Assembly (NCBI RefSeq): GCF_053078305.1 | Contig: NZ_CP166879.1 | DNA: 64,000 nucleotides | Reading direction: 5' to 3' (one strand) | Part shown: piece after piece, positions 1 through 64,000 of the stretch | Layout: every line of letters starts with the position of its first letter | Numbering within the stretch: position 1 is the first letter of the stretch | Notes under the pieces: generated by a model | Told to the model about the DNA's origin: nothing | Databases searched by the model: none | The model's input: the letters and a program-made list of their open reading frames with translations, nothing else | Made by a program: the position numbers and the translations under genes

Positions 1-222
1 CTGTGGGTCCCCAATTTCGGTGTCCAGGAATACATGGGTTATTCCGAACAAATGCTCGAAGTCTTCCCGCACAACTGGACTTTCGATAACGGCTATATGC
101 ATCCGGGAGACAAACCGGGTCTTGGCATCGAATTCGATGAAAAGCTGGCGGCGAAATATCCCTATGAACCTGCTTATCTGCCAGTCGCACGTCTGGAAGA
201 TGGCACGCTGTGGAACTGGTAA
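1..222 (+). CDS. rspA: RspA starvation-sensing protein (enolase-superfamily dehydratase), C-terminal part; 5' end outside window
   Basis: Frame open to window start; C-terminus ...[34 protein letters not shown]; immediately followed by rspB as in E. coli. Confidence 0.8.
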
Positions 223-233
223 GGAGTAAGATA

Positions 234-1253
234 ATGAAAAGCATATTAATTGAAAAACCGAATCAACTGGCGATTGTCGAACGTGAAATACCCACCCCGT
301 CAGCGGGTGAAGTTCGAGTAAAAGTAAAACTTGCCGGAATTTGTGGTTCAGATAGCCATATTTATCGTGGGCATAATCCTTTTGCGAAATATCCGCGCGT
401 CATTGGACATGAATTCTTTGGCGTCATTGATGCGGTGGGTGAAGGTGTGGCAAGCGCCAGAGTCGGTGAACGTGTTGCTGTCGATCCGGTGGTCAGCTGT
501 GGTCATTGCTATCCGTGCTCTATAGGTAAGCCGAACGTTTGTACGACACTGGCTGTATTAGGTGTGCACGCTGACGGTGGTTTCAGTGAATATGCCGTGG
601 TTCCGGCAAAAAATGCGTGGAAAATTCCTGAAGCAGTGGCCGATCAATATGCGGTGATGATCGAACCTTTTACCATTGCGGCTAACGTAACCGGTCATGG
701 TCAACCGACTGAAAATGATACCGTTCTGGTTTACGGTGCCGGTCCAATCGGCCTGACGATCGTTCAGGTATTAAAAGGCGTCTATAACGTTAAAAATGTG
801 ATTGTTGCCGATCGCATTGATGAACGACTGGAAAAAGCGAAAGAGAGCGGGGCTGACTGGGTGATTAATAACAGCCAGACACCGCTTGGCGAGATTTTCG
901 CTGAAAAAGGCATCAAGCCGACATTAATTATCGATGCGGCTTGTCATCCTTCTATCTTGAAAGAGGCCGTAACGCTGGCTTCTCCAGCGGCACGTATTGT
1001 ATTGATGGGGTTCTCCAGTGAACCGTCTGAAGTGATTCAGCAAGGAATTACCGGAAAAGAACTCTCTATTTTCTCTTCACGCTTAAATGCAAATAAATTT
1101 CCGGTCGTTATCGACTGGTTAAGTAAAGGGTTAATTAAACCAGAAAAATTAATTACCCATACGTTTGATTTTCAGCATGTTGCTGATGCCATTAGTTTAT
1201 TTGAACAGGATCAAAAACATTGCTGCAAAGTCTTACTCACTTTTTCTGAATAA
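234..1253 (+). CDS. rspB: RspB zinc-dependent alcohol dehydrogenase-family protein
   Basis: MKSILIEKP... with GxCGSD/GHE zinc-ADH motifs; AGGAG RBS before ATG at 234. Confidence 0.85.
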   Translation: MKSILIEKPNQLAIVEREIPTPSAGEVRVKVKLAGICGSDSHIYRGHNPFAKYPRVIGHEFFGVIDAVGEGVASARVGERVAVDPVVSCGHCYPCSIGKPNVCTTLAVLGVHADGGFSEYAVVPAKNAWKIPEAVADQYAVMIEPFTIAANVTGHGQPTENDTVLVYGAGPIGLTIVQVLKGVYNVKNVIVADRIDERLEKAKESGADWVINNSQTPLGEIFAEKGIKPTLIIDAACHPSILKEAVTLASPAARIVLMGFSSEPSEVIQQGITGKELSIFSSRLNANKFPVVIDWLSKGLIKPEKLITHTFDFQHVADAISLFEQDQKHCCKVLLTFSE

Positions 1254-1310
1254 TACCAATAACGGCGAGTAAGTAGTACGCATCTTACCTCTTTTTTAGA
1301 GATAACCATT

Positions 1311-1418
1311 ATGACAATAGAAAAACACGAAAGAAGCACTAAGGATTTGGTGAAAGCAGCGGTATCGGGATGGCTGGGCACTGCGCTTGAATTTATGGAT
1401 TTCAAGAGTCATGCATAG
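1311..1418 (+). pseudogene. 5' fragment of a host transporter-like gene (ydfJ-like) cut off by prophage integration
   Basis: 35-codon ORF MTIEKHERSTKDLVKAAVSGWLGTALEFMDFKSHA ends where prophage starts; identity to ydfJ is from memory. Confidence 0.35.
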
Positions 1419-1446
1419 TAACCATTTGATAAATATTAAATTAATT

Positions 1447-2721
1447 TTACCCCGCCTTGTTATGGGGCATGGTTGGGGCAAACTCGCTTAGCTGTGTATT
1501 TAACAGCGTTACCTGTGCATTATTATTTTCTGACATCCATTTTCCGTACACCTGAAACACCATTTGCGCATCGGCATGCCCCATCTGGTTTGCTATGAAT
1601 GCAGGATTAGCACCAGCTGTTAGCGACCAGCAGGCATAAGTATGTCTCGACTGATATGATTTTCGGTGGCGGAGTCCTGCTCGTTTTATTGCTGCGTCCC
1701 ACATCTGTCTTATTGAGTCAACAGTAAAATGGTCACCATAATTTTTTACTCTCGCTGACACTTCAGGTTGAAAAACAAAGGTGCATTTTTGTTTTTCTGT
1801 TCTGCCATACTCTCTGAGGTGAACATCAATGATATGCTCTTTGCTCAGTCTCGTTAGTGTCATCTGATTCTGGAGGGCCTCGATTGCTGGCTTAATAAGG
1901 TGAATTACACGATTAGTCCCCGCCTGTGTTTTTGGTACCGTAAAATGGTCTTTTGCTAAATTTCTCCTGATCATCATTGTTCCATTTTTCAGATCTATGT
2001 CCTCCCATCCAAGTGCACACAACTCACCAGGGCGAACGCCAGTATAAACAGAAACACACCACAAATTTTTGGCTTGCTGATTTCTGCACGCATCTATAAG
2101 GCGGATAAATTCCTCCCGCGAAAGAGGATCTGGAATGGTTCTTGATTCCTTTAATGGCGATATCCCCTTAAACGGATTATCTGCCAGGTAGCTGTTATCA
2201 ACACCAAACTGGAACACGGCGTTAAGATTTGTCATGTAATTATTTACGGTAACAGCCGATCTCCCGGGTTGTGTAACAATATAGTTACTTTTGGGGATCT
2301 GGTATCCAGTCAGTAACTCTTTACGAACCTCCAGTAATTTTTCTTTATTAATCGATGAGGCAAGATTTTTTTCACCGATTATGCTCAGGATATTTTTGAT
2401 GACGGCACGGTATGTATTGAGTGAACTTCTGGCAACTTCGGCCTCTTTTAGTGCCAGAAATTTTTCGGCCAGTTCACCTATAGTCAAATTTTGTCTGGCT
2501 TCCCCAAATTTTTCCAGATTGTGGGAGTAGGGGAACTGTTTTGCGTAGTCAAAAATCCCCGTTTTTATTGCGTAACAAACAGAAGCGCGTAGTTCACCAG
2601 CGATGCGTCTGTTTTTTACTGTGTCAGGGACACCGAGGTTTTCCCTGACTCTTACGCCTTTATAAACAAACCAGATGCGTAATGTCCCCCCGTGTTTTTC
2701 TACGCCTGTCGGATATTTCAT
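1447..2721 (-). CDS. int: Tyrosine-type phage integrase
   Basis: 424 aa with C-terminal catalytic region (...HTYACWSL...); sits at prophage/host junction. Confidence 0.8.
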   Translation of the reverse strand: MKYPTGVEKHGGTLRIWFVYKGVRVRENLGVPDTVKNRRIAGELRASVCYAIKTGIFDYAKQFPYSHNLEKFGEARQNLTIGELAEKFLALKEAEVARSSLNTYRAVIKNILSIIGEKNLASSINKEKLLEVRKELLTGYQIPKSNYIVTQPGRSAVTVNNYMTNLNAVFQFGVDNSYLADNPFKGISPLKESRTIPDPLSREEFIRLIDACRNQQAKNLWCVSVYTGVRPGELCALGWEDIDLKNGTMMIRRNLAKDHFTVPKTQAGTNRVIHLIKPAIEALQNQMTLTRLSKEHIIDVHLREYGRTEKQKCTFVFQPEVSARVKNYGDHFTVDSIRQMWDAAIKRAGLRHRKSYQSRHTYACWSLTAGANPAFIANQMGHADAQMVFQVYGKWMSENNNAQVTLLNTQLSEFAPTMPHNKAG

Positions 2722-2755
2722 GCCAGCTTCTCTCGTTGATTAGTGTTGTTTTGGA

Positions 2756-3007
2756 TTAAGCAAGGTGACGTCTTGGCCTTGCCGATGCCTGACGCTCGAT
2801 CCAGCGATCAATTTCTTCCAGATTGTAAAAACATGGGCTGTTATCCCACGGCATGCCGTCATGAGCGACATGTTTATACTCTCTCCCTTCCATAAATGAT
2901 TTTTCCCTGGCTTTTTTCAGTGTTCCTTTTTTTATTCCTTTCAGCGCAATTAACTGCTCTTCAGATACCCATTTGCCGGGAGAGACAATCATGATTACTT
3001 CACTCAT
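2756..3007 (-). CDS. Putative excisionase / small DNA-binding protein
   Basis: 83 aa ORF immediately upstream of int on same strand; position-based call. Confidence 0.45.
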   Translation of the reverse strand: MSEVIMIVSPGKWVSEEQLIALKGIKKGTLKKAREKSFMEGREYKHVAHDGMPWDNSPCFYNLEEIDRWIERQASARPRRHLA

Positions 3008-3077
3008 CGCTTTTTATCTCTTACATCAGATGAGCGCCGGTTGCAGAATACCAGTCACAACCGGCGACGGTTGAACA

Positions 3078-5597
3078 TTAAAAATCAGCCTGATTCGGGA
3101 ACAGTTTTTGCCAGATAACTGAAACGTATTTTGCCTGGTAACGCGCATCGTGCAGGGCATTATGGCGTTCACCCTCAAATGTGATGACGTTGCGGGCATC
3201 GAAATCCATCACCAGTCCCAGGGCAACAATCGTTCTTACATCACGATCGTTGTAGTGACGCCACGGGCAGGGGATTTCTTGTCGTTTATATGAACGGCTT
3301 AAAATTACGTTGTCGAAGTTGGCTCCATTTCCCCAGACCTGAACAAAAAACTCACCGGAGTTTTCGTCTATAAATTCCCGTAATTGTAAAAGCGCATCAT
3401 CAAGCGGTATTCGATCAGCTAAAATGGCGGCACGGGCTTCGCCAGAGCGTTGAAGCCACCATTCGATGGTGCTTATGTCTACAGTGCCACCACATGTATC
3501 CATATCAATTATTTTGCTGAATTCTGGCCCCAGTTCTCCGGTTTGCGGATCGAAAAAGACTGCGCCTATTGAGGCTATTGGTGCGTCAGGATTTTTGCCC
3601 ATCGTTTCAAGGTCAATCATCAGGTGATCCCACATTCTGCTGGTGGATGTGCTTTCACGATGACCGTTCACCTTAATTAAGGGATTTGCTGTCTCGCCTG
3701 TTTCATTATTGCCATTGGCATGTTGATCGCCTTCGGTGCACTCCTTGTTCGGGTGTCCGGCACTTTCCATTTCCTCCAGATCTTTTTCCCGGGCTTCATC
3801 CTGGCTTTCTTCGTTGAATGTCTCCTGGTATGTTGCGTCGCCCATCACCGCGCCACAGTCAGGACAGTTGCCGCCACCGCTCTGACCGCAGGCGGTGCAG
3901 ACTTTTTCCTCTTCCTGTTGCGCTACTGGTTCGGATTGTTTCGTTTCTGGCTCGTCTTGTAACGCATTTTGGCTGTTTTGTTCTGCTTTCTGGTCGTTCT
4001 GTTCCGTTTCTTGCTGGTTCTGGTTCACAGAATCGCAGGTTTCAATCCCCTTAACCCATTTCGAATCATTCGGGTCGCTAATCCCTTCAACAAACTCACC
4101 ACGGGAAGCGGCAAGCAATTTGTCGGCATCTGGTCGACTGATGTCTGCTGCCTCCATAATTTTATTTACTTCTTCAGCAGTAACTTTTACCTGTGACTTG
4201 TCATCCAGCGGCTGCGGGTCCTGATGATGTTCAACTGTATCCGCTGCCATTGTTTCAGCCGTTGCCTGTTCATCTGCCATTGCGCCAGATGGCTGCGGTT
4301 TTTCTTCATCATCCTGTTTTCCTTCTTTTGTTACACGCTGAGGGATAGGGGCAGAGGAGCGACCGCAGGCAATATCCACGATTTCCGGATCAGGGTTGGC
4401 ATGATCGGTTTCGGTCAGTACTTTGTTCAGATATTCGGTAACACGGTGGGGAGTAGCCTCGATACCAATTGGTGCTTCTTTCACGGACGCAACTACTATC
4501 GCGCGGGAATAATCCAGGTGACCAGGCATGGCGATGAATTTGTCACGAAAAACAGAAAAGGGCGGCTTATTCTCTGAAACGATTTCTTCAATGCGTTTGG
4601 CGTGTGCCGGATGTGGATTGTAAATATCGATGTCCATTGAACGGGCCAGAACGCCAGCGGCAACGTCACGTTCCACTGACGCATCATCGTGGACAAAACC
4701 TTCACCGCGATCGGTAAGAATTCCTCCGCCAGCATTAGCGCCGGACGGGGTGCGATTGATTTCAGATACGCAATTTCCCTTTGCCCACTCTTTTGTCAAC
4801 AGCCCCTGATCAAGGTAGTCAGTCTTCATCCAGGTGGAAATGAACTTGTCGAATTCTGCCGGGCTGATACGGCGTGTTGTTGCGTGAGTGAATGCCTTTT
4901 CCACCGAATGCGCCAGTCTTCCAAGATGATGGTTTGTCAGCTTATCCAGCTCAGGATGCGAACGTACTGCAGTAAGCAGGCTCTGTATGTTTCCATCTTC
5001 CATATCCATTTCGATGCGGATCACGTCCTTGCGTTGTTCTGGTGTGGCGTGATGTTTGTATTTCTCGTCGAACTCCTGACCAAAGAAGTAGAGGTGCAGG
5101 AAGCGATGGGTAAGACTCAGGGTGGAGACGGGGATTTCACATTCAGGGCAGTCATCGTTGCTGTCCGGGGATTCGCTTTTATCTGCGTTCTCTGTCTGAG
5201 AGTCACTTTGTTCATCGCAGTCACGGCTGACACCTGTAACAGCTTCGCCGCTGGTATTGTCAGTGCTGGCAGGTTTGTCCTGAGCTGAAGGGGAAGGAGC
5301 TATAAATATCATTGTGATACCATCTTCCCCGCCTTTTTCGTAACGGTTGCAGAATTCAGTATCAAACACGCCTTCTGGAGGAAGGTCATTCACAACGGGT
5401 AAATGGACGCGAACAGGTTTTTTAAAGTCGTCCTCGTCATAATCATTATCATCCATTGCGGTAATGCAGCGGGAGATGGCAACAGATAATTTTTTTGCTG
5501 TAGTCCAGTAAAAACCACCTTTAATCCCAAGGCGTTTTCTGACCTTGTCATTTTTTGCTTCGCAATATAGTGCAAAAGTTTCTTTATCAGTGCTCAT
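3078..5597 (-). CDS. Large phage exonuclease with C-terminal DnaQ-like 3'-5' exonuclease domain
   Basis: 839 aa; C-terminus MIDLETMG...FDNVIL...HNALHDARY (DEDDh-like); acidic low-complexity linker and a Cys4 motif CTACG..CPDCG. Confidence 0.6.
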   Translation of the reverse strand: MSTDKETFALYCEAKNDKVRKRLGIKGGFYWTTAKKLSVAISRCITAMDDNDYDEDDFKKPVRVHLPVVNDLPPEGVFDTEFCNRYEKGGEDGITMIFIAPSPSAQDKPASTDNTSGEAVTGVSRDCDEQSDSQTENADKSESPDSNDDCPECEIPVSTLSLTHRFLHLYFFGQEFDEKYKHHATPEQRKDVIRIEMDMEDGNIQSLLTAVRSHPELDKLTNHHLGRLAHSVEKAFTHATTRRISPAEFDKFISTWMKTDYLDQGLLTKEWAKGNCVSEINRTPSGANAGGGILTDRGEGFVHDDASVERDVAAGVLARSMDIDIYNPHPAHAKRIEEIVSENKPPFSVFRDKFIAMPGHLDYSRAIVVASVKEAPIGIEATPHRVTEYLNKVLTETDHANPDPEIVDIACGRSSAPIPQRVTKEGKQDDEEKPQPSGAMADEQATAETMAADTVEHHQDPQPLDDKSQVKVTAEEVNKIMEAADISRPDADKLLAASRGEFVEGISDPNDSKWVKGIETCDSVNQNQQETEQNDQKAEQNSQNALQDEPETKQSEPVAQQEEEKVCTACGQSGGGNCPDCGAVMGDATYQETFNEESQDEAREKDLEEMESAGHPNKECTEGDQHANGNNETGETANPLIKVNGHRESTSTSRMWDHLMIDLETMGKNPDAPIASIGAVFFDPQTGELGPEFSKIIDMDTCGGTVDISTIEWWLQRSGEARAAILADRIPLDDALLQLREFIDENSGEFFVQVWGNGANFDNVILSRSYKRQEIPCPWRHYNDRDVRTIVALGLVMDFDARNVITFEGERHNALHDARYQAKYVSVIWQKLFPNQADF

Positions 5598-5689
5598 TGA
5601 TAAACCTCATTACTATTTTAAGGTTGTGCGAATCCCTGCCATTGCTGGCATTTTTAATCCGTTTGTATGGCGTTAATATGGCTGGTGGG

Positions 5690-5878
5690 TTATCCAGCCG
5701 GTATTTCGTTATTCAGGTACAGCGATACTTTTTTTAACGGGAGGCATTCGCCAGAAATTTTTTGCTCGTCTCTTGCACGGAGGCATGATTCTTTACTGGC
5801 ATAAATTCCGGTAATCACATTCTGTGGCTCACCCGTTATAAGAAAAACAGTCATTACCAGTGCAAATGCAGAAGTCAC
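5690..5878 (-). CDS. ydfD: YdfD-like small membrane/lysis protein
   Basis: 62 aa, hydrophobic N-terminus, sits directly downstream of dicB as in Qin. Confidence 0.5.
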   Translation of the reverse strand: MTSAFALVMTVFLITGEPQNVITGIYASKESCLRARDEQKISGECLPLKKVSLYLNNEIPAG

Positions 5879-6063
5879 TGCTGCCCCCCGAAAATACCAA
5901 GTTTAAGAAGGGCAATTCTGGAGAGTATGGAATTATCATTGAGAAGATAAGGCTCATATTTTCTCATCTTAATGGCATCTTCAGTAAACTCCCGGTTACT
6001 GAGCAGAACACCAATATCAAAACACCCTTCAGACGTATTAACGTTTGGTAATAACGTTTCCAT
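5875..6063 (-). CDS. dicB: DicB-like cell division inhibitor
   Basis: 62 aa METLLPNVNTSEGCFDIGV... closely matches DicB as I recall it. Confidence 0.75.
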   Translation of the reverse strand: METLLPNVNTSEGCFDIGVLLSNREFTEDAIKMRKYEPYLLNDNSILSRIALLKLGIFGGQQ

Positions 6064-6073
6064 TATCGCGTCC

Positions 6074-6631
6074 TCAACAATGAATTTTTAGTAATTGCTC
6101 CACAGTCATATTTTTAATTGCGCTCCGGTTTACAAGAGTCCAGCCTTGTTTCTCCAGATAAAACTGGAAGGTATCCAGGGTGCAGACCATTGCGCCGTCC
6201 GGAACGGTTTCAGTGAATTTGATATTGCCGTGTTCGTCGAGACGGATAACCAGGGTACGTCCGTCCCCGTGAATCATTTTGTCGGGAGACGGGGCGTTAT
6301 TCTGGCGCAGTTCTTTCTCCATGCGATCGAACTCAGCGATGTAGGCTTCTTTAAATGCAGCGGCTTTTTTGCCGGTGAAGCCCATCACCAGGAAAACGAA
6401 GCCGTTTTTGGTGATTTGGTACATGGGGCGTTTTTCGCCTTTGGCATCGGTGTAGGTAACCGACACAAAATTGTGTTCGTTAAAATTTGATGAGCAGTCT
6501 AAATTGCGAATTTTATCCAGTACTCGCTCGTGACGCTTACCAAAGAACTCTGCAATTGCAACAGACGTAGTGACAGCGCGACCATTTTTGATGGTTACGT
6601 CAGGGTGAGAAAGGGTAGGGATAGTAGCCAT
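6074..6631 (-). CDS. rha: Rha-family phage regulatory protein
   Basis: Internal start MATIPTLSHPDV... with AGAGG RBS; the N-terminal extension of the tracked ORF overlaps a terminator hairpin and is rejected. Confidence 0.6.
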   Translation of the reverse strand: MATIPTLSHPDVTIKNGRAVTTSVAIAEFFGKRHERVLDKIRNLDCSSNFNEHNFVSVTYTDAKGEKRPMYQITKNGFVFLVMGFTGKKAAAFKEAYIAEFDRMEKELRQNNAPSPDKMIHGDGRTLVIRLDEHGNIKFTETVPDGAMVCTLDTFQFYLEKQGWTLVNRSAIKNMTVEQLLKIHC

Positions 6632-6930
6632 AATGGCAGCCTCTTGGTTGAGTATTAATAACTCACCACCAAGGTTTTCCACGACCATAAGGGTGGTGAG
6701 ACGTACAGGGGTGGAAATACCGGTCAACCAAGAATCCGGCCAGCCTTGCGGCTGCCCTGCACGCCCCACCATAATCTGAATGTGGCTGTGCATTACGCAT
6801 AAAAAAACCGCCTGAGCGCGGTTATGCGCTTGATTGAATTCCGGGTTTCCACGCCCGGCACCCGCTTTATGAGGTGCAGATGAACTATAATTCCACCCGT
6901 TCTGGTTTTCAATAGCTACATTCAACATTT
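6632..6930 (-). promoter_or_regulatory. Structured leader with intrinsic-terminator hairpin upstream of rha; homologous to satellite leader at 35684-36045
   Basis: Hairpin ACCGCgctcagGCGGT plus U7 near 6795-6825; conserved blocks shared with second copy. Confidence 0.45.
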
Positions 6931-7119
6931 TCTCTTACCCTTCATCACCGAAGTGAACTTTGTTGATGCAGTGCCTGGTGCCTCCAGGTGACGTTAACCA
7001 GTTAACAATTAACGCCGGAATACAGAAGTATGCCCGTTACGCCCCGTAAAAGACCACTTTACGGTTTTAACTGTTCCGCGTGCGCTTAGCCGCATTCACC
7101 GCATCACAAAATTCACTTT

Positions 7120-7178
7120 AAAAAGGGTGGCAGAGCAGTCACGGAGTAGAACTGATGCCACCAAAGACTACACATGGG
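7120..7178 (-). ncRNA. dicF: DicF-like small RNA
   Basis: Minus strand reads ...ggtggcatcagttctactccgtgactgctctgccaccctttttaaagtgaattttgtgatg, matching recalled DicF core and downstream flank. Confidence 0.6.
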
Positions 7179-7428
7179 TATTGTGGCGGGGCTGTCACTT
7201 AAGCGTATGGTCAACCTGACAACCCGGTGCATTTTCTGGAGCAATGGAGGAAACCCCAGCCATACTTACCGCCGCGCCATTTCGCGGAGTGCCACAACCG
7301 GAAGCGCACGTTCGAAGAAATCTAACGACAAGCCTTCTAAGGGAAAGAGCTTCGCCGTACGCTTTCGCGTTATGCCCTGACTTTTCAGGGTAAATTAACC
7401 AGTGGCAACCTGTTTTTACTGGTGCTAA

Positions 7429-7581
7429 TCAGTTAGTGTTTCTTGCTAACCAGCGACGCGCGCCAGCTTCGGTTTTAAACTTTTTACTTTTGGTATACGT
7501 CATCGCGGTAAACGTGCCGTCCTGGTTAGGGAACACACCGCATACCAGAGATTCGTTGTTGCCAAGATTGAGCGTATCCAT
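7429..7581 (-). CDS. Small ydfA-like protein
   Basis: 50 aa from internal Met (MDTLNLGNNESLV...); first gene of dicB-type operon; identity tentative. Confidence 0.4.
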   Translation of the reverse strand: MDTLNLGNNESLVCGVFPNQDGTFTAMTYTKSKKFKTEAGARRWLARNTN

Positions 7582-7771
7582 GTTGACCTCATTTCCCCTT
7601 AACGCCGGGGTAGCGGAACTGTTTGCTGAGAACACCGTGCGGTGTCTTGATGGATGGTAATTTAGTTTTCTCATTGCGCTTGGTCAAATGTTTTTGATGA
7701 GAAATCTCAATATTTAATACAAAACAAAGCCAATACATTGAAATGTAAGGCTTTAAATTTTGTGAAGGGGG

Positions 7772-8179
7772 TTATTGATGTTTGTTACGTTTGCGAGCTT
7801 CTAGTAGCTCGGTGAATAGGCGATTAAAATTCTCAACGCGGGCACGGAGTTCGCTGATCTGTGCTTGCTGCTCTGATTTTGGAAGTGCGCGATACAATCG
7901 CAACATCTCCAACTCATCTTCCGATAAGTCTAAGGCGCTGTTGAGTGCAACTGGTGGATCTGGTGTTTTATCCTCGTCACCAAACAGTATCCAAGTTGGT
8001 GAACATTGCAATACCTCAGCTAGGCGATGCAAATTTTGCCCGCGCGGGGCTGTATGGTCGCTTTCCCATAGTGAAATTGATGAGCCAGATACGCCAGCAG
8101 CTTTGCTTAAATCGTTTTGACTTAAACCAACCTGTTTGCGTCTTTCTCTAATTCGTTGACCTAAAGTTTTCTCGTTCAT
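7772..8179 (-). CDS. dicA: DicA-like HTH (XRE) repressor
   Basis: 135 aa, N-terminal HTH, ...LQCSPTWILFGDEDK... as in DicA. Confidence 0.8.
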   Translation of the reverse strand: MNEKTLGQRIRERRKQVGLSQNDLSKAAGVSGSSISLWESDHTAPRGQNLHRLAEVLQCSPTWILFGDEDKTPDPPVALNSALDLSEDELEMLRLYRALPKSEQQAQISELRARVENFNRLFTELLEARKRNKHQ

Positions 8180-8256
8180 ATTTAGATATCTTAATAACCC
8201 TTGACTTGAGATTCCTTGAGTGATTACTATTGAGAAAACTCAAGCCTGGAGGGGTG

Positions 8257-8484
8257 ATGTTTAAATCAGACGTAATTAATTTTTATGGGACGAAAGCCAA
8301 AGTAGCGAAAGCTGCTGGTGTTGATCCATCTGCTGTTTCTCAATGGGGGGAACTGGTCCCTGAAGGTCGCGCGATGCGCCTGCAAGAGGCATCCGGCGGG
8401 GAGCTTCAGTATGACCCCAAAGTTTATGACGAATATCGTAAGACGAAGCGGGCGGGGCGGGTGAACAATGAAAATCACTCCTGA
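8257..8484 (+). CDS. dicC: DicC-like Cro-type regulator
   Basis: Divergent from dicA; ...LVPEGRAMRLQEASGGELQYDPKVYDEY...; GGAGGGG RBS. Confidence 0.7.
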   Translation: MFKSDVINFYGTKAKVAKAAGVDPSAVSQWGELVPEGRAMRLQEASGGELQYDPKVYDEYRKTKRAGRVNNENHS

Positions 8485-8989
8485 ACAGGTTTGCGAGGCT
8501 CTGGATGCCTGGGTATGCAGACCAGGAATGACACAGGAGCAGGCGACGATATTAATCACCGAAGCATTCTGGGATCTGAAAGAGCGCCCGAACATCGATG
8601 TTCAGCGTGTCACGTTTGATGATGGCGCGGTTGATCAACGGGCGCTTGGCGTTAACCGGGTGAAGATATTCGAACGCTGGAAGGCTATCGACACCAGGGA
8701 TAAGCGTGAAAAATTCACGGCGCTGATTCCGGCAATTATGGAGGCTATCCGGATTAGTGATTTCAGGTTGTACCGCGAAATTACTGACGGAAAAAGCATT
8801 ACGTACATGATTGCCGGGTTAAACAAAGAATATGGCGATGTGGTGGAGTCCGGGCTGCTTTTTGCAGATCCAGCTGTTGTGGAACGTGAGACAGACGAGC
8901 TTATAGAAAAAGCAATCGCTTTCAAGCGTGCCTATCGTCACCAGTACCAACAAAAAGCCGGATGGAATTATGAGCCTTCTTTTTGCTGA
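8468..8989 (+). CDS. YdaT-like (CII-like) regulatory protein
   Basis: 173 aa directly after Cro-like gene; resemblance to YdaT is from memory. Confidence 0.4.
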   Translation: MKITPEQVCEALDAWVCRPGMTQEQATILITEAFWDLKERPNIDVQRVTFDDGAVDQRALGVNRVKIFERWKAIDTRDKREKFTALIPAIMEAIRISDFRLYREITDGKSITYMIAGLNKEYGDVVESGLLFADPAVVERETDELIEKAIAFKRAYRHQYQQKAGWNYEPSFC

Positions 8990-9935
8990 ACGCCCGCTGG
9001 TTATAAACACACAGCTGGCGATGAAGATTGGTTTAAACGAAGCCATTGTGTTGCAGCAACTGCATTACTGGTTAAGGGATACCAGTTCCGGCATGGAATG
9101 TGATGGCGTTCGCTGGATTTACAACACAACGGAACAATGGCTGGAACAGTTTCCGTTCTGGTCAGAGTCAACGTTAAAGCGTGCGTTTGCAAGTCTGAAA
9201 GCGCTGGGGCTTTTGCGTAGCGAAAAGCTCAATAAATCGAAGCGTGATATGACTAATTTTTACACAATTAACTACGATAGCGCGCTTTTAGATGATGGCA
9301 AAGTGAACGAATCCATCGGGGCAAAATGCGCCACTCCATCAGGTCAAAATGACACGATGGAAGAGGTCAAAATGAAACGTTCCATTGGTTCAAAACGGCC
9401 CAATGTCATCAGGTCAAAATGGCCCGATGATCCTACAGAGAATACAACAGAGAATACAACAGAGAATAAAAAACTCTCTTGTCCGGACGCTTCGCAACCG
9501 GACGAGTTGACGGCTGAACAGGCGTTTTTAACCCGCCATCCTGATGCAGTTGTGTTCAGCGTGAAAAAACGCCAGTGGGGAACCCGGGAGGATTTGACAT
9601 GTGCGCAGTGGATCTGGGGGCGGGTTGTAAACCTGTACGAACAGGCTGCCAGTGACGATGGTGAGATCACGCGACCGAAAGAGCCCAACTGGACGGCGTG
9701 GGCCAATGACGTGCGCACAATGCGGATGCTGGATGGAAGAAGTCACAGACAAATTTGCGAAATGTTCAGTCGGGCACAACGGGATCCGTTCTGGATAAAA
9801 AACATCAAGAGCCCGGAAAAACTCCGTGAGAAATGGGATGAACTGGTTATTCGACTGTGGCGTGGTCCCGCGCAGCGTTGCGTGAATCATATTTCTGAAC
9901 CGGATACCGAAATTCCGCCGGGTTTCAGGGGGTAG
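8970..9935 (+). CDS. Replication initiator (O-like / replisome organiser)
   Basis: Precedes DnaC-like gene; internal 15-bp tandem repeats typical of ori inside O; start may be 8928. Confidence 0.6.
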   Translation: MSLLFAERPLVINTQLAMKIGLNEAIVLQQLHYWLRDTSSGMECDGVRWIYNTTEQWLEQFPFWSESTLKRAFASLKALGLLRSEKLNKSKRDMTNFYTINYDSALLDDGKVNESIGAKCATPSGQNDTMEEVKMKRSIGSKRPNVIRSKWPDDPTENTTENTTENKKLSCPDASQPDELTAEQAFLTRHPDAVVFSVKKRQWGTREDLTCAQWIWGRVVNLYEQAASDDGEITRPKEPNWTAWANDVRTMRMLDGRSHRQICEMFSRAQRDPFWIKNIKSPEKLREKWDELVIRLWRGPAQRCVNHISEPDTEIPPGFRG

Positions 9936-9941
9936 CGCACC

Positions 9942-10682
9942 ATGAAAAACATTACGTCAGGTGGTGTTCTGGCAAGAGTCAGCAGATTTGTGCCGCAGGA
10001 TGCAATCCCTCCGTACCGTACGGTGGCGGAGTGGCGGGAATGGCAGCTTGCTGAAGGGCGTAAGCGAAGCGAGGAGGTTAATCGTCTGAATCATCAGACG
10101 CGGGTTGAAAAAATCATTAACCGCTCCGGTATCCAGCTGCTTCACCGGAAGTGTACGTTCGGTAACTACCGGGTGCAGAACGATGGTCAGCGCCATGCCC
10201 TGAGTCAGGCGAAATCCATTGTGGCAGAGCTGGAAGGCGGCTGTACGAATTTTGTTTTCAGTGGCAGGCCTGGCACAGGAAAAAACCACCTGGCGGCGGC
10301 TATTGGCAACCACCTTCTGGCGAAAGGTCGCAGTGTGATTGTGATAACAGTGGCGGATGTGATGCTGGCGTTACATGGCAGCTACGACAACAAAAACTCG
10401 GGCGAAAAATTTTTGCAGGGATTGTGTGGCGTTGACCTGCTGGTACTGGATGAAATTGGCATGCAACGGGATACGCGTAATGAGCAGGTCACGCTTAATC
10501 AGATTGTTGACCGCAGAACGGCATCGTTACTCAGTGTGGGGATGCTGACAAATCTTAATCATGCAGCGATGAATACACTTCTCGGCGAGCGGGTAATGGA
10601 CCGCATGTCCATGAACGGTGGTCGCTGGGTGACTTTTAACTGGGAGAGCTGGCGTCCGAACGTCAGCCAGCACAGGAACTGA
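9942..10682 (+). CDS. DnaC-like helicase loader (P-like, IstB-type ATPase)
   Basis: Walker [16 protein letters not shown] and LLVLDEIG box. Confidence 0.8.
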
Positions 10683-10711
10683 GAAGTAATTTTTATCCGG
10701 AGGAAATTTTA

Positions 10712-11473
10712 ATGGAAACCGTATTGCATGCACTGAAAGCGATGGGTAAAGCCAATTCTGTTGAACTGGCGGCGCGGCTTGATATCAGCCGTGAAGAAGT
10801 TCTCAACGAACTGTGGGAACTCAAAAAAAATGGCGTTGTTGATAAAACGGGTCACACCTGGTTTCTGGCTGGTGAAGGTGAATCCGGGGTAACCGAAGAG
10901 CAGCCAGCACAGTCTGAAGTACCGGATGTGCTGACCGGGGAGGTCGAACAAAAAGTTACCGCGGACATGATGATTGAGTTTATCTGTCAGGATGGGGCTA
11001 AAACGTGTGAGGAACTGGCGGATAAGTTCGGTGTTAGCATTCGCAAGGTTGCTTCCACGTTGGCGGTCGTAACAGCAACGGGGCGCCTGGCACGCGTAAA
11101 TCAGAACGGTAAATTTCGTTACTGCATACCGGGCGCTGATTTACCGGCAGAGCCGGAAGCTGCATCCGTAGCGGAAACCGATGGTAAAGCCTTTCCTCAG
11201 CCAGCAGGTGTTGCGTTACCAGTCCGGGAAGCTGCAACACAGGAAGAAATAAAAACGGAAAGTGTGGCGGTCACAGTGCAGTCACAGCCGTCGTTCACCA
11301 GAAAGCATCCGGATGGTCTGATTTTACCATCGCTGCATGTGGCTAACCGCGAGCTGCGCCGGGCAAAAGGTCAGGTTCAGAAGTGGGAGCGAGTCTGCGC
11401 CGCGCTGCGGGAGCTGAACAAGTGCCGGGATATTCTCCGGGATATTACCGCCACCAGAGAACACCAGCGGTGA
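10712..11473 (+). CDS. Hypothetical phage protein
   Basis: 253 aa ORF with RBS, codon usage consistent with neighbours. Confidence 0.5.
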
Positions 11474-11532
11474 GTGGGTGGAAGACGTGGTGCCGGGCTG
11501 AAATTCTGATACTCCGGCAGTGCGCGGGAACA

Positions 11533-11787
11533 ATGAAGGTAAAAAGCATTGGCGCACTTATCGGACGAACTGAAGCGGCAGTGAGAACGAAGGCACGGGA
11601 GTTGGGCATCAGCATGATGTTACGTGGTGATTTTCACCCGTCGGCAAAATATTCACAACGTGATATTGAGCTGGCGCGGCAACTGCATCAGCGCGGTGTA
11701 CCCCGACGGGAAATTGCCGAAAAGTTCGGAATGAAGTTGCGCACAGTGAATAACTACGTTTATTTCGACAGGAGGGTTCAGGCGTGA
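11533..11787 (+). CDS. Small HTH-domain protein
   Basis: Start uncertain (ATG 11533 or upstream GTG). Confidence 0.4.
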   Translation: MKVKSIGALIGRTEAAVRTKARELGISMMLRGDFHPSAKYSQRDIELARQLHQRGVPRREIAEKFGMKLRTVNNYVYFDRRVQA

Positions 11788-12080
11788 GGGTGAGAATTTA
11801 TATCGCCGGTCCGATGACGGGATATGAAAATTTCAACCGCGAGGCGTTTCACAGGGCGGAAGAAGCACTGAAACGGGAAGGGCATACCGTTTTAAACCCG
11901 GCAGTACTTCCGGACGGGCTGACTCAGCCGCAGTACATGGATATTTGCATGGCAATGATTCGTTGTGTGGATGCGGTTTATATGCTGAAAGGCTGGCAGC
12001 GGTCGGCAGGCGCTAAGGCAGAGCTGGCACTGGCGGAGAAACTGGGGCATGCGGTGATTTATCAGGAGGTGGCTCAATGA
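11784..12080 (+). CDS. DUF4406 / nucleoside 2-deoxyribosyltransferase-like protein
   Basis: 98 aa, N-terminal RIYIAGPMTG motif. Confidence 0.55.
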   Translation: MRVRIYIAGPMTGYENFNREAFHRAEEALKREGHTVLNPAVLPDGLTQPQYMDICMAMIRCVDAVYMLKGWQRSAGAKAELALAEKLGHAVIYQEVAQ

Positions 12081-12538
12081 GAGAGGTTAACTATGAGGCG
12101 CTTCGTGAGGCAGCACAAAACTATCAGTCGACGCTGGCGTGGTATCAGGCTATCCCGGACAGCCCAAATGCTGAACGGGATTGTGATGCGGCTCTTGCTG
12201 CGTTTAAGCGTCACATCCGTCATCGGGAAGCGGATATTATCGCTGATTTGCTGGATGGACTGGAAGAAGCAAAATCACAACTCAACGAGCAACGTGAGTA
12301 TTACGAAGGTGTTATCTCGGATGGGAGTAAGCGCATTGCTGAACTGGAAGCGCGGGAAGTTCAATTACCGACTCGCTACGACCTTCGATATGGACACCCG
12401 ATAAATGCAGATGAGCGACAAGTCATGATACCTAAAGAAAATGGCAGTTGGCTTTACCTGATTGACCTAGAACACGCATTACGCGTCGCTGGCATTCGCA
12501 TCAAAGGAGAGGAGCATGGAAATAAAACCAGAGGATGA
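12077..12538 (+). CDS. Hypothetical phage protein
   Basis: 153 aa, start overlaps previous stop. Confidence 0.45.
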   Translation: MREVNYEALREAAQNYQSTLAWYQAIPDSPNAERDCDAALAAFKRHIRHREADIIADLLDGLEEAKSQLNEQREYYEGVISDGSKRIAELEAREVQLPTRYDLRYGHPINADERQVMIPKENGSWLYLIDLEHALRVAGIRIKGEEHGNKTRG

Positions 12539-12872
12539 GTTAAGCAATATCGTTTTATTTCCGGTAAAAGAGGATGACCCTCGTAATCAGGTTAATTTTC
12601 TTTATGAGCCATCGGAAAGACCATATTGTCATCACGCCTCTGTTCGGGTTGACGAAAAAGAGCGTCAGGTCCGCTGTAAAATCTGCGGTGCAGTTGTGGA
12701 GCCGTTTGACTGGATGCTCTCTGTGGCGAAAAGAGAAACCAGACTGGCAGATGATGTAAGGCTATTGCACCAGGAGGAACAGGAAAGGCGGAAAAATATA
12801 GAAAAGTTAATTCAGATTGAGCGTAACGCGAAAGCGCGGATACGCAGGGCGACAAAATCCAGAACTGAATAA
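12516..12872 (+). CDS. Hypothetical protein with Cys/His zinc-ribbon-like motif
   Basis: 118 aa; CHH...CKICG. Confidence 0.45.
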   Translation: MEIKPEDELSNIVLFPVKEDDPRNQVNFLYEPSERPYCHHASVRVDEKERQVRCKICGAVVEPFDWMLSVAKRETRLADDVRLLHQEEQERRKNIEKLIQIERNAKARIRRATKSRTE

Positions 12873-12922
12873 ATAAATTTAGCGCTGTAAATAAAATCTA
12901 ATCCTTAACTGGAGGTATATTT

Positions 12923-13135
12923 ATGTTAAATACACAGAAATCCATTAATGCGGAAAAATATAACGAGTGGGCAAGAAAATTCTCTGAGCAGATTTTTAAA
13001 ATTACTGGCGATGAGAATGCGGCAAAAAATGAATTAGAACCGTGGACGCCTGAAGGAGCCGACCCAAATTATTGCTGGAGGGAGGTTGATCCAGTTGATG
13101 CTGCAAATGAAGCTATGAGTTATCACAACGATTAA
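12923..13135 (+). CDS. Hypothetical protein
   Basis: 70 aa, GGAGG RBS. Confidence 0.35.
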   Translation: MLNTQKSINAEKYNEWARKFSEQIFKITGDENAAKNELEPWTPEGADPNYCWREVDPVDAANEAMSYHND

Positions 13136-13167
13136 TGTCAGGAGGCCGCCCGAAAGGGCGGTAATGA

Positions 13168-13386
13168 ATGGTCACATTATTTAGAAAAAAATATCCGCGA
13201 AAGAGTAGAACAACAGAATTTCTGTTTCTCATTCTGTTTATCGTGTTGATGATACCGATATCCCCGTTAATCCTAGTCTGGATAATCGGAAAAATAATTG
13301 AGCCAGTTATTGAATTGTATAACGACGTGGTATGGGCGTCATTCAACACACTGCACAATAAAATTAATCCGTATAAGGAAAGCTGA
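13168..13386 (+). CDS. Small membrane protein
   Basis: 72 aa with hydrophobic core. Confidence 0.3.
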   Translation: MVTLFRKKYPRKSRTTEFLFLILFIVLMIPISPLILVWIIGKIIEPVIELYNDVVWASFNTLHNKINPYKES

Positions 13387-13387
13387 T

Positions 13388-13753
13388 ATGGCACTGACGA
13401 AAAAACAACGCGCAGAACTGCGCATGAAGTTCGGTGGTCGCTGTGCTTATTGCGGCTGCGAACTTGGCGAAAAGTGGCATGCAGACCATGTAAAACCGGT
13501 CATTCGTTTTGATGGAAATATGCTTCACCAGGAACGTGACGATATATCCAACATGGTTCCGGCATGCCACCCATGCAATCTGCACAAGCATTGCAGTAGT
13601 CTGGAAGATTATCGGCGAATTATCAGTGATGGTCGTCGTGAATTCCTTGCGTCCGGGAAAGGCAAAGCGCTGGTTCGTATGGGATTGGTTGAAATGAAAT
13701 CTGACCCGGTTGTGTTCTGGTTTGAAAAATATCAAGAAGGGGCTACGGCATGA
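13388..13753 (+). CDS. HNH endonuclease
   Basis: CAYCG...HADHVKP...CHPCNLHK; AAGGAAAG RBS. Confidence 0.7.
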
Positions 13754-14094
13754 CGACTTTTACCAGAGAGCAGTTAATAGCTCACGCAGAGGAGACTATT
13801 GAAGCACAGAGACTGTGCATACCGGGCACAATCGACCATGACATCATCCGCACATATAAGATGGATATTGCTGTTCTGGAAATCGCACTGGTATCGCTGG
13901 CAGCAGAGCCAGCCGGTAAATTGCATGAATACAAACCAGTGGGATATCAGCGTCTGGTCGATGAGTTAACCATGCTGGTAAAGCAGTTAACCTGGCAACT
14001 GAGGAAAGCGAAGCCAGACTGCAAATTACCGGATAAGGCGATGAGTTATCTGGAGCGGAACGGACTGATAAGCGTGGAGGATATTTTACGATGA
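13750..14094 (+). CDS. Hypothetical phage protein
   Basis: 114 aa, translationally coupled. Confidence 0.45.
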
Positions 14095-14385
14095 CCTGGC
14101 CTGAAGCATTAACAACGGTAGGAATTGCGATGGCGGTGGCGCTGGTGGTGTATTCGATTTGCCGCTGGGGATAAAAACGGTTTGCGGGAAAAGGAGAGTT
14201 AAGTAGAATTGCAGCGGGTGCTTGAGGCTATCTGTCTCAGGCATGAACACCAAAAGGCAGATAGAGAAAAGCCCCAGTTAACATTACGCGTCCGGCAAGA
14301 CGCTTAACATTAATCTGAGGCTCAATCTGTGAACGGCAAATCTAGGTTAGCCTCTTACGCGCCGAAAGGCAAGGAGAAGCAGGCT

Positions 14386-14541
14386 ATGAAGCAGCAAAAG
14401 GCGATGTTAGTCGCCCTGATCGTCATCTGTATTACCGTCATTGTGACGGCACTGGTAACGAGGAAAGACCTCTGCGAGGTACGAATCCGAACCGGCCAGA
14501 CGGAGGTCGCTGTCTTCACAGCTTACGAACCTGAGGAGTAA
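14386..14541 (+). CDS. hok: Hok/Gef-family type I toxin
   Basis: 51 aa MKQQKAMLVALIVICITVIVTALVTRKDLCEVRIRTGQTEVAVFTAYEPEE; upstream in-frame extension resembles mok. Confidence 0.7.
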   Translation: MKQQKAMLVALIVICITVIVTALVTRKDLCEVRIRTGQTEVAVFTAYEPEE

Positions 14542-14643
14542 GAGACCAGGCGGGGGAGAAATCCCTCGCCACCTCTGATGTGCCAGGCATCCTCAACGCA
14601 CCCGCACTTAACATGCTTCGGCGGGTTTTGTTGTATTAGAATA

Positions 14644-14961
14644 TCAGGATATTACCTGGATCCCGTTTTTCTCGACAACTGAAAGAAGCCGAAGAGCTGC
14701 ACCTCCCGGGCGTTTCACTCCTCGTTCCCAGTCTGATATCAGGTTTTTACTGACGTTGAGGTATCTGGCAAAAACAGGTTGAGACAGATGCTCTCGTTCT
14801 CGCAGTGCACGGATCCTTTCTGGAGACATTACCGGCGCAGGCTGAAGACAAGTTTCATCGAATTCGCGCATAGTTTGTTTTGTGATTGCACCGATATCAT
14901 GGAGTGACTCCATCATTTCATGTACAGATGCAAGTGCATCACTGCGGTAATTTTTACTCAT
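14644..14961 (-). CDS. HTH (XRE-type) antitoxin of type II TA pair
   Basis: 105 aa, C-terminal HTH; overlaps upstream toxin gene by 8 nt. Confidence 0.65.
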   Translation of the reverse strand: MSKNYRSDALASVHEMMESLHDIGAITKQTMREFDETCLQPAPVMSPERIRALREREHLSQPVFARYLNVSKNLISDWERGVKRPGGAALRLLSVVEKNGIQVIS

Positions 14962-15325
14962 TGGGTACCTCCGTGAACTGGCCTTGTTGAATCAATTGTG
15001 CCAGCTGTTCATCAGTAAGATTGAGGACATGGGGAGCGGCTTTTCGAAAAGCATTTTCCTCTATAGCAGTGATATTCTCTCGTTCATTCTTTGCGTATGC
15101 GTAGATGAAAAAGGCTTTTTCTGCAACGCGGTAAAAAATTATTGTCCGGTAACCGCCTGATTTTCCGCCACCACTTCGGGCTAATCTTTGTTTAATGACA
15201 CCACTACCCAAATTTGCGGATATGATCCCCTTATCGGCCAGCTCCACGATTTTGCGCAGCGATTTATCGGAAATCCGATGTTTTCGGGCGAAACGTTCAA
15301 ACCAGGCGTTTTTGAAAATTCGCAT
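14954..15325 (-). CDS. RelE/ParE-superfamily toxin (HigB-like)
   Basis: 123 aa; ...GGYRTIIFYR...FIYAYAKNEREN...; toxin-first gene order. Confidence 0.65.
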   Translation of the reverse strand: MRIFKNAWFERFARKHRISDKSLRKIVELADKGIISANLGSGVIKQRLARSGGGKSGGYRTIIFYRVAEKAFFIYAYAKNERENITAIEENAFRKAAPHVLNLTDEQLAQLIQQGQFTEVPNE

Positions 15326-15503
15326 ACCTGCCTCTGCATTTTATATAACACATAGTGTTACACCATGTGGACTATGGAGGCAATCTTTATTTGAGAATGC
15401 TTGCTGATTTATCGGTGTTCAAAAAACAGACGTAATTCAGATTGTATAAACGGCAGACAGAAAAAGTCATTGTTCTTGCGCATAAAATCCTCAGATTTAC
15501 TGA

Positions 15504-15776
15504 GTGAAATGCGTCTCTTTTCATGGTTATAGTCCGAGAGAAGCGATAATGCATTTCATTTCCTTTACGTCAGGAGGTGTTGTGAAAATCCCAGCCAGTT
15601 TGATCCCGGGGTTTTATGAGAGCACGCGCCCGGTTGTTGTTTACAGAAACAGTGATGGTTCTTTTCAATGTGGTTTTGTTATGCGAAGTAATGAGGTTGT
15701 TGTAAGCCTTTCTCTTCTTTCTGAGGTAAGAGAGTTGGCAGGATTACCTGTTGATGATATTCAGAAGCAGCTATAA
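15504..15776 (+). CDS. Hypothetical protein
   Basis: 90 aa ORF, weak support. Confidence 0.3.
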   Translation: MKCVSFHGYSPREAIMHFISFTSGGVVKIPASLIPGFYESTRPVVVYRNSDGSFQCGFVMRSNEVVVSLSLLSEVRELAGLPVDDIQKQL

Positions 15777-15811
15777 AATCAGGCTGACTTGAACCGTCGC
15801 TGAGAAACACC

Positions 15812-16102
15812 GTGCCACCGGAGATCCCGATGGCGCACGATATCAAACATCACAATTCTGATACCGGCCCTGCCAGCAGGCACGGGCGGCGTTCTCACAC
15901 ATTCAAATCTGACTGGTTCCTGCATGACCCATGCACTGAAGAACAGGCCGAATGGCTGATTCAGTGCTACCGCAGACGCGGGTATAAGTTTGAGAAAGCC
16001 CTCAGTCTTGACCGTCGCCACTGGATAATCTCCGTCAGGCTCCCTTATTCCGAACGCCCACCGCGTCCGTCCCGTACATTCCAGCAGCGCATCTGGAGGT
16101 AA
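15812..16102 (+). CDS. Hypothetical protein
   Basis: 96 aa preceding the DUF968 gene. Confidence 0.35.
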   Translation: MPPEIPMAHDIKHHNSDTGPASRHGRRSHTFKSDWFLHDPCTEEQAEWLIQCYRRRGYKFEKALSLDRRHWIISVRLPYSERPPRPSRTFQQRIWR

Positions 16103-16103
16103 C

Positions 16104-17153
16104 GTGCGGGTATTACTTCGACCTGTTCTGGTACCGGAACTCGGGATGGTGCTCCTAAAGCCGGGCCGTGAATCAATGTCAGCATTCCATAACGGCAGAA
16201 TATTGGTGGAGCCGGAACCGAAAAACATGCGCGGTCTGCCGTCCGGAGTCGTTCCTGCCGTTCGACAGCCGCTGGCAGAGGATAAAACATTACTGCCATT
16301 TTTCAGCAACGAACGGGTGATTCGTGCTGCGGGTGGCGCTGGTGCACTGTCTGACTGGTTATTACGTCACGTGAAATCCTGCCAGTGGCCACACGGTGAT
16401 TATCATCACAGCGAAACTGTCATTCACCGTTACGGTACCGGCGCGATGGTGTTGTGCTGGCACTGCGACAACCAGCTGCGCGACCAGACATCAGAATCAC
16501 TCGATCAACTTGCTCAGCAGAATCTGGTTGCCTGGATGATTGACGTTATCCGTCACGCAATAAGCAGTACGCAGGAGAGGGAGTTATCGCTGGCCGAATT
16601 ATCCTGGTGGGCGGCCTGCAATCAGGTGGTGGATGCACTACCTGAGGCAGTAGCGCGTCGTTCGCTGGGATTACCAGCGGAAAAAATCCGCTCCGTATAC
16701 CGTGAGAGTGACATCGTACCGGGAGAACAGACAGCCATCAGCATACTGAAGCAGCGCACAAAAAATATTGCGCTGCCACTTCACGTCCACCAGCAACAAA
16801 ATCCACCACAGAAAAAAACGGTTGTCAGTATCGCCGTTGATCCGGAGTCTCCTGAATCGTTCATGAGGCGGCCTAAACGTCGCCGTTGGGTTAATGAGAA
16901 ATACACGCGCTGGGTAAAGACACAGCCGTGTGCGTGTTGTGGTAAGCCTGCTGACGATCCGCATCACCTGATTGGTCATGGTCAGGGGGGAATGGGGACA
17001 AAGGCCCACGATATTTTCACGCTACCGTTGTGCCGGGAGCACCACAACGAACTTCATGCAGACCCGCTGGAGTTTGAGAAAAAGTACGGCTCTCAGATTG
17101 AGTTAATTTTTCGTTTTCTTGATCACGCCTTTGCGACTGGCGTGCTCGGGTAA
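16104..17153 (+). CDS. DUF968-like phage protein with C-terminal HNH-like Cys/His cluster
   Basis: C-terminus CACCGKP..DPHH...LCREHHNELH. Confidence 0.6.
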   Translation: MRVLLRPVLVPELGMVLLKPGRESMSAFHNGRILVEPEPKNMRGLPSGVVPAVRQPLAEDKTLLPFFSNERVIRAAGGAGALSDWLLRHVKSCQWPHGDYHHSETVIHRYGTGAMVLCWHCDNQLRDQTSESLDQLAQQNLVAWMIDVIRHAISSTQERELSLAELSWWAACNQVVDALPEAVARRSLGLPAEKIRSVYRESDIVPGEQTAISILKQRTKNIALPLHVHQQQNPPQKKTVVSIAVDPESPESFMRRPKRRRWVNEKYTRWVKTQPCACCGKPADDPHHLIGHGQGGMGTKAHDIFTLPLCREHHNELHADPLEFEKKYGSQIELIFRFLDHAFATGVLG

Positions 17154-17165
17154 AAGAGGTGACTG

Positions 17166-17525
17166 ATGCTCATAGATTTGGTTTTACCTTACCCGCCGAC
17201 GGTGAACACTTACTGGCGACGCCGTGGCAGCACATATTTTGTATCAAAAGCAGGGGAGCGTTATCGCCGGGCAGTGGCACTTATTGTTCGCCAGCAGCGG
17301 CTGAAATTAAGCCTGTCCGGACGGCTGGCAATAAAAATTATTGCAGAGCCACCGGATAAGCGTCGTCGTGACCTGGACAATATTCTGAAAGCACCGCTGG
17401 ATGCGCTGACGCATGCGGGAGTGCTCATTGATGACGAGCAGTTTGATGAAATCAATATTGTACGTGGTCAGCTTGTTCCTGGTGGTCGGTTGGGTGTGAA
17501 GATTTACAAAATTGAGAGTGAGTGA
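17166..17525 (+). CDS. rusA: RusA Holliday-junction resolvase
   Basis: 119 aa; ...DLDNILKAPLDALTHAGVLIDDEQ... Confidence 0.8.
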   Translation: MLIDLVLPYPPTVNTYWRRRGSTYFVSKAGERYRRAVALIVRQQRLKLSLSGRLAIKIIAEPPDKRRRDLDNILKAPLDALTHAGVLIDDEQFDEINIVRGQLVPGGRLGVKIYKIESE

Positions 17526-18094
17526 GCGTAAATATGATATATCCGGAAATTACAGGCAAAAGCGGCGAACATTTACGCCTGAACACGCTGGAAGCAGTCT
17601 GGATCCAGGGGAAATTACGGATGTGGGGGCGGTGGTCGTATATCGGTGGGGGTAAATCCGGAAATATGTTTAACCGGTTACTGGTTTCGAAGAAGCTGAC
17701 GAAAACAGCAGTTAATGAGGTTTTACGCAGAATGAAGAAATCCGGGCTGGAAAAACCGGAACTTGAGGCATTTTTTCGGGATATGACCAGAGGGAAGCAG
17801 AAGAGCTGGTTGTCACATTGTACAGACACAGAGGCGTTGATTATTGATCGCGTTATCAGTGAGGTGCTTGGGGAATATCCCGGGCTAATCAATATTCTCC
17901 GGCAAAGGTACGAAGGACGGGGAATGAGCAAACTGAAAATGGCCGAAAGGTTAAATGCAGATCATCCTGAGTGGACGTTGGTTACGTGCAGACGCCGAAT
18001 TGATCAGTGGTTGGGGATATCTGAATTTATGTTACATGCCCCCATGCGTATGGCTTTTGTTACAGAGAAAAAAATGTTGCAAACTGATCAATAA
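17522..18094 (+). CDS. Putative late antiterminator Q
   Basis: Position after rusA and before a strong terminator and the late genes; call is positional. Confidence 0.5.
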   Translation: MSVNMIYPEITGKSGEHLRLNTLEAVWIQGKLRMWGRWSYIGGGKSGNMFNRLLVSKKLTKTAVNEVLRRMKKSGLEKPELEAFFRDMTRGKQKSWLSHCTDTEALIIDRVISEVLGEYPGLINILRQRYEGRGMSKLKMAERLNADHPEWTLVTCRRRIDQWLGISEFMLHAPMRMAFVTEKKMLQTDQ

Positions 18095-18162
18095 ACTGCT
18101 TCAATCCGTATAAGCTTCGCAAGGCTGTATCGCGAGGCGAAACGCAAGTTTTTTCGCACAAG

Positions 18163-18188
18163 GAAGCCACCGGAAGGTGGTTTTTTTG
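18163..18188 (+). terminator. Intrinsic terminator (tR'-like) downstream of Q
   Basis: GCCACCggaaGGTGG followed by U8. Confidence 0.5.
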
Positions 18189-18310
18189 TGTCCGTAATAT
18201 ACAGCAGCGCAATAAATTCGCTGGTGGTTATTAATACCGTTCTTTCAGCTTGCTGGCTTGTTCGACAAGAGTTATTGGTGTGTCACGTTAACCGGAAAAA
18301 GGAAAAAGAC

Positions 18311-18508
18311 ATGCTGAAACAGCAGGATATGACCGAAACCGCCAGAGTGGTGTTTAATGAATTAAGCGTCACAGAACCGGCGACAGTCGGGGAGATTGCG
18401 CAGAATACTTACCTTTCACGCGAACGCTGTCAGTTAATACTGACCCAGCTGGTTATGGCGGGTCTGGCAGACTATCAGTTCGGTTGTTACAGACGCCTTC
18501 AGTCCTGA
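18311..18508 (+). CDS. Small hypothetical protein
   Basis: 65 aa from internal Met of tracked ORF. Confidence 0.3.
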   Translation: MLKQQDMTETARVVFNELSVTEPATVGEIAQNTYLSRERCQLILTQLVMAGLADYQFGCYRRLQS

Positions 18509-18658
18509 AGGCTTTTTTATTTGTGGTAAATGGGCGGCTGGTGGGTGTTAGGGGCACTCACCAGCCATCTGCTCATGCGTCCGGATCACAAGCAAACCTC
18601 AGGCCCACTGCTTTGCGCAAAAGCAGAATGAGCCTATCAGAGACAGGCTTAATGATCC

Positions 18659-28227: not shown

Positions 28228-28454
28228 GCGACCTTATTATCCATGCGCGGTATTGTCGCCGTATTCCTGCATTAACAGAGACCGCAGCCCGACAGGGAGA
28301 CTCCTCTGCGCGAGTGTGCGGGGATAATCAAAAACGATACACACCGGGGTTTACCGCGTTAACGGAGCGCGGCGTTGTCCCCTCATGGTCGCTGGTCCGG
28401 TGCGATGGTGGAAGAAACTGGATTTTGTTGCAACTGATAATCATTATCATTTTC

Positions 28455-28530
28455 TCGGGTCCTTTCCGGCATATGGACCCGTTACGGGGCGGCGACCTCG
28501 CGGATTTTCACTATTTATGAAAATTTTCCG
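28455..28530 (+). other. Lambdoid cos site (cosN GGGCGGCGACCT at 28487-28498 plus flanks)
   Basis: ACGGGGCGGCGACCTCGCGG..TTTATGAAAATTTTCC matches lambda cos; CCGGACATG repeats downstream. Confidence 0.65.
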
Positions 28531-28681
28531 GGATCCATGTCCGGTTTCTCTGCAAGTTAACCATATGAAAAATATAAAAACATGCTTTCCATGAACCGGA
28601 CATGCGCAAAAAATAGACACTAAAACCGGACATGACCGGTTTTGTTGTGATTGTGAGGTGAGAGTTTTTGCGAGGTGAGGA

Positions 28682-29191
28682 GTGGCTACGCAGACTGAAG
28701 TTGCCAGGCATTTAAGTCTGACCGATCGCCAGCTTCGCAGATTGCAGAAATTGCCGGGTGCCCCGATATCGAATAAGCGAGGGCAACTGGATCTGGATGC
28801 CTGGCGCGATTTTTACATATCGTATCTGAGAAGAAGTAAAAACGATGTGCCTGATGGCGATAGCGAAGACGACTATGAGGAGAAATTGCTTATTGCCAGA
28901 TGGGAACTGACAGCAGAACAGGCTGTTACACAGCAGTTAAAAAATGAGGTGTCAAAAGGAAAACTTATTGACACCGGGTTCTGTATTTTTGCCCTCAGCA
29001 AGCTGGCAATGGCGTTATCCAGTACGCTTGATTCCATCCCTTTATCCATGCAGCGACAGTTTCCTGATTTAACACCGCGCCATCTTGACCATCTGAAAAC
29101 CCTTATTGCGAAGGGGGCAAATCAGTGTGCGCGGGCGGGGGATAAATTACCGGATTTACTCGATGAATATATCAGAGCAACAACTGAATAA
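28682..29191 (+). CDS. Terminase small subunit (Nu1-like)
   Basis: ...FCIFALSKLAMALSSTLDSIPLSMQRQFPDL... resembles lambda Nu1. Confidence 0.8.
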   Translation: MATQTEVARHLSLTDRQLRRLQKLPGAPISNKRGQLDLDAWRDFYISYLRRSKNDVPDGDSEDDYEEKLLIARWELTAEQAVTQQLKNEVSKGKLIDTGFCIFALSKLAMALSSTLDSIPLSMQRQFPDLTPRHLDHLKTLIAKGANQCARAGDKLPDLLDEYIRATTE

Positions 29192-31091
29192 TATGATGAG
29201 CGCTGTCACAACAGCATTACAGCCCCTGATAAGGGCATTGCCGGTGACGCCAGTTGAATGGGCTGATCAAAATTATTATCTGCCTAAAGAATCTTCATAT
29301 GGTGAGGGAGAATGGAAAACGCTGCCGTTCCAGATCGCCATCATGAACAGCATGGGGAATGATCAGATCCGGACTGTTAATCTGATTAAATCTGCCCGTG
29401 TTGGCTATACAAAGATGTTGCTGGGAGTCGCCGGGTATTTTATTGAGCATAAATCCCGAAACAGTCTGCTTTTTCAGCCCACGGATTCTGCCGCTGAAGA
29501 TTTTATGAAGTCTCACGTGGAGGCGACGATTCGCGATGTTCCCTGCCTGAAAAAACTTTCTCCCTGGCTGGGACGTAAACATCGTGATAATACCATCACG
29601 CTGAAACGCTTTTCATCGGGTGTGGGTTTCTGGTGCCTGGGTGGTGCGGCAGCAAAAAACTACCGTGAAAAATCCGTGGATGTGGTCTGCTATGACGAGC
29701 TTTCCTCGTTCGAGCCGGATGTTGAAAAAGAGGGCTCGCCAACCCTGCTGGGGGATAAGCGTATTGAGGGCTCGGTATGGCCAAAATCCATTCGCGGCTC
29801 GACGCCAAAAATAAAAGGTTCCTGCCAGATCGAAAAAGCGGCCAACGAGTCGGCGCATTTTATGCGTTTTTATGTGCCCTGCCCACACTGCGGGGAGGAG
29901 CAGTATCTGAAATTTGGCGATGAGTCCACGCCTTTTGGCCTTAAATGGGAGAAGGACAGCCCCGAAAGCGTTTTCTACCTCTGTGAACATCATGGCTGCG
30001 TGATCCATCAGTCTGAGCTTGACCAGAGCAACGGGCGGTGGATCTGTGAAAACACGGGGATGTGGACCCGTGATGGTCTGACGTTTTTCAGCGCTGCGGG
30101 TAATGAAATTCCACCGCCGCGCTCCATCACGTTCCACATCTGGACGGCGTACAGTCCGTTCACCACCTGGGTACAGATAGTCTATGACTGGCTGGATGCA
30201 CTGAAAGATCCCAACGGCGTGAAAACCTTTGTGAACACCACGCTGGGCGAGACCTGGGAAGAGGCCGTGGGCGAAAAACTCGATCACCAGGTGCTGATGG
30301 ATAAGGTTGTGCGTTACACAGCGGCGGTGCCTGCCCGGGTGGTTTATCTGACGGCGGGTATTGACTCGCAGCGAAACCGTTTTGAGATGTATGTCTGGGG
30401 ATGGGCTCCGGGAGAGGAAGCCTTTCTGGTGGATAAAATCATCATTATGGGGCGTCCCGATGAGGAAGAGACGCTGTTACGTGTGGATGCGGCGATCAAC
30501 AAAAAATACCGCCATGCAGACGGAACCGAAATGACCATTTCCCGTGTCTGCTGGGACACAGGGGGGATCGATGGCGAAATTGTCTATCAGAGGTCAAAAA
30601 AACACGGTGTTTTCCGGGTGCTGCCGGTAAAAGGTGCATCTGTTTATGGCAAGCCGGTGATCACCATGCCAAAAACCCGCAATCAGCGGGGCGTGTATCT
30701 GTGCGAAGTGGGGACGGACACCGCAAAAGAAATTCTCTATGCCCGTATGAAAGCCGATCCCACGCCTGCGGATGAAGCCACGTCGTATGCCATCCGTTTT
30801 CCTGATGATCCGGAGATTTTTTCGCAGACAGAGGCGCAGCAACTGGTGGCGGAAGAGCTTGTGGAGAAGTGGGAAAAAGGAAAGATGCGTCTGCTGTGGG
30901 ATAACAAAAAGCGGCGTAACGAAGCGCTGGACTGCCTGGTGTATGCCTACGCGGCATTACGTGTGTCCGTGCAACGCTGGCAGCTTGATCTGGCTGTACT
31001 GGCAAAATCCCGGGAAGAAGAGACGACCCGGCCAACCCTTAAAGAACTGGCAGCGAAGCTGTCCGGAGGAGTGAATGGTTACAGTCGCTGA
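29163..31091 (+). CDS. Terminase large subunit (gpA-like)
   Basis: MNISEQQLN...VEWADQNYYLPKES... collinear with lambda gpA. Confidence 0.85.
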   Translation: MNISEQQLNNMMSAVTTALQPLIRALPVTPVEWADQNYYLPKESSYGEGEWKTLPFQIAIMNSMGNDQIRTVNLIKSARVGYTKMLLGVAGYFIEHKSRNSLLFQPTDSAAEDFMKSHVEATIRDVPCLKKLSPWLGRKHRDNTITLKRFSSGVGFWCLGGAAAKNYREKSVDVVCYDELSSFEPDVEKEGSPTLLGDKRIEGSVWPKSIRGSTPKIKGSCQIEKAANESAHFMRFYVPCPHCGEEQYLKFGDESTPFGLKWEKDSPESVFYLCEHHGCVIHQSELDQSNGRWICENTGMWTRDGLTFFSAAGNEIPPPRSITFHIWTAYSPFTTWVQIVYDWLDALKDPNGVKTFVNTTLGETWEEAVGEKLDHQVLMDKVVRYTAAVPARVVYLTAGIDSQRNRFEMYVWGWAPGEEAFLVDKIIIMGRPDEEETLLRVDAAINKKYRHADGTEMTISRVCWDTGGIDGEIVYQRSKKHGVFRVLPVKGASVYGKPVITMPKTRNQRGVYLCEVGTDTAKEILYARMKADPTPADEATSYAIRFPDDPEIFSQTEAQQLVAEELVEKWEKGKMRLLWDNKKRRNEALDCLVYAYAALRVSVQRWQLDLAVLAKSREEETTRPTLKELAAKLSGGVNGYSR

Positions 31092-31281
31092 ACTGCAGGC
31101 GCTGCGTCAGGCGCGCCTTGATTTATTAACCGGTAAACGGGTGGTGTCTGTCCAGAAAGATGGTCGCAGAATTGAATATACGGCGGCCTCTCTGGATGAG
31201 CTTAACCGTGCGATCAATGATGCTGAGTTGGTACTGGGGACAACCCGCCGTCGCCGTCGTCCGCTGGGAGTGAGGTTATGA
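31075..31281 (+). CDS. Head-tail joining protein (gpW-like)
   Basis: 68 aa; ...LTGKRVVSVQKDGRRIEYTAASL... Confidence 0.8.
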   Translation: MVTVAELQALRQARLDLLTGKRVVSVQKDGRRIEYTAASLDELNRAINDAELVLGTTRRRRRPLGVRL

Positions 31282-32150
31282 AACGAACGCCTGTCCTGAT
31301 TGATGTGAACGGCGTTCCGCTTCGGGAGAGCCTAAGCTACAACGGGGGCGGCGCAGGATTTGGCGGGCAAATGGCAGAGTGGTTGCCACCCTCGCAGAGT
31401 GCCGATGCGGCCCTGCTGCCCGCGTTGCGTCTGGGGAATGCCCGTGCAGATGATCTGGTGCGCAATAACGGAATAGCGGCCAATGCGGTGGCCCTGCATA
31501 AGGATCACATTGTCGGGCATATGTTTCTGATTAGCTACCGTCCGAACTGGCGCTGGCTGGGGATGCGGGAGACCGCGGCAAAAAGTTTTGTCGATGAGGT
31601 GGAGGCGGCCTGGTCAGAATACGCAGAAGGGATGTTTGGTGAGATCGACGTGGAAGGGAAACGCACGTTTACGGAATTTATCCGTGAAGGTGTGGGCGTT
31701 CATGCGTTTAACGGCGAAATCTTTGTGCAGCCGGTCTGGGATACGGAGAGCACGCAACTGTTTCGTACGCGTTTTAAAGCCGTGAGTCCGAAACGGGTGG
31801 ACACGCCAGGACACGGTATGGGGAACCGTTTTCTGCGGGCCGGTGTGGAGGTCGATCGATATGGTCGTGCCGTTGCGTACCATATCTGTGAGGATGATTT
31901 TCCTCACTCCGGGAGTGGACGATGGGAACGGATCCCGCGTGAACTTCTCACCGGGCGTCCGGCCATGCTGCATATTTTCGAGCCGGTGGAGGACGGGCAG
32001 ACCCGTGGGGCCAATCAGTTTTACAGCGTCATGGAACGGCTGAAGATGCTCGATTCCCTGCAGGCAACACAGCTTCAGTCGGCCATTGTTAAAGCCATTT
32101 ATGTCTATCATCTCCCCGTAGTTGTCCGCATCGTTCGCCAACTCCACTGA
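31278..32150 (+). pseudogene. Portal protein (gpB-like), N-terminal ~275 codons, interrupted near 32102
   Basis: Portal homology stops at ...QSAIVKAIY; the last 16 codons are read-through into inserted DNA. Confidence 0.75.
32091..32103 (+). repeat. Left att core AAAGCCATTTATG
   Basis: Direct repeat of 43930-43942 (one mismatch). Confidence 0.5.
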
Positions 32151-32225
32151 AACCCTTGCTGCGGCTGGAATGTCGTTTTCCATACTTTTGATGACCGTTC
32201 ATCACACTTCCAGGTTTTCGCGGTT

Positions 32226-32285
32226 TTGTGTATTGCAATGTGTATTGCAAATTGGCGATCGGGATGGGTGTGTATTGCAAATCTC
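32226..32285 (+). repeat. Three TGTGTATTGCAA repeats (putative integrase arm sites)
   Basis: Same motif occurs twice at 43838-43862 near the other junction. Confidence 0.4.
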
Positions 32286-32298
32286 TTGAGGGCTGTTA

Positions 32299-33540
32299 AT
32301 GGCTATTGAAAACAAACTCAGTGACAAACTGTTAAAGAGTCTTGTCGGAAAACGGCAGGACAAACAAAAAACAATAGCGGATGGGCGCGGGTTGTCTGTG
32401 CGTGTAAGCATGGTTGGGGGGATCAGCTTTGTTTTTTACTATCGTCTTGGTGGCAGGGAATCCCCTCCGGTATGGCTTACACTTGGGCGCTATCCTGATA
32501 TGTCTCTTGCAACAGCCAGGCGCATGCGTGATCAGTGCCGTGAGTGGCTGGCTGAAAATCTGGACCCCCGCAGGCAAATAAAACTTGCCGCCGAAAAAAC
32601 CATGCAACCAGTGACCGTAAGGGATGCGCTGTTTTACTGGTACGACAATCACGCCACAACAGCCAGAAAAGAGCATGAATATTTAATAAAACGATTTGAA
32701 AAGCATATCTTCCCCTATATCGGTGATATGGCTATAGAACAGTGCAAATTACACACATGGCTTGCCGTCTTTGACAGGATCAAAAAAAATGCGCCTGTTA
32801 TGTCTGGTGCAATTTTTCTTGATATCAAACAGGCGTTGCGTTTTTGTCGCGTCAGGCAATACATCGCGTGCGATCCCTTTGGCGATATTAACGTAAGTTA
32901 TGTCGGGCGCTCATCCGGTATAAGGGATCGCGTTCTTAATATCAATGAAACAGCGGATGTATGGTCTTATGCTTACGGTAATAATTTGCTGACACTGTCA
33001 TCAATACATAACAGAAGAATAATGGTTATCTGCCTGGTGTTTGGTTGCCGTCAGCAGGAGGCGAGGTTATCCACATGGGACGAATGGGATTTAAAAAACT
33101 GGGTATGGACAGTCCCAAAAGAGCACAGCAAAAACAAGGAGGCCATAGTAAGGCCTGTTCCTGACGGCATAAAACAATGGCTCGTTAATCTTTACGCAGA
33201 AACAAAAAATCGCGGTTATGTTGTCGGTTGTGCTTTGCAAAGGGCGACAATAACAGGGGCTGCAAACAGAATATGCAGGCGTCTTGGTCATGATATTAAT
33301 GGCTTGTGGTGCATACATGATTTCAGGCGCACATTTTCCACTGCGCTTAATGATATGGGGGCGGATCCTTATATTGTCGAACTTCTTTTAGGTCATAAAG
33401 TGAAAGGGGTTGCCGGTGTTTACAATAAAAGCAGGCATATAAAGAAAAAACTTGAGGTGCTTAATATGTGGGTTAATTACCTTAATACGATAGCAGGATT
33501 TAACAACAACGTTATCGAGCTTAATAAAGAGGTGGTGTGA
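32299..33540 (+). CDS. int: P4-type tyrosine integrase
   Basis: 413 aa; N-terminal LSDKLLKSL...GRGLSVRV arm-binding domain; C-terminal ...LLGHK...VYNKS. Confidence 0.85.
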   Translation: MAIENKLSDKLLKSLVGKRQDKQKTIADGRGLSVRVSMVGGISFVFYYRLGGRESPPVWLTLGRYPDMSLATARRMRDQCREWLAENLDPRRQIKLAAEKTMQPVTVRDALFYWYDNHATTARKEHEYLIKRFEKHIFPYIGDMAIEQCKLHTWLAVFDRIKKNAPVMSGAIFLDIKQALRFCRVRQYIACDPFGDINVSYVGRSSGIRDRVLNINETADVWSYAYGNNLLTLSSIHNRRIMVICLVFGCRQQEARLSTWDEWDLKNWVWTVPKEHSKNKEAIVRPVPDGIKQWLVNLYAETKNRGYVVGCALQRATITGAANRICRRLGHDINGLWCIHDFRRTFSTALNDMGADPYIVELLLGHKVKGVAGVYNKSRHIKKKLEVLNMWVNYLNTIAGFNNNVIELNKEVV

Positions 33541-33541
33541 T

Positions 33542-33799
33542 ATGGCAATTTATTCTCTTGTTGATGAAAACGATTTGCGCACAATGAAGGACATTGATCG
33601 GTTCATTCGTGAAAAAGAGTGCATAGCACTTACCACGCTGGCAAACTCAACACGCTGGAAAATGGAGCAGGCAGGTAAATTCCCGCGACGTATCAAGATC
33701 GGTGAACGTGCGGCAGGGTATCGACTTTCAGAGGTTCAGGCATGGATCCGTGGTGAGTGGCATCCTGGATGGAAACCTGGAAAAACAAAACAGCAATAA
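33542..33799 (+). CDS. alpA: AlpA-family regulator / excisionase
   Basis: 85 aa; directly after int. Confidence 0.7.
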   Translation: MAIYSLVDENDLRTMKDIDRFIREKECIALTTLANSTRWKMEQAGKFPRRIKIGERAAGYRLSEVQAWIRGEWHPGWKPGKTKQQ

Positions 33800-33853
33800 C
33801 CAGTAAATAACGCCCCTCATCAAGAGGGGTTTTTGTCTATAGGGTAAAACGCG

Positions 33854-34432
33854 ATGAATAAAAATATTGCCGTGACGGGCAAGGGGTACGCTCGTCCAGT
33901 GAAAAAATTCTGTGATATTCGTGATCTTGTCGTTCTGCGCTTTGATGGTGTGAGCGTTCGCGTGGTGTATGTGAACGGCGATCCGTGGTTTGTTGCCGTT
34001 GACGTGTGCGCTGCGCTGGAAATTGTTGATCACAAGGTTGCGTTACGCCGTCTCGATGATGATGAAAAGGGGGAGTGTTTAATACCCACCCCAGGTGGAA
34101 ATCAAACAATGCGAACGGTATGCGAGTCAGGGTTCTACAAACTAATCGCCAGAAGTCGGAAAGCTGTTACTCCTGGCACGTTCGCCCGTCGTTTCAGTAA
34201 CTGGGTATTCAGAAATGTGATACCAGGTATCAGAAAAACGGGGGCTTATGGTATCCCGTGGGGGGCATTACAGGATTTTTCCCGCCGTAAAGAGCAATAT
34301 CAAATAAGTGCCAGCGAGAAGGGGAGGGAGCTACAGGCATGTAAGCGCAAAAAACGTGAACTGGAGGAAGAAGAAAAAAGGCTGATACGTGAATATCAGC
34401 CTGAGTTTTACTTTGGTGAGCGTATTCAGTAA
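33854..34432 (+). CDS. Bro-N-domain protein (antirepressor-like)
   Basis: ...VVYVNGDPWFVAVDVCAALEI... Bro-N signature. Confidence 0.65.
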   Translation: MNKNIAVTGKGYARPVKKFCDIRDLVVLRFDGVSVRVVYVNGDPWFVAVDVCAALEIVDHKVALRRLDDDEKGECLIPTPGGNQTMRTVCESGFYKLIARSRKAVTPGTFARRFSNWVFRNVIPGIRKTGAYGIPWGALQDFSRRKEQYQISASEKGRELQACKRKKRELEEEEKRLIREYQPEFYFGERIQ

Positions 34433-34895
34433 CCACACGCGGTGCTGATTATACGGTACATCGTGTTAACCGAGAAGCTACCCACCAGCAAGGCAAAATC
34501 TTCTGCTAAAAAATGACATATGGCCAGTCGTCCGGAAAGCATGAAATTTTACAAAAATGGAAAATGAAGATTTTTATTGTGCTGGTGGGTAAAAACAAAA
34601 AGCGCCCCGTTGCCGGAGCGCCCTTGTGAACAATTAACCTGCTGCGAAAAAATTGGATCAGTGCAGGGAAATTATATCAACTGTGTGAAGAAGCGCCACA
34701 ATTGCCAGTTTAGCTTTGCGGCGAACGCGTCAATAAAGAATATTCTTTCTTTAAATTCTGTTTGTGTATTTTTTCGTAGTTTTTCGTAGTTTTTCGTAAG
34801 GAGAAAGAGCGGCGCGTATGCACCGCTAAGGAGTTTATTTTCATGACTTATGCAGCTTTCAATCTTAGCACCGCCGTAGCTGGTGGACAAGGCTA

Positions 34896-35123
34896 TCAGC
34901 CAGGCGGTCGGTTTTTAGTGGCTTTTAACCGCCGTGGGTATTTCTCGACAAAATCTTCAAGGGCAAATTTTTCTGGTGGCACTAAGCGCGGCGCTGGTGG
35001 TGGTATTTTTGTTCTGGTTAGTTCTTCCTCAAGTCTGGCGCAGGCTTCTAACTGCCTTTGCCGGATGATTTCATCATCTTGCGTTTGCGTGTCTTGTATT
35101 GGTGATAGTGTGTTGTTGGTCAT
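34896..35123 (-). CDS. Hypothetical protein
   Basis: 75 aa ORF downstream of putative repressor; weak. Confidence 0.3.
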   Translation of the reverse strand: MTNNTLSPIQDTQTQDDEIIRQRQLEACARLEEELTRTKIPPPAPRLVPPEKFALEDFVEKYPRRLKATKNRPPG

Positions 35124-35180
35124 GATACTGCCCTGTAAAGCAATGCGCCGGAGTACCTCACGCCACGGCGCTGATAGTGA

Positions 35181-35501
35181 TTATTCTGATTCTTGGGTCT
35201 TGCGACGCTGGAGTTCTTCGCGTGCAACGGTGACAAGTTGCCCGATTTCTTCCGCTGCTTTGATGCCGATTTGTTCGACCTTAGCCAGAGCATCCAGTGA
35301 AGACACAAGGGGATTTTCTCCGCTGCCTTCTGCCTGGCGGCGGGCGATTTCACCGCGCATGGCGGTTACTATGAATCCGGCGTTGCTTTCACCGTCCAGT
35401 TTTACGGATTCCATGCCTTCAATAACATCATGCGGGATCCGAGCTGTCAGTGATTGTGATTTTGCGTTTTTTGAACCTGTAGCCATCTGTAATCCTCTCA
35501 A
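35181..35501 (-). CDS. Putative satellite regulator/repressor
   Basis: 106 aa, divergent from operator-like region. Confidence 0.4.
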   Translation of the reverse strand: MRGLQMATGSKNAKSQSLTARIPHDVIEGMESVKLDGESNAGFIVTAMRGEIARRQAEGSGENPLVSSLDALAKVEQIGIKAAEEIGQLVTVAREELQRRKTQESE

Positions 35502-35683
35502 TGAAAGTGTAAGACAATATACACATAAAAAGTCTTACATAAAAGCATTGACATGTAAGCCACCTATAAATAAAGTTACTTACACCTTGTTAATGCAAGG
35601 TGCAGAAACGACGAAACCCGGCAGTGCGCTAACACTAACCGGGCTTCTAACCACCAACGATAGAAAGCGTATCGAGGTAGCTA
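35502..35683. promoter_or_regulatory. Divergent control region with palindromic TGTAAGAC/GTCTTACA operators
   Basis: tgtaagacaatatacacataaaaagtcttaca and ttgacatgtaagcc...agttacttacac. Confidence 0.4.
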
Positions 35684-36045
35684 TGAGAAATCATACCACA
35701 CACCCGCAAGGGCGGGACTCGCACAACCTGAATAAATACATCTGGCGTTTTCTGGCCCGAAAAAACCAGTTGATCGCCAGTGTCGAAAATAGCTATGATT
35801 CCCGCGCACCTCATAAAACGGGTGCCGGGATTGGCGTCCTGGGCAAAACTGAAGCGCATAACACGCGCCCCGCGTGTTTTTTTGTGCCGCATAGTCACAC
35901 CTTATCAATGGTGGGCTGTACGGGGGCGGAGCAATCCGCGCCGGTTTCTTCAGTGTCCGGTTACGCCAACCCTGTACAGTCCGCCACCAGCGAAATTGGC
36001 GTTTCCGGTGGCGGTTATCTTAACCACACTGAGGAGGCTGCCAAC
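35684..36045 (+). promoter_or_regulatory. Structured leader with terminator hairpin; homologue of rha leader at 6632-6930
   Basis: Conserved blocks plus hairpin ACACGCGccccGCGTGT followed by U7. Confidence 0.45.
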
Positions 36046-36237
36046 ATGGCTACTATCCCTACCCTTGTACATTCTCAAACCGCCTTTCTCTGGCGCTTTA
36101 TCATCTTTGGCGCGTCAGACCATCAAATCATCCACGTCACCGCCTGGACGGAACGCGAAGCGCGTAGCCGTTGCCCGTCCGGTTGTGTTGCTGTATTCGC
36201 CGCCCGTATTCGTCAGGAGGTGTGCCATGTGCAATAA
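36046..36237 (+). CDS. Small ORF sharing its first seven codons (MATIPTL) with rha
   Basis: GAGGAGG RBS; 63 aa; N-terminal nucleotides identical to rha start. Confidence 0.3.
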   Translation: MATIPTLVHSQTAFLWRFIIFGASDHQIIHVTAWTEREARSRCPSGCVAVFAARIRQEVCHVQ

Positions 36238-36484
36238 AACCACACCGGACGCAGCCGCCGCGCTCACTACACTGATGCACGCGCTGATTGATATTTCTGT
36301 TATTGCTGACAGGGCGCATAAGCACGCCACCAGTGAAACAGAATATGCCGGGGCTTTCGTTCCTCATTCGCTGGCGGTTATGCAACTTAGTGCTGATATG
36401 GCGCTGAATGAGGCCAAAGCTATCCTGATTTCTGATTGTGAAAATGGGGGGGGGTTATGCGTGATGATCGTTTTAATGCCCTGA
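36227..36484 (+). CDS. Hypothetical protein
   Basis: 85 aa, CAGGAGG RBS. Confidence 0.35.
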   Translation: MCNKTTPDAAAALTTLMHALIDISVIADRAHKHATSETEYAGAFVPHSLAVMQLSADMALNEAKAILISDCENGGGLCVMIVLMP

Positions 36485-36678
36485 AACAGGAGTTTGATGG
36501 TGCGCCTGATGATGCAGGTGATGCGCTTTCGTCAATATCCGAACTGATAAGAGTGGCCTTTTTCTTACTTGGCACGAAAGAATATAAATCAACTGGAATA
36601 GACGTACTGAATATTACTGCTGATTATGCGGAATATATGGCAGAAGTGGATTTAAGAAAGATAACGGACAGGGGGTAA
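36457..36678 (+). CDS. Hypothetical protein
   Basis: 73 aa, coupled. Confidence 0.35.
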   Translation: MRDDRFNALKQEFDGAPDDAGDALSSISELIRVAFFLLGTKEYKSTGIDVLNITADYAEYMAEVDLRKITDRG

Positions 36679-36679
36679 T

Positions 36680-36913
36680 ATGCGTGATATTTACCACGAA
36701 ACAATAGACCGCGCATTTAGTGCCCTTGCTTACGCTGAAGGTATGTACGAAATATTGCAAATGTGTCTGGAAACATTTGGCGATAATGAGCGTGATGTAA
36801 AGAAGGCGCGGATTATTAAATCACTGATAACTCTCCTTGAACCTGTAATAACAGAGTTGCAGGAAATAGACTTATTGCACGACAGATATAACGAACAGCA
36901 CACCGGAGAATAA
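36680..36913 (+). CDS. Hypothetical protein
   Basis: 77 aa, coupled. Confidence 0.4.
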   Translation: MRDIYHETIDRAFSALAYAEGMYEILQMCLETFGDNERDVKKARIIKSLITLLEPVITELQEIDLLHDRYNEQHTGE

Positions 36914-36918
36914 AAATA

Positions 36919-37218
36919 ATGAAACTTAAATATCCTGGCTTAACTGCCAGTGGCAACACTCACCCTAAATTTACGCGCGGTGATATTTACCGCGACCAGT
37001 ACGGCGGCACGGTAATGATTAAGGGCGTGGCGGGACGGTGCGTAACTTACCGCCGTGAAGGCTACGAATATGATTGCGTGATGCCTGTTTATCAGTTCCG
37101 GCGTGATTTTTCTCTGGTACAGACCGCGCCGCATAACGTGCCCACCAGCAACGCCAGGGCACGGGCAAACATCCAGAAGCTGAAAACCATGATTAACGGA
37201 TTCAGGGGTAAAAAATGA
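36919..37218 (+). CDS. Hypothetical protein
   Basis: 99 aa, stop overlaps helicase start. Confidence 0.4.
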   Translation: MKLKYPGLTASGNTHPKFTRGDIYRDQYGGTVMIKGVAGRCVTYRREGYEYDCVMPVYQFRRDFSLVQTAPHNVPTSNARARANIQKLKTMINGFRGKK

Positions 37219-38624
37219 AACTGGCACCGAACGTAAAACGATTACCGAAAGATAAATACACCGAAGCGGTTATTTTTGCGGGTATTGATGCTCACTCATT
37301 CGCAGAGCATTACATCATTGCACAGGCCAAAAAAGCAGGCGATCCAGTCCCTCCCGTTTATCTGGGGCGTTATCAGTTAAGCGAACTGGATAACCTCCAG
37401 ATTGTTGATGATGGGCGATACAGGGCGACGGTGATACGCGCCGGAAATATTGAAGAGCCGCAGCTGTTAACCATCGCCACGAAACTGGCGAGCGCCGGAG
37501 TCCAGGAGGCGCGGCTACTTTCTGAAAATTTCGAATTGCTGGAGGAATGGAGCGACCAGCTTCCACGGCTTAGGGAGGCATGGGAACGCGGGGAAAGCCT
37601 GGTCATGAAAAAAATTCCCCAGCGAAAAACCACGCTACCGATGAGCGTTGGATCTACCGGATACGACACACAGCTTGATTACGTGGTAAAGGGGATTATT
37701 CCGGCATCGTCGCTTTGCAGCATATACGGGGCGAGCGGTTCCTATAAATCATTCCTTGCCGGATCGTGGGCGTGTCACGTTTCCACGGGCCGCCAGTGGG
37801 GAGGCCGCAGGGTGGCGCATGGCGCTGTTCTCTATGTGGTTGGTGAAGGCGGTATCGGCGTTCCGCGTCGTGTAAAAGCCTGGGAGGTTGTGCACGGTGA
37901 GCAGGTGAAAAATCTGTATCTGGTAAACCGTCCCATCTTTCCGGCTGTCCCGCTTGATGTTGATGAACTGGTTATTGCTGCCAGTCAGGTGGAGAGGGAA
38001 ACGGGTAAACCTGTTCGCATGATTATTCTGGACACGCTGGCGCGTTGCTTTGGCGGCAATGATGAAAATGACTCCCGCGACATGGGGGCATTTATCCGTG
38101 GTTGTGACGAGCTTAAACGGCGCACAGGGGCTACGGTGCTGGTGGTTCACCATTCCGGCAAGGATGAAACAAAGGGGGCGCGTGGTTCCAGTGCATTTCG
38201 TGCATCACTGGACGCTGAATACCGGATACGCAGGGAGGACGCAGGAAGCGAAGCGCTGGTTATCTCATGCACCAAAATGAAGGACGCGGAGGAACTCAAA
38301 GAGGCTGCCTATGATTTGCGGGTGGTGGAGCTTTTTACCGACGCTGACGGGGAGTTAATTACGTCGCTGGTGGTGGTGGATAAGCCGCGCCCTCCCGTTG
38401 AACTGGAGCGCATCGAGGAGGCAGGCAACAAGACGGAAAACCATACCGCGCTATGGGGGTGCATCCGTTCACGCACACAGAACGGCGACAAGTGCACGAT
38501 CCCGCTGTTACGTGACGATATGAAAAAGCTGGGGTATGACACAAAACACCTTAAACGATGGTTAGCCAAACTGGAAAAAGACGACGTGATCTACATTGAC
38601 GGTGATGATGTAGGACCACTGTAA
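37215..38624 (+). CDS. Replicative ATPase/helicase (RecA/DnaB-like NTPase domain)
   Basis: 469 aa; Walker A GASGSYKS, Walker B ILDTL, ...VVHHSGKDETKGARGSSA... Confidence 0.75.
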   Translation: MKLAPNVKRLPKDKYTEAVIFAGIDAHSFAEHYIIAQAKKAGDPVPPVYLGRYQLSELDNLQIVDDGRYRATVIRAGNIEEPQLLTIATKLASAGVQEARLLSENFELLEEWSDQLPRLREAWERGESLVMKKIPQRKTTLPMSVGSTGYDTQLDYVVKGIIPASSLCSIYGASGSYKSFLAGSWACHVSTGRQWGGRRVAHGAVLYVVGEGGIGVPRRVKAWEVVHGEQVKNLYLVNRPIFPAVPLDVDELVIAASQVERETGKPVRMIILDTLARCFGGNDENDSRDMGAFIRGCDELKRRTGATVLVVHHSGKDETKGARGSSAFRASLDAEYRIRREDAGSEALVISCTKMKDAEELKEAAYDLRVVELFTDADGELITSLVVVDKPRPPVELERIEEAGNKTENHTALWGCIRSRTQNGDKCTIPLLRDDMKKLGYDTKHLKRWLAKLEKDDVIYIDGDDVGPL

Positions 38625-38826
38625 AAAGTGGGCATTAAAAGTGGGAAAGGTGGGCGATTTAACGTAATTTTAACAAAATCACCCACTTTCCCACGTGTAT
38701 ATATCCCAAAAAGTGGGCACTAAAAAAATACCTATGAAACAAGATGATATAAATCCCAAACTTCCCACGTTGGACGAAGTGGGAAAACGTAAAAAGTGGG
38801 CGAAAAAAGTGGGTAGAGGTGGGCGA
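38625..38826 (+). repeat. Iteron array (AAGTGGG-type repeats), putative satellite ori
   Basis: About nine AAGTGGG / CCCACTT copies immediately downstream of helicase gene. Confidence 0.5.
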
Positions 38827-39078
38827 ATGACTCAAAAACACAGAGACAGAACAGAGCCAAAATATAAAGCGTTAGACATGACAGAGCACGCTTTAAAGGT
38901 GGCAATCAGGGTAATAGACCGCCACACGCGGGAAGGATACGCGAAGGAACATCCCGACCTGATAAGCGCATTCATGACCACAGCGGCGGCAAACTTTGCC
39001 ACGCTGACAGAACGGGAGATAGCCGAAGCGGAACAGGTAACAACCATCAACGTTAAAACCGGAGAGGTGGAATCATGA
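38827..39078 (+). CDS. Hypothetical protein
   Basis: 83 aa from MTQKHRDR; upstream part of tracked ORF lies on iterons and is rejected. Confidence 0.35.
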   Translation: MTQKHRDRTEPKYKALDMTEHALKVAIRVIDRHTREGYAKEHPDLISAFMTTAAANFATLTEREIAEAEQVTTINVKTGEVES

Positions 39079-39485
39079 CAGCACAGATAGCCGCTTACGG
39101 GCGGCTGGTGGACGACCCGCAGGTAAAACAAACCAGCAAGGGCACACCGATGACGCTGGCGCGTATGGCGGTATCTCTGCCATGCAGCCAGGCACAGGAC
39201 GGGCAGGCTACGTTATGGCTATCAGTGATGGCATTTGGTAAGCAGGCCGACTTCCTGGCTAAACATCAAAAAGGCGATGTTGCCAGCGTATCCGGCACGA
39301 TGCAGGTAAGCCAGTGGACCAGACAGAACGGGGAAACGCGGCAGGGTTATCAGGTTATTGCAGACAGTGTAATCAGTGCCCGTGCTGCCCGTCCTGGCGG
39401 GAGCAGACGTACAACCACAGGCACACAGGGTAATCAGCCACCAGCGGGAGGCGATGACCCTTACGGTGACGGTATTCCGTTCTGA
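39075..39485 (+). CDS. SSB-like single-strand DNA-binding protein
   Basis: OB-fold-like N-terminus, Gly/Pro-rich tail ending DDPYGDGIPF. Confidence 0.55.
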   Translation: MTAQIAAYGRLVDDPQVKQTSKGTPMTLARMAVSLPCSQAQDGQATLWLSVMAFGKQADFLAKHQKGDVASVSGTMQVSQWTRQNGETRQGYQVIADSVISARAARPGGSRRTTTGTQGNQPPAGGDDPYGDGIPF

Positions 39486-39495
39486 GGGGGTGACG

Positions 39496-39768
39496 ATGGT
39501 ACATGACCGCATAGCGGAGGAACTCGAGGCAAAAGGCTTTTACCGGAGGGCGGCGGCGCGATGGGGTGAAGTTATGCAGCTGGTGGAGACAGACAAGGAA
39601 CGGCATCAGGTTACGATGCGACGGCTGGAATGTTCCAGGAAGGCACAGAGGCCACCGGAGCCGCCGGATAACTTCGGAGACCTGAAAAAAGCAGTAGATC
39701 GCACTTATGCCGAAATGGGTATGGATGGTGTAAGCGATGAAATATGGCGTAATTACCCAGACAGCTAA
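39496..39768 (+). CDS. Hypothetical protein
   Basis: 90 aa, GAGGGGG RBS. Confidence 0.35.
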   Translation: MVHDRIAEELEAKGFYRRAAARWGEVMQLVETDKERHQVTMRRLECSRKAQRPPEPPDNFGDLKKAVDRTYAEMGMDGVSDEIWRNYPDS

Positions 39769-39774
39769 TCAACA

Positions 39775-39846
39775 GCCGGAGAAATCCGGCTTTTTTGTAC
39801 CCAAAAAAAGCCCGATAAGTACAGGAGGCATCTTATCGGGCTTTTG
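39775..39846 (+). terminator. Two tandem intrinsic terminators ending the replication operon
   Basis: GCCGGAGAAATCCGGC+U6 and GCCCGATAAG...CTTATCGGGC+U4. Confidence 0.5.
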
Positions 39847-40007
39847 CATATGAGGTTTTTTTGGTGCACTGACACACATGATCGGGGTAATCATTTCATA
39901 ATTTGCAACACAACTCAACATCATTGCACAAAATGCAATCCTGATTATAATCAGAGCTGGATGAACATCCAGTTCTGATTTTTTAAGTCAAAGAGGAATT
40001 TCTTACT

Positions 40008-40214
40008 ATGGCTGAAGAGAAAAAAGGCGGTGTTTCGGTGTACATAAGCCCCGAAATCGTGGAGGTGCTCAAGCAGCGCCACAAAAAAAACTATGAGGCT
40101 GGCGTAGCGGCTGGACTGGATCCGCTGATGACGCCGGAGCCGTCGATAGGTTCACTTGTGCGCTCTTATTTACTTGCGGCGCTTGGGATGCATAAAAATT
40201 ATGGTGGTGAATAA
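40008..40214 (+). CDS. Hypothetical protein preceding capsid gene
   Basis: 68 aa, AGAGGAA RBS. Confidence 0.4.
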   Translation: MAEEKKGGVSVYISPEIVEVLKQRHKKNYEAGVAAGLDPLMTPEPSIGSLVRSYLLAALGMHKNYGGE

Positions 40215-41269
40215 TGACAGTAAAAGCAATGGCACTTACAACTAACCAGCTTTTCGCGTACCTGAATCGCGGGGATATTGCAGAATTTAAATTCAGTCCG
40301 CTGTTTACCACGCTGTTTTTCCCGAACGTGGCGACCTTCAACACCCAGAACATCATGCTGGACACCCTGGACATTGAAGAGGTTACGATGTCAGCGTTCT
40401 GTTCGCCTATGGTGGGTAGTCAGGTCCAGCGCGATAAAGGGTACGAAACCAGCACGATTAAACCAGGCTACATGAAACCCAAACACGAAATCGATCCAAC
40501 AAAAACCATCATGCGCATGGCTGGAGAAGATCCGGCACAGCTTAACGACCCTACCTACCGCCGTATGCGCCTGATTACTGGCAACATGCGCCGCCAGATA
40601 AACGCCATTAAAGCGCGCGTGGAATGGCTGGCGGTGAATGCGATAACGACCGGAAAAAACATCATTGAGGGCGAAGGCATAGAACGCTATGAAATCGACT
40701 GGAAAATACCGGAAAACTGCATCATAGAGCAGGCCAAGGGTAAAAAATGGTCCGAGCATGATAAAGATATTTACGATCCAATCTATGACATCGAACTATA
40801 CGCAGATCAGGCAGGTTGCCCCGCCAACGTCATGATTATGGGCGCTGAGGTATGGCGCACGTTACGCAGCTTTAAAAAATTCCGCGAACTGTACGATCTT
40901 TCCCGTGGTTCAGAATCCGCCGCAGAACTGGCCTGTAAAAACCTGGGTGAAGTAGTGAGCTTTAAAGGCTATCTGGGCGATATTGCCCTTATCGTCTATT
41001 CCGGCAAATACACTGACAGCGACGGTACCGAAAAATATTTCCTTGAGCCTGATTTGCTGGTCCTGGGTAACACCAACAATAAAGGGCTGGTGGCCTATGG
41101 TGCGATTATGGATCAGGAAGCGGTAAGAACGGGCGCAACGCAAAACATGTTCTACCCGAAAAACTGGATTGAAGACGGCGATCCGGCGATTGAGTACGTT
41201 CAGACGCACAGCGCACCGCAGCCGGTACCGGCAGATATTCGCAAATTTGTTACCGTCAAAATTGCTTAA
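40214..41269 (+). CDS. Major capsid protein paralog (gpE-like) encoded by satellite
   Basis: Shares blocks PGYMKPKHE, GEDPAQLNDP.YRR, VVSFKGY.GD.A.VV, DGTEKY with prophage E at 46646. Confidence 0.8.
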   Translation: MTVKAMALTTNQLFAYLNRGDIAEFKFSPLFTTLFFPNVATFNTQNIMLDTLDIEEVTMSAFCSPMVGSQVQRDKGYETSTIKPGYMKPKHEIDPTKTIMRMAGEDPAQLNDPTYRRMRLITGNMRRQINAIKARVEWLAVNAITTGKNIIEGEGIERYEIDWKIPENCIIEQAKGKKWSEHDKDIYDPIYDIELYADQAGCPANVMIMGAEVWRTLRSFKKFRELYDLSRGSESAAELACKNLGEVVSFKGYLGDIALIVYSGKYTDSDGTEKYFLEPDLLVLGNTNNKGLVAYGAIMDQEAVRTGATQNMFYPKNWIEDGDPAIEYVQTHSAPQPVPADIRKFVTVKIA

Positions 41270-41280
41270 CGGGGGATTCT

Positions 41281-41616
41281 ATGGACACTCCATACATTGA
41301 GTTATTTGCAGGCAGTCAGCAGGTATCCACGACGCTGGTACATTTTGCCGCTGATGCTGGCGTTATTCAGGAATTTACCCCGCTGATGCTGGCGGACAAT
41401 GGCGAGTTTAAGCCGTGGGATGGTCAGGAATCTGGCAAGGCTGTTTATCTGACCTCGTACCCCGTGGACACGTCAAAGCAGAAATCAGCACAGTGTTACA
41501 AGACGGGGATATTTAATATCGCCGCCGTAAACTGGCCTGAGAGCGCCGACACTGACGCGAAAAAATGCGCCGCCTTTGCGGGTTCTGGCGTATCCGTTCA
41601 GCCGCTGGCGCGATAA
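41281..41616 (+). CDS. Head decoration protein paralog (gpD-like)
   Basis: 111 aa; TPLMLADNG..KPWDGQ and YKTGIF motifs shared with prophage D. Confidence 0.7.
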   Translation: MDTPYIELFAGSQQVSTTLVHFAADAGVIQEFTPLMLADNGEFKPWDGQESGKAVYLTSYPVDTSKQKSAQCYKTGIFNIAAVNWPESADTDAKKCAAFAGSGVSVQPLAR

Positions 41617-41628
41617 GCAGGGGAAACG

Positions 41629-42042
41629 ATGGCAACGAATGAAAGCATCATGGCGCTACCGCTGGCGAGTAAATTTAAAGCAGAAGCGCGGGCAATGGCT
41701 GACAGAGGTTTATCAACCTACGAGGCCGTATATCAACTCAACAAACTGGAAGAGCAGGACAAGCCGCGCGCTGATGCGATTATGGCGCTTCATGAACATA
41801 ACGACTATCAGCCGCTGTTACGTGCAATGGCAAACGTGCCATGTATTAGCGTCGATAATGCTCGTGAAATCCTGAACATGACCATAGAGCAGGAGCGCCC
41901 AAAGGTTGCGCCGGAGCTTACCGCAGCCTTTGAAAACTTTATGGACATGCACAGCCCGAAAGCCGTATCACCCGGCATGGCATACGACGGCAGAAACCAG
42001 GGCGATGAAGGCGACGTCGATCGCATACTGAAAACCATCTGA
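41629..42042 (+). CDS. Scaffold-like protein (Nu3-like C-terminus)
   Basis: C-terminus ...AAFENFMDMHSPKAV... parallels prophage C/Nu3 tail ...ALFEHFMANHSPAAV... Confidence 0.5.
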   Translation: MATNESIMALPLASKFKAEARAMADRGLSTYEAVYQLNKLEEQDKPRADAIMALHEHNDYQPLLRAMANVPCISVDNAREILNMTIEQERPKVAPELTAAFENFMDMHSPKAVSPGMAYDGRNQGDEGDVDRILKTI

Positions 42043-42072
42043 CATAAGGCCGGAGAAATCCGGCTTTTTTTA

Positions 42073-42150
42073 CGGGTCCTTTCCGGCATATGGACCCGTT
42101 ACGGGGCGGCGACCTCGCGGTTTTTCGCTATTTATGAGCTTTTTTCGGGT
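42073..42150 (+). other. Satellite cos site (cosN 42104-42115)
   Basis: About 48 bp identical to prophage cos (GGGTCCTTTCCGGCATATGGACCCGTTACGGGGCGGCGACCTCGCGG), then divergent. Confidence 0.65.
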
Positions 42151-42236
42151 GCTGGTGGTGGTTTTGTTGTTCGCTCTATCTCTATGAATAAAAAGGGAAA
42201 GATAAAACCAATACACCAACCTGAAACATTACTTAA

Positions 42237-42791
42237 GTGGGGATATTGATGAAATCGCACCTGATGAACAAAAAAAACATGGCGCAAAGCTGCCGTGTAA
42301 GTGCGACAGCGTTCGACAAGTGGGGAGTGACTCCCGTTGAACGTAAAGGACGCGAGGCTTTTTACGATGTTGCCAGCGTGATAGACAATCGGGTAAGCAA
42401 TGCAATTAACCAGGTTACAAACGACAAAGGCGAGATTGATGATGATGAACTCTTACGAGTCAGGATCAGATTACTGACCGCCCAGGCTGAGGCGCAGGAA
42501 CTTAAAAACGAGCGCGATCGCGGTGACGTAATTGATACTGAGTTTTGCCTGTACGCGCTTTCAAAGCTGGCGAGTCAGATTTCTTCAATCATGGACAGTT
42601 TGCCGCTTACCATGCAAAGGCGCTTCCCGCAGATTACTCCCGCTATGCTGGATGGGCTTAAAAGGGAAGTGGTTAAAGCCTGTAATGCCAGTGCCACAGT
42701 TGCCGACAACCTCCCGAAGATACTGGCTGATTACCTGATGGAAACTACCGGAGACGTACCGGAGAAGTTGCTACAGAAGAAAGGCGAGTAA
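42237..42791 (+). CDS. Terminase small subunit homolog (Nu1-like; possible packaging redirector)
   Basis: ...FCLYALSKLASQISSIMDSLPLTMQRRFPQI... parallels Nu1. Confidence 0.65.
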   Translation: MGILMKSHLMNKKNMAQSCRVSATAFDKWGVTPVERKGREAFYDVASVIDNRVSNAINQVTNDKGEIDDDELLRVRIRLLTAQAEAQELKNERDRGDVIDTEFCLYALSKLASQISSIMDSLPLTMQRRFPQITPAMLDGLKREVVKACNASATVADNLPKILADYLMETTGDVPEKLLQKKGE

Positions 42792-42959
42792 CAGACGCGC
42801 AATTATTGAACAAAAGTAAGGCCCGACATGAAATCACCCAAAAATGCCTTTTTCATGCGTTTGTATGTCTGACCTTTTACGGTTTCGATATTATAAAAAA
42901 CAAATAGTTACGCTCGAGAGGTACCGACACGCATTTTTCAGGAAAATTTTCATAAACAG

Positions 42960-43020
42960 ATAAAAACCGCGAGGTCGCCGCCCCGTAACGGGCCATAATT
43001 CCAGGAAGGACCCGACGACA
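42960..43020 (-). other. Second, inverted cos-like site (cosN complement 42972-42983)
   Basis: Minus strand reads CCCGTTACGGGGCGGCGACCTCGCGG...TTTATGAAAATTTTCC. Confidence 0.5.
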
Positions 43021-43047
43021 CCAGGCTATCAGAACGATGAGGGCACA

Positions 43048-43329
43048 ATGACAGAAGCCGAACTACTGGGATTAATCCGCTACGTTACCGGAATCAGCCA
43101 GCAGCATGACGAACAGGCCACGCAGCCGGACAGCGTGACCGCTGAAAATTATGCGCGTGTTGTTGCTGAGGTGATGCGCCGTGATGGTATCCAGCTTAAT
43201 GATGCAGATATGCGCGACATACGGATCCGCGTTCTTGAAATGCTGGCCTACCGTCGCCGCGTGCAGACGTACAGGGAAAAAGCAAAAATAACGTACCAGT
43301 GGAAGAAGCCGGAGCGATTACGGCGGTAA
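43048..43329 (+). CDS. Hypothetical protein
   Basis: 93 aa. Confidence 0.35.
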   Translation: MTEAELLGLIRYVTGISQQHDEQATQPDSVTAENYARVVAEVMRRDGIQLNDADMRDIRIRVLEMLAYRRRVQTYREKAKITYQWKKPERLRR

Positions 43330-43929
43330 CTTGCTGATATTCCCGATAACGCAAAATTGCGCTCTGTCCTAACCCGTTGATATTTTCGGGAACAGCCAAC
43401 GGCTGAGGCCGGAACAACGATTATCTTTCAGATAGTCAGAGCTACGAAATTTTCGTAGTTTAATTACTCGCCAGTTTATCGTTAACTCGTTGATATTTTC
43501 GGTAACCTCAATTTGAGGAGATCGGAAACATAACCCTTCACATTCTGAATGGTTATAATGACCACTCAGACCATCAAGGCAACCATAACGAACATCGTTA
43601 CGGTTGGAGCTTTTACCCCACTGGGGGGAAGGTGCACATCTGGATCATCATTACCGTGATCAAGGGTATGTAAAACCCACCAGCCTGATTAACTGTTAAC
43701 CGGAAAAAAGCCAGGTAGCCAATCTCGATATGGGGATCCCCATATCGACATTAACGCCCCCTAGAACTGCGCATATCTGCATATAAAAACATCCACCAGC
43801 TTTATGACGGATGCCGCTCATCTGATAAATAATCGTGTATTGCAATGTGTATTGCGACTCCTTTAAACGATAGGTTTGAGCATTCGTAATGTACTGTTTT
43901 TAAATTTTATTTTTTCCTGTCTTTTCATA

Positions 43930-43942
43930 AAAGCCATGTATG
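43930..43942 (+). repeat. Right att core AAAGCCATGTATG
   Basis: Direct repeat of 32091-32103. Confidence 0.5.
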
Positions 43943-44709
43943 CAGCGACGATTGAAAGTGAACTTGATACCGAAAAGGCCTTTGAATATATCGCCGGTGC
44001 GCCGCAGGGGCAGAAGGATAATCCGCTTATTAATATTCTGGATAAGTTCTCCACCTGGTATGACACGAATATCGTGACGCTGGGCGGTGTCAAAATTCCG
44101 CACCTTTTCCCCGGTGATGATCTGAAACTTCAGACCGCGCAGGATTCAGACAATGGATTTTCGGCGCTTGAACAGGCGCTGCTGCGGTATATCGCCGCCG
44201 GTCTTGGCGTTTCCTACGAACAGTTGTCCCGTGATTACTCGAAGGTCAGTTATTCAAGTGCCCGCGCCTCCGCCAATGAGTCGTGGCGCTATTTTATGGG
44301 ACGACGAAAATTTATTGCAGCCCGGCTGGCCACGCAGATGTTTTCCTGCTGGCTGGAAGAGGCACTTCTTCGGGGGATTATCCGTCCGCCACGGGCACGT
44401 TTTGATTTTTATCAGGCGCGTTCAGCCTGGTCGCGGGCAGAGTGGATTGGCGCAGGAAGAATGGCCATTGACGGGCTCAAGGAGGTCCAGGAATCAGTGA
44501 TGCGCATTGAGGCCGGACTGAGCACGTATGAGAAAGAGCTGGCGCTGATGGGTGAGGATTATCAGGACATTTTCCGCCAGCAGGTCAGGGAATCCGCAGA
44601 GCGGGAAAAAGCCGGACTCTCACGTCCGGTGTGGATAGCGCAGGCGTATCAGCAGCAGATAGCAGAGAGCCGCAGGCCGGAAGAGGAGACAACACCACGT
44701 GAGACGTAA
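43930..44709 (+). pseudogene. Portal protein (gpB-like), C-terminal ~256 codons
   Basis: Resumes at ...AATIESELDTEKAFEYIAGAPQGQ...; the tracked ORF start at 43876 lies in inserted DNA. Confidence 0.75.
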
Positions 44710-46204
44710 TCTTTCACACATTATTGCCGCAGCATTCAATGAACCGCTGCTTCTGGAGCCCGCCTATGCGCGGGTTTTCTTTTGCGCGCTCGGGCGCGAG
44801 ATGGGGGCAGCAAGTCTTTCGTTACCACAACAGCAGGTACAGCTTGATGCTCCCGGGATGCTGGCTGAAACGGACGAGTACATGGCCGGAGGTAAACGAC
44901 CGGCCCGTGTTTACCGGGTGGTGAACGGTATTGCGGTACTGCCGGTGACCGGCACGCTGGTGCACCGGCTGGGTGGTATGCGGCCATTTTCCGGAATGAC
45001 AGGCTATGACGGCATTGTTGCCTGTCTTCAGCAGGCAATGGCGGACACCTCTGTCCGGGGCGTACTGCTGGATATTGACAGTCCGGGCGGGCAGGCCGCC
45101 GGTGCGTTTGACTGCGCTGACATGATTTACCGCCTCCGGCAGCAGAAGCCGGTCTGGGCACTGTGTAATGACACGGCCTGTTCTGCGGCCATGCTGCTGG
45201 CGTCGGCCTGCTCCCGACGGCTGGTTACCCAGACATCCCGTATCGGCTCCATTGGCGTGATGATGGGCCATGTCAGCTATGCCGGTCATCTGGCGCAGGC
45301 CGGAGTGGATATCACGCTGATTTATGCCGGGGCGCATAAGGTGGATGGCAATCAGTTTGAAGCGTTGCCGTCAGAGGTTCGCCAGGACATGCAGCAGCGG
45401 ATTGATGCGGCGCGCCGGATGTTTGCCGAAAAAGTGGCGATGTATACGGGGCTGTCTGTGGAAGCTGTCACGGGGACAGAGGCTGCCGTTTTTGAAGGTC
45501 AGTCCGGTATTGAAGCCGGGCTGGCGGATGAATTAATCAATGCGTCGGATGCCATCAGTGTGATGGCTGCGGCGTTGAACACACATGATACAGGAGGCAC
45601 TATGCCGCAATTAACTGCAACGGAAGCCGCCGCGCAGGAGAACCAGCGAGTGATGGGGATCCTGACGTGTCAGGAAGCGAAAGGACGTGAACAGCTTGCC
45701 ACGATGCTGGCAGGACAACAGGGCATGAGCGTTGAACAGGCCCGGGCGATTCTGGCCGCGGCGGCACCACAGCAGCCGGTGGCATCCGCGCAGAGTGAAG
45801 CCGATCGCATTATGGCGTGTGAAGAAGCTAAAGGTCGTGAACAACTGGCGGCAACGCTGGCGGCGATGCCGGATATGACGGTGGAAAAAGCCCGCCCGAT
45901 CCTGGCGGCTTCACCGCAGGTGGATGCCGGCCCCTCACTCCGTGATCAGATTATGGCTCTGGATGAGGCAAAAGGGGCTGAGGCGCAGGCTGAACAGCTG
46001 GCTGCCTGCCCGGGAATGACAGTGGAGAGCGCCCGGGCTGTGCTGGCTGCGGGATCAGGTAAGGCAGAACCGGTTTCTGCATCAACAACCGCCCTGTTTG
46101 AACATTTCATGGCGAACCATTCACCGGCAGCCGTGCAGGGTGGCGTGTCACAGACGTCGGCAGACGGTGATGCGGACGTGAAAATGCTCATGGCCATGCC
46201 ATGA
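44699..46204 (+). CDS. Head protease/scaffold (gpC with in-frame Nu3-like C-terminus)
   Basis: S49-type peptidase region ...DIDSPGGQAAG...; three ~36-aa tandem repeats near C-terminus. Confidence 0.8.
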   Translation: MRRNLSHIIAAAFNEPLLLEPAYARVFFCALGREMGAASLSLPQQQVQLDAPGMLAETDEYMAGGKRPARVYRVVNGIAVLPVTGTLVHRLGGMRPFSGMTGYDGIVACLQQAMADTSVRGVLLDIDSPGGQAAGAFDCADMIYRLRQQKPVWALCNDTACSAAMLLASACSRRLVTQTSRIGSIGVMMGHVSYAGHLAQAGVDITLIYAGAHKVDGNQFEALPSEVRQDMQQRIDAARRMFAEKVAMYTGLSVEAVTGTEAAVFEGQSGIEAGLADELINASDAISVMAAALNTHDTGGTMPQLTATEAAAQENQRVMGILTCQEAKGREQLATMLAGQQGMSVEQARAILAAAAPQQPVASAQSEADRIMACEEAKGREQLAATLAAMPDMTVEKARPILAASPQVDAGPSLRDQIMALDEAKGAEAQAEQLAACPGMTVESARAVLAAGSGKAEPVSASTTALFEHFMANHSPAAVQGGVSQTSADGDADVKMLMAMP

Positions 46205-46240
46205 AGTCAGTGCTGACCATCAATATGAGGTTTTTACAAT

Positions 46241-46588
46241 ATGGTAACGAAAACCATCACTGAACAACGTGCGGAAGTACGTATTTTTGCCGGTAATGAT
46301 CCGGCTCATACCGCCACAGGCAGCAGCGGGATTTCTCAGGCAACACCGGCACTGACGCCCCTGATGCTGGATGAAGCCAGCGGGAAACTGGTGGTCTGGG
46401 ACGGACAGAAAGCCGGTAATGCGGCTGGCATACTGGTACTGCCGCTTGAAGGCACAGAGACGGTGCTGACGTATTACAAGTCGGGGACCTTTGCGACGGA
46501 GGCAATCCGCTGGCCTGAAAGTGTGGATGAACACAAAAAGGCCAACGCCTTTGTCGGCACAGCCCTGAGTCACGCGGCGCTGCCGTAA
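46241..46588 (+). CDS. Head decoration protein (gpD-like)
   Basis: 115 aa; ...NDPAHTATGS...TPLMLDEASGKLVVWDGQ...YKSGTF... Confidence 0.8.
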   Translation: MVTKTITEQRAEVRIFAGNDPAHTATGSSGISQATPALTPLMLDEASGKLVVWDGQKAGNAAGILVLPLEGTETVLTYYKSGTFATEAIRWPESVDEHKKANAFVGTALSHAALP

Positions 46589-46645
46589 CACGTTATCAGG
46601 CCACCGCGTTGGCCTGACTGATTTCTGAATGAAAGGAACTGATTT

Positions 46646-47674
46646 ATGGGATTGTTTACGACCCGCCAGTTACTCGGTTATACCGAACAAAAAGTGAAAT
46701 TTCGTGCGCTGTTTCTGGAGCTGTTTTTCCGCCGTACGGTGAATTTCCACACCGAAGAGGTGATGCTGGATAAAATTACCGGAAAAACGCCGGTGGCAGC
46801 CTATGTCTCCCCGGTTGTTGAAGGAAAAGTGCTGCGTCATCGTGGTGGTGAAACCCGCGTGTTGCGTCCGGGCTACGTCAAGCCGAAACACGAATTTAAT
46901 TACCAGCAGGCGGTGGAGCGCCTTCCCGGTGAAGATCCGGCGCAACTGAACGACCCGGCCTACCGTCGTCTGCGTATCATCACTGATAACCTCAAACAGG
47001 AAGAGCATGCCATTGTCCAGGTGGAGGAAATGCAGGCGGTGAATGCCGTGCTGTATGGCAAATACACCATGGAAGGGGAGCAGTTTGATACTGTCGAGGT
47101 GGATTTCGGGCGCTCTGAAGGAAATAACATTGAGCAGGCTGACGGTAAAAAATGGTCTGAGCAGGACCGTGATACGTTTGATCCGACGCATGATATTGAC
47201 CTCTACTGCGATCAGGCCAGCGGTCTTGTGAATATCGCCATTATGGACGGTACGGTCTGGCGTCTGCTGAATGGCTTTAAGTTGTTCCGCGAAAAACTGG
47301 ATGCCCGTCGCGGCTCAAATTCACAACTCGAAACAGCAGTGAAAGACCTGGGGTCGGTGGTGTCCTTCAAGGGGTATTACGGCGATCTGGCCATTGTGGT
47401 GGCGAAAACGTCTTATGTGGCAGAGGACGGTACCGAAAAACGTTATCTGCCGGAGGGCACGCTGGTCCTGGGAAATACGTCAGCGGAGGGCATCCGTTGC
47501 TATGGTGCCATTCAGGATGCGCAGGCGTTGTCCGAAGGTGTGGTGGCCTCTTCCCGTTATCCGAAACACTGGATGACCGTGGGCGATCCGGCCCGTGAAT
47601 TCACCATGACGCAGTCCGCGCCGCTGATGGTGCTGCCGGATCCGGATGAGTTTGTGGTGGTACAGGTGAAATAA
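46646..47674 (+). CDS. Major capsid protein (gpE-like)
   Basis: 342 aa collinear with lambda gpE. Confidence 0.9.
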   Translation: MGLFTTRQLLGYTEQKVKFRALFLELFFRRTVNFHTEEVMLDKITGKTPVAAYVSPVVEGKVLRHRGGETRVLRPGYVKPKHEFNYQQAVERLPGEDPAQLNDPAYRRLRIITDNLKQEEHAIVQVEEMQAVNAVLYGKYTMEGEQFDTVEVDFGRSEGNNIEQADGKKWSEQDRDTFDPTHDIDLYCDQASGLVNIAIMDGTVWRLLNGFKLFREKLDARRGSNSQLETAVKDLGSVVSFKGYYGDLAIVVAKTSYVAEDGTEKRYLPEGTLVLGNTSAEGIRCYGAIQDAQALSEGVVASSRYPKHWMTVGDPAREFTMTQSAPLMVLPDPDEFVVVQVK

Positions 47675-47725
47675 TCCGGGAGCGGGGGCGAAATGCCCCC
47701 GTGTCTTTTTTCACAGGGGGCTGAG

Positions 47726-48109
47726 ATGGCAACAAAAGAAGAAAATCTGAATCGTCTTCGTCAACTGGCTGGTCTGCTGGGGCGCGAGGCGGATATGTCG
47801 GGGAGTGCTGCGGATATTGCTCTGCGTGTGTCTGAGTGGGAAGAGGAGCTTGCAGCTTCCCGGGAGGGCATTATGCACTCTGATGAGAGCGGGTCTGATC
47901 AAAATGACACAGACGATGGTGAGCAGTTGAACAACACGGATTCTCCGGATGATGTTAAAGCCGTCCGGGTACGGAAGTGCCTGCAAGTGATGGGGTATTG
48001 CCCGGAGACAGGTCGTCCCGTTGAGCTGGCGTTACGGGGTATGCGTGTTCTGGTGCCATCATCACTGGCAACGGCCATGATACAGCACGGAACGGCTGAA
48101 TATGCGTGA
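47726..48109 (+). CDS. gpFI-like DNA packaging protein
   Basis: Start at MATKEENLNRLRQLAG; upstream extension rejected. Confidence 0.7.
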   Translation: MATKEENLNRLRQLAGLLGREADMSGSAADIALRVSEWEEELAASREGIMHSDESGSDQNDTDDGEQLNNTDSPDDVKAVRVRKCLQVMGYCPETGRPVELALRGMRVLVPSSLATAMIQHGTAEYA

Positions 48110-48455
48110 TTTTCAGAATGCCTTTGATGCTGCCCTCGCCGGGGTGGACAGTACGATCGTTGAAGTGATGGGGATCCGTGCGCAGTTCACCTCCGGTGCA
48201 CAGCGTGGCGGCGAAGTTCAGGGGGTTTTTGACGATCCGGAGTCGCTGGGTTTTGCCGGTGGCGGGGTCCGTATTGAAGGAAGCAGCCCGTCATTATTTG
48301 TGCGGACGGATACGGTGCGTGCTGTGCGGCGTGGTGACACGCTGACCATTAACGGCGAGATGTTCTGGGTGGATCGTGTTTCTCCGGATGACGGGGGCAG
48401 CTGTTATCTCTGGCTCAACCGTGGGCAACCACCCGCTGTTAACCGGCGACGATAA
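48102..48455 (+). CDS. gpFII-like head-tail connector
   Basis: ...GSSPSLFVRTD.VR..RRGDTLTI....FWVDRVSPDDGGSC.LWL.RG.PPAVNRRR. Confidence 0.8.
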   Translation: MRDFQNAFDAALAGVDSTIVEVMGIRAQFTSGAQRGGEVQGVFDDPESLGFAGGGVRIEGSSPSLFVRTDTVRAVRRGDTLTINGEMFWVDRVSPDDGGSCYLWLNRGQPPAVNRRR

Positions 48456-48470
48456 ACGCAGGGTGAAATT

Positions 48471-48953
48471 ATGGCGATAAAAGGGCTTGATCAGGCGATT
48501 GATAATCTGAGCCGGGTTCGTAAAAACGCCATTCCTGCTGCTTCAGCAATGGCCATTAACCGCGTGGCCACAACGGCAATAAATCAGTCTGCGTCACAGG
48601 TTGCCCGTGAGACAAAGGTACGCCGGAAACTGGTAAAGGAAAGGGCCAGGCTGAAAAGGGCCACGGTAAAAAATCCGCAGGCCAGAATCAAAGTTAACCG
48701 GGGGGATTTGCCTGTAATCAGGCTGGGTAATGCGCGGGTTGTCCTGTCCCGACGCAGGCGACGTAAAAAGGGGCAGCGTTCATCCCTGAAAGGTGGCGGC
48801 AGTGTGCTTGTGGTGGGTAACCGTCGCATTCCCGGCGCGTTTATTCAGCAACTGAAAAATGGGCGGTGGCATGTCATGCAGCGTGTGGCCGGGAAAAACC
48901 GTTACCCCATTGATGTGGTAAAAATCCCGATGGCGGTGCCTGTAACCAGGTAA
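48471..48953 (+). pseudogene. Minor tail protein Z-like, truncated at codon ~157
   Basis: Near-identical to lambda gpZ up to ...VVKIPMAVP then diverges and stops; lambda gpZ is ~190 aa. Confidence 0.75.
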
Positions 48954-49245
48954 ATCATTTGATACCGACAAGGGTTTTAGTGAAAGGAGGTGAAATCACC
49001 TGTAAGATACTGAAATAAAACAGGTGATCGATGATTCTGGAGGTTGTTTAGTTTTGATACTGATTAAATAAAATCCGGTATAAAATTAAGGTATCGGCAA
49101 CAAATTTGATACTGCACATACTGCTTATGGACGTTTTTAAAAGTACTTAAAATGTCTTTTATGCTAAAAAGTTTATATCAATATCGATCTGGTCACAAAT
49201 CAAGTTGAAAGTGCTCGCTAAGTGCATAGCCTGGGCTTCATGGGG
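48941..49245 (+). repeat. Putative Mu-like left end (attL) with repeated TTTGATACYG motifs
   Basis: Motif at least four times in about 200 bp; begins 5'-TG where Z homology ends. Confidence 0.45.
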
Positions 49246-49764
49246 TTACGCTTTGGCTTCTTTATGGGTTAAATTGAAATGATGCTCCTTGGTTTCATCT
49301 CCCTCGAAAATCTCTCTAACCTTTTGATCTGATAAATTATTAAGGCTCAATGCTGCCAGGCGTCGAATACCTGTTAAAGCGATCAACTCTTGATTCTCTT
49401 GATTGCAGAATTCCAGCAATTTTTCTACCCCTTTCCTTCTCAAGGTGTAAATAACTAATTCTTGCTCTTCTTGGCTCAAAGTGTCGATGAGTTCGAGCAA
49501 CTCGCTATTGCCACCGTTCTTTTGAGGGGGCTGGTGTTTTATTTCTGCACTACCTGTAATGATGGAAACAACATGTGCAGGTAAGTCGCTTAAACGGTAG
49601 GCAAATGCTCTCCCTCTGATACCAGGTGTAGTTACCGAACGTTTTTCCCATCCTTCATTTTTTGCTCGTTTATGAAGCCCAGCCAGAGATGAAGGAAGAC
49701 CTCCAACCCCCAACAAGTCACTGGCAAGGATCCATTCTTGGTCAAGGATCATATCAAACTCCAT
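49246..49764 (-). CDS. Mu c-like repressor
   Basis: N-terminal ...LPSSLAGLHKRAK... domain shared with the transposase N-terminus. Confidence 0.7.
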   Translation of the reverse strand: MEFDMILDQEWILASDLLGVGGLPSSLAGLHKRAKNEGWEKRSVTTPGIRGRAFAYRLSDLPAHVVSIITGSAEIKHQPPQKNGGNSELLELIDTLSQEEQELVIYTLRRKGVEKLLEFCNQENQELIALTGIRRLAALSLNNLSDQKVREIFEGDETKEHHFNLTHKEAKA

Positions 49765-49981
49765 TTGATATTAACTTTTGTTTATATCTTTTATGCGGTT
49801 TATTTCAAAAATAACTCAATAAAAAACAAATAGATACAGAGCAAATTTAAAAATTTGAAATTAACCAGTTGATATTTACTAAGTTAATATCTAACATATC
49901 AAACATACACTAGTGAGTAACTCAATAGAGTAGCACACATGAGTAATAAAGTTTGCCATAGAAAGTACACAGGGGGCCATT

Positions 49982-50227
49982 GTGAGTCTTATTGAAGATT
50001 GGTCTTCCGCCGATATAAAGGCAGCCTTAGAAAAACGCGATACCAATTTGTCACGTTTATCAAGGGAAAATAATTTGCAGCCTAGGACTTTGGGTAATGC
50101 TTTGCGAGTTCCCTACCCTAAAGGTGAAAAGATAATTGCTAGGGCTATAGGTGTAGAGCCACAGGTTATTTGGCCTACTAGATATGAACGACGTGCGCGG
50201 AGGAAATATGTGGGTTGCAATGACTGA
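49982..50227 (+). CDS. ner: Ner-like DNA-binding regulator
   Basis: 81 aa; ...LSRLSRENNLQPRTLGNAL...KGEKIIARAIGVEPQVIWPTRY. Confidence 0.7.
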   Translation: MSLIEDWSSADIKAALEKRDTNLSRLSRENNLQPRTLGNALRVPYPKGEKIIARAIGVEPQVIWPTRYERRARRKYVGCND

Positions 50228-52292
50228 ATTGATTTCATTCAGTGACCTACCTAGTTCTTTGGCAGGTCTGCACAAAAAAGCAAAGAGGGAAGCGTGGAAA
50301 ACGCGGCTAAAACCAGGGGTAAAAGGGAAAGTTTTAGAGTGTGAAATAGGAGCTTTGCCTTTAACTGTTCAGCAGGCAGTACGCGAACGCCATGCCCTGC
50401 AACTGATGACGCAAAAAGCCGATGAATCACCGGCTCCGGTGGTGACAAAGGCCAGACGCTCACCTGCCGTGGTTGATGCGGTGGAGGCATATCGCGGATC
50501 ACCCCAACTGATGGTCGAACGCCTCAATGCCCTGACTGAAAATCAGCGCCAGGTGGCTGATGCACGAATCGCGATCGTCAGCGAAGTTCTGAAAGTCGCG
50601 CAACAACCTGGTTTCAGCTGTGCGAAGGCTATCCGGTTTATCGTTGACAACCTGGCACGTTCGCAGTTGGACGAGCGCATTGTGGCAATGGTTGAGACGG
50701 CGAACGCCAAAAAGGGAAACAGCCGCGCGTTAAGTGAAATCACGCTGAAACGCTGGATTGCGGCCTTTAACAAGGCGCAGAACGCCGCTGAACGCCTGCT
50801 TTTACTGGCACCGGGTAAGCGCCAGGAAATAAAAGCCGAAGATATTAACTGGCTGCCCGAATTTCTGGCGCAGTATCGCCAGTCAAACGGCCGACCAATG
50901 ACCGAGGCTTACGAGGATTTTGTCGCTGAATGGCAGCACCGGCACGCCGATGAGCCTTATATGCTCGATATCATGCCGTCTTATGACACCATTCGCCGCG
51001 CAATGAAGAAACTGCCGGAAGTGGTGAAACAAAAAGGCCGGGTGACCGGCAGTGAATACCGCCAGCTTGAGGGATTCACGCGCCGCGACTGGTCAAAAAT
51101 GCCGGTGAATTATGTCTGGATTGGTGACGGTCACGGCATGAAGCTGAAATGCGCACACCCGGTTCACGGTCGGCCATTTGCACCGGAAGTGACCTTTGTT
51201 ATCGACGGTGGCACGCGCTTTGTGGTGGGCTGGAGCCTTGACCTGGCTGAAAATGTTTTCGCCGTAGCCGGTGCCATACAGCACGGCATTCGCCATCACG
51301 GCAAACCGTTTCTGTATTACTCGGATAACGGCTCCGGGGAAACCGCCGACATCCTGGATAAGGAGGTTGTGGGGATACTGCCGCGACTGGGGATTAATCA
51401 CCCGACCGGGATTGCCGGTAATCCGCAGGGACGAGGCATTATCGAACGGCTTAACCGCACATTACCGATGCGCATAGCCCGTAAATACCGCACCTATTTC
51501 GGGAAAGGTGCAGATCGCGAGACGTTACGCAAAACCAACCGCGATTTACGCTCGGCATTTACTGCCCTGCAACAGGGCAAACGGCTGAACGCCCGGCAGC
51601 AGTCAGCGATGCGTGATTTACCGTCCTGGTCTGAACTGATTGATGCCATTCGTGACGGTGTTGAGTGGTACAACAACCGGCCGCACGATGAATTACCGGT
51701 GAAGCCGAACGGCAAGCATTACAGCCCGGCGGAGTTCAGAAAAAAACGCCTGGCGGAAGAGGACACGGAAATTGAATGGCTGTCCGATGTTGAGCTGCGG
51801 GATATGTTCCGGCCGATGGTGGAACGCCCTGTAAGACGCTGTGAAATACGCTGGCTGAATAATATTTACTACGCGCCCGAGCTGCGTGACGAGCATGGTC
51901 GTAAGGTGCTTATCAGCTATGACATTCATGATGCCGAACGAATTACCGTACGTCGCCTGGATGGCAGCGTGATTTGCGAGGCGGTATGGGACGGTAATAA
52001 ACGCGAAGCCTTCCCGGTTAGCGCGGAATACTACAAACAGCAGCAACGCCTTAAAGGCATGCGTAAACGCGCAGAGGAAAAAATCCGTGATGCCGAGGAT
52101 GAGGTTGTCAACGTGCTGGAGCACAAGCCGCAGGAGCCCTGGCTGGAAAACATATACCGCCCTGTGGGTAATACGGTGACCGTTCAGCAACCGGTCGCTG
52201 ACGATGAACCTGATGAAGAATACGAGCGTAATTTCCAGCGGGGATTGCAGTTGCTGGAAGCGAAATTAAAAGAAAATGACCCGCTGGCCTGA
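50208..52292 (+). CDS. MuA-like DDE transposase
   Basis: About 695 aa; repressor-like N-terminal domain; GGAGG RBS; start overlaps ner. Confidence 0.85.
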   Translation: MWVAMTELISFSDLPSSLAGLHKKAKREAWKTRLKPGVKGKVLECEIGALPLTVQQAVRERHALQLMTQKADESPAPVVTKARRSPAVVDAVEAYRGSPQLMVERLNALTENQRQVADARIAIVSEVLKVAQQPGFSCAKAIRFIVDNLARSQLDERIVAMVETANAKKGNSRALSEITLKRWIAAFNKAQNAAERLLLLAPGKRQEIKAEDINWLPEFLAQYRQSNGRPMTEAYEDFVAEWQHRHADEPYMLDIMPSYDTIRRAMKKLPEVVKQKGRVTGSEYRQLEGFTRRDWSKMPVNYVWIGDGHGMKLKCAHPVHGRPFAPEVTFVIDGGTRFVVGWSLDLAENVFAVAGAIQHGIRHHGKPFLYYSDNGSGETADILDKEVVGILPRLGINHPTGIAGNPQGRGIIERLNRTLPMRIARKYRTYFGKGADRETLRKTNRDLRSAFTALQQGKRLNARQQSAMRDLPSWSELIDAIRDGVEWYNNRPHDELPVKPNGKHYSPAEFRKKRLAEEDTEIEWLSDVELRDMFRPMVERPVRRCEIRWLNNIYYAPELRDEHGRKVLISYDIHDAERITVRRLDGSVICEAVWDGNKREAFPVSAEYYKQQQRLKGMRKRAEEKIRDAEDEVVNVLEHKPQEPWLENIYRPVGNTVTVQQPVADDEPDEEYERNFQRGLQLLEAKLKENDPLA

Positions 52293-52363
52293 AATAAAAA
52301 AATAACCCGAGCGGCGACTCAGGTTATTTGATTAAACAAGGTATCAAATGAAAGGTTAATAAT

Positions 52364-53296
52364 ATGACTGATATTAACGATGTAATCAAGACCATTGATG
52401 AACTTATTGATGGCGGCGTACTGACGCAGTATGCCATCGCCAGAGAGGCGGGAATTTCCGACGGCACATTATCGGCTTTCCGTAAGGGAAAATATAAAGG
52501 CGATAACGCTGCTGTGGCTGCTTCCCTGCGTTCCTGGTATGAGAACTGGAATAAACAAAGCGCACTGCCGGAACCGCCGCAGTTTGTGGAAACGCAGACA
52601 GTCCAGGAGCTGCGCACACTGTTTCAGGCGGTTCGTCTGATGGGCTGTATTAACGTTATTGTGGGCGTACCGGGTGTGGGTAAAACGGCCACTGCCCGTA
52701 ATTACTGCCAGGAGCAACCAAACACCTGGATGATCACCCTGTCACCCGCGCACTCCAGCGTCACGGAGTGTCTGCTGGAGCTGGCCGATGCGCTGGGGAT
52801 TGATTACACCCGCGCGAACAAAGGGGCATTATCCCGCGCCATCCGCCGTCGCCTGATGGGAACGCGTGGACTGGTGATTGTGGATGAGGCGGATCATCTT
52901 GGTATTGACGGTCTGGAGCAACTCCGGGCAATTCAGGACGCCACGGGGATCGGGATGGTGCTTATTGGTAACCCGCGCGGATTGTTTAAAGGTGGACGCC
53001 GCGCCTTTGATGATTTATCGCGCCTGTTCAGCCGTCTTGCCCGTACAAAACAACTTCGCAAGGCCAAAAAGGCGGATGTGCTGGCCATTGCCAGTGCGTG
53101 GGGGATCAGTGGTGAGGCCGAGCTGGCCGTCATGCAGGCTATCGCTGAAAAGCCGGGAGCGTTACGCGTTCTGACACATACGCTTAACCAGGCGTGGCTC
53201 ACCGCCAGCGGTGAAGGCGCGGCGCTGACAGAAAAACATATTAATGCGGCCTTTAAAGAGGTTTATACCAACCCTGAATTACTCTCACAGGTGTGA
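52364..53296 (+). CDS. MuB-like AAA+ ATPase
   Basis: Walker A VGVPGVGKT, Walker B VIVDEADHL. Confidence 0.85.
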   Translation: MTDINDVIKTIDELIDGGVLTQYAIAREAGISDGTLSAFRKGKYKGDNAAVAASLRSWYENWNKQSALPEPPQFVETQTVQELRTLFQAVRLMGCINVIVGVPGVGKTATARNYCQEQPNTWMITLSPAHSSVTECLLELADALGIDYTRANKGALSRAIRRRLMGTRGLVIVDEADHLGIDGLEQLRAIQDATGIGMVLIGNPRGLFKGGRRAFDDLSRLFSRLARTKQLRKAKKADVLAIASAWGISGEAELAVMQAIAEKPGALRVLTHTLNQAWLTASGEGAALTEKHINAAFKEVYTNPELLSQV

Positions 53297-53520
53297 TTAT
53301 GGCGGTATTTAATATTCCTGATATTTACGGACGCTTTTACCTGGTTAATTTCGATAACGTGAAGGTGATTTCACTGGCCGAAAATAAAGAATGTGGCGAT
53401 TTACTTTTTGAATTTAATGACCGCACACGAATGGTGATATCTGCCGGACTTGATCGCGAAGGTGCGACAGACGTTTACAGCGGAATATGCCGTTCTGTTG
53501 GTGCGAAACAAGTCAGCTAA
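53293..53520 (+). CDS. Small early protein (kil position)
   Basis: 75 aa immediately after B; positional. Confidence 0.35.
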   Translation: MIMAVFNIPDIYGRFYLVNFDNVKVISLAENKECGDLLFEFNDRTRMVISAGLDREGATDVYSGICRSVGAKQVS

Positions 53521-53787
53521 ATGAGGTGTTATATGAATATGCAATCCTGCGGTAACAAAATGAATTTATTCGACTCCCTGAACAGCGCGCGCCGTCTGAC
53601 CGAACTTGCCGGTGCGGTACTGGAACGCAGTAAGCGCTATCCGCAACGTTTTGCACTGAAAACCACGCCGCCGGTAGGCAACGTGCAGGGAACCGGTGAA
53701 ATTGAAATCACCATACAGACCAACGGCCTGCGCCGCCGTGTGAAGGCCACCCGCATCAGCGGCTGCACGGTTTACTGGGAGGTGTGA
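53521..53787 (+). CDS. Hypothetical early protein
   Basis: 88 aa. Confidence 0.3.
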   Translation: MRCYMNMQSCGNKMNLFDSLNSARRLTELAGAVLERSKRYPQRFALKTTPPVGNVQGTGEIEITIQTNGLRRRVKATRISGCTVYWEV

Positions 53788-53864
53788 GGTGAAAAAAAAA
53801 TCTCATTGCATGGGCGTGGTCGAGTGGTCTTATTGAGTTTGGTTACGTCCTGCCGGAAGGTGCA

Positions 53865-54071
53865 TTGCCGATAGTTGCCGGAAAGCCTGCCACGGTACGG
53901 CATGTGATTGAGGTTATGGCGCGTCATGGACGTGATGAACAGGAGCAGTTACTGGTTCCGGGGATACCGGAAGCGGTGACGGAGGAAGAAGCCTTTAATG
54001 CCATGATTCGGTTCTGCCGTGAGGTCAGACGCCGGGTCAGTTATCCAAACAGAACGAGGACCAGAGGATGA
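53865..54071 (+). CDS. Hypothetical early protein
   Basis: 68 aa. Confidence 0.3.
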   Translation: MPIVAGKPATVRHVIEVMARHGRDEQEQLLVPGIPEAVTEEEAFNAMIRFCREVRRRVSYPNRTRTRG

Positions 54072-54340
54072 GTAAAGTCGTACGCATTATTTTCGAATAC
54101 AAGGAGCACGTTATCCATAAAAACGCGGATGGAACAGTGCGCATGGGGATAAGTCTGGACATACGTTCAACCGGGATAAAGCAGAAAGGTGATGGACCTG
54201 CCATGATTTTTGGGGTGGTTATGCTCGCGGAAAGCAGAGACTTTGCTGAACTTGTGGCAATGAAAGCCAGTGCGCTCATGAAAGATATGAGCATGCGTTC
54301 CGGGGTTATTAAAGGTAATGAATTTAATCAGCAGGGGTAA
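54068..54340 (+). CDS. Hypothetical early protein (paralog A)
   Basis: MSKVVRIIFEYKEHV... Confidence 0.4.
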   Translation: MSKVVRIIFEYKEHVIHKNADGTVRMGISLDIRSTGIKQKGDGPAMIFGVVMLAESRDFAELVAMKASALMKDMSMRSGVIKGNEFNQQG

Positions 54341-54344
54341 TTCC

Positions 54345-54638
54345 ATGAGCAAAGTACGCGTTATTTTTGAATTTAAGCATGTTTCGCATGACGAAAAACC
54401 GGCAGGCAATGACTGTGTTGAAGTGCATGAAAAGATTGGTGTGGATGTAAAAACAGAACGTGATACGAATAACAGGCCGACGTCACTCTGTGACGTTTAT
54501 GTAAGTATTCTCCAGTATCACAGTCCTGAAATTATTCAGTTTCTCTCAGCGGAATTTCAGGCATCTGTACAGGCTTTTGGGGCGGATGCCATCATTAAAC
54601 GCCACCGCGTGCATAAAGCATCAGGCACACTGCAATAA
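54345..54638 (+). CDS. Hypothetical early protein (paralog B)
   Basis: MSKVRVIFEFKHVSH...; same N-terminal signature as previous gene. Confidence 0.4.
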   Translation: MSKVRVIFEFKHVSHDEKPAGNDCVEVHEKIGVDVKTERDTNNRPTSLCDVYVSILQYHSPEIIQFLSAEFQASVQAFGADAIIKRHRVHKASGTLQ

Positions 54639-54649
54639 GGAAAAACAAA

Positions 54650-55180
54650 ATGGCAAAACGCGTTACAAAATTAAAGGCCGCAGCAGAGGCGGCACCGCAG
54701 ACCCGTGAAGAGGTCAGCCGCGATATCCGCACCCTGGGCGATATTCAGCGAGAGGCGCTGCGCCTGGAAACAGCGATGAATGATGAAGTGGCAGAAATCA
54801 CCGCCCGTTATACGCCGCAGATTGAAAACCTTAAAAAAGAAATCAAAGTGCTTTTTAAGGGGATTCAGGACTGGTGCAAAACCAACCGTGATGAGCTGAC
54901 GAACGGCGGCAAAACCAAAACTGCCAATCTGACCACCGGAACAGTGTCATGGCGGCTGGGAAATCCATCATGCAGCGTCAGCCGTGATGTGGAAGGTGTG
55001 ATTGAAATGCTGCGCCGTATGGGGCTTGAGCGATTCATCCGCACGAAAGAGGAAGTGAACAAGGAAGCGGTCCTGGCGGAGCCGGATGCAGTGAAAGGCA
55101 TTGCCGGTATTAAGGTGAATAAAGGCGCTGAAAGTTTTTATGTCGAGCCTTTTGAACAGGACGCCGGACTGAATAAATAA
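54650..55180 (+). CDS. gam: Gam-like host-nuclease inhibitor
   Basis: ...IGDIQREALRLETAMNDEVAEI...ANRDELTNGGKTKTANL...RFIRTKEEVNKEA... matches Mu Gam. Confidence 0.85.
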   Translation: MAKRVTKLKAAAEAAPQTREEVSRDIRTLGDIQREALRLETAMNDEVAEITARYTPQIENLKKEIKVLFKGIQDWCKTNRDELTNGGKTKTANLTTGTVSWRLGNPSCSVSRDVEGVIEMLRRMGLERFIRTKEEVNKEAVLAEPDAVKGIAGIKVNKGAESFYVEPFEQDAGLNK

Positions 55181-55277
55181 CACCGCATTAAATCTTTAAA
55201 TATCACATCGTTTTAAGTATGGCGCTCGCGTCAGGGGACTGTCTGCGCCTGTAAACTGAAAATAAGGAACAGGATAT

Positions 55278-55820
55278 ATGGCATATTTTTATTTCAAATT
55301 AGACCGTGTGCAGACAAATAAATATTTCACCAAATATCAACAGACTGTTTTACCGCTACGCAACAGTATTCTTCGGGCATTACTGAAAAATACAGGCGCT
55401 GCCGGATTGCGCTTAAAGCCGTTTGCCATGGACGTAATCAGTGAGTTTTATTTTTCTGGTACTCTGCCTGCGGGCTGGCGTAAGCGCGATGATGTGGCTT
55501 TTATCGGGGACGGACCGTGCTTTATTGCCAGACCTGATGAGTCATGCCCTGAAGGACCGGCGATTGCCGCAATGATTGAAGCCGCTGAACGCGAGTTAAG
55601 AAAGCGTCCTGATTTCCTTGTCTGGCTCTGTGAAAAGCTGGGGGTAATGAGAATCCCCTCCATGTTTAACATGGACTCCTGGTGGACCCCGTCGCTCTCC
55701 CGTGATGCCCTGTGCGTGGTGTTTAAAGTAGGCGCTTATGGCAGGGAAATAAAAGGGGGTATTCCTGAAGAATGCCAGGAGATTAAACATTCTGAATATG
55801 TGGCGCTGACGGAGGAATAA
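55278..55820 (+). CDS. Hypothetical early protein
   Basis: 180 aa. Confidence 0.4.
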   Translation: MAYFYFKLDRVQTNKYFTKYQQTVLPLRNSILRALLKNTGAAGLRLKPFAMDVISEFYFSGTLPAGWRKRDDVAFIGDGPCFIARPDESCPEGPAIAAMIEAAERELRKRPDFLVWLCEKLGVMRIPSMFNMDSWWTPSLSRDALCVVFKVGAYGREIKGGIPEECQEIKHSEYVALTEE

Positions 55821-55823
55821 TTC

Positions 55824-56357
55824 ATGATTGATGCAAAAGTGCTTGAAGGGGTTAAAAACTGGCTGAGTATTTACGGGCGTCTGACCTGCGGAGTTCTGGC
55901 TGAAAAAATGAATATGCCGCCATCCTCGATGGTTTATTTTCTGCGTGATGCGGTTGATGCCGGGGTGCTGACGGAATGTAACGGTTTTTATGATATTCCG
56001 CGTCCCCGCCCGGTGCAGCCGGTTCGTCGCAAATGCAGCCAGGAGTCTGCGGCTGATGATGTTCAGTGGTGCAGCTTCAGAAAATCCCTGCCGTGGATTG
56101 AGGGGCATGATATTCCGTCGATGGCGTGGGAATTTGCTCAGGGCATACTGACCTGTGAAACCGTTTATGTGGTGGCTGAAGTTGATGAGCAGGCCATGAA
56201 AGAAGGCGTGCCCCAGTTTGTGATGGCGTATATCGACATACGCCTGGGTGTCATTATCTGCGGTTTAAGCGGCTGGAATATCACCTCGCGCGTTCTGCGT
56301 TACCTGATTGTTGACCGGACGGCCGCGCCTGCCGGGATATCTGCGGAGGTGGCGTAA
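55824..56357 (+). CDS. Hypothetical early protein
   Basis: 177 aa. Confidence 0.4.
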   Translation: MIDAKVLEGVKNWLSIYGRLTCGVLAEKMNMPPSSMVYFLRDAVDAGVLTECNGFYDIPRPRPVQPVRRKCSQESAADDVQWCSFRKSLPWIEGHDIPSMAWEFAQGILTCETVYVVAEVDEQAMKEGVPQFVMAYIDIRLGVIICGLSGWNITSRVLRYLIVDRTAAPAGISAEVA

Positions 56358-56872
56358 TGTTCTTTAAAACATCAAACCCTTCCGCGCTGGCCGCGTGGCA
56401 AAAATATCAGCAGGACTGCCAGAAAGTTAAGGATGAGGCAAAACGCCTTGAGGCCGTGCTGAATGTTGCGTGCCGGTCGGTATTTGTATCCGGTATCAGT
56501 GGCTTTTGTTTTAAAGGGCTGCGCTTTATGGATGACAAATATCCTTTTCATCGCGACTTATGGCGAAAACCGACTGCGTCGAATGGCTGGAGCTGCACAC
56601 CGCGCACATCACGTATTCCCAAAGCCCTGCGCGTTGCCTCTGACGAACTTAACAGTCTGTGGCGTGAATATTCGCCCGTCACGTATGCCAGAACCGATGC
56701 ACTGTTGTTCTGGCTGGGTATTGATTTCTCGGCAATCATGTTTGGCCCTGTGAAGTGGTTCTGCGTTGACGATGTGATTTACCTTGAGTGCGGCGTAAAA
56801 CCCGCAAATCAGAAAATGACCGAAATTCTGTCTGATGAGTTTTATGCTGCTGAAAAGCGAGTCAGGGGGTGA
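56357..56872 (+). CDS. Hypothetical early protein
   Basis: 171 aa, coupled. Confidence 0.4.
   Translation: MFFKTSNPSALAAWQKYQQDCQKVKDEAKRLEAVLNVACRSVFVSGISGFCFKGLRFMDDKYPFHRDLWRKPTASNGWSCTPRTSRIPKALRVASDELNSLWREYSPVTYARTDALLFWLGIDFSAIMFGPVKWFCVDDVIYLECGVKPANQKMTEILSDEFYAAEKRVRG

Positions 56873-64000: not shown

What the first reader, a model, noticed from the sequence alone, without database searches (positions are those of the whole stretch)
37215..38830. Replicative helicase followed by an AAGTGGG iteron array (putative satellite ori)
About nine AAGTGGG / CCCACTT repeats are packed into ~200 bp directly after the helicase gene, the usual position of satellite origins. The tracked ORF 38695-39078 partly overlies the array, so its 5' part is probably not coding.
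Basis: partly seen in the sequence, partly recalled or inferred. Interest (0 to 1): 0.45.

Follow-up and report, generated by a model that had tools for sequence, protein, structure and literature searches.

The report
Replication origin of a phage satellite
The repeat array after the helicase gene is very probably the replication origin of a small phage-parasitic island embedded in an E. coli prophage. This kind of origin is already known, but relatives suggest that one amino acid of the helicase decides which repeat sequence it recognises.

Summary
The 202-bp gap 38625-38826 after the helicase gene (37215-38624) holds 7 exact AAGTGGG, 9 A[A/G]GTGGG and 11 GTGGG cores. About 0.02-0.3 are expected by chance.

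The region lies in an ~11.8-kb phage-inducible chromosomal island (PICI) inserted in the portal gene of a lambdoid prophage.

The gene encodes an RSF1010-RepA-like helicase with a predicted C-terminal winged-helix domain. About 160 related loci carry a repeat array in the same place, and the repeat word changes with the helicase allele.

One residue at the start of the predicted recognition helix tracks the base after AAGTG:
- His goes with G (43/43).
- Asn goes with A (37/37).
- Lys goes with G (15/15).
- Ser or Gly goes with C (6/6).

The layout is iteron sets flanking AT-rich spacers directly 3' of rep. It matches the origin published for SaPIs and Gram-negative PICIs.

Only EcCICFT073 has been tested experimentally. 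Its Rep is an unrelated D5-type helicase and its iterons differ (GGTAGAC).

The locus is a new member of a known kind. Origin function and the residue-base rule are inferred, not tested.

The 5' part of ORF 38695-39078 is not coding. The real start is ATG 38827.

The parts
37215..38624 (+). rep: 469-aa initiator-helicase. It has an N-terminal domain of unknown function (aa ~16-124), a RecA-fold RepA/AAA_25 ATPase core (aa ~143-390; invariant Walker A K178/S179, D273, H312-H313-S-G-K316) and a C-terminal winged-helix domain (aa ~399-469).
   Evidence: Pfam AAA_25 E 6.5e-44. The only PDB sequence relative is the RSF1010 RepA helicase 1G8Y, E 1.8e-8. AlphaFold model with pLDDT 77. Invariant columns.
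38409..38621 (+). Codons for the C-terminal winged-helix domain. The predicted recognition helix is aa 443-455 (38541-38579). The His445 codon CAC is at 38547-38549.
   Evidence: Full model: H408-422, H429-438, H443-455, strands 459-462 and 465-468. Domain-only model: pLDDT 88, pTM 0.78. Foldseek matches are winged-helix DNA binders (Fur, MepR/MarR, ArsR, DtxR, LexA, ORC WH, DnaD-N) with TM 0.6-0.75 but weak E-values. Residue 445 co-varies with the iteron base.
38626..38654 (+). Left iteron cluster of three direct sites: AAGTGGG 38626-38632, AAGTGGG 38639-38645, AGGTGGG 38648-38654.
   Evidence: The first two sites are position-conserved across 10 aligned alleles.
38655..38680 (.). First AT-rich spacer (77% AT), flanked by iterons that point towards each other.
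   Evidence: The flanking arms can pair as a hairpin; the single-strand DNA fold has z -4.4.
38682..38696 (-). Two inverted iterons: CCCACTT 38682-38688 (exact AAGTGGG on the - strand) and CCCACGT 38690-38696 (ACGTGGG on the - strand).
   Evidence: The C.CACTTT columns are invariant. Position 38683 switches C/T with the His/Asn alleles.
38693..38703 (.). Conserved non-iteron box AC(G/C)TGTATA(T/C)A. Its role is unknown.
   Evidence: Invariant columns. It is also present in the Klebsiella element with TAAGTGCGGCA iterons and, more loosely, in Yokenella.
38711..38717 (+). Central direct iteron AAGTGGG.
   Evidence: Position 38716 switches G/A with the His/Asn alleles.
38718..38760 (.). Central A-rich, AT-rich spacer (74% AT). 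It is the candidate DNA-unwinding region.
   Evidence: It ranks about 4th-5th least stable among non-overlapping 30-60-bp stretches in the 11.8-kb element.
38764..38770 (-). Degenerate inverted iteron CCCACGT (ACGTGGG on the - strand).
   Evidence: It is not position-conserved in other alleles.
38777..38823 (+). Right iteron cluster of four direct sites: AAGTGGG 38777, 38794 and 38807, and AGGTGGG 38817. The last site overlaps the Shine-Dalgarno-like GAGGTG of the next gene.
   Evidence: Position 38799 switches G/A with the His/Asn alleles.
38827..39078 (+). Conserved 83-aa ORF of unknown function (phrog_1231). This is the true start; the GTG-38695 extension is not coding.
   Evidence: DNA homology to EcCICFT073 resumes at 38875.
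39075..39485 (+). Satellite-encoded single-strand DNA-binding protein, part of the replication zone.
   Evidence: Pfam SSB E 3e-17.
32091..32103 (.). attL core AAAGCCATTTATG of the satellite, inside the lambdoid portal gene.
   Evidence: The portal N-terminal fragment matches Phage_portal_2 positions 2-241.
43930..43942 (.). attR core AAAGCCATGTATG.
   Evidence: An intact portal gene with a single copy of the core is seen in E. coli 2015C-3121.

Best explanation
The gap 38625-38826 is the replication origin of a helper-embedded PICI (window ~32104-43929), and the upstream gene is its initiator-helicase. Shown: the repeat cluster, the domain make-up of Rep, the conserved position of the array, and the co-variation between one Rep residue and one iteron base. 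Inferred, by analogy with SaPI Rep and the EcCICFT073 rep-ori test: (1) After induction, Rep's C-terminal winged-helix domains bind the AAGTGGG iterons. These lie as three direct sites, an AT-rich spacer, two inverted sites, one central site, a second AT-rich spacer, and four to five sites on the right. (2) The bound subunits assemble into RepA-like hexamers on either side of AT-rich DNA, melt it, and load themselves as the replicative helicase without a separate loader. (3) Priming is done by a host or helper primase, because this Rep lacks the Zn-ribbon/Toprim primase that is fused to the same core in Xenorhabdus and Serratia relatives. The satellite's own SSB coats the unwound strands. (4) Origin specificity is set largely by residue 445 at the N-terminus of the recognition helix. 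His (or Lys) reads G, Asn reads A, and Ser or Gly go with C at the base following the invariant AAGTG. Invariant K444, R448, W449 and K452 would read the constant half.
For: Cluster statistics. Rep is a RepA-family helicase. Winged-helix C-terminus. An array sits directly after the stop codon in most of the 80 loci from genome contigs and 80 from viral contigs, with lineage-specific words: AAGTGGG, AAGTGGGGA, AAGTGAGGA, AAGTGGGGGA, TAAGTGCGGCA, AAGTGCGC. Among 125 distinct Rep proteins the residue-base match is His-G 43/43, Asn-A 37/37, Lys-G 15/15, Ser-C 4/4 and Gly-C 2/2; in the other 24 the repeat could not be called. The residue changes about 19 times on the ATPase-core tree. Pairs such as L092/L093 differ only at V/M and H/N in the last 45 residues, yet have GTGGGGA versus GTGAGGA iterons. 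L153/L154 differ only at H/N and G/R in the last 40 residues, with iteron consensuses of the G and A types. In 68 distinct E. coli-type gaps (39 His, 29 Asn) the only columns fixed-different are that one base in five iterons: 38631, 38644, 38683, 38716, 38799. The iterons travel with Rep, not with the downstream genes. Against EcCICFT073, DNA homology breaks at 37291 and resumes at 38875; that element has a D5-type Rep and GGTAGAC iterons but the same downstream genes. AT-rich spacers. Published precedent: PICI origins lie immediately 3' of rep with two iteron sets flanking an AT-rich region, and EcCICFT073 rep-ori supports plasmid replication (PMC6092414). SaPI Rep binds its downstream iterons through a C-terminal winged-helix domain and self-loads (PMC9371898). 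A 17-kb Klebsiella element with this replicon type is deposited as a circular plasmid.
Against: This Rep family and its iterons have not been tested experimentally. The tested EcCICFT073 replicon shares only the N-terminal 125 aa. The recognition-helix codons lie about 50-80 bp from the first iteron, so part of the co-variation could be linkage rather than function. The concerted change of every iteron, and its recurrence in distant genera, argues against linkage alone. The AT-rich spacers are among the least stable stretches of the element but are not the single least stable one. Winged-helix fold matches have weak E-values of 0.06-0.3. No protein-DNA complex was modelled, so contact of residue 445 with the base is inferred. 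In about a fifth of the distant loci the repeat word could not be called.
Confidence: 0.85

Rival explanations
1. The repeats are operator sites for a transcription factor, possibly Rep acting as an autoregulator, or AlpA or PerC. They would control the downstream operon (83-aa ORF, ssb, perC, capsid genes) and would not be an origin.
For: The last sites abut the start codon and Shine-Dalgarno region of the next gene. A conserved TGTATA box resembles a -10-like element. Iteron-binding initiators often also autoregulate.
Against: No sigma-70 promoter-like or terminator-like site was found in 38400-39100. Gram-negative PICIs are described as transcribed in one direction (PMC6092414). The repeat word follows the Rep allele while the downstream genes stay the same. 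AlpA and PerC are encoded far from the array. A secondary regulatory role is not excluded and would be compatible with origin function.
Confidence: 0.08
2. The array is a packaging (cos/pac) site or a partition site for the satellite.
For: Satellites need a packaging signal, and repeat arrays occur in centromere-like sites.
Against: The sequence shared with the prophage region upstream of terS (the expected cos region) lies elsewhere, at 42067-42149, with an inverted copy at 42941-43015. No ParA/ParB-like gene turned up in the element ORFs that were scanned. The array co-varies with the helicase and not with TerS.
Confidence: 0.03
3. The array is a chance or low-complexity repeat with no function.
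For: The heptamer is short, and across the whole window its count is not significantly enriched (13 against 8.1 expected).
Against: Seven of the 13 copies lie in 202 bp (P about 1e-16). Iteron positions are conserved across alleles while the spacers diverge. All copies change together with the Rep allele.
Confidence: 0.01

Closest known systems
Replication origins of Gram-negative PICIs (Fillol-Salom et al. 2018, ISME J, PMC6092414): EcCICFT073 rep-ori, and listed relatives such as EcCI11128
   Same: The element type, gene order and origin position are the same: DUF4222, rep, ori, small ORF, ssb, perC, capsid E/D homologues. Iteron sets flank AT-rich DNA. EcCI11128, listed in that paper's Table S1, carries a RepA-family helicase (KHF motif) and an AAAGTGGGGA array with the same layout.
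   Different: The replicon that was tested (EcCICFT073) has a D5_N/DUF5906/Pox_D5 (P4-family, SF3) Rep and GGTAGAC iterons. It shares only the N-terminal 125 aa (47% identity) with the window's Rep. The AAGTGGG allele and the RepA-type initiator have not been tested, as far as the searchable literature shows.
SaPI Rep self-loading helicases and SaPI ori (Qiao et al. 2022, PMC9371898, and work cited there)
   Same: The initiator and the helicase are one protein. A C-terminal winged-helix domain reads short iterons. Six to twelve iterons lie immediately downstream of rep, around an AT-rich centre, with sites in opposite orientations.
   Different: SaPI Reps have AAA+ (SF3/MCM-like) cores. This Rep has a RecA-fold RepA/SF4-type core. 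The similarity is one of architecture, not of family.
RSF1010/IncQ RepA helicase and oriV
   Same: The ATPase core is homologous. 1G8Y is the only PDB sequence match (E 1.8e-8).
   Different: From general knowledge of IncQ plasmids: iteron binding there is done by a separate protein (RepC) at 20-bp iterons, priming is done by RepB' at ssi hairpins, and RepA has no winged-helix domain. Here the helicase itself carries the predicted DNA-binding domain.
T7 gp4-like / primase-helicase fusions in related satellites (Xenorhabdus, Serratia, Pectobacterium loci)
   Same: They have the same AAA_25 core, C-terminal winged helix and downstream AAGTG-type iterons.
   Different: Those proteins carry an N-terminal Zn-ribbon plus Toprim primase. 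The window's Rep has instead a 125-aa domain of unknown function that it shares with EcCICFT073 Rep.
Helper-embedded PICIs (Tommasini, Mageeney and Williams 2023, PMC10111431)
   Same: The satellite is integrated, co-oriented, inside a lambdoid late gene. The interrupted portal fragment ends at position 241 of Pfam Phage_portal_2, which matches their site name B:Phage_portal_2:241. C4/isrK RNAs lie in the Bro zone.
   Different: That paper places 'primase, SSB, DUF5906' in the replication zone. It does not mention iterons, AAA_25 or a RepA-type helicase in its main text.

Membership tests
Gram-negative PICI replication origin | Lies immediately 3' of the replication initiator gene | tested here: met
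   The array starts 2 nt after the rep stop codon. Related loci have it in the same position.
Gram-negative PICI replication origin | Two sets of short iterons flank an AT-rich region | tested here: met
   Left cluster 38626-38654, right cluster 38777-38823, AT-rich spacers of 77% and 74% AT.
Gram-negative PICI replication origin | Located in a PICI: int, alpA, genes in one direction, ~10-12 kb, own att sites, phage-derived capsid or packaging genes | tested here: met
   Integrase, AlpA, Bro-N, PerC, capsid E, decoration D and Nu1-like TerS, all on the + strand. The element is 11.8 kb between 13-bp att cores.
Gram-negative PICI replication origin | Supports Rep-dependent autonomous replication | not testable with these tools
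   Shown only for EcCICFT073, which has a different Rep (PMC6092414). A related Klebsiella element is deposited as a circular plasmid, which is only circumstantial.
SaPI-type Rep (AAA+ self-loading helicase) | AAA+ / SF3-MCM-like ATPase core | tested here: not met
   The core is AAA_25, a RecA fold. Matches are RSF1010 RepA, KaiC and RAD51.
SaPI-type Rep (AAA+ self-loading helicase) | C-terminal winged-helix domain that recognises iterons downstream of rep | tested here: inconclusive
   The winged-helix fold is predicted with pLDDT 88, and residue 445 co-varies with the iteron base. Binding was not tested.
IncQ (RSF1010) RepA/oriV replicon | RepA-family hexameric helicase | tested here: met
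   Profile match to 1G8Y, E 1.8e-8. The hexameric state was not tested.
IncQ (RSF1010) RepA/oriV replicon | Separate iteron-binding initiator (RepC) and dedicated primase (RepB') acting at ssi sites | tested here: not met
   No other replication initiator or primase domain was found in the element's ORFs. The DNA-binding domain is part of the helicase.
Helper-embedded PICI | Integrated within, and co-oriented with, a late gene of a lambdoid prophage, with att repeats that restore the gene on excision | tested here: met
   The portal gene is split at 32103/43930 with core AAAGCCAT[G/T]TATG. An intact portal gene is seen in E. coli 2015C-3121.

The most novel reading that the evidence does not exclude
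A single residue at the N-terminus of the winged-helix recognition helix (His445 here) sets which iteron allele this helicase-initiator fires. His or Lys would read G, Asn would read A, and Ser or Gly would go with C at the base after AAGTG. Nature would then have produced a series of near-identical replicons that may be mutually orthogonal, switched by one amino acid together with a concerted change of all iterons. This RepA(SF4)-winged-helix fusion would be a second, independently evolved class of self-loading initiator-helicase alongside the AAA+ SaPI Reps.
Probability: 0.55. Interest if true: 0.55.

Novelty: new member of a known kind. Interest (0 to 1): 0.35.

Why it matters
The comparison adds three points.

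- E. coli PICIs use at least two unrelated initiator-helicases (D5/SF3-type and RepA/SF4-type) in the same genomic slot. The helicase core and its origin are exchanged together as one cassette.
- The RepA-type replicon is widespread: similar DNA occurs in 1585 of 5426 complete E. coli genomes, and relatives occur across Enterobacterales.
- It gives a simple, testable rule for origin specificity, one residue matched to one base. That rule could explain how satellite replicons diversify, and it could supply orthogonal replication modules.

Tried and rejected
- **Phage collection.** A megablast search found no close DNA match. The element is chromosomal/prophage-borne, and only distant helicase cores occur in phages.
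- **Promoter and terminator scan of the gap.** Nothing found.
- **Rfam scan of the element.** Nothing credible in the array (a mir-7 hit at E 0.37 is noise). It did find C4/isrK RNAs upstream.
- **RNA-leader idea.** The RNA fold has z -2.4 and the bottom-strand DNA fold z -4.4. This is explained by the inverted iterons and is not independent evidence for a structured RNA.
- **Literature search for AAGTGGG iterons.** No relevant paper found. The iteron sequences in Fig. 2a of PMC6092414 are not held as text, so I cannot say whether this exact word was drawn there.
- **E. coli ED1a record.** Not in the collection.
- **Incompatibility hypothesis.** I asked whether iteron diversification serves compatibility between co-resident satellites. 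Several genomes carry two or three copies with the same allele, so this is not supported.
- **N-terminal domain.** No Pfam or NCBIfam match. Alignment shows at least two unrelated N-terminal domain families among relatives. Its function remains unknown.
- **TGTATA box as a LexA box.** Only a half-site matches, so this was rejected.
Full report
**1. Observation**

ORF 37215-38624 encodes a 469-aa protein with a strong Pfam AAA_25 match (E 6.5e-44). The 202-bp gap that follows (38625-38826) contains:
- Exact AAGTGGG at 38626, 38639, 38711, 38777, 38794 and 38807 on the + strand, and at 38682-38688 on the - strand.
- AGGTGGG at 38648 and 38817.
- ACGTGGG on the - strand at 38690-38696 and 38764-38770.

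That is 7 exact heptamers, 9 A[A/G]GTGGG and 11 GTGGG cores. The remaining 63.8 kb has 6 exact heptamers, so 0.019 are expected per 202 bp (Poisson P 1.7e-16). No other 202-bp window holds more than 4 cores.

**2. Genomic context**

The locus lies in an ~11.8-kb insert (about 32104-43929) bounded by a 13-bp direct repeat, AAAGCCAT[G/T]TATG, at 32091-32103 and 43930-43942. The insert splits the portal gene of a lambdoid prophage.
- The flanks are contiguous, with an intact portal gene, in E. coli 2015C-3121.
- The N-terminal portal fragment ends at position 241 of Pfam Phage_portal_2.

All genes of the insert are on the + strand:
- a tyrosine integrase, AlpA and a Bro-N protein;
- C4 and isrK-type RNAs at 35806-35991;
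- DUF4222, the helicase, the repeat array and an 83-aa ORF;
- SSB, PerC, lambda E- and D-like capsid proteins and a Nu1-like small terminase.

This is the gene order of Gram-negative PICIs such as EcCICFT073 (PMC6092414). Integration inside a prophage late gene is the 'helper-embedded PICI' configuration. The site matches the name B:Phage_portal_2:241 used by Tommasini et al. 2023 (PMC10111431).

Similar DNA occurs in 1585 of 5426 complete E. coli genomes and in none of the deposited phage genomes.

**3. The protein**

A profile of 37 relatives finds only one solved relative, the RSF1010 RepA hexameric helicase 1G8Y (E 1.8e-8). Fold search of the model returns RecA-fold ATPases, namely KaiC, RAD51/RadA and RepA 1NLF. 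The AlphaFold model (pLDDT 77) has three parts:
- an N-terminal alpha/beta domain (aa 16-124);
- the ATPase core (aa ~143-390);
- a C-terminal three-helix bundle plus beta-hairpin: H408-422, H429-438, H443-455, strands 459-462 and 465-468.

Modelled alone with 45 sequences, the C-terminal domain reaches pLDDT 88 and pTM 0.78. It resembles winged-helix DNA binders (Fur, MepR, ArsR, DtxR, LexA, ORC WH, DnaD-N) with TM 0.6-0.75, though the E-values are weak.

In Xenorhabdus and Serratia the same core and C-terminus are fused to a Zn-ribbon/Toprim primase. The window's protein has no primase domain.

**4. The array belongs to the helicase**

I fetched 80 loci from one-genome-per-species contigs and 80 from IMG/VR, plus a few by exact protein look-up.

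Most loci where downstream sequence could be scored have a short repeat array directly after the helicase stop codon; the repeat word could be called for 101 of 125 distinct proteins. The word differs between lineages:
- AAGTGGG (this allele);
- AAGTGGGGA and AAGTGAGG(A) (other E. coli and Salmonella alleles);
- AAGTGAGGA (Xenorhabdus, and an Oceanospirillaceae MAG);
- AAGTGGGGGA (Serratia, Pectobacterium, Yersinia and others);
- TAAGTGCGGCA (Kosakonia, Enterobacter soli, Phytobacter, Klebsiella);
- AAGTGCGC(A) (Hafnia, Yokenella).

An alignment of ten E. coli/Salmonella alleles shows the iteron positions conserved while the spacers diverge.

Against EcCICFT073, DNA homology stops at 37291 and resumes at 38875. 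Between those points EcCICFT073 has a different initiator (D5_N/DUF5906/Pox_D5, P4-family primase C-terminal domain). It also has different iterons, GGTAGAC/GTCTACC. Its flanking genes, including the 83-85-aa ORF and ssb, are homologous to the window's.

The two initiators share only the N-terminal 125 residues (47% identity). So the helicase core and the array are exchanged as one cassette, and the repeats go with the initiator rather than with the downstream genes.

**5. Co-variation**

The C-terminal helix carries the motif K-X-[F/L/M]-x-R-W-L (window T443-K-H-L-K-R-W-L450). X (residue 445) tracks the base that follows the invariant AAGTG, which is position 6 of the heptamer. Among 125 distinct proteins:

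| Residue X | Base after AAGTG | Matches |
|---|---|---|
| His | G | 43/43 |
| Asn | A | 37/37 |
| Lys | G | 15/15 |
| Ser | C | 4/4 |
| Gly | C | 2/2 |

In the remaining 24 proteins the repeat could not be called.

- The residue changes about 19 times on a tree built from the ATPase core.
- His and Asn both occur in at least three otherwise near-identical C-terminal backgrounds...RWLAKLE......RWLYKLE... and ...RWLGKLE....
- L092 and L093 differ only at V/M and H/N in the last 45 residues, yet have GTGGGGA versus GTGAGGA iterons.
- In 68 distinct E. coli-type gaps (39 His, 29 Asn), the only alignment columns fixed-different between the two classes are that one base in five iterons. In window coordinates these are 38631, 38644, 38683, 38716 and 38799.
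- The published PICI EcCI11128 (KHF motif, AAAGTGGGGA iterons) and the Klebsiella element pKp_Goe_795-4 (KSF motif, TAAGTGCGGCA iterons) fit the rule.
- A second, weaker association links Phe versus Leu/Met at residue 446 with a 3' ...GGA extension of the iteron.
- The pairings agree with common amino-acid/base preferences (Asn with adenine; His and Lys with guanine). That point rests on established knowledge and was not tested here.

One caveat applies. The codons lie only about 50-80 bp from the first iteron, so linkage contributes to the association. The concerted change of every iteron, and its recurrence in distant genera, is hard to explain by linkage alone.

**6. Architecture and likely mechanism**

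The sites run in this order:
- three direct iterons (38626-38654);
- a 26-bp spacer, 77% AT;
- two inverted iterons (38682-38696);
- a conserved AC(G/C)TGTATA(T/C)A box (38693-38703);
- one direct iteron (38711);
- a 43-bp A-rich spacer, 74% AT (38718-38760);
- one degenerate inverted site (38764);
- four direct iterons (38777-38823).

The convergent iterons around the first spacer give the single strands marked hairpin potential (DNA z -4.4). SaPI origins likewise have iterons in opposite orientations on each side of an AT-rich centre (PMC9371898).

My best reading (confidence 0.85) is that Rep binds the iterons through its winged helix and assembles into hexamers. It then melts an AT-rich spacer and loads itself. 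A host or helper primase does the priming, and the satellite SSB assists. These steps are inferred from SaPI Rep and from the EcCICFT073 plasmid-rescue experiment. They are not shown for this protein.

**7. Rivals**

- *Operator array.* No promoter-like or terminator-like site lies in the gap, and the repeats follow the Rep allele rather than the downstream genes. A secondary autoregulatory role, or an influence on the adjacent ribosome-binding site, remains possible.
- *Packaging site.* This is unlikely. The sequence shared with the prophage's cos-proximal region lies at 42067-42149, with an inverted copy at 42941-43015.
- *Chance.* Excluded.

**8. The overlapping ORF**

The mechanical ORF 38695-39078 starts at a GTG inside the array.
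- RefSeq annotates the homologue from the ATG equivalent to 38827, giving 83 aa.
- Six of ten relatives have in-frame stops 1-2 codons upstream of that ATG.
- Homology to EcCICFT073 begins only at 38875.

**9. Comparison and novelty**

The kind of feature is known. PICI origins immediately 3' of rep, with iteron sets flanking AT-rich DNA, were described in 2018. At least one listed PICI (EcCI11128) has this Rep family and this layout. Helper-embedded PICIs, the portal site and the C4/isrK RNAs are also published.

What I did not find in the searchable literature:
- an experimental test of the RepA-type replicon;
- a statement that E. coli PICIs use two unrelated helicase superfamilies in the same slot;
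- the residue-base rule.

I file the locus as a new member of a known kind. It works like a SaPI/PICI origin, but its initiator is not a member of the SaPI AAA+ Rep family, and the replicon is not an IncQ-type one.

**10. Limits**

All functional statements are inferences from sequence, models and comparison. Figure 2a of PMC6092414, which shows iteron sequences, is not available as text. The function of the N-terminal domain and of the conserved TGTATA box is unexplained.

Noticed in passing
window 31278-32150 and 43876-44709; att cores 32091-32103 and 43930-43942: The satellite is inserted inside the portal gene of a lambdoid prophage, with core AAAGCCAT[G/T]TATG. [quoted passage not shown] In E. 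coli AREA_492 (L175) a related satellite instead splits the large terminase gene.
   Followed up: yes
window 35806-35882 and 35904-35991 (+): Rfam finds isrK (66 bits) and C4 antisense RNA (77.6 bits), both above their gathering scores. They lie inside the mechanical 464-aa ORF 34843-36237, which also carries the Pfam Phage_ASH match. That long ORF is therefore probably not one real gene. This looks like a P4-type immunity RNA region, as Tommasini et al. noted for PICIs.
   Followed up: partly
window 38693-38703: A box AC(G/C)TGTATA(T/C)A just after the inverted iterons is invariant across E. coli and Salmonella alleles. It is also present in a Klebsiella element with quite different iterons. 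It does not depend on iteron specificity and its role is unknown. It is only a LexA half-site and not a DnaA box.
   Followed up: partly
window 37215-37590 (Rep aa 1-125); L084 9242-9620: The N-terminal ~125-aa domain is shared (47% identity) between the RepA/SF4-type Rep here and the D5/SF3-type Rep of EcCICFT073. It also occurs on DUF927, DUF5906 and primase proteins on Klebsiella and Arsenophonus plasmids. It is a mobile module of unknown function, with no Pfam or NCBIfam match.
   Followed up: partly
window 42067-42149 and 42941-43015: Two ~80-bp segments, in opposite orientations, are 84% identical to the region just upstream of terS in a related lambdoid prophage (E. coli 2015C-3121, L083 ~1950-2032; the equivalent window coordinates were not mapped). 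They are probably satellite copies of the helper cos region, flanking the Nu1-like gene 42237-42791.
   Followed up: partly
L176 (CP018459.1, K. pneumoniae pKp_Goe_795-4, 16,971 bp, circular): A record deposited as a plasmid is in fact a satellite-like element. It carries an integrase, a RepA-type Rep with TAAGTGCGGCA iterons, capsid, adaptor and terminase genes, and a tape-measure gene. This suggests an excised, possibly replicating, circular form.
   Followed up: partly
L094 and L095 (IMG genome 2617271340): One genome carries two copies of a Rep 100% identical to the window's, on separate prophage-sized contigs. Co-resident satellites can therefore share the same origin allele.
   Followed up: no
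window 19758-20009: A tRNA-Met, tRNA-Arg, tRNA-Arg cluster lies in the prophage part of the window. This is typical of the late-regulatory region of lambdoid (Stx-type) prophages.
   Followed up: no

What the first reader, a model, noticed from the sequence alone, without database searches (positions are those of the whole stretch)
40008..42042. Satellite encodes its own paralogs of helper major capsid, decoration and scaffold proteins
The satellite MCP (40214-41269) and decoration protein (41281-41616) are clearly homologous but divergent copies of prophage E and D, and 41629-42042 resembles the Nu3-like scaffold C-terminus. The satellite has no portal, protease or large terminase of its own. 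That suggests it builds or remodels capsids with its own shell proteins while taking portal, terminase and tails from a helper, a capsid-redirection strategy different from small external scaffolds.
Basis: partly seen in the sequence, partly recalled or inferred. Interest (0 to 1): 0.7.

Follow-up and report, generated by a model that had tools for sequence, protein, structure and literature searches.

The report
Known PICI satellite capsid-gene module
A small phage satellite sitting inside the portal gene of a lambda-like prophage carries its own diverged copies of the head shell, decoration and scaffold genes, but this module was already described in a model E. coli satellite, where deleting the shell or the decoration gene changed neither transfer nor phage interference.

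Summary
Window 40214-41269, 41281-41616 and 41629-42042 encode homologues of the surrounding prophage's E (47% identity), D (34%) and the C-terminal Nu3-type scaffold region of C (profile match 97%). The 11.8-kb element has no portal, protease or large terminase.

It is not new. The element is a classical Gram-negative cos-type PICI of the EcCICFT073 family. It is helper-embedded at the published site B:Phage_portal_2:241. Its MCP and decoration proteins are 96.6% and 97.3% identical to EcCICFT073 c1499 and c1500. The c1499 crystal structure is PDB 3BQW.

Published knockouts of c1499 or c1500 changed neither lambda interference nor island transfer. DNA packaged with lambda was phage-sized. The "own or remodelled capsid" reading is therefore unproven, and size redirection is contradicted for lambda.

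What I add:
- The genes are under strong purifying selection (dN/dS 0.03-0.11 for MCP and Dec).
- They belong to a satellite-only E/D clade; no phage record exceeds 47% identity.
- The third gene aligns over nearly its whole length (residues 2-118 of 137) with a Nu3-type scaffold.

My best guess, with low confidence, is that these proteins go into normal-sized heads assembled on helper portal and are redundant with helper proteins in the laboratory.

The parts
32091..32103 (.). attL core (AAAGCCATTTATG) inside the prophage portal gene
   Evidence: Found by comparing both portal fragments. The flanking sequence matches the published attL of HE-PICI group B:Phage_portal_2:241, entry Eco14761.12.
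32299..33540 (+). Satellite tyrosine integrase
   Evidence: phrog_1 integrase, E=1.6e-58; NCBIfam integrase domain.
33542..33799 (+). AlpA-like excisionase/regulator
   Evidence: phrog_2790 excisionase and transcriptional regulator, E=1.9e-15.
33854..34432 (+). Bro-N / anti-repressor-like protein
   Evidence: phrog_2593 anti-repressor, E=1.5e-78.
35806..35991 (+). isrK-like (35806-35882) and C4 antisense-like (35904-35991) RNAs, a P4-type immunity RNA pair
   Evidence: Rfam RF01394 at 66 bits and RF01695 at 77.6 bits, both above gathering score.
37215..38624 (+). RepA-type helicase/primase (replication)
   Evidence: phrog_2850 E=1e-222; phrog_906 DNA polymerase/primase. The RefSeq orthologue is named 'helicase RepA family protein'.
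38621..38813 (.). Iterated AAAAAGTGGGC repeats downstream of rep, a candidate origin
   Evidence: Direct-repeat families D6 and D10. The position matches where PICI origins are described (PMC6092414). Function is inferred.
39075..39485 (+). SSB
   Evidence: phrog_44, E=1e-38; 97% identical to the EcCICFT073 SSB.
39496..39768 (+). PerC-like transcriptional activator
   Evidence: phrog_994 and phrog_10396 'transcriptional activator'. 83% identical to the CFT073 'PerC family transcriptional regulator'.
39774..39796 (+). Intrinsic-terminator-like hairpin; an identical 22-nt copy lies at 42049-42070
   Evidence: (family D12).
39925..39985 (+). Conserved promoter-like TTGCAC-16 nt-TATAAT followed at once by a 14-bp hairpin and a T run, just before the module's ribosome-binding site
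   Evidence: Sequence reading. Conserved in CFT073 and RM14516 with one compensatory stem change. Fold -23.5 kcal/mol, z=-4.3. Function is inferred.
40008..40214 (+). 68-aa protein of unknown function, first gene of the capsid module; its stop overlaps the MCP start
   Evidence: phrog_3255. 68% identical to the CFT073 orthologue. Conserved at this position in four other islands. No Pfam, NCBIfam or PDB-fold match.
40214..41269 (+). Satellite major capsid protein, lambda E family (orthologue of EcCICFT073 c1499)
   Evidence: 47% to prophage E. phrog_29 E=1e-107. PDB 3BQW E=2.9e-232 and lambda gpE 7VI9 E=7.7e-82. 96.6% to CFT073. dN/dS 0.07-0.08.
41281..41616 (+). Satellite head decoration protein, lambda D / phage 21 SHP family (orthologue of c1500)
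   Evidence: 34% to prophage D. phrog_49. PDB 1TD0 E=6e-13. 97.3% to CFT073. dN/dS 0.03-0.11.
41629..42042 (+). 137-aa Nu3-type scaffold homologue: two 'IMALxEA...' repeats plus the C-terminal tail, with no protease domain
   Evidence: BLASTP to prophage C residues 416-493, E=2e-9. phrog_53 C-terminal end. hhalign 97.2% probability over 115 columns. 89.8% to the CFT073 orthologue.
42049..42070 (+). Terminator-like hairpin closing the module, identical to 39775-39796
42067..42149 (+). Satellite cos site copying helper cosQ/cosN; cosN GGGCGGCGACCT at 42104-42115
   Evidence: 90% identical to helper 28450-28532. The lambda left end was verified. Sequence.
42249..42791 (+). Satellite small terminase; the C-terminal 115 aa resemble helper TerS and the N-terminal DNA-binding part is different
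   Evidence: phrog_57 E=9e-52. 48% to helper TerS over residues 58-171 only. EcCICFT073 has RppA at this position instead.
42941..43015 (-). Second cos-like copy in inverted orientation
   Evidence: 88% to helper cos; sequence. Parallels cos1/cos2 of EcCICFT073 (PMC6739421).
43048..43329 (+). 93-aa conserved protein of unknown function
   Evidence: phrog_1561; 82% to the CFT073 orthologue.
43930..43942 (.). attR core (AAAGCCATGTATG)
   Evidence: Joining 31278-32090 to 43930-44709 gives an intact 530-aa portal ORF with Pfam Phage_portal_2 over residues 29-397.
28450..29191 (+). Helper cos (28450-28532, cosN 28487-28498) and helper TerS (28682-29191)
29106..32103 (+). Helper TerL, W-like protein and the N-terminal part of portal B
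   Evidence: ORFs and translations; lambda gene order.
43930..47674 (+). Helper portal C-terminal part, C protease/Nu3 (44699-46204), D (46241-46588) and E (46646-47674)
   Evidence: 53% to lambda C. 62% to lambda E. SppA/S49 domain. E is 98% identical to that of Escherichia phage PhiR12_2.

Best explanation
Shown: the region is the conserved late (capsid) module of a classical Gram-negative cos-type PICI of the EcCICFT073 family. Here the island is helper-embedded, integrated in and co-oriented with the portal gene of a lambda-like prophage at the published site B:Phage_portal_2:241. The four genes (68-aa protein, E-type MCP, D-type decoration protein, Nu3-type scaffold) are intact and selectively maintained. 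They are orthologues of the EcCICFT073 genes that include c1499 and c1500.

Inferred, with low confidence: the three structural proteins are real head components. They assemble, alone or mixed with helper E/D/Nu3, into procapsids of normal lambda size on the helper portal. The helper C protease matures these procapsids. Helper TerL fills them with about four satellite units, because the satellite's own TerS (RppA in EcCICFT073) directs TerL to the satellite cos site. The heads then join helper tails. On this reading the module supplies or secures shell capacity rather than changing capsid size. It is redundant with the helper genes in laboratory crosses, which would explain the silent knockouts.
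For: Identity:
- Same gene order and gene lengths as EcCICFT073, with 96.6% (MCP), 97.3% (Dec) and 89.8% (scaffold-like) identity.
- PDB 3BQW matches at E=2.9e-232.
- attL matches the published B:Phage_portal_2:241 group.
- In-silico excision restores a 530-aa portal.
- Integrase, AlpA, Bro-N, C4/isrK RNAs, a primase-helicase, SSB and PerC are present in the published four-zone order.

Functional maintenance:
- dN/dS is 0.07-0.08 (MCP) and 0.03-0.11 (Dec).
- The module is full-length in 589 of 5426 complete E. coli genomes.
- Satellite MCP and Dec form their own group: within-group identity is at least 54% and 45%, against at most 48% and 37% to phage proteins.
- No phage among 50,697 records exceeds 47% identity to the satellite MCP.
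- MCP relatives at 68%, 63% and 55% identity all sit in PICI contexts next to a Dec gene.

Structural role (inference):
- A cognate decoration protein and a Nu3-type scaffold would be expected to matter only if the satellite MCP enters assembled, expanded, DNA-filled shells.
- Helper and satellite use the same E/D/Nu3 families.

Normal size:
- DNA packaged by the near-identical EcCICFT073 with lambda is phage-sized (PMC6092414).
- 4 x 11,839 bp = 47.4 kb, close to lambda's 48,502 bp.

Packaging redirection:
- The satellite carries helper cosQ/cosN but different flanking sequence.
- Its TerS shares only the C-terminal part with helper TerS.
Against: - No experiment shows satellite E, D or the scaffold-like protein in particles.
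- Single deletions of c1499 or c1500 had no effect on transfer or on lambda interference. This fits redundancy but equally fits no role in packaging.
- The scaffold-like gene is not universal in the clade. It is absent in the Salmonella island L005 and replaced by an AlpA-domain protein in L008/L009.
- At 47% identity, co-assembly with helper E is uncertain.
- This particular helper also carries a Mu-like insertion in its Z gene, so this copy may never be mobilised by its host prophage.
Confidence: 0.4

Rival explanations
1. Capsid-size redirection, the first reader's idea and analogous to Ccm. With its natural helper, the satellite MCP, scaffold and decoration protein would force small capsids that hold one satellite genome and exclude the helper genome.
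For: A satellite MCP homologue does this in SaPIbov5 (Ccm). PmCI172, a Gram-negative PICI with an MCP homologue, makes small heads. SaPIpT1028 is packaged in large capsids by 80alpha but was later shown to redirect another phage's capsids, so a negative result with one laboratory helper is not decisive. By a simple volume estimate (my inference), an 11.8-kb genome is roughly what a T=3 shell scaled from a 48.5-kb T=7 head would hold.
Against: For the 96.6%-identical EcCICFT073 MCP, all DNA packaged with lambda was phage-sized. Deleting c1499 or c1500 did not relieve interference or change transfer by the resident CFT073 prophages. Nothing in the sequence predicts a changed triangulation number.
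Confidence: 0.17
2. Interference by poisoning. Satellite MCP, Dec or scaffold would mix into helper procapsids, or the scaffold-like protein would compete with helper C/Nu3 for E. This would lower helper yield as a second layer behind TerS/Rpp.
For: The scaffold-like protein keeps the C-terminal tail shared with helper C/Nu3 but lacks the protease domain. It could therefore displace the protease, much as CpmB competes with the phage scaffold. A dominant Rpp effect would mask such a contribution in single knockouts.
Against: A poison would not obviously need a co-evolving cognate decoration protein, which in lambda acts on expanded shells (established knowledge). Very low dN/dS on the whole MCP suggests the entire fold is constrained, not just one interface. 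No interference phenotype was seen for c1499 or c1500 deletions.
Confidence: 0.15
3. Backup copies for embedded satellites. Because these islands insert in helper genes A, B, C or E, their own E, D and scaffold would compensate for disrupted or polar-affected helper head genes until excision.
For: Proposed by the authors who described HE-PICIs. Here the insertion lies upstream of helper C, D and E in the same operon. The commonest HE-PICI site is in E itself.
Against: The same module is carried by islands at chromosomal sites far from any helper: EcCICFT073 and RM14516 next to phoQ, plus L005, L006 and L008. The deep satellite-only clade argues against repeated recent capture from helpers. Those authors also note that the redundancy is not essential.
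Confidence: 0.1
4. Decaying remnants of captured phage late genes with no present function.
For: Knockouts are silent. PICI late zones are described as dynamic, with capture and loss. The 68-aa gene is frameshifted in RM14516.
Against: dN/dS is 0.03-0.11 for MCP and Dec. 589 of 597 E. coli genomes that carry the module have at least 80% of it in one aligned place. ORF lengths (351 and 109-113 aa) are conserved down to 55% identity in other lineages.
Confidence: 0.03

Closest known systems
EcCICFT073 capsid module, including c1499 (capsid) and c1500 (decoration) (Fillol-Salom et al. 2018, PMC6092414); c1499 structure PDB 3BQW
   Same: Same four genes in the same order and with the same lengths (68, 351, 111 and 137 aa). 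Identities are 68%, 96.6%, 97.3% and 89.8%. The upstream control region is also conserved.
   Different: The window element has a Nu1-type TerS where EcCICFT073 has RppA. It uses a RepA-type helicase rather than the D5-type primase. It sits in a prophage portal gene rather than next to phoQ.
Helper-embedded PICIs, site group B:Phage_portal_2:241 (Tommasini, Mageeney and Williams 2023, PMC10111431)
   Same: Integrated in and co-oriented with the helper portal gene. attL is nearly identical to the published Eco14761.12 sequence. It has the four-zone organisation with capsid genes in the late zone.
   Different: None of substance; it is another member. That paper does not discuss the decoration or scaffold-like genes ('decoration' and 'scaffold' are absent from its main text).
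Ccm of SaPIbov5 (satellite-encoded MCP homologue)
   Same: A satellite carries a homologue of its helper's HK97-fold major capsid protein.
   Different: Ccm is required for small capsids and for interference. The EcCICFT073 orthologues of the genes here are not, and DNA packaged with lambda is phage-sized. Ccm is not described in the sources read here as coming with a cognate decoration protein and scaffold. The sequences are unrelated.
Capsid-forming PICIs (cf-PICI, EcCIEDL933)
   Same: Same int/alpA/rep backbone type, plus satellite-encoded capsid proteins.
   Different: cf-PICIs encode a complete head and packaging set (MCP, protease, portal, connectors, HNH, TerS, TerL) and take only tails. 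This element lacks portal, protease, connectors and TerL.
SaPI CpmB (internal scaffold competitor), and P4 Sid and Psu
   Same: Satellite-encoded proteins that act on helper capsid assembly. In its domain content the 137-aa protein is a truncated helper-type scaffold, conceptually close to CpmB. P4 Psu is a satellite-encoded decoration protein (my own knowledge, not checked here).
   Different: Those systems use the helper MCP only and change capsid size. Here the satellite also brings its own MCP, and no size change is documented.

Membership tests
Classical Gram-negative PICI (EcCICFT073 type) | Integrase and AlpA at the left end, key genes unidirectional, size about 10-20 kb, bounded by att repeats | tested here: met
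   int at 32299-33540 and AlpA-like at 33542-33799. 11,839 bp between att cores.
Classical Gram-negative PICI (EcCICFT073 type) | Own replication module (primase/helicase plus origin) downstream of a Bro/immunity zone | tested here: met
   RepA-type helicase/primase, iterons at 38621-38813, Bro-N protein, C4/isrK RNAs. Origin function is inferred.
Classical Gram-negative PICI (EcCICFT073 type) | No lysis, tail, portal or large-terminase genes; packaging redirected through Rpp or TerS plus a cos site with helper cosN | tested here: met
   ORF scans. TerS with a helper-like C-terminus. Two cos copies carrying GGGCGGCGACCT.
Classical Gram-negative PICI (EcCICFT073 type) | Helper-dependent induction, packaging and high-frequency transfer | not testable with these tools
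   Shown experimentally only for EcCICFT073.
[quoted passage not shown] | [quoted passage not shown] | tested here: met
   attL matches Eco14761.12. The restored portal ORF is 530 aa with Phage_portal_2 over residues 29-397. The same junction occurs in other E. coli genomes.
Capsid-forming PICI (cf-PICI) | Encodes all proteins needed for capsid formation and packaging (MCP, protease, portal, head-tail connectors, TerS, TerL/HNH) | tested here: not met
   Only MCP, Dec, a scaffold-like protein and TerS are present. Definition.
Ccm-type capsid size redirection | Satellite MCP homologue required for satellite-sized capsids and for interference | not testable with these tools
   The MCP homologue is present. 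For the 96.6%-identical c1499 the published result is negative with lambda. Other helpers are untested.
Lambda E / D / Nu3 protein families | Sequence membership in Phage_cap_E, in HDPD, and in the repeat-plus-tail region of C/Nu3 | tested here: met
   MCP: phrog_29, PDB 7VI9 and 3BQW. Dec: phrog_49, PDB 1TD0. Scaffold: hhalign 97.2%, though no Pfam model matches and there is no direct hit to lambda Nu3.

The most novel reading that the evidence does not exclude
The E-type MCP, its co-evolving D-type decoration protein and the compact Nu3-type scaffold form a working shell kit. On this reading, classical cos PICIs of this family build the shell of their transducing heads from satellite proteins around a stolen portal, protease, terminase motor and tail. 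That would be a half-way state between all-helper capsids (SaPI, P4) and fully self-made capsids (cf-PICIs). It would be hidden so far by redundancy with helper E and D in lambda crosses.
Probability: 0.3. Interest if true: 0.55.

Novelty: already known. Interest (0 to 1): 0.25.

Why it matters
In 2018, Gram-negative PICIs were reported to carry a capsid gene and a decoration gene, and no function has been assigned to them in the papers I could read. The published single knockouts are silent. That sits oddly with the strong purifying selection and the deep satellite-only clade found here. If these proteins do form the shell of satellite particles, satellites would span a continuum from stealing whole capsids to building their own. 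Engineered PICI delivery vehicles based on EcCICFT073 would then contain satellite-encoded shell proteins. As it stands, this window adds one more member of two published classes and no new kind of system.

Tried and rejected
- Pfam and NCBIfam gave no match for the 137-aa or the 68-aa protein.
- The PDB sequence search gave nothing for the 137-aa protein.
- tblastn of the 137-aa protein against 50,697 phage records gave nothing. BLASTP against lambda Nu3 was not significant. The scaffold assignment therefore rests on the resident prophage's C protein, PHROG 53 and hhalign.
- The full HMMER search of 1.84 billion representatives found only 8 relatives of the 137-aa protein. No deep alignment could be built, so I ran no further search on it.
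- RefSeq's label 'phage head-tail connector protein' for this gene found no support in any scan. I treat it as a probable mis-annotation.
- AlphaFold2 of the 68-aa protein gave two helices at pLDDT 73 and no PDB fold match. A ribbon-helix-helix guess remains unsupported.
- I looked for nucleotide similarity between the module's upstream region and the helper, hoping for a shared late promoter or Q-binding site. Only the cos copies and weak similarity between the satellite and helper capsid (E) genes appeared.
- A first tree-building script timed out. I replaced it with an identity matrix with column resampling.
- Literature searches found no later paper that assigns a function to these genes.
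Full report
**1. What is there**

The window holds the head-gene operon of a lambda-like prophage on the + strand:
- cos at 28450-28532
- TerS at 28682-29191
- TerL at 29106-31091
- a W-like gene at 31075-31281
- the portal, C protease/Nu3 (44699-46204), D (46241-46588), E (46646-47674) and FI

The portal reading frame breaks at about codon 271 and resumes at 43930. The two fragments share the core AAAGCCAT(T/G)TATG, at 32091-32103 and 43930-43942. Joining them in silico gives an uninterrupted 530-aa protein, and Pfam Phage_portal_2 covers residues 29-397.

The intervening 11,839 bp is therefore an integrated element. Its genes, all co-oriented with the operon, are:
- integrase, an AlpA-like protein and a Bro-N/anti-repressor-like protein
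- a C4/isrK RNA pair
- DUF4222, a RepA-type helicase/primase followed by iterons, SSB and a PerC-like regulator
- the region of the finding
- a small terminase flanked by two cos copies
- a 93-aa protein

It has no portal, protease, large terminase, tail or lysis gene.

**2.

- The 351-aa protein (40214-41269) is 47% identical to prophage E (E=1e-110).
- The 111-aa protein (41281-41616) is 34% identical to prophage D (E=5e-16).
- The 137-aa protein (41629-42042) matches residues 416-493 of prophage C (35%, E=2e-9).

PHROGs assigns the three to major head protein, head decoration, and the extreme C-terminus of the head-maturation-protease family.

I looked harder at the third gene because it has no Pfam, NCBIfam or PDB match and no significant pairwise match to lambda Nu3. 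An alignment of its relatives was compared with an alignment of Nu3-type regions (prophage C residues 300-501, a stand-alone 195-aa Nu3-like protein, and lambda Nu3). The result was 97.2% probability, E=3.9e-11, over 115 columns. Nearly the whole 137-aa protein aligns: two 'IMALxEA...' repeats plus the tail 'FExFMxxHSP...'. The prophage C protein has three such repeats and lambda C has one. So the gene is a compact Nu3-type scaffold without the protease domain.

RefSeq's name for it, 'phage head-tail connector protein', has no support in my scans.

A fourth gene belongs to the module. The 68-aa ORF at 40008-40214 has a stop that overlaps the MCP start, and it is conserved at that position in other islands. 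Its function remains unknown.

**3. It is a published kind of element**

*The capsid module.* E. coli CFT073 carries the same arrangement: 68-, 351-, 111- and 137-aa genes, then RppA, then a 93-aa gene. Identities to the window proteins are 68%, 96.6%, 97.3% and 89.8% for the four module genes, and 82% for the 93-aa protein. This is EcCICFT073, the model Gram-negative PICI. Fillol-Salom et al. 2018 named c1499 'a putative capsid protein' and c1500 'a head decoration protein' (PMC6092414). The crystal structure 3BQW, 'putative capsid protein of prophage', matches the window MCP at E=2.9e-232.

*The nested configuration.* Tommasini, Mageeney and Williams 2023 defined helper-embedded PICIs at 14 sites in lambda-type late genes (PMC10111431). 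Their supplementary attL alignment for group B:Phage_portal_2:241 contains a sequence (Eco14761.12) nearly identical to window 32040-32200, with the same AAAGCCAT block. They state that a major capsid gene is present in 21 of 29 reference Gram-negative PICIs and is not required for transfer.

*Prevalence.* The same junction occurs in other complete E. coli genomes. The four-gene module is present in 597 of 5426 complete E. coli genomes, and 589 of them hold at least 80% of it in one aligned place.

**4. What the published experiments say about the interpretation**

- With lambda as helper, all DNA packaged from an EcCICFT073 lysogen was phage-sized. The authors took this to rule out capsid size redirection.
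- Deleting c1499 or c1500 did not restore lambda plaques.
- The same deletions did not change transfer by the resident CFT073 prophages.
- Interference and packaging specificity were later explained by RppA (c1503), which binds helper TerS and retargets it to the PICI cosB (PMC6739421).

I found no later paper that assigns a function to the capsid genes. At 96-97% identity these results carry over to the window genes. One caveat applies: only lambda and the CFT073 prophages were tested. SaPIpT1028 shows that an island packaged in large capsids by one helper can redirect another helper's capsids.

**5. What I can add**

*(a) The genes are maintained by selection.* Against CFT073 and RM14516, dN/dS is 0.07-0.08 for MCP, 0.03-0.11 for Dec and 0.23-0.33 for the scaffold-like gene, with dS of 0.08-0.26.

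*(b) They are not recent captures.*
- None of 410 matching phage records out of 50,697 exceeds 47% identity to the satellite MCP.
- MCP relatives at 83%, 68%, 63% and 55% identity all lie in PICI contexts. The order is int, AlpA, DUF4222, primase/helicase, SSB, [68-aa gene], MCP, Dec, a variable third gene, TerS or Rpp, and a ~93-aa gene. The hosts are E. coli, Salmonella and one unassigned read-set assembly.
- In an identity matrix, satellite MCPs are at least 54% identical to each other and at most 48% to phage E proteins. Satellite Decs are at least 45% identical to each other and at most 37% to phage D proteins. These gaps held in 190 and 173 of 200 column resamples.
- MCP and Dec therefore travel and diverge together as a satellite lineage.

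*(c) The scaffold-like gene is less constant.* A 141-aa homologue is present in the 63% lineage. It is 31% identical to the 137-aa protein and also matches prophage C residues 371-500. No such gene is present in the Salmonella island. An AlpA-domain protein replaces it in the 55% lineage.

*(d) The gene order is reversed.* The satellite order E-D-scaffold is the reverse of the phage order scaffold-D-E, on the same strand.

*(e) The module looks like a separate transcription unit.*
- An identical 22-nt terminator hairpin precedes and follows it, at 39775-39796 and 42049-42070.
- Just before its ribosome-binding site lies a conserved TTGCAC-16-TATAAT element followed by a 14-bp hairpin and a T run (39925-39985).
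- That hairpin keeps its pairing through a compensatory change in CFT073.
- Whether it is a regulated terminator or an operator is unknown.

*(f) Packaging.*
- The satellite carries two copies of helper cosQ/cosN, at 42067-42149 and, inverted, at 42941-43015. Both contain lambda's GGGCGGCGACCT.
- Its TerS shares only its C-terminal 115 residues with helper TerS, at 48% identity. This fits retargeting of helper TerL to a satellite-specific cosB. That is an inference, by analogy with Rpp.

**6. Most likely mechanism**

The identity of the element is secure. Its function is not.

A cognate decoration protein and a scaffold would be expected to matter only if the MCP enters assembled, expanded shells. 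The published phage-sized DNA and the arithmetic point to normal-sized heads: 4 x 11.84 kb = 47.4 kb against 48.5 kb for lambda.

I therefore favour, at about 0.4, that these are working shell proteins. They would be used in full-size heads built on helper portal and protease, filled by helper TerL and joined to helper tails. They would be redundant with helper E, D and Nu3 in the crosses done so far.

The rivals are:
- size redirection with an untested natural helper (0.17)
- assembly poisoning hidden behind Rpp or TerS (0.15)
- backup for helper genes disrupted by embedded insertion (0.10), which is weakened because chromosomal islands carry the same module
- relics (0.03), which the selection data contradict

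**7. Verdict**

The novelty class is already known. The small new points are the whole-length Nu3-type assignment of the third gene, the satellite-only E/D clade under strong constraint, and the bracketed transcription-unit anatomy.

Noticed in passing
window 48940-53300 and beyond: A Mu-like transposable prophage is inserted in the helper's tail-completion gene Z. It has a repressor at 49246-49764 on the minus strand, a MuA-type transposase at 50184-52292 and a MuB-type protein at 52364-53296. The Z ORF ends at 160 aa, matching only positions 13-161 of the 199-position family profile. The helper therefore carries two nested elements and may be tail-defective.
   Followed up: partly
window 39775-39796 and 42049-42070: Two perfectly identical 22-nt terminator-like hairpins (GCCGGAGAAATCCGGCTTTTTT) lie 2274 bp apart. 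They bracket exactly the four-gene capsid module, as if it were an insulated or cassette-like unit.
   Followed up: partly
window 39925-39985: A conserved promoter-like element (TTGCAC-16-TATAAT) is followed immediately by a 14-bp hairpin plus T6, ahead of the module's first gene. The stem keeps its pairing through a G-C to T-A change in CFT073. It could be a promoter-proximal regulated terminator or an operator.
   Followed up: partly
window 42237-42791; L002 7660-8094: At the same position different islands carry either a Nu1-type TerS (here, RM14516, L005, L006, L008) or an Rpp protein (CFT073, L004, L007). The TerS here shares only its C-terminal part with helper TerS.
   Followed up: partly
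window 42067-42149 and 42941-43015: Two copies of the helper cosQ/cosN region lie in inverted orientation on either side of the satellite TerS gene. This parallels cos1/cos2 of EcCICFT073.
   Followed up: partly
window 35806-35991: isrK-like and C4 antisense-like RNAs score above Rfam gathering thresholds. This is the P4-type immunity RNA pair noted for some PICIs.
   Followed up: no
window 32227-32282 and 43835-43859: A repeated TGTGTATTGCAA motif sits next to both att ends, with three copies upstream of int and a doubled copy near attR. These may be integrase arm-type sites, the 'doubled DNA motif' mentioned for HE-PICIs.
   Followed up: no
window 40214-42042 compared with 44699-47674: The satellite gene order MCP-Dec-scaffold is the reverse of the phage order scaffold-Dec-MCP on the same strand, so a simple block capture or inversion does not explain it.
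   Followed up: no
L009 1-13100: A related island (MCP 55% identical) is embedded in the E gene of its helper, with a 91-aa E fragment before int and a 254-aa fragment after the island. It carries its own intact E and D, as in the published 11capE type.
   Followed up: no
window 38621-38813: Three to four iterated AAAAAGTGGGC repeats lie directly downstream of the helicase/primase gene, a likely satellite replication origin.
   Followed up: no

What the first reader, a model, noticed from the sequence alone, without database searches (positions are those of the whole stretch)
42237..42791. Satellite TerS homolog as a possible packaging redirector
A Nu1-like small terminase sits next to a satellite-specific cosB-like region, with no cognate large terminase in the element. 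This is the arrangement expected for a protein that pairs with helper TerL to favour satellite DNA.
Basis: inference. Interest (0 to 1): 0.5.

Follow-up and report, generated by a model that had tools for sequence, protein, structure and literature searches.

The report
Satellite's own lambda-type small terminase
A phage satellite lodged inside its helper prophage's portal gene carries its own Nu1-type small terminase and a private packaging site, in the exact slot where related E. coli islands carry Rpp; this is most likely another way of steering the helper's packaging motor onto satellite DNA.

Summary
ORF 42237-42791 (likely start ATG 42249, 180 aa) is a Nu1-family small terminase (Pfam 2.2e-22, PHROG57 8.8e-52). 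It lies in an 11.8-kb helper-embedded PICI that splits a lambdoid prophage's portal gene. The element has no large terminase.

The gene follows cos1. The cosQ/cosN part of cos1 is identical to the helper's over 47 nt, but its cosB matches none of 50,697 phage records. The element has the EcCICFT073 layout, and the terS fills the slot of rppA, the characterised packaging redirector, without sequence similarity to it.

The DNA-binding domain is N15 gp1-like (59%) and only 13% identical to the helper's. cos1 carries an N15-like GT-rich block at the R3 position. A natural chimera (phage-21-like DNA-binding domain plus the same satellite C-terminus) sits beside a 21-like cosB, so binding domain and cosB co-vary.

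dN/dS is 0.10-0.21 overall and 0.03-0.06 in the DNA-binding domain. About 15% of complete E. coli genomes carry the cassette.

Pairing with helper TerL is inferred only; the C-terminus is at most 41% identical to any phage's.

Unexpectedly, the segment between the two inverted cosN sites occurs in both orientations in nature. This is a new variant of a known strategy, of moderate interest.

The parts
42249..42791 (+). Satellite terS (180 aa with stop). The maximal ORF starts at GTG 42237. The protein has an N15-gp1-like winged-HTH DNA-binding domain (aa 1-50), a conserved Nu1 central domain (aa 73-125), and a C-terminal Nu1-type region with an 11-aa satellite-specific extension.
   Evidence: dN/dS is 0.10-0.21. 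By domain, omega is 0.03-0.06 in the DNA-binding domain and 0.17-0.32 in the C-terminus.
42073..42125 (+). cos1 cosQ-like and cosN core (cosN 12-mer at 42104-42115). It is identical to the helper prophage's cos over 47 nt.
42116..42236 (+). cos1 cosB region, private to terS-type satellites. It has a conserved GT-rich block at the R3 position (42152-42171, CTGGTGGTGGTTTTGTTGTT) and a second conserved block at the R2 position (42209-42225, CAATACACCAACCTGAA).
   Evidence: No match in 50,697 phage records. Conserved in related satellites, and resembles N15 R3 GGTTGTTGTTT and the N15-type cos of locus L012.
42792..43014 (-). cos2, inverted relative to cos1. cosN is at 42972-42983 on the - strand. 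The cosQ side is 42984-43014. The cosB with three R-like sites (42792-42971) is of phage-21 type.
   Evidence: Inverted repeat I1, 72 nt, 82% complementary. About 80% identity to the phage 21 cos through cosB. Corresponds to cos2 of EcCICFT073.
42049..42070 (+). Hairpin terminator after the 137-aa gene. An identical 22-nt copy lies at 39775-39796, so the two copies bracket the capsid module.
   Evidence: (D13).
32091..43937 (+). The whole satellite (helper-embedded PICI, 11,839 bp between the 8-bp att cores AAAGCCAT at 32091-32098 and 43930-43937). Contents: int 32299-33540; alpA-like 33542-33799; Bro/Ant 33854-34432; DUF4222 36919-37218; RepA-type helicase 37215-38624; SSB 39075-39485; gpE-like 40214-41269; gpD-like 41281-41616; 137-aa Nu3-like 41629-42042; cos1; terS; cos2; 93-aa ORF 43048-43329.
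   Evidence: Same gene order as EcCICFT073.
28456..28690 (+). Helper prophage cos. cosN is at 28487-28498. cosB has three CATGTCCGG-type R sites at bp 50, 109 and 139.
28682..29191 (+). Helper prophage terS (169 aa). It is 48% identical to the satellite TerS over aa 58-171 only; the DNA-binding domains are unrelated in sequence.
29106..31091 (+). Helper prophage terL ORF (gpA-like; start codon uncertain). It is the only large terminase near the satellite.
31278..32098 (+). N-terminal part of the helper portal gene, interrupted by the satellite. The C-terminal part is at 43930-44709.
   Evidence: Joining the two parts at the 8-bp core restores an intact 531-aa portal.

Best explanation
The ORF encodes the packaging-specificity subunit of an EcCICFT073-family PICI, here helper-embedded in a portal gene.

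Proposed mechanism:
- The N-terminal winged-HTH domain, of N15 gp1 type and unrelated to the helper's, binds the private cosB of cos1. This is probably the GT-rich block at bp 49-68 after cosN, plus a second block at bp 106-122.
- The retained Nu1-type central and C-terminal domains assemble with the helper's large terminase (gpA type).
- TerL then nicks the satellite's cosN, which together with cosQ is identical to the helper's, and packages satellite concatemers.

The protein thus does in one polypeptide what Rpp plus helper TerS do together in EcCICFT073. By competing for TerL it should also depress helper packaging.

Shown here by computation: family membership, domain mosaic, private cosB, co-variation of DNA-binding domain with cosB, absence of TerL, slot equivalence with rppA, purifying selection, and wide distribution.

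Inferred: DNA binding at cos1, TerL recruitment, and interference.
For: - Family: Nu1 family.
- Closest phage relative: N15 gp1, full length, 46%.
- Identity by domain: DNA-binding domain 59% to N15 against 13% to the helper; central domain 49-57% to all lambdoid TerS.
- Predicted fold: the AF2 model gives a beta-alpha-alpha-beta-hairpin-alpha N-terminus.
- cos1: cosQ/cosN is identical to the helper's over 47 nt, but cosB is absent from 50,697 phages.
- R3-position motif: a GT-rich block sits at the R3 position in all terS-type satellites, including a 57%-diverged clade. It resembles N15 R3.
- Natural chimera P0100: a phage-21-like DNA-binding domain is fused to the identical satellite C-terminus, and it lies next to a 21-like R3 (TCATGTCGGTAC).
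- Single-cos satellites keep cos1 with terS and lack cos2.
- The gene occupies the exact slot of rppA between cos1 and cos2.
- Rpp is shown experimentally to redirect packaging to cos1 (PMC6739421).
- There is no TerL in the element.
- dN/dS is 0.10-0.21 overall and 0.03-0.06 in the DNA-binding domain.
- The cassette is present in about 800 of 5,426 complete E. coli genomes.
- All contexts examined down to 57% identity are satellites, never next to a TerL.
Against: - No experiment exists for this protein.
- The C-terminal 44 residues, which form the TerL-binding region in lambda Nu1, are only 41% identical to the embedding helper's and 32% to the lambda, N15 and phage-21 proteins. Lambda and phage-21 subunits at similar divergence are not interchangeable (established knowledge).
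- Co-variation of the satellite C-terminus with its embedding helper's TerS in two helper/satellite pairs goes in the predicted direction. The difference is only 2-4 residues of 41, so the test is inconclusive.
- No promoter-like site lies upstream of terS, and a terminator precedes cos1. Expression must therefore rely on antiterminated read-through.
- The Foldseek matches to winged-HTH proteins are weak (best E 0.057).
- This particular helper is also interrupted by a Mu-like prophage, so this copy may not currently be mobilisable.
Confidence: 0.6

Rival explanations
1. Rpp-like heteromer. The satellite TerS does not contact TerL productively by itself. It co-assembles with helper TerS through the conserved central self-association domain. 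The mixed complex binds cos1 through the satellite DNA-binding domains and reaches TerL through the helper subunits' C-termini. Helper TerS is poisoned at the same time.
For: The gene has the same genomic slot as rppA, and Rpp works by binding helper TerS (PMC6739421). The central domain is 49-57% identical to every lambdoid TerS tested, while the C-terminus is only 32-41%.
Against: Unlike Rpp (139-154 aa, no TerL-binding tail; PMC9026076), this protein keeps a full Nu1-type C-terminal region under purifying selection (omega 0.17-0.32). It has no sequence similarity to RppA or to any PDB chain.
Confidence: 0.2
2. Mainly an interference or defence factor. The protein acts as a decoy small terminase that titrates the TerL of incoming or resident lambdoid phages. 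Promotion of satellite packaging is secondary or absent.
For: Rpp and SaPI Ppi both block helper packaging (PMC6739421). The C-terminus evolves faster than the rest of the protein, as would be expected in an arms race.
Against: The tightest constraint is on the DNA-binding domain (omega 0.03-0.06). That domain co-varies with the adjacent cosB, which a pure decoy would not need.
Confidence: 0.1
3. Passenger gene. The gene is a phage terS captured together with other late genes into the satellite's 'late zone', with no role in the satellite's life cycle.
For: PICI late zones capture helper late-gene clusters (PMC10111431).
Against: - The ORF is intact in hundreds of genomes.
- dN/dS is 0.10-0.21 at dS up to 0.7.
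- No phage carries this protein at more than 46% identity.
- Its cosB is private.
- It never occurs with its own TerL.
Confidence: 0.05

Closest known systems
Rpp (RppA/B/C) of EcCICFT073-type PICIs (Fillol-Salom 2019, PMC6739421)
   Same: Same element family and the same slot: downstream of cos1, whose cosB is private, and upstream of the inverted cos2. Both have an N-terminal winged-HTH domain proposed to read an R3-position site about 50-65 bp from cosN. Both rely on the helper's TerL and on shared cosN/cosQ.
   Different: There is no detectable sequence similarity (BLASTP E 1.2). Rpp is 139-154 aa, lacks the Nu1 C-terminal TerL-binding region and needs helper TerS. This protein is a full-length Nu1 homologue of 180 aa.
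SaPI-encoded TerS (SaPI1/SaPIbov1; Ubeda 2007, as summarised in PMC6739421)
   Same: A satellite-encoded small terminase without a large terminase. It gives the satellite its own DNA recognition and uses the helper's TerL.
   Different: SaPI TerS belongs to pac (headful) systems and to a different TerS family, and it works alongside Ppi. This protein is cos-type, of the Nu1 family, with a cosN/cosQ shared with the helper and a private cosB.
Phage N15 gp1 and lambda Nu1 (phage small terminases)
   Same: The closest phage relative is N15 gp1: 46% overall and 59% in the DNA-binding domain. The cos-cosB-terS layout is the same. There is a GT-rich R3-position motif like N15's GGTTGTTGTTT.
   Different: No overlapping terL follows the gene. 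There is an 11-residue C-terminal extension. The cosB sequence is not found in phages. All examined genomic contexts are satellites.
Helper-embedded PICIs (Tommasini, Mageeney & Williams 2023, PMC10111431)
   Same: The satellite is integrated in, and co-oriented with, a lambdoid late gene (portal), and has the int-alpA-Bro-replication-late zone order. Portal sites are listed in that paper's supplement.
   Different: That paper describes its type element as lacking terS and presumed to use the helper's cos machinery. This element carries its own terS and a private cosB.
cf-PICIs (Alqurainy 2023) and SaPIbov5/P4 (cos mimicry)
   Same: All are satellites that secure their own packaging.
   Different: cf-PICIs encode both TerS and TerL plus a full capsid set. 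SaPIbov5 and P4 simply copy the helper's cos and have no TerS. This element has TerS only, plus gpE-, gpD- and Nu3-like genes.

Membership tests
Lambda-type small terminase (Phage_Nu1, PF07471) | Significant match to the family profile over most of the protein | tested here: met
   Pfam E 2.2e-22, residues 37-153. PHROG 57 E 8.8e-52, residues 5-177. 46% identity to N15 gp1 over 88% of the length.
Lambda-type small terminase (Phage_Nu1, PF07471) | N-terminal winged helix-turn-helix DNA-binding domain | tested here: inconclusive
   The AF2 model (mean pLDDT 72.6; 73-83 over aa 1-50) gives strand-helix-helix-beta hairpin-helix. Identity to the N15 gp1 DNA-binding domain is 59%. The top Foldseek hits are MerR, RacA and BldC winged-HTH proteins, but none is below E 0.05.
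Lambda-type small terminase (Phage_Nu1, PF07471) | Gene lies immediately downstream of cosN-cosB | tested here: met
   cosN is at 42104-42115, cosB at 42116-42236, and the ATG at 42249.
Lambda-type small terminase (Phage_Nu1, PF07471) | Followed by, or overlapping, a cognate large terminase gene (the phage arrangement) | tested here: not met
   No TerL homologue is present in 32091-43937. The gene is followed by the inverted cos2 and a 93-aa ORF.
Lambda-type small terminase (Phage_Nu1, PF07471) | C-terminus binds the N-terminus of TerL | not testable with these tools
   Only homology is available: the C-terminal region aligns with Nu1, with 41% identity to the helper's.
Rpp (redirecting phage packaging) proteins | Sequence homology to RppA/B/C | tested here: not met
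   BLASTP against RppA (CFT073 c1503) gives E 1.2. No PDB chain matched at E <= 0.05.
Rpp (redirecting phage packaging) proteins | Located between cos1 (private cosB) and inverted cos2 of an EcCICFT073-type PICI | tested here: met
   Alignment of the window with CFT073 shows conserved flanks and cos cores with only the cassette swapped.
Rpp (redirecting phage packaging) proteins | Short protein (139-154 aa) lacking the TerL-binding C-terminal region; acts through helper TerS | tested here: not met
   The protein is 180 aa with a full Nu1-type C-terminal half. Dependence on helper TerS is not testable here.
Satellite-encoded TerS redirectors (SaPI type) | TerS encoded by a satellite that lacks TerL and has its own recognition site | tested here: met
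Satellite-encoded TerS redirectors (SaPI type) | pac/headful-type TerS family with a companion Ppi | tested here: not met
   The protein is cos-type and of the Nu1 family. No Ppi-like gene was recognised among the ORFs scanned.
Gram-negative PICI / helper-embedded PICI (the element) | int, alpA, replication module, small size, precise att sites, no lysis or tail genes; for helper-embedded PICIs, insertion in and co-orientation with a prophage late gene | tested here: met
   int, alpA-like, Bro/Ant, DUF4222, RepA helicase and SSB are present. The element is 11,839 bp with the 8-bp core AAAGCCAT, and joining at the core restores the portal ORF. It has the same organisation as EcCICFT073.

The most novel reading that the evidence does not exclude
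The unit cosN-cosB1-(terS or rpp)-cosB2-cosN may be an exchangeable and physically invertible 'packaging-specificity cassette'.

Its contents are swapped between satellites:
- Rpp or TerS as the specificity gene.
- An N15-like or a 21-like DNA-binding domain in TerS.
- At least four cos2 types that copy phage cosB sites.

The whole segment also flips between the two inverted cosN cores. The flip could occur by RecA recombination. It could also occur by terminase cutting at both sites followed by re-annealing of a fragment that has two identical cohesive ends.

Flipping would reverse the direction in which each specificity packages the element. This may be the reason these islands keep two cos sites, a question left open in 2019.
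Probability: 0.3. Interest if true: 0.7.

Novelty: new variant of a known kind. Interest (0 to 1): 0.45.

Why it matters
E. coli PICIs spread virulence and defence genes, and their packaging hijack is currently explained by Rpp alone. This locus shows that a large share of the family uses a full-length Nu1-type TerS in Rpp's place. About 800 of 5,426 complete E. coli genomes carry the cassette, including Nissle 1917, ATCC 25922 and O157:H7 strains.

This has three consequences.
- It gives a natural comparison for asking whether Rpp evolved from such a TerS, and what the minimal requirements are for redirecting a cos terminase.
- It supplies ready-made domain swaps: N15-like or 21-like DNA-binding domains on one common C-terminus, each with a matching cosB. 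These could be used to engineer packaging specificity in PICI-based delivery vectors.
- The orientation polymorphism of the cos-bounded cassette bears directly on the unanswered question of why these islands carry two cos sites.

Tried and rejected
- Sequence search of the PDB with the TerS and with the 93-aa neighbour found no meaningful hits. There was no match to the lambda Nu1 DNA-binding domain or to RppC.
- NCBIfam gave no family for the satellite or helper TerS, or for TerL.
- Foldseek of the AF2 model against the PDB gave only weak winged-HTH hits, best E 0.057. This is consistent with the expected fold but not decisive.
- I tested whether the satellite TerS C-terminus tracks the TerS C-terminus of the helper it is embedded in, using two satellite/helper pairs. 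The result was 41% against 32% and 41% against 37%. The direction is right but the difference is too small to count.
- A scan for the IHF consensus between the R3- and R2-position blocks of cos1 found none within one mismatch. Phage 21 and the satellite's cos2 do have one.
- A sigma-70 promoter scan found nothing upstream of terS.
- The Chi sequence GCTGGTGG inside the R3-position block (42151-42158) is not conserved in related satellites, so it is treated as coincidence.
- A search for a canonical Mu left-end sequence to define the Mu-like insertion gave no match.
- Literature searches found no functional test of a Nu1-type TerS in E. coli PICIs, and no paper holding both 'EcCICFT073' and 'inversion'.
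- I considered and rejected three readings: that the ORF is Rpp (no similarity), that the element is a cf-PICI (no TerL, portal or protease), and that the second cos is a chance inverted repeat (it is conserved in CFT073 and elsewhere).

Full report
**The ORF**

The ORF reported at 42237-42791 exists on the + strand. It is a lambda-type small terminase. Pfam Phage_Nu1 matches at E 2.2e-22 over residues 37-153. PHROG 57 'terminase small subunit' matches at E 8.8e-52 over residues 5-177.

The GTG at 42237 is only the first possible start. RefSeq homologues begin at the ATG equivalent to 42249, which has a GGGGA ribosome-binding site. This gives a 180-aa protein.

The protein collection holds many near-identical 180-aa E. 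coli proteins, all called 'terminase small subunit'.

**The element**

The gene lies in an 11,839-bp island bounded by the 8-bp cores AAAGCCAT at 32091-32098 and 43930-43937. Joining the flanks at that core restores an intact 531-aa portal gene of the surrounding lambdoid prophage.

The island encodes, in order:
- integrase
- an AlpA-like protein
- a Bro/Ant protein
- DUF4222
- a RepA-type helicase
- SSB
- a gpE-like capsid protein (47% identical to the helper's)
- a gpD-like decoration protein
- a 137-aa protein resembling the C-terminus of the scaffold/protease
- the terS
- a 93-aa ORF

tblastn with three lambdoid TerL proteins finds no large terminase in it. The island is therefore a helper-embedded PICI of the kind described by Tommasini et al. 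(PMC10111431). The prophage that surrounds it is the presumptive helper. That prophage's own cos (28487), terS (28682-29191) and terL lie 13 kb upstream.

**Relation to EcCICFT073 and Rpp**

The gene order matches the prototype E. coli PICI EcCICFT073. A DNA alignment shows conserved flanks and two conserved cos cores in inverted orientation. Only the segment between them is replaced.

In CFT073 that segment carries rppA (c1503, 144 aa). In the window it carries the terS. The two proteins show no sequence similarity.

Rpp has been characterised experimentally. It binds the DNA-binding domain of helper TerS, blocks phage packaging and directs packaging to cos1. cos2 is dispensable (PMC6739421). 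Murialdo and Feiss argued that Rpp lacks a TerL-binding tail, and that this is why helper TerS is still required (PMC9026076). The protein here keeps that tail.

**The cos sites**

- cos1 (cosN at 42104-42115) shares 47 identical bases of cosQ/cosN with the helper's cos. It then diverges.
- Against 50,697 phage records only the first 77 nt of cos1 align. Its cosB is therefore private to satellites.
- In every terS-type satellite examined, a GT-rich block sits at bp 49-68 after cosN (CTGGTGGTGGTTTTGTTGTT in the window). This includes a clade whose TerS is only 57% identical. A second conserved block sits at bp 106-122.
- These are the positions of R3 and R2 in the helper's cosB.
- The motif resembles N15's R3 region GGTTGTTGTTT. 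It also resembles an N15-type cos found as cos2 of an rppA island, where the two blocks form a perfect 10-bp inverted repeat.
- cos2 of the window (cosN on the - strand at 42972-42983) is about 80% identical to the phage 21 cos through all three R sites.
- Other islands carry other phage-type cosB sequences at cos2. CFT073's cos2 is nearly identical to this window's helper cos.
- Some terS-type satellites have cos1 only.

**Domain structure**

The closest phage protein is N15 gp1, at 46% identity. Identity by domain:

| Region | N15 gp1 | Embedding helper | Other lambdoid TerS |
|---|---|---|---|
| DNA-binding domain (aa 1-50) | 59% | 13% | lambda 38%, phage 21 32% |
| Central domain (aa 73-125) | 53% | 55% | 49-57% to all tested |
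| C-terminal (aa 126-169) | 32% | 41% | lambda and phage 21 32% |

No phage exceeds 56.5% identity over the C-terminal 84 residues.

The AF2 model has a mean pLDDT of 72.6. Its N-terminus is strand-helix-helix-hairpin-helix, followed by long helices. The Foldseek hits are MerR-type winged-HTH proteins but are weak.

A natural chimera, P0100 (194 aa), is the most informative case. It joins a phage-21-like N-terminal half to a C-terminal half identical to the window's protein. It lies next to a cosB whose R3 (TCATGTCGGTAC) is of 21 type. DNA-binding domain and cosB therefore change together, while the satellite C-terminus stays constant.

**Selection and distribution**

Pairwise dN/dS among six E. 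coli alleles is 0.10-0.21. It is 0.03-0.06 in the DNA-binding domain at dS near 1, and 0.17-0.32 in the C-terminal third.

The cassette is found in about 800 of 5,426 complete E. coli genomes. All contexts inspected are satellites: at the roxA-phoQ site, near the yejO autotransporter pseudogene, or inside prophage portal and capsid genes. None has an adjacent TerL.

**Interpretation**

The most likely mechanism has three steps. TerS binds cos1 through its N15-type domain. It brings in the helper's TerL through its Nu1-type C-terminal region. TerL then cuts the shared cosN and packages satellite DNA.

The DNA-recognition part rests on several independent computed results. The TerL-pairing part rests on homology alone, and the C-terminus is divergent. 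A mixed complex with helper TerS (Rpp-like), or a mainly interfering role, remains possible. A passenger gene is unlikely given the selection data.

No sigma-70-like promoter precedes terS, and a terminator lies just upstream. Expression probably depends on antiterminated late transcription reading through the island, as proposed for helper-embedded PICIs.

**Known or new**

That PICIs may carry a terS which redirects packaging is standard annotation (PMC6092414; PMC10085698). The cos-type Nu1 version in the Rpp slot was not found in the papers searched. Neither were its N15-like specificity or the 21-like chimera. I therefore rate it a new variant of a known kind.

**Unexpected: the cassette inverts**

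In some assemblies the terS points against its flanking genes. The sequence shows that exactly the cosN-to-cosN segment is inverted, with the crossover inside the shared core.

Junction-specific queries against complete genomes gave these counts:

| Cassette | Direct | Inverted |
|---|---|---|
| Window-type terS | 493 | 5 |
| rppA | 64 | 15 |

The 15 inverted rppA genomes met the >=80% coverage cut-off, and the eight listed in the output were 100.0% identical to a synthetic inverted junction built from CFT073. Two complete genomes were inspected and confirm the gene orientations. No paper in the library holds both 'EcCICFT073' and 'inversion'.

Whether the flip has a function is open. It may matter because the 2019 study explicitly left unexplained why these islands have two cos sites.

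Noticed in passing
window 42104-42983; loci L008/L010 vs L009, L013, L019: The segment between the two inverted cosN cores (cosB1 - terS or rppA - cosB2) occurs in both orientations relative to the flanking genes. In complete E. coli genomes the counts are terS type 493 direct and 5 inverted, and rppA type 64 direct and 15 inverted. The crossover lies inside the shared cosQ/cosN core.
   Followed up: yes
window 42792-43014 (- strand); L003 16090-16370; L001 13675-13930; L012 2816-2980: cos2 is always a phage-type cos with a full cosB, and its type varies between islands. It is phage-21 type in the window, the window-helper type (CATGTCCGG) in CFT073, a GGATCTGA-repeat type in RM14516, L009 and L013, and N15 type in an rppA island. 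In the window, cos2 does not match the embedding helper's cosB.
   Followed up: partly
window 31278-32098 and 43930-44709: The satellite splits the helper's portal gene at codons 270-275. The 8-bp core AAAGCCAT is duplicated, and joining at it restores a 531-aa portal. This is a helper-embedded PICI at a portal site.
   Followed up: yes
locus L009 6001-6585 (protein P0100): A natural chimeric satellite TerS of 194 aa. The N-terminal half is about 75-85% identical to phage 21 gp1, and the C-terminal half is identical to the window's TerS. It lies next to a 21-like cosB.
   Followed up: partly
window 48471-53296 and onward: A Mu-like transposable prophage (repressor 49246-49764 on the - strand, transposase A 50184-52292, B 52364-53296) begins right after a truncated Z-like tail-completion gene (48471-48953; it matches only positions 13-161 of a 199-position profile). 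The helper prophage is therefore interrupted a second time and may be defective.
   Followed up: partly
window 40008-42042; 39775-39796 and 42049-42070: The satellite capsid module comprises a 68-aa ORF, a gpE-like protein (47% to the helper's gpE), a gpD-like protein (34%) and a 137-aa protein resembling the C-terminus of the scaffold/protease. It is bracketed by two identical 22-nt hairpin terminators (GCCGGAGAAATCCGGCTTTTTT).
   Followed up: partly
window 38621-38813: Three to four direct repeats of AAAAAGTGGGCA(T/C)TAAAA, spaced about 84 bp apart, lie just downstream of the helicase gene. They may be the satellite's replication-origin iterons.
   Followed up: no
window 32227-32282 and 43835-43859: Repeated GTGTATTGCAA motifs (four copies, including a 21-nt exact repeat) lie just inside both ends of the satellite. 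They are probably integrase arm-type binding sites rather than the crossover core.
   Followed up: no
loci L014, L015, L005-L007: Some terS-type satellites, several of them embedded in a prophage capsid E gene, have only cos1. There the terS is followed directly by the next gene with no cos2. An AlpA-like 127-aa gene replaces the 137-aa gene.
   Followed up: partly
window 42151-42158: A Chi sequence (GCTGGTGG) lies inside the R3-position block of cos1. It is not conserved in related satellites, so it is probably coincidental.
   Followed up: partly

Follow-up and report, generated by a model that had tools for sequence, protein, structure and literature searches.

The protease-scaffold gene and the frame nested in it

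In the window, by which we mean the whole 64,000-nucleotide stretch of contig NZ_CP166879.1 (RefSeq assembly GCF_053078305.1) that was analyzed, the ORF at 44699..46204 is a lambda gpC-type S49 protease-scaffold gene of the phage 21 type. The features that concern the gene as a whole are as follows:

44699..46204, + strand: S49 prohead protease of 501 aa whose C-terminal part is the scaffold; gene 5 homolog of the lambda gpC type (ORF list, Pfam, phage 21 alignment)
45592..45597, + strand: putative Shine-Dalgarno sequence AGGAGG for a nested internal start (from the sequence; "putative RBS" in phage 21 records)
45602..46204, + strand: predicted 200-aa Nu3-type scaffold encoded in frame inside gene 5, homolog of phage 21 gene 6 (same location as gene 6 in M81255.1 and as the CDS named "scaffolding protein" in OL657228.1)

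Residues 146-293 of the encoded protein match Peptidase_S49 (PF01343) above the gathering score (E 7.6e-35). In a PDB sequence search, this protease domain was the sole matching part, hitting SppA structures (E 6e-16) and also ClpP, while the repeat region returned zero matches. The surrounding ORFs and their Pfam assignments give the gene order portal-C-D-E, in which the stop of the portal gene (C-terminal part, ..44709) is overlapped by the start of gene 5 (44699), and HDPD (46241..) and Phage_cap_E (46646..) follow downstream. This order is collinear with the head genes of phage 21, with whose gene 5 the ORF shares 96% nucleotide identity over all 1506 nt. Together, the S49 domain, the gene order and the match to phage 21 genes 5/6 bear out the gpC/Nu3 identity that a first-pass annotation had given to the gene.

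Inside gene 5, AGGAGG is followed, after 4 nt, by an in-frame ATG at 45602, and the CAGGAGG-4 nt-ATG arrangement is kept both in Gifsy-1 and at Met309 of lambda, with TGGAGG found in HK225. Moreover, the gene 6 product matches phrog_53, phrog_8399 (head scaffolding protein), and phrog_1999. Judging from this start site, a 200-aa scaffold, gp6 (the Nu3 homolog), is probably made from the internal Shine-Dalgarno-ATG at 45602 (Met302). The interval 45600-46204, in which the repeat was initially placed, corresponds to this entire nested gene (ATG 45602), and the repeats themselves take up only 45641-46060, after which comes a 47-aa tail.

Three repeat units, their fold, and their age

The ORF contains three tandem in-frame units within 45641-46060, which we list here together with their conserved cores, the Tri boxes of phage 21 as placed on the window, and the tail:

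45641..45772 (aa 315-358), + strand: repeat unit 1 (U1), HMM envelope, 73.5 bits
45803..45919 (aa 369-407), + strand: repeat unit 2 (U2), HMM envelope, 83.4 bits
45944..46060 (aa 416-454), + strand: repeat unit 3 (U3), HMM envelope, 73.8 bits
45659-45760 (aa 321-354), + strand: conserved core of U1
45809-45910 (aa 371-404), + strand: conserved core of U2
45950-46051 (aa 418-451), + strand: conserved core of U3
45669-45772, + strand: Tri1 box of phage 21 (locus 2471-2574, M81255.1)
45809-45919, + strand: Tri box of phage 21 (locus 2611-2721, M81255.1)
45950-46063, + strand: Tri3 box of phage 21 (locus 2752-2865, M81255.1)
46061..46201, + strand: non-repeated C-terminal tail, 47 aa, ..ALFEHFMANHSPAAV..DVKMLMAMP, two predicted helices

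The units share 56-65% amino acid identity with one another, with U3 being the most divergent and carrying GAE in place of GRE. Pairwise local alignments score 107, 86, and 103, while shuffles average ~25-27 (sd ~5), which corresponds to z values of 17, 11, and 15, and so the triplicated repeat first noticed in the scaffold-like C-terminus is real. A repeat length of ~36 aa had been proposed, and this agrees with the core (~34-40 aa) but not with the start-to-start period (50 and 47 aa), which is longer than the core because linkers of 13-16 aa part the 34-aa cores (~8-10 aa between HMM envelopes). These linkers, AAPQQPVASAQSEADR and SPQVDAGPSLRDQ, are rich in Pro, Ala, Gln, and Ser.

The AlphaFold2 (AF2) model of gp6 has a mean pLDDT of 85, with 10-residue block means of 81-96 across residues 1-150 and values above 90 over most of each unit's length. 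Predicted helices occupy gp6 residues 6-22, 30-37, and 44-53 in U1 (block means 89-96 for residues 1-50), 61-72, 80-88, and 94-103 in U2, and 113-118, 127-135, and 141-152 in U3, while the two tail helices (160-173 and 190-197) are of lower pLDDT, and confidence dips in the linkers (block means of 81 at residues 51-60 and 101-110). The pTM is 0.45, and the predicted arrangement between units is unreliable. The model fits with each unit being a small three-helix bundle, and its pTM would be consistent with independent beads on a string.

A Foldseek search against BFVD revealed that the module recurs in other phage S49 peptidases, and a 40-column profile of the unit matched 652 protein clusters at E <= 1e-3, with the unit being single-copy in 140 of the 150 top-ranked clusters (best 150 of 652). 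Here, the invariant and nearly invariant columns lie in the helical core, and the linkers vary freely from lineage to lineage, in both length and sequence. The profile matches indicate that lambda-family protease-scaffold proteins share the unit as their conserved core, normally in a single copy. No Pfam or NCBIfam model exists for the unit, and searches of both collections with the scaffold part gave no family above threshold. A helix-hairpin-helix match (PF00633, HHH), seen in unit 3 only, was rejected, as it scored 15.3 bits (E 0.018) where the cut-off is 24. Also set aside was P0165, an unrelated HTH-like repeat protein of 1479 aa, whose 12 matched stretches cover helix 2-turn-helix 3 only.

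It might be argued that the units are not a real repeat and that their likeness stems from an Ala/Glu/Gln-rich, low-complexity composition, as the region is Ala-rich and Tandem Repeats Finder (minimum score 30) gave no tandem repeat (0 rows). This reading, to which we attach next to no probability, is already refuted by the composition-preserving shuffles, none of which (0 of 2000) scored as high as observed (z = 11-17), by the single profile that matches 652 clusters, and by the prediction of one shared three-helix fold for every unit at a pLDDT above 90 over most of its length.

At the DNA level, the units are only 57-69% identical, third positions differ at 56-65% of codons, and synonymous sites are almost saturated. 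A nucleotide repeat search picked up the U1/U2 pair alone (97 nt, 70%), and an array of the VNTR type, with high nucleotide identity, was absent from the window and present only in a sister lineage of prophages (up to 95% between units). The description of the units as near-repeated DNA therefore did not hold, given the 57-69% identity and the empty Tandem Repeats Finder output. Because of these same two results, and since the units have kept their positions between the phage 21-type protein and Gifsy-1 with synonymous sites close to saturation, the sequence comparisons indicate that the triplication is old. In the unit tree, units cluster by position with those of Gifsy-1 and other three-unit proteins, and U1 pairs with the single unit of lambda.

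That the repeats serve a nucleic-acid function, whether as CII-dependent antisense promoters, protein-binding sites, or structured RNA, is favored by the two minus-strand "CII binding site" pattern matches that OL657228.1 marks inside gene 6, both of which are present in the window (45607-45620 and 45841-45854). However, chance alone would give 15.7 occurrences of the pattern TTGYN6TTGY in the window, where 10 are present, and the two CII-box matches were rejected as being at chance level. Moreover, only one of them falls inside a repeat unit, leaving the other two units without a match, a consensus scan found no promoter-like sites inside the repeats, minus-strand ORFs over the repeats lack family matches in PHROG, and the repeats are kept at the amino acid rather than the DNA level. 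We regard such a function as very improbable. A separate observation is one terminator-like consensus match in unit 2, at 45908-45892 of the minus strand.

The three-unit repeat is already known, as Tri boxes have been annotated for phage 21 since the early 1990s (GenBank features). The Tri1, Tri, and Tri3 repeat_region features of M81255.1 (~104-114 nt each) coincide with our independently found units, and the record itself labels them "function unknown".

Unit number, the satellite paralog, and the proposed role

The first-pass annotation had suggested comparing the copy number among homologs, and this comparison proved informative, with 1, 2, ~2.5, 3, 4, or 5 units being found among E. coli prophages. 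Two-unit forms have three different junctions, and further forms include one with a 19-aa internal deletion and one with four units; the two-unit, 19-aa-deletion, and four-unit forms are all embedded in intact, syntenic head-tail modules. The sister lineage carries 4 or 5 units, and the same portal protein accession occurs in prophages with 4 and with 5. Among the isolated phages of INPHARED, none has a 2-, 2.5-, 4-, or 5-unit version, these being found in prophages only. The capsid proteins found with three, four, and five units are 342 aa long and 84% identical where compared, without gaps in the case of the five-unit lineage, and those of lambda (1 unit) and of this three-unit phage are collinear at 341/342 aa with 62% identity. 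As counts from 1 to 5 adjoin similar 342-aa capsid proteins, unit number appears from these sequences to be labile and tolerated across prophages, with recombination or slippage between units changing it. In the sister lineage, short-read assemblies break at the near-identical arrays, which leaves many "partial S49 peptidase" records.

A related protein is encoded upstream in the window:

41629..42042, + strand: 137-aa satellite scaffold paralog with two degenerate units and a phage-type tail (BLASTP, PHROG, alignment)

This ORF, earlier noted as a satellite scaffold paralog, is a true one, as all of it aligns collinearly with the stretch from U2 through U3 to the tail in the phage protein. 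BLASTP gave 35% identity to gp6 over 83 aa (E 4e-10), and phrog_1999 matches the paralog full length. The best-kept stretch common to the two proteins is the tail motif F-[ED]-x-F-M-x-x-H-S-P. Natural 93-aa variants have exactly one 44-aa unit fewer, and the AF2 model of the paralog is all helical with a mean pLDDT of 70. The gene adjoins the satellite's own gpE-like and gpD-like genes.

Our preferred reading, to which we would assign a probability of about 60%, is that the scaffold part of gp5/gp6 comprises three old modules and a docking tail, and that extra copies add valency and length while capsid geometry stays unchanged. One frame gives the full-length gp5 protease and probably also, from the internal start, the gp6 scaffold. 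The three-helix modules may mediate scaffold-scaffold or scaffold-shell contacts and, because gp5 has them too, might carry the protease into the prohead, while, inside the procapsid, docking to the capsid protein or portal could fall to the tail.

Alternatively, unit number might act as a ruler that sets scaffold length and hence capsid size or T number, with the shorter satellite paralog redirecting assembly to small capsids. In its favor, unit number differs between lineages, the satellite has a two-unit paralog with a helper-type tail beside its own gpE-like and gpD-like genes, and SaPI CpmB, whose C-terminus is in common with the helper scaffold, redirects capsid size. What weighs more heavily is that capsid proteins of nearly equal length accompany scaffolds of 131 aa (1 unit) in lambda and 200 aa (3 units) here, that three to five units go with gap-free, 84% identical ones, and that a single portal accession is paired with 4 or 5 units. 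Moreover, lambda-21 hybrids, which bear the head genes of phage 21, package genomes similar in size to those of lambda. According to literature cited in PMC12749128, the mutations that give lambda small capsids lie in the capsid protein itself. Tuning of capsid dimensions by repeat number is unsupported with 1 to 5 units found beside equal-length, 62-84% identical capsid proteins, and we consider the ruler decidedly unlikely. Only slightly better is the prospect that it is the linkers that matter, the units being cassettes that multiply protease cleavage sites for quick degradation of the scaffold by gp5 before DNA packaging. The exposed Pro/Ala/Gln/Ser-rich linkers, where AF2 confidence is lower, would suit this, as would a table in PMC3224144 that reports Nu3 degradation by lambda gpC. 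Selection, however, acts on the helices and not on the linkers, with the invariant columns in the helical core and the linkers free to vary, and a cleavage-site consensus is neither known nor detectable in these sequences.

The direct value of the repeat is low, since the Tri boxes were annotated some thirty years ago. Of wider use is the unit as an uncurated core of lambda-family protease-scaffolds (652 clusters, with no Pfam or NCBIfam model), along with the natural series of prophages with 1 to 5 units beside 342-aa capsid proteins, which would let the effects of scaffold length and valency be probed directly in a T=7 lambdoid head. The sister-lineage arrays are relevant to annotation through the "partial S49 peptidase" records. 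It is also conceivable, if doubtful, that this widespread module recombines with ease and that its copy number is under diversifying selection in a struggle that pits lambdoid helpers against the satellites embedded in them. Were this so, the satellite's two-unit, helper-tailed scaffold would compete for the helper portal or capsid protein, and unit gain or loss (helper 1 to 5, satellite 1 to 2) would shift assembly kinetics or susceptibility to hijacking.

Comparison with known scaffolds and satellites

The closest counterparts are genes 5/6 of phage 21 (M81255.1, "Bacteriophage 21 head gene operon"; OL657228.1, CPT_21_05/06), whose putative gene 6 start and RBS are identical to those here, with ~4% sequence divergence as the sole difference. 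In lambda gpC/Nu3 (NP_040584.1, NP_040585.1), which have the equivalent gene position, the S49 protease part is 61% identical, and the nested-scaffold logic appears to be shared, with the Shine-Dalgarno-ATG kept at the equivalent Gly-Gly-x-Met. The lambda protein has one unit as opposed to three, 63% identical to U1, preceded by a ~50-aa low-complexity stretch rich in Ser, Thr, Ala, and Gln, and followed by a homologous tail, so that from the conserved start its scaffold measures 131 aa compared to 200 aa here. Interactions recorded for lambda in PMC3224144 include Nu3-Nu3, Nu3-E, Nu3-B, and C-Nu3. The three units of Gifsy-1 STM2605 (YP_001700609.1) follow the same order, its tail is of matching type, and each of its units is nearest to the same-position unit here (75%, 78%, and 57% identity), with ~55% identity across the scaffold part overall. 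While U3 of Gifsy-1 retains GRE, U3 here has lost it.

Bacterial surface proteins with tandem three-helix-bundle repeats (protein A, GA module, Ebh) show only 2-17% identity to the unit, with weak scores and unrelated biology, and their resemblance would be best viewed as a fold-class analogy only. As with SaPI1 CpmB and the 80alpha scaffold, or P4 Sid, we find here a small helical satellite protein with the C-terminal tail of the helper scaffold. No sequence relationship links SaPI1 CpmB or P4 Sid to the present paralog, and, unlike them, this satellite brings its own capsid and decoration proteins.

Three repeat units in the scaffold part of the gpC-type gene

Residues 146-293 of the gpC-type ORF match Peptidase_S49 (PF01343, E 7.6e-35), and the ORF lies between a lambda-family portal fragment on one side and gpD-type decoration, gpE-type major capsid, and gpFI genes on the other. 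Along its whole length, its DNA shares 96% identity with phage 21 gene 5 and with several 21-like phage isolates. All of this bears out the gpC/Nu3 assignment of the first-pass annotation. In both phage 21 records (M81255.1 and OL657228.1), a nested gene 6 is annotated in the same frame, has a ribosome-binding site of its own, and is labelled 'head-tail preconnector gp6' or 'scaffolding protein'; it is the Nu3 homolog. Since the start of gene 6 maps to 45602, the interval 45600-46204 is therefore the nested gene.

Features of the gpC-type gene (U1 to U3, repeat units; Tri boxes mapped from M81255.1 as locus coordinate + 43198)
44699..46204, + strand: gpC-type ORF, 501 codons; 45600-46204 is its 3' third
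45592-45597, + strand: AGGAGG ahead of ATG 45602, from the sequence
45602, + strand: putative start ATG of the gene 6 homolog, mapped from the phage 21 records
45641-45772, + strand: U1, NQRVMGILTCQEAKGREQLATMLAGQQGMSVEQARAILAAAAPQ, aa 315-358, unit HMM
45803-45919, + strand: U2, DRIMACEEAKGREQLAATLAAMPDMTVEKARPILAASPQ, aa 369-407, unit HMM
45944-46060, + strand: U3, DQIMALDEAKGAEAQAEQLAACPGMTVESARAVLAAGSG, aa 416-454, unit HMM
45669-45772: Tri1 box
45809-45919: Tri box
45950-46063: Tri3 box

Three tandem units had been noticed in the gpC/Nu3 C-terminus, and these are real and detectable on alignment: pairwise local scores among U1-U3 were 86-107 against shuffle means of ~26 (z = 11-17), with 0 of 2000 shuffles equalling the observed values. 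The observation is right, and its statistical support is strong. The cores share 56-65% identity and recur with a period of 50 and 47 aa, while a six-frame scan of the window with the unit HMM found strong matches at U1-U3 only and one weak match in the ORF at 41629..42042. The accompanying description of 'near-repeated DNA' did not hold, as the units are 57-69% identical in nucleotides, Tandem Repeats Finder reported no tandem repeats, and a DNA repeat search returned a single pair of 97 nt at 70%. Moreover, 56-65% of codons differ at the third position between units, and more than half of the identical residues are encoded by synonymous codon variants. Judged from these sequences, the triplication is an old duplication maintained at the protein level. 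It is also a feature already known. M81255.1 ('Bacteriophage 21 head gene operon') holds three repeat_region features within gene 6, the Tri boxes, with the note 'function unknown; putative', and once mapped these coincide with U1-U3, which were found independently; the prior description of this Tri-box triplication of phage 21 gene 5/6 rests on the GenBank record.

As for the nested start, CAGGAGG followed by 4 nt and ATG at an equivalent Gly-Gly-x-Met is kept in the window, Gifsy-1, and lambda (Met309), and HK225 has TGGAGG. From this conserved SD-ATG onward, three-unit scaffolds measure 200 and 197 aa, and one-unit scaffolds 131-137 aa. The lambda RefSeq start of Nu3 is Met239 (201 aa), which is without a strong SD and aligns with an Ile in the window, where that start has no counterpart. 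In NC_001416 the two lambda positions are 5132 (Met239) and 5342 (Met309, 131-aa product), with window equivalents at 45401 and 45602. Curated protein databases presumably put the lambda Nu3 start at Met309.

Breadth, predicted structure, and copy number

Ten units were combined into a 40-column profile for a search of 1.84 billion representative proteins, in which 652 clusters reached E <= 1e-3 and 75 reached E <= 1e-10; among the best 150 of the 652, one unit was found in 140, two in six, and three in three. Some of the matched proteins measure ~400-560 aa and have the unit close to their C-terminus, resembling S49 protease-scaffolds in length and unit position; the others, of ~80-250 aa, are scaffolds that stand alone or fragments. 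The consensus reads (E)RxRIxaILxLxEAKGRExLAxxLAxxPGMTVExAKxILAAAPK, and the tails after it vary. Neither Pfam nor NCBIfam models cover the unit; in PHROGs it falls within the 'head maturation protease' and 'head scaffolding protein' families. An HhH match in the scaffold part was below threshold and was dropped. AlphaFold2 (49-sequence alignment, mean pLDDT 85) predicted three helices per unit, with pLDDT >90 over most of the length and 10-residue block means of 81-96, and two lower-confidence helices for the tail, the non-repeated 47 aa after U3; the pTM of 0.45 leaves the relative placement of the units undefined.

Unit counts by HMM among the 120 closest proteins gave three units for the 501-aa type and two for the 451/452-aa proteins. 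The two-unit junctions are of three kinds (within GREQLA in P0092, at AR|PIL in P0105, and at PQ|AD in P0116), so at least three independent one-unit deletions have occurred. Two 551-aa proteins that differ from each other elsewhere (P0002 and P0003) have four units, and the commonest form, at 482 aa and with 3592 indexed blocks in the collection, has a unit 2 lacking 19 aa between two LAA motifs. The 482-, 451-, and 551-aa forms all lie within complete, syntenic Nu1-A-W-B-C-D-E-FI-FII-Z-U-V... modules. A single protein, P0001 (657 aa, 5.59-Mb contig), has six unit matches because 156 aa, reaching from where the protease domain ends to within unit 3, are duplicated; the duplication may be genuine or may come from assembly. 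P0083 (721 aa) and P0086 (577 aa, the same length as P0089) are normal through unit 3, after which unrelated Gly/His-rich sequence, tail-fibre-like by appearance, replaces the tail; they probably arose as deletion fusions in prophages that have decayed.

A second lineage of E. coli prophages, with a related tail (..LFDRFMAQHAASAV..LLMSMP), was traced via fragments at contig edges, where all the named ones are 'S49 family peptidase, partial'; short-read assemblies split within the near-identical array, which leaves many such records at contig ends. Ten complete genomes were sampled.

Sister-lineage genomes
L018-L027, E. coli: STEC313, STEC383, STEC005, PSJ-22, A36, STEC276, ETEC1746, E275a, ETEC1732, UTAK-3

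Proteins of 538 aa occur in seven of the ten (four units by HMM in two, the others assigned from CDS length) and of 584 aa in three (five units by HMM in two, the other assigned from CDS length). In this lineage, units recur every 46 aa, and pairs of units are up to 95% identical in nucleotides. The portal accession WP_097450122.1 is common to STEC313 and STEC005 (five units) and to E275a (538 aa, four-unit-length gene), so gain or loss of units is recent; the capsid protein of these prophages is 342 aa and 84% identical to that of the window, gap-free. Isolated phages of the phage collection included no two-, four-, or five-unit forms, and it is plausible that these forms function. Overall, the comparison among homologs gave one to five units, including the 19-aa-deleted unit 2. 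The suggestion that repeat number tunes scaffold length thus stands only in the sense that copy number varies naturally.

The satellite, its scaffold paralog, and a second insertion

Phage 21 bases 791-3649 align to window 29245-32103 and 3637-7554 to 43930-47847; therefore an ~11.8-kb element, the satellite, interrupts the portal gene, and its junctions overlap by 13 bp. Phage 21 homology ends at ~48948, within gene Z, where a Mu-like prophage end follows (~48949-53300 and beyond). With both insertions, the 21-like prophage is thus interrupted twice.

Features of the two insertions
~32104-43929, co-oriented with the late operon: satellite; 13 bp common to junctions ~32091-32103 and 43930-43942
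41629..42042, + strand: satellite Nu3-like ORF, 137 aa
Within the satellite: integrase, regulator, and primase-helicase genes; Nu1-like small terminase (TerS); gpE-like capsid protein, 47% identical to the phage's; gpD-like protein, 34% identical to the phage's
49246..49764, - strand: c-repressor-like
49982..: ner-like
50184..52292: MuA-like transposase
52364..53296: MuB-like

The satellite matches the 'helper-embedded PICI' configuration, for which integration sites in lambda genes A, B, C, and E have been described (Mageeney et al. 2023; PMC10111431). A cos-like segment at 42818-42983, downstream of the Nu1-like gene, shares 79.5% identity with phage 21 cos (bases 1-165) and is inverted relative to the prophage's own cos at ~28487-28527.

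The 137-aa satellite protein shares 35% identity over 83 aa with phage U3 plus tail (E 4e-10), and in the multiple alignment its whole length is collinear with U2-U3-tail. In the natural 93-aa variants (P0294, P0297, and P0298), exactly 44 aa are missing between ..KAEARAMA and NVPC.., which shows the N-terminal half of the 137-aa protein to be a degenerate unit that lines up with the second one. The deletion falls at a shared ARAMA/LRAMA sequence and the 137-aa form has two units, so copy number is polymorphic here too. AF2 gave an all-helical model (mean pLDDT 70), and the tail motif F-E-x-F-M-x-x-H-S-P-x-A-V is the best-conserved stretch between satellite and helper proteins. The NCBI name of this family, 'phage head-tail connector protein', seems to be a misnomer that goes back to 'head-tail preconnector gp5/gp6'.

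Possible role of the units and comparison with lambda and Gifsy-1

Scaffolds of other phages dock on the capsid protein via their C-termini. By analogy, the tail could be a docking element and the three-helix units self-association or shell-contact modules; more copies would then mean greater valency and length. The segment would also carry the protease into the prohead, because the full-length protease has the whole segment too. For lambda, the listed interactions are Nu3-Nu3, Nu3-E, Nu3-B, and C-Nu3, and portal incorporation requires Nu3 (PMC3224144). As a size ruler, the array is argued against by the occurrence of one to five units with equal-length capsid proteins that are 62-84% identical, though effects on assembly rate or fidelity remain compatible with this; linking unit number to capsid size or to the satellite is speculation. 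Regarding signals in the DNA, the scan found no promoter-like ones within the repeats and one minus-strand terminator-like match within unit 2, and minus-strand ORFs had no family matches. The two 'CII binding site' matches from the OL657228.1 annotation, both in the window, were set aside as the pattern is at chance (10 found, 15.7 expected).

The Gifsy-1 gpC homolog also has three units, each nearest to the same-position unit of the window (75%, 78%, and 57% identity); the triplication is therefore older than the split between phage 21-type and Gifsy-1-type genes, with each position conserved since. A neighbour-joining tree of units from five three-unit proteins groups them mostly by position, as the U1s join the single unit of lambda, the U2s fall together, and so do the U3s of three proteins; the divergent U3 of the window and U2/U3 of P0123 are placed elsewhere. 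By HMM, lambda, HK225, phage 2B8, and Aeromonas phiARM81ld have one unit each, and 434, N15, phi80, and HK630 each gave one tblastn match of one-unit size. Where extra units would sit, these proteins carry a ~50-aa low-complexity stretch rich in Ser, Thr, Ala, and Gln. Lambda and the window phage have collinear protease domains (61% identity) and capsid proteins (62% identity, 341 versus 342 aa), and the architecture differs in the scaffold part only.

What the first reader, a model, noticed from the sequence alone, without database searches (positions are those of the whole stretch)
48471..49245. Mu-like prophage transposed into tail gene Z; candidate left end with TTTGATACYG repeats
The Z gene matches lambda gpZ closely up to codon ~155 and then terminates; immediately beyond are at least four TTTGATACYG-like motifs and then the divergent c/ner switch. 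This fits a Mu-type left end with transposase binding sites inserted in Z.
Basis: partly seen in the sequence, partly recalled or inferred. Interest (0 to 1): 0.6.

Follow-up and report, generated by a model that had tools for sequence, protein, structure and literature searches.

The report
Mu-like prophage inside lambdoid tail gene

Summary
The observation and the interpretation both hold. The Z ORF (48471..48953) is collinear with an intact 192-aa Z through codon 157, and the DNA diverges exactly at 48941. There a ~39-kb Sp18-type Mu-like prophage begins (5'-TGTAACC...). Nearly identical copies lie next to a different gene in each of many E. coli genomes.

The right junction is outside the window. 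I found it in an independent assembly of the same lineage (IMG 2617271340): ...CGCCGCGCTATA|TGCC|GCTGACCAC..., followed by the rest of Z and then U, V, G, T, H. Removing the element and one TGCC copy restores a full Z.

Three corrections:
- The target duplication is 4 bp, not 5. Nine of nine independent insertions, including Sakai Sp18, show it, and two GenBank records annotate it.
- The right terminus ends in TA, not CA.
- Only the three direct TTTGATACYG copies are positionally conserved in a heteroimmune relative (cores ending at element positions 27, 122 and 174). The inverted fourth copy is not.

The site geometry matches Mu's L1–L3 and R1–R2. Gene order c / ner-A-B, the N-terminal domain shared by c and A, the DDE triad and a B protein 49% identical to MuB all fit Mu. 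Mu-like insertions into prophages have been published (PMC10132054). Interest is low.

The parts
48471..48940 (+). 5' 470 nt of lambdoid tail-completion gene Z (of 579 nt). As it stands the ORF runs on to 48953, reading V-T-R-stop from the inserted element.
   Evidence: PHROG 27 match. Collinear with intact Z in L007 up to 48940. Megablast against 5,426 E. coli genomes breaks at 48940|48941.
48937..48940 (.). Left copy of the 4-bp target-site duplication, TGCC
   Evidence: The right junction in L014 reads ...GCGCTATA|TGCC|GCTGACCAC. Joining the flanks with a single TGCC restores a 192-aa Z.
48941..64000 (+). Left 15,060 bp of an Sp18-type transposable Mu-like prophage. It runs off the window; complete copies are 38.8-40.0 kb.
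   Evidence: 98.3% identical to the complete copy in L001 over 8.5 kb. 96.9% identical to Sakai Sp18 from element position 1430 onward. Found at many different host sites.
48946..48967 (+). L1-like 22-bp end site (element positions 6-27); core TTTGATACCG at 48958..48967
   Evidence: Same distance from the terminus as R1 of this element and as Mu L1/R1. Conserved in Sp18 and in L008.
49041..49062 (+). L2-like site (element positions 101-122); core TTTGATACTG at 49053..49062
   Evidence: The core is kept at exactly the same position in heteroimmune relatives, although the surrounding sequence has diverged.
49093..49114 (+). L3-like site (element positions 153-174); core TTTGATACTG at 49105..49114
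   Evidence: The core and the upstream ATCGGCAA are kept at the same position in heteroimmune relatives. Mu L3's core ends at 172.
49076..49085 (-). Inverted 1-mismatch copy (TTTTATACCG); probably not a functional site
   Evidence: Absent at this position in L008 and in Sp18.
49246..49764 (-). c-type immunity repressor (172 aa by first ATG; RefSeq relatives aa)
   Evidence: PHROG 7148 repressor, E 9e-47. N-terminus 42% identical to the N-terminus of A and 32% identical to Mu c.
49750..49904 (.). Operator-like region: five T(T/A)GATAT motifs in two clusters (49750-49775 and 49866-49904). The second cluster overlaps a rightward promoter-like site at 49869..49897.
   Evidence: Function is inferred by analogy with Mu O1-O3/Pe.
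49982..50227 (+). ner-type early regulator (81 aa)
   Evidence: 53% identical to Mu Ner. PHROG 769 and NCBIfam SfsB/Ner-like matches.
50184..52292 (+). Transposase A (702 aa from the first ATG; relatives annotate 694 aa)
   Evidence: Pfam Mu-transpos_C 3.5e-17 and HTH_Tnp_Mu_1 5.6e-8. PHROG 310, E 2e-206. N-terminus matches MuA I-alpha (1tns) and Mu repressor (1g4d). D315 and D381 align with MuA D269 and D336; E421 sits in GRGIIER.
52364..53296 (+). B-type AAA+ transposition/target-capture protein (310 aa)
   Evidence: 48.7% identical to MuB over 300 aa, E 3e-98. PHROG 296 match.

Best explanation
A transposable Mu-like phage of the Sp18 type integrated by DDE transposition into gene Z of a resident lambdoid prophage. 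It was a simple insertion with a 4-bp staggered target cut, duplicating TGCC.

Shown:
- The exact junctions at the element's termini.
- The duplication, and restoration of Z when the element is removed.
- The Mu-type gene set and the Mu-type layout of repeats at both ends.

Inferred by analogy with Mu:
- Transposase A binds the 22-bp sites L1-L3 (cores at 48958, 49053, 49105) and R1-R3 through its central domains. Its N-terminal domain, shared with repressor c, binds the operator/enhancer region between c and ner. B delivers target DNA. The 3'-OH ends (left ...TACA-3' on the bottom strand, right ...TATA-3') attack the target 4 bp apart, and gap repair creates the duplication.
- In the lysogen, c shuts off the rightward ner-A-B early operon.

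Inferred consequences for the lambdoid prophage: gpZ loses its last 35 residues. The tail genes U, V, G, T, H and beyond are moved ~39 kb away from the head genes and the late promoter. The cos-to-cos distance becomes far too long to package. The prophage is therefore stranded.
For: - Break point: the megablast match splits exactly at 48940|48941. The Z side is found in ~3,700 genomes. The other side is found at 97-99.7% identity in 12 genomes, each beside a different gene (hyfF, ypdA, yahO, torZ, meaB, IS66 and others). Right ends likewise lie beside melA, sbmA, a portal gene, a terminase gene and others.
- Z: identical in layout to an intact Z through codon 157.
- Termini and duplication: TGTAACC...GCGCTATA with a perfect 4-bp duplication in 9 of 9 insertions: CGAG, TTTT, GATC, TTAA, CTGA; CATC, AGAG (also annotated by the depositors); TAAA in Sakai Sp18; TGCC here.
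- Right junction: found in viral contigs cut from one IMG genome. L015 equals window 36643..49412 with no substitutions. L014 carries the right end, TGCC, and the rest of Z followed by tail genes, 99.6% identical to L007.
- Site geometry: cores end at 27/122/174 (left) and 27/49/84 (right), against Mu's 27/132/172 and 27/49.
- Conservation: the L2 and L3 cores stay at the same positions in a diverged immunity module.
- Proteins.
- Complete copies have Mu-like organisation: gam, mor, lysis, head, contractile tail, invertase, com/mom.
- Literature: Sp18 is judged intact and its DNA is packaged (PMC2669165). Six of 10 Sp18-like phages in closed STEC genomes lie inside other mobile elements, including Stx phages (PMC10132054).
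Against: - The window ends 15 kb into the element, so this copy's right end is not in the window. The two junctions come from two separate viral contigs of one IMG genome. The ~21 kb between the window's end and L014 was not seen as one continuous sequence.
- No experiment shows that A binds the repeats.
- The right terminus is TA rather than Mu's canonical CA, and the duplication is 4 bp rather than 5 bp, so the mechanism is not identical to Mu's in detail.
- The transposase core is only distantly related to MuA. A sequence search of PDB recovers MuA's N-terminal domain and retroviral integrase cores, but not the MuA core.
Confidence: 0.93

Rival explanations
1. One-ended remnant or Mu-mediated rearrangement. 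The left end abuts Z, but the distal part of Z was deleted or moved by replicative transposition, so this is not a simple insertion.
For: The right end is not in the window. Neither the junction nor the fusion protein is present in 5,426 complete E. coli genomes, the species-representative genomes or the protein index.
Against: In the same lineage, an element right terminus is joined to TGCC plus the exact continuation of Z, followed by U, V, G, T, H. The empty site reconstructs perfectly, which is what a simple insertion predicts.
Confidence: 0.03
2. Assembly chimera: the Z/Mu joint is an artefact of misassembly between two prophages.
For: STEC-like genomes are full of repeated prophage sequence. 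The window differs from L015 by 13 single-base indels.
Against: An independent assembly has the identical junction. The break falls exactly on the element's terminal base, as in nine other copies, and has a matching duplication at the other end. The indels lie 10 kb away, at 37.6-38.9 kb.
Confidence: 0.01
3. The TTTGATACYG repeats are regulatory sites (repressor operators or a host-factor array) rather than transposase end-binding sites.
For: They lie just downstream of the c gene. The c-ner operators have a partly similar core, T(T/A)GATAT. No binding data exist.
Against: The same motif occurs three times at the right end, 39 kb from c and ner. Its first copy sits at the same distance from the terminus (18-27) and the second exactly 22 bp further in, as in Mu R1/R2. 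The motif is conserved across two immunity types whose repressors differ. The intergenic operators use a different motif.
Confidence: 0.05
4. Site-specific integration by a tyrosine or serine recombinase into an att site inside Z.
For: Another element in the same prophage, the island in the portal gene, does integrate site-specifically.
Against: The element has no integrase at its ends. It encodes a DDE transposase and a MuB-like ATPase. The nine sequenced junction pairs and the other listed ends lie at unrelated target sites, with a short duplication and no shared att core.
Confidence: 0.01

Closest known systems
Prophage Sp18 of E. coli O157:H7 Sakai (Mu-like) and its relatives in STEC
   Same: Same termini (TGTAACC...GCGCTATA), the same 4-bp duplication and the same end-site positions. 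96.9% nucleotide identity from element position 1430 to the end of the window, with the same gene order. Described as intact and packaged (PMC2669165) and as occupying strain-specific sites (PMC7430833).
   Different: Element positions 89-1429 (window 49029-50369: the L2/L3 surroundings, c, ner and the first ~62 codons of A) are unrelated to Sp18. They match the immunity type found in L001-L005. The insertion site, Z of a lambdoid prophage, is not present in any of 5,426 complete E. coli genomes.
Mu-like phage insertions in Stx-converting prophages (GenBank LC727881 and LC727895; Nakamura et al. 2023, PMC10132054)
   Same: The same phage family inserted inside a lambdoid prophage, with a 4-bp duplication annotated by the depositors. 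The paper reports 6 of 10 copies inside mobile elements.
   Different: Different target positions (duplications CATC and AGAG) and the Sp18 immunity type. I saw no stx genes among the ORFs I examined, but I did not search the window for them.
Bacteriophage Mu (and its heteroimmune relative D108)
   Same: - Divergent c / ner-A-B layout.
- Repressor and transposase share an N-terminal DNA-binding domain.
- MuB homologue (49% identity) and Ner homologue (53%).
- Three end sites per end, with L1/R1 at positions 6-27, R2 at 28-49, and L2/L3 100-175 bp in.
- 5'-TG at the left end; near-random target choice.
- gam, mor, com/mom and an invertase in complete copies.
- Immunity-module swapping that includes the 5' end of A parallels Mu versus D108 (the D108 comparison is from my own knowledge).
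   Different: - 4-bp rather than 5-bp duplication.
- Right terminus TA rather than CA.
- End-site core TTTGATACYG rather than RYRCGAAAR.
- R3 is direct rather than inverted.
- A is only ~21-32% identical to MuA in patches, and c is similar only over its N-terminal ~50 residues.
- Almost no nucleotide similarity to Mu: 73% over ~500 bp.

Membership tests
Mu-type transposable phage | MuA-family DDE transposase (Mu N-terminal DNA-binding domain, DDE core, Mu transposase C-terminal domain) | tested here: met
   Pfam Mu-transpos_C 3.5e-17 and HTH_Tnp_Mu_1 5.6e-8, with a weak rve hit. D315 and D381 align with MuA D269 and D336; E421 lies in GRGIIER. PHROG 310, E 2e-206.
Mu-type transposable phage | MuB-type AAA+ target-capture protein encoded downstream of A | tested here: met
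   48.7% identity to MuB over 300 aa, E 3e-98.
Mu-type transposable phage | Leftward c repressor divergent from the ner-A-B operon; c and A share an N-terminal DNA-binding domain | tested here: met
   Gene order. c versus A: 42% identity over 55 aa, E 4e-12. The N-terminus of A matches both 1tns (MuA I-alpha) and 1g4d (Mu repressor).
Mu-type transposable phage | Three transposase-binding sites at each end in the L1 / spacer / L2-L3 and R1-R2-R3 layout | tested here: met
   Cores end at 27/122/174 (left) and 27/49/84 (right), against Mu's 27/132/172 and 27/49 plus an inverted R3. The positions are conserved in heteroimmune relatives. This is a sequence layout only.
Mu-type transposable phage | Transposase physically binds those sites | not testable with these tools
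   Needs footprinting or EMSA with purified A protein.
Mu-type transposable phage | Termini 5'-TG...CA-3' | tested here: not met
   The left end is TG. The right end is ...CTATA (TA) in every copy whose right junction was read: L001-L005, LC727881, LC727895, Sp18 and L014.
Mu-type transposable phage | 5-bp target-site duplication | tested here: not met
   Nine of nine insertions have a perfect 4-bp duplication. The fifth base matches in only 2 of the 7 pairs scored for it; it also fails to match in the window's own pair and in Sp18, judged by eye from the flanks. Depositors annotate 4 bp.
Mu-type transposable phage | Insertion at many unrelated target sites (transposition, not site-specific integration) | tested here: met
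   More than 20 different flanking genes across E. coli genomes, including one plasmid.
Sp18-type Mu-like phage of STEC | High nucleotide identity and shared termini with Sakai Sp18 | tested here: met
   96.9% over 11.7 kb and 96.6% over the terminal 88 bp, with identical termini and site positions. The immunity module (positions 89-1429) differs.
Simple insertion in Z (this locus) | Right end abuts the remainder of Z with a matching duplication | tested here: met
   L014...GCGCTATA|TGCC|GCTGACCACAGC... The reconstructed Z is 192 aa and matches the intact Z at all but one residue. Seen in an independent assembly of the same lineage, not in the window itself.

The most novel reading that the evidence does not exclude
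The Sp18 group is a natural MuA-family variant whose transpososome joins the two ends 4 bp apart instead of 5, and which uses an asymmetric TG...TA pair of termini. The full-text searches I ran found no description of this; it appears only as a 4-bp repeat_region in two GenBank records. If it is truly uncharacterised, comparing this transposase with MuA would give a natural experiment on what sets the target stagger and how strictly the terminal CA is required.
Probability: 0.35. Interest if true: 0.35.

Novelty: already known. Interest (0 to 1): 0.2.

Why it matters
Mainly for annotation.
- The junction explains why Z looks truncated.
- It explains why this 'prophage' would be called as a region of 100 kb or more.
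- It shows the lambdoid prophage is stranded: Z is cut, the tail genes are displaced by ~39 kb, and the portal gene is also split by a second element.
- It adds one more documented case of mobile elements nesting inside prophages in E. coli.

The only point of wider mechanistic interest is that this Mu-like lineage consistently makes 4-bp duplications and has a TA right terminus.

Tried and rejected
- Looked for the window's own junction in 5,426 complete E. coli genomes. None has it.
- Exact look-up of the Z fusion protein: not on record.
- Scans of species-representative genomes for the predicted right junction and the exact left junction: both empty. This showed only that the genome is not in that collection.
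- H74 (strain RM13322), a right end next to an 'HK97 gp10 family' gene, looked like a possible match. It is a separate insertion in a different, HK97-type prophage, in the opposite orientation.
- A 5-bp duplication was considered in both possible registers, taking the element's first T or last A as target DNA. It was rejected because the extra base matches in only about a quarter of copies.
- Sequence search of PDB with A did not recover the MuA catalytic core, only the N-terminal domain and retroviral integrase cores. Pairwise BLAST and Pfam were needed.
- The simple terminator scan found nothing in 48900-50300.
- Literature searches for a published statement of the 4-bp duplication found nothing.

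Full report
**What is at the coordinates.**
The ORF at 48471..48953 (160 aa) is a lambda Z-type tail-completion gene (PHROG 27, E 3e-57). I aligned it to an intact 192-aa Z from E. coli CFIAFB20190167 (L007:2672-3250). The two differ at four bases (one amino-acid change) up to window 48940, and from 48941 onward they are unrelated. The window ORF then reads V-T-R-stop out of the foreign DNA. GC content falls from ~0.54 to ~0.36-0.40 at the same point.

**The break is a mobile-element terminus.**
Megablast of 48300-49900 against 5,426 complete E. coli genomes splits exactly at 48940|48941. The Z side matches about 3,700 genomes. The other side matches 12 genomes at 96.7-99.7% identity, each beside a different host gene: hyfF, ypdA, yahO, torZ, meaB, an IS66 gene and others. 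No genome has the two halves joined.

A complete copy (L001, in hyfF) has Mu organisation: c, ner, A, B, gam, mor, lysis genes, head genes, contractile tail, invertase and com/mom. Its right end also occurs beside many different genes, including prophage portal, terminase and gp10-type genes, and once on a plasmid.

**Termini and duplication.**
Five complete chromosomal copies (L001-L005) share the termini TGTAACC...GCGCTATA and are flanked by perfect 4-bp repeats: CGAG, TTTT, GATC, TTAA and CTGA. I tested a 5-bp duplication in both possible registers. It fails, because the extra base agrees in only about a quarter of copies.

Two deposited Stx-phage records, LC727881 and LC727895, carry the same phage. 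They annotate a 4-bp 'duplication due to insertion of Mu_...', here CATC and AGAG. Sakai Sp18 itself is 38,755 bp with the duplication TAAA.

The right end lies outside the window. The window's genome is absent from the complete E. coli set, from the species-representative genomes and from the protein index.

Scanning IMG/VR found both junctions in viral contigs cut from one IMG genome, taxon 2617271340:
- L015 equals window 36643..49412 with no substitutions and 13 single-base indels. It is therefore an independent assembly of the same lineage.
- L014 reads ...AAAAAATCGCCGCGCTATA|TGCC|GCTGACCACAGCATTTAAACAG... and runs through the end of Z into U, V, G, T and H. It is 99.6% identical to L007.

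Joining the window's Z fragment to L014 with a single TGCC gives a 192-aa Z that matches the intact Z at all but one residue. The insertion is therefore simple, with a 4-bp duplication. One caveat remains: the ~21 kb between the window's end and L014 was not seen as one continuous sequence.

**The repeats.**
Exact TTTGATACYG occurs at 48958, 49053 and 49105 on the + strand. A 1-mismatch inverted copy lies at 49076..49085. None of 20,000 shuffles of the 305-bp left end gave three or more exact copies.

Counted from the terminus, the cores end at positions 27, 122 and 174. At the right end they end at 27, 49 and 84. In Mu's real sequence the RYRCGAAAR cores end at 27, 132 and 172 on the left and at 27 and 49 on the right, plus an inverted R3. 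So L1/R1 occupy positions 6-27 and R2 occupies 28-49 in both phages.

A natural control exists. Sp18 and the Stx-phage copies match the window's element for the first 88 bp, then diverge until position 1430. Yet they keep the direct cores at exactly 113-122 and 165-174, and they lack the inverted copy. Three sites are therefore supported, not four. Binding by the transposase remains an inference.

**Proteins.**

| Protein | Evidence |
|---|---|
| A (702 aa) | Pfam Mu-transpos_C and HTH_Tnp_Mu_1; 21-32% identical to MuA in patches |
| A, N-terminus | Matches the MuA I-alpha domain (1tns) and the Mu repressor DNA-binding domain (1g4d) |
| A, catalytic residues | D315 and D381 align with MuA D269 and D336; E421 lies in GRGIIER |
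| c | Shares its N-terminal domain with A (42% over 55 aa) |
| B | 49% identical to MuB |
| Ner | 53% identical to Mu Ner |

The c-ner intergenic region carries five T(T/A)GATAT motifs in two clusters. One cluster overlaps the only rightward promoter-like site. That is what a Mu-type operator/early-promoter switch would look like, but it is an inference.

**Mechanism.**
Shown: the junctions at the termini, the duplication, the restoration of Z, the gene content and the site layout.

Inferred by analogy with Mu: A assembles on L1-L3 and R1-R3, helped by its N-terminal domain binding the operator/enhancer. B supplies target DNA. The 3' ends attack the target 4 bp apart, and repair duplicates TGCC. 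In the lysogen, c represses ner-A-B.

Inferred consequences for the lambdoid prophage: gpZ loses 35 C-terminal residues. The tail genes are moved ~39 kb away from the head genes and the late promoter. The cos-to-cos length is far beyond lambda's packaging capacity.

**Comparison with what is known.**
This is the Sp18-type Mu-like phage family of STEC. PMC2669165 describes Sp18 as apparently intact and efficiently packaged. PMC7430833 notes strain-specific integration sites. PMC10132054 reports that 6 of 10 copies in closed genomes lie inside other mobile elements and that several Stx phages carry such insertions.

The element works like Mu but fails two textbook Mu features that I tested: the 5-bp duplication and the CA right terminus. 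It is best filed as a Mu-type transposable phage of the Sp18 lineage, not as Mu or D108. I found no paper in the library stating the 4-bp duplication. Only the GenBank annotations do.

**Verdict.**
The kind of event is already known, so interest is low (0.2). The most novel residue is the consistent 4-bp stagger and TA terminus of this MuA-family lineage.

Noticed in passing
window ~32100..43930: A second, unrelated insertion in the same lambdoid prophage. The lambda-type portal gene is split into an N-terminal half (31278..32150) and a C-terminal half (43876..44709) by an ~11.7-kb island. The island carries a tyrosine integrase (32299..33540), an anti-repressor-like gene, an Icd-like regulator, a primase/helicase-like gene (37215..38624), its own HK97-type major capsid gene (40214..41269) and a small terminase (42237..42791). 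The repeat GTGTATTGCAATGTGTATTGC lies near both ends. A similar island splits the portal gene of a different, DLP12-like prophage in strain SCEC020022 (L016), and the integrase|portal junction recurs in many genomes. It looks like a phage-satellite-type island whose attachment site is inside lambdoid portal genes. Satellites inside prophages have been reported (PMC10085698, discussion), but I did not check whether this one is described.
   Followed up: partly
window 49029..50369 (element positions 89-1429): Immunity-module swap. This stretch covers the surroundings of L2/L3, c, ner and the first ~62 codons of A, which is exactly the domain A shares with c. It is unrelated to Sakai Sp18 and to the copies in LC727881 and LC727895, while the flanking sequence is 96-97% identical. 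From my own knowledge, this parallels the Mu/D108 heteroimmune pair.
   Followed up: partly
window 57434..57634: Mosaic difference in the early region. The window has 201 bp where the closest copy (L001) has 667 bp containing two small hypothetical genes. Sakai Sp18 aligns straight through this stretch, which suggests the window shares Sp18's arrangement here. A second short non-matching patch lies at 62088..62256.
   Followed up: partly
window 37587..38876 versus L015: All 13 single-base indel differences between the window and the independent IMG assembly cluster in 1.3 kb, inside and just after the primase-like ORF of the island. The window keeps a 469-aa ORF, whereas L015 is frameshifted. 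This is probably local sequencing error in the older assembly.
   Followed up: yes
window 48995..49028: A 9-bp inverted repeat (ATCACCTGT / ACAGGTGAT) with a 16-nt loop lies in the L1-L2 spacer. The loop contains a 2-mismatch copy of the end motif (TAAGATACTG). It falls within the 88 bp conserved across immunity types. No T-run follows it, so it is not a standard terminator. Its function is unknown.
   Followed up: no
L001:19193-19272 (and the same position in L002-L004): RefSeq annotates a 'tRNA-OTHER' between the head-morphogenesis and virion-morphogenesis genes of the Mu-like phage. ARAGORN finds no tRNA there. This position lies beyond the end of the window.
   Followed up: partly
hits H52, H55, H74, H81; L006: Other copies of this Mu-like phage also sit in prophage genes: a portal gene (strain War), a terminase gene (2018-166) and an HK97 gp10-type gene (RM13322). 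One copy is on a 167-kb plasmid next to yeaW (NZ_CP074995.1). I did not test whether prophage targets are over-represented or merely better tolerated.
   Followed up: no
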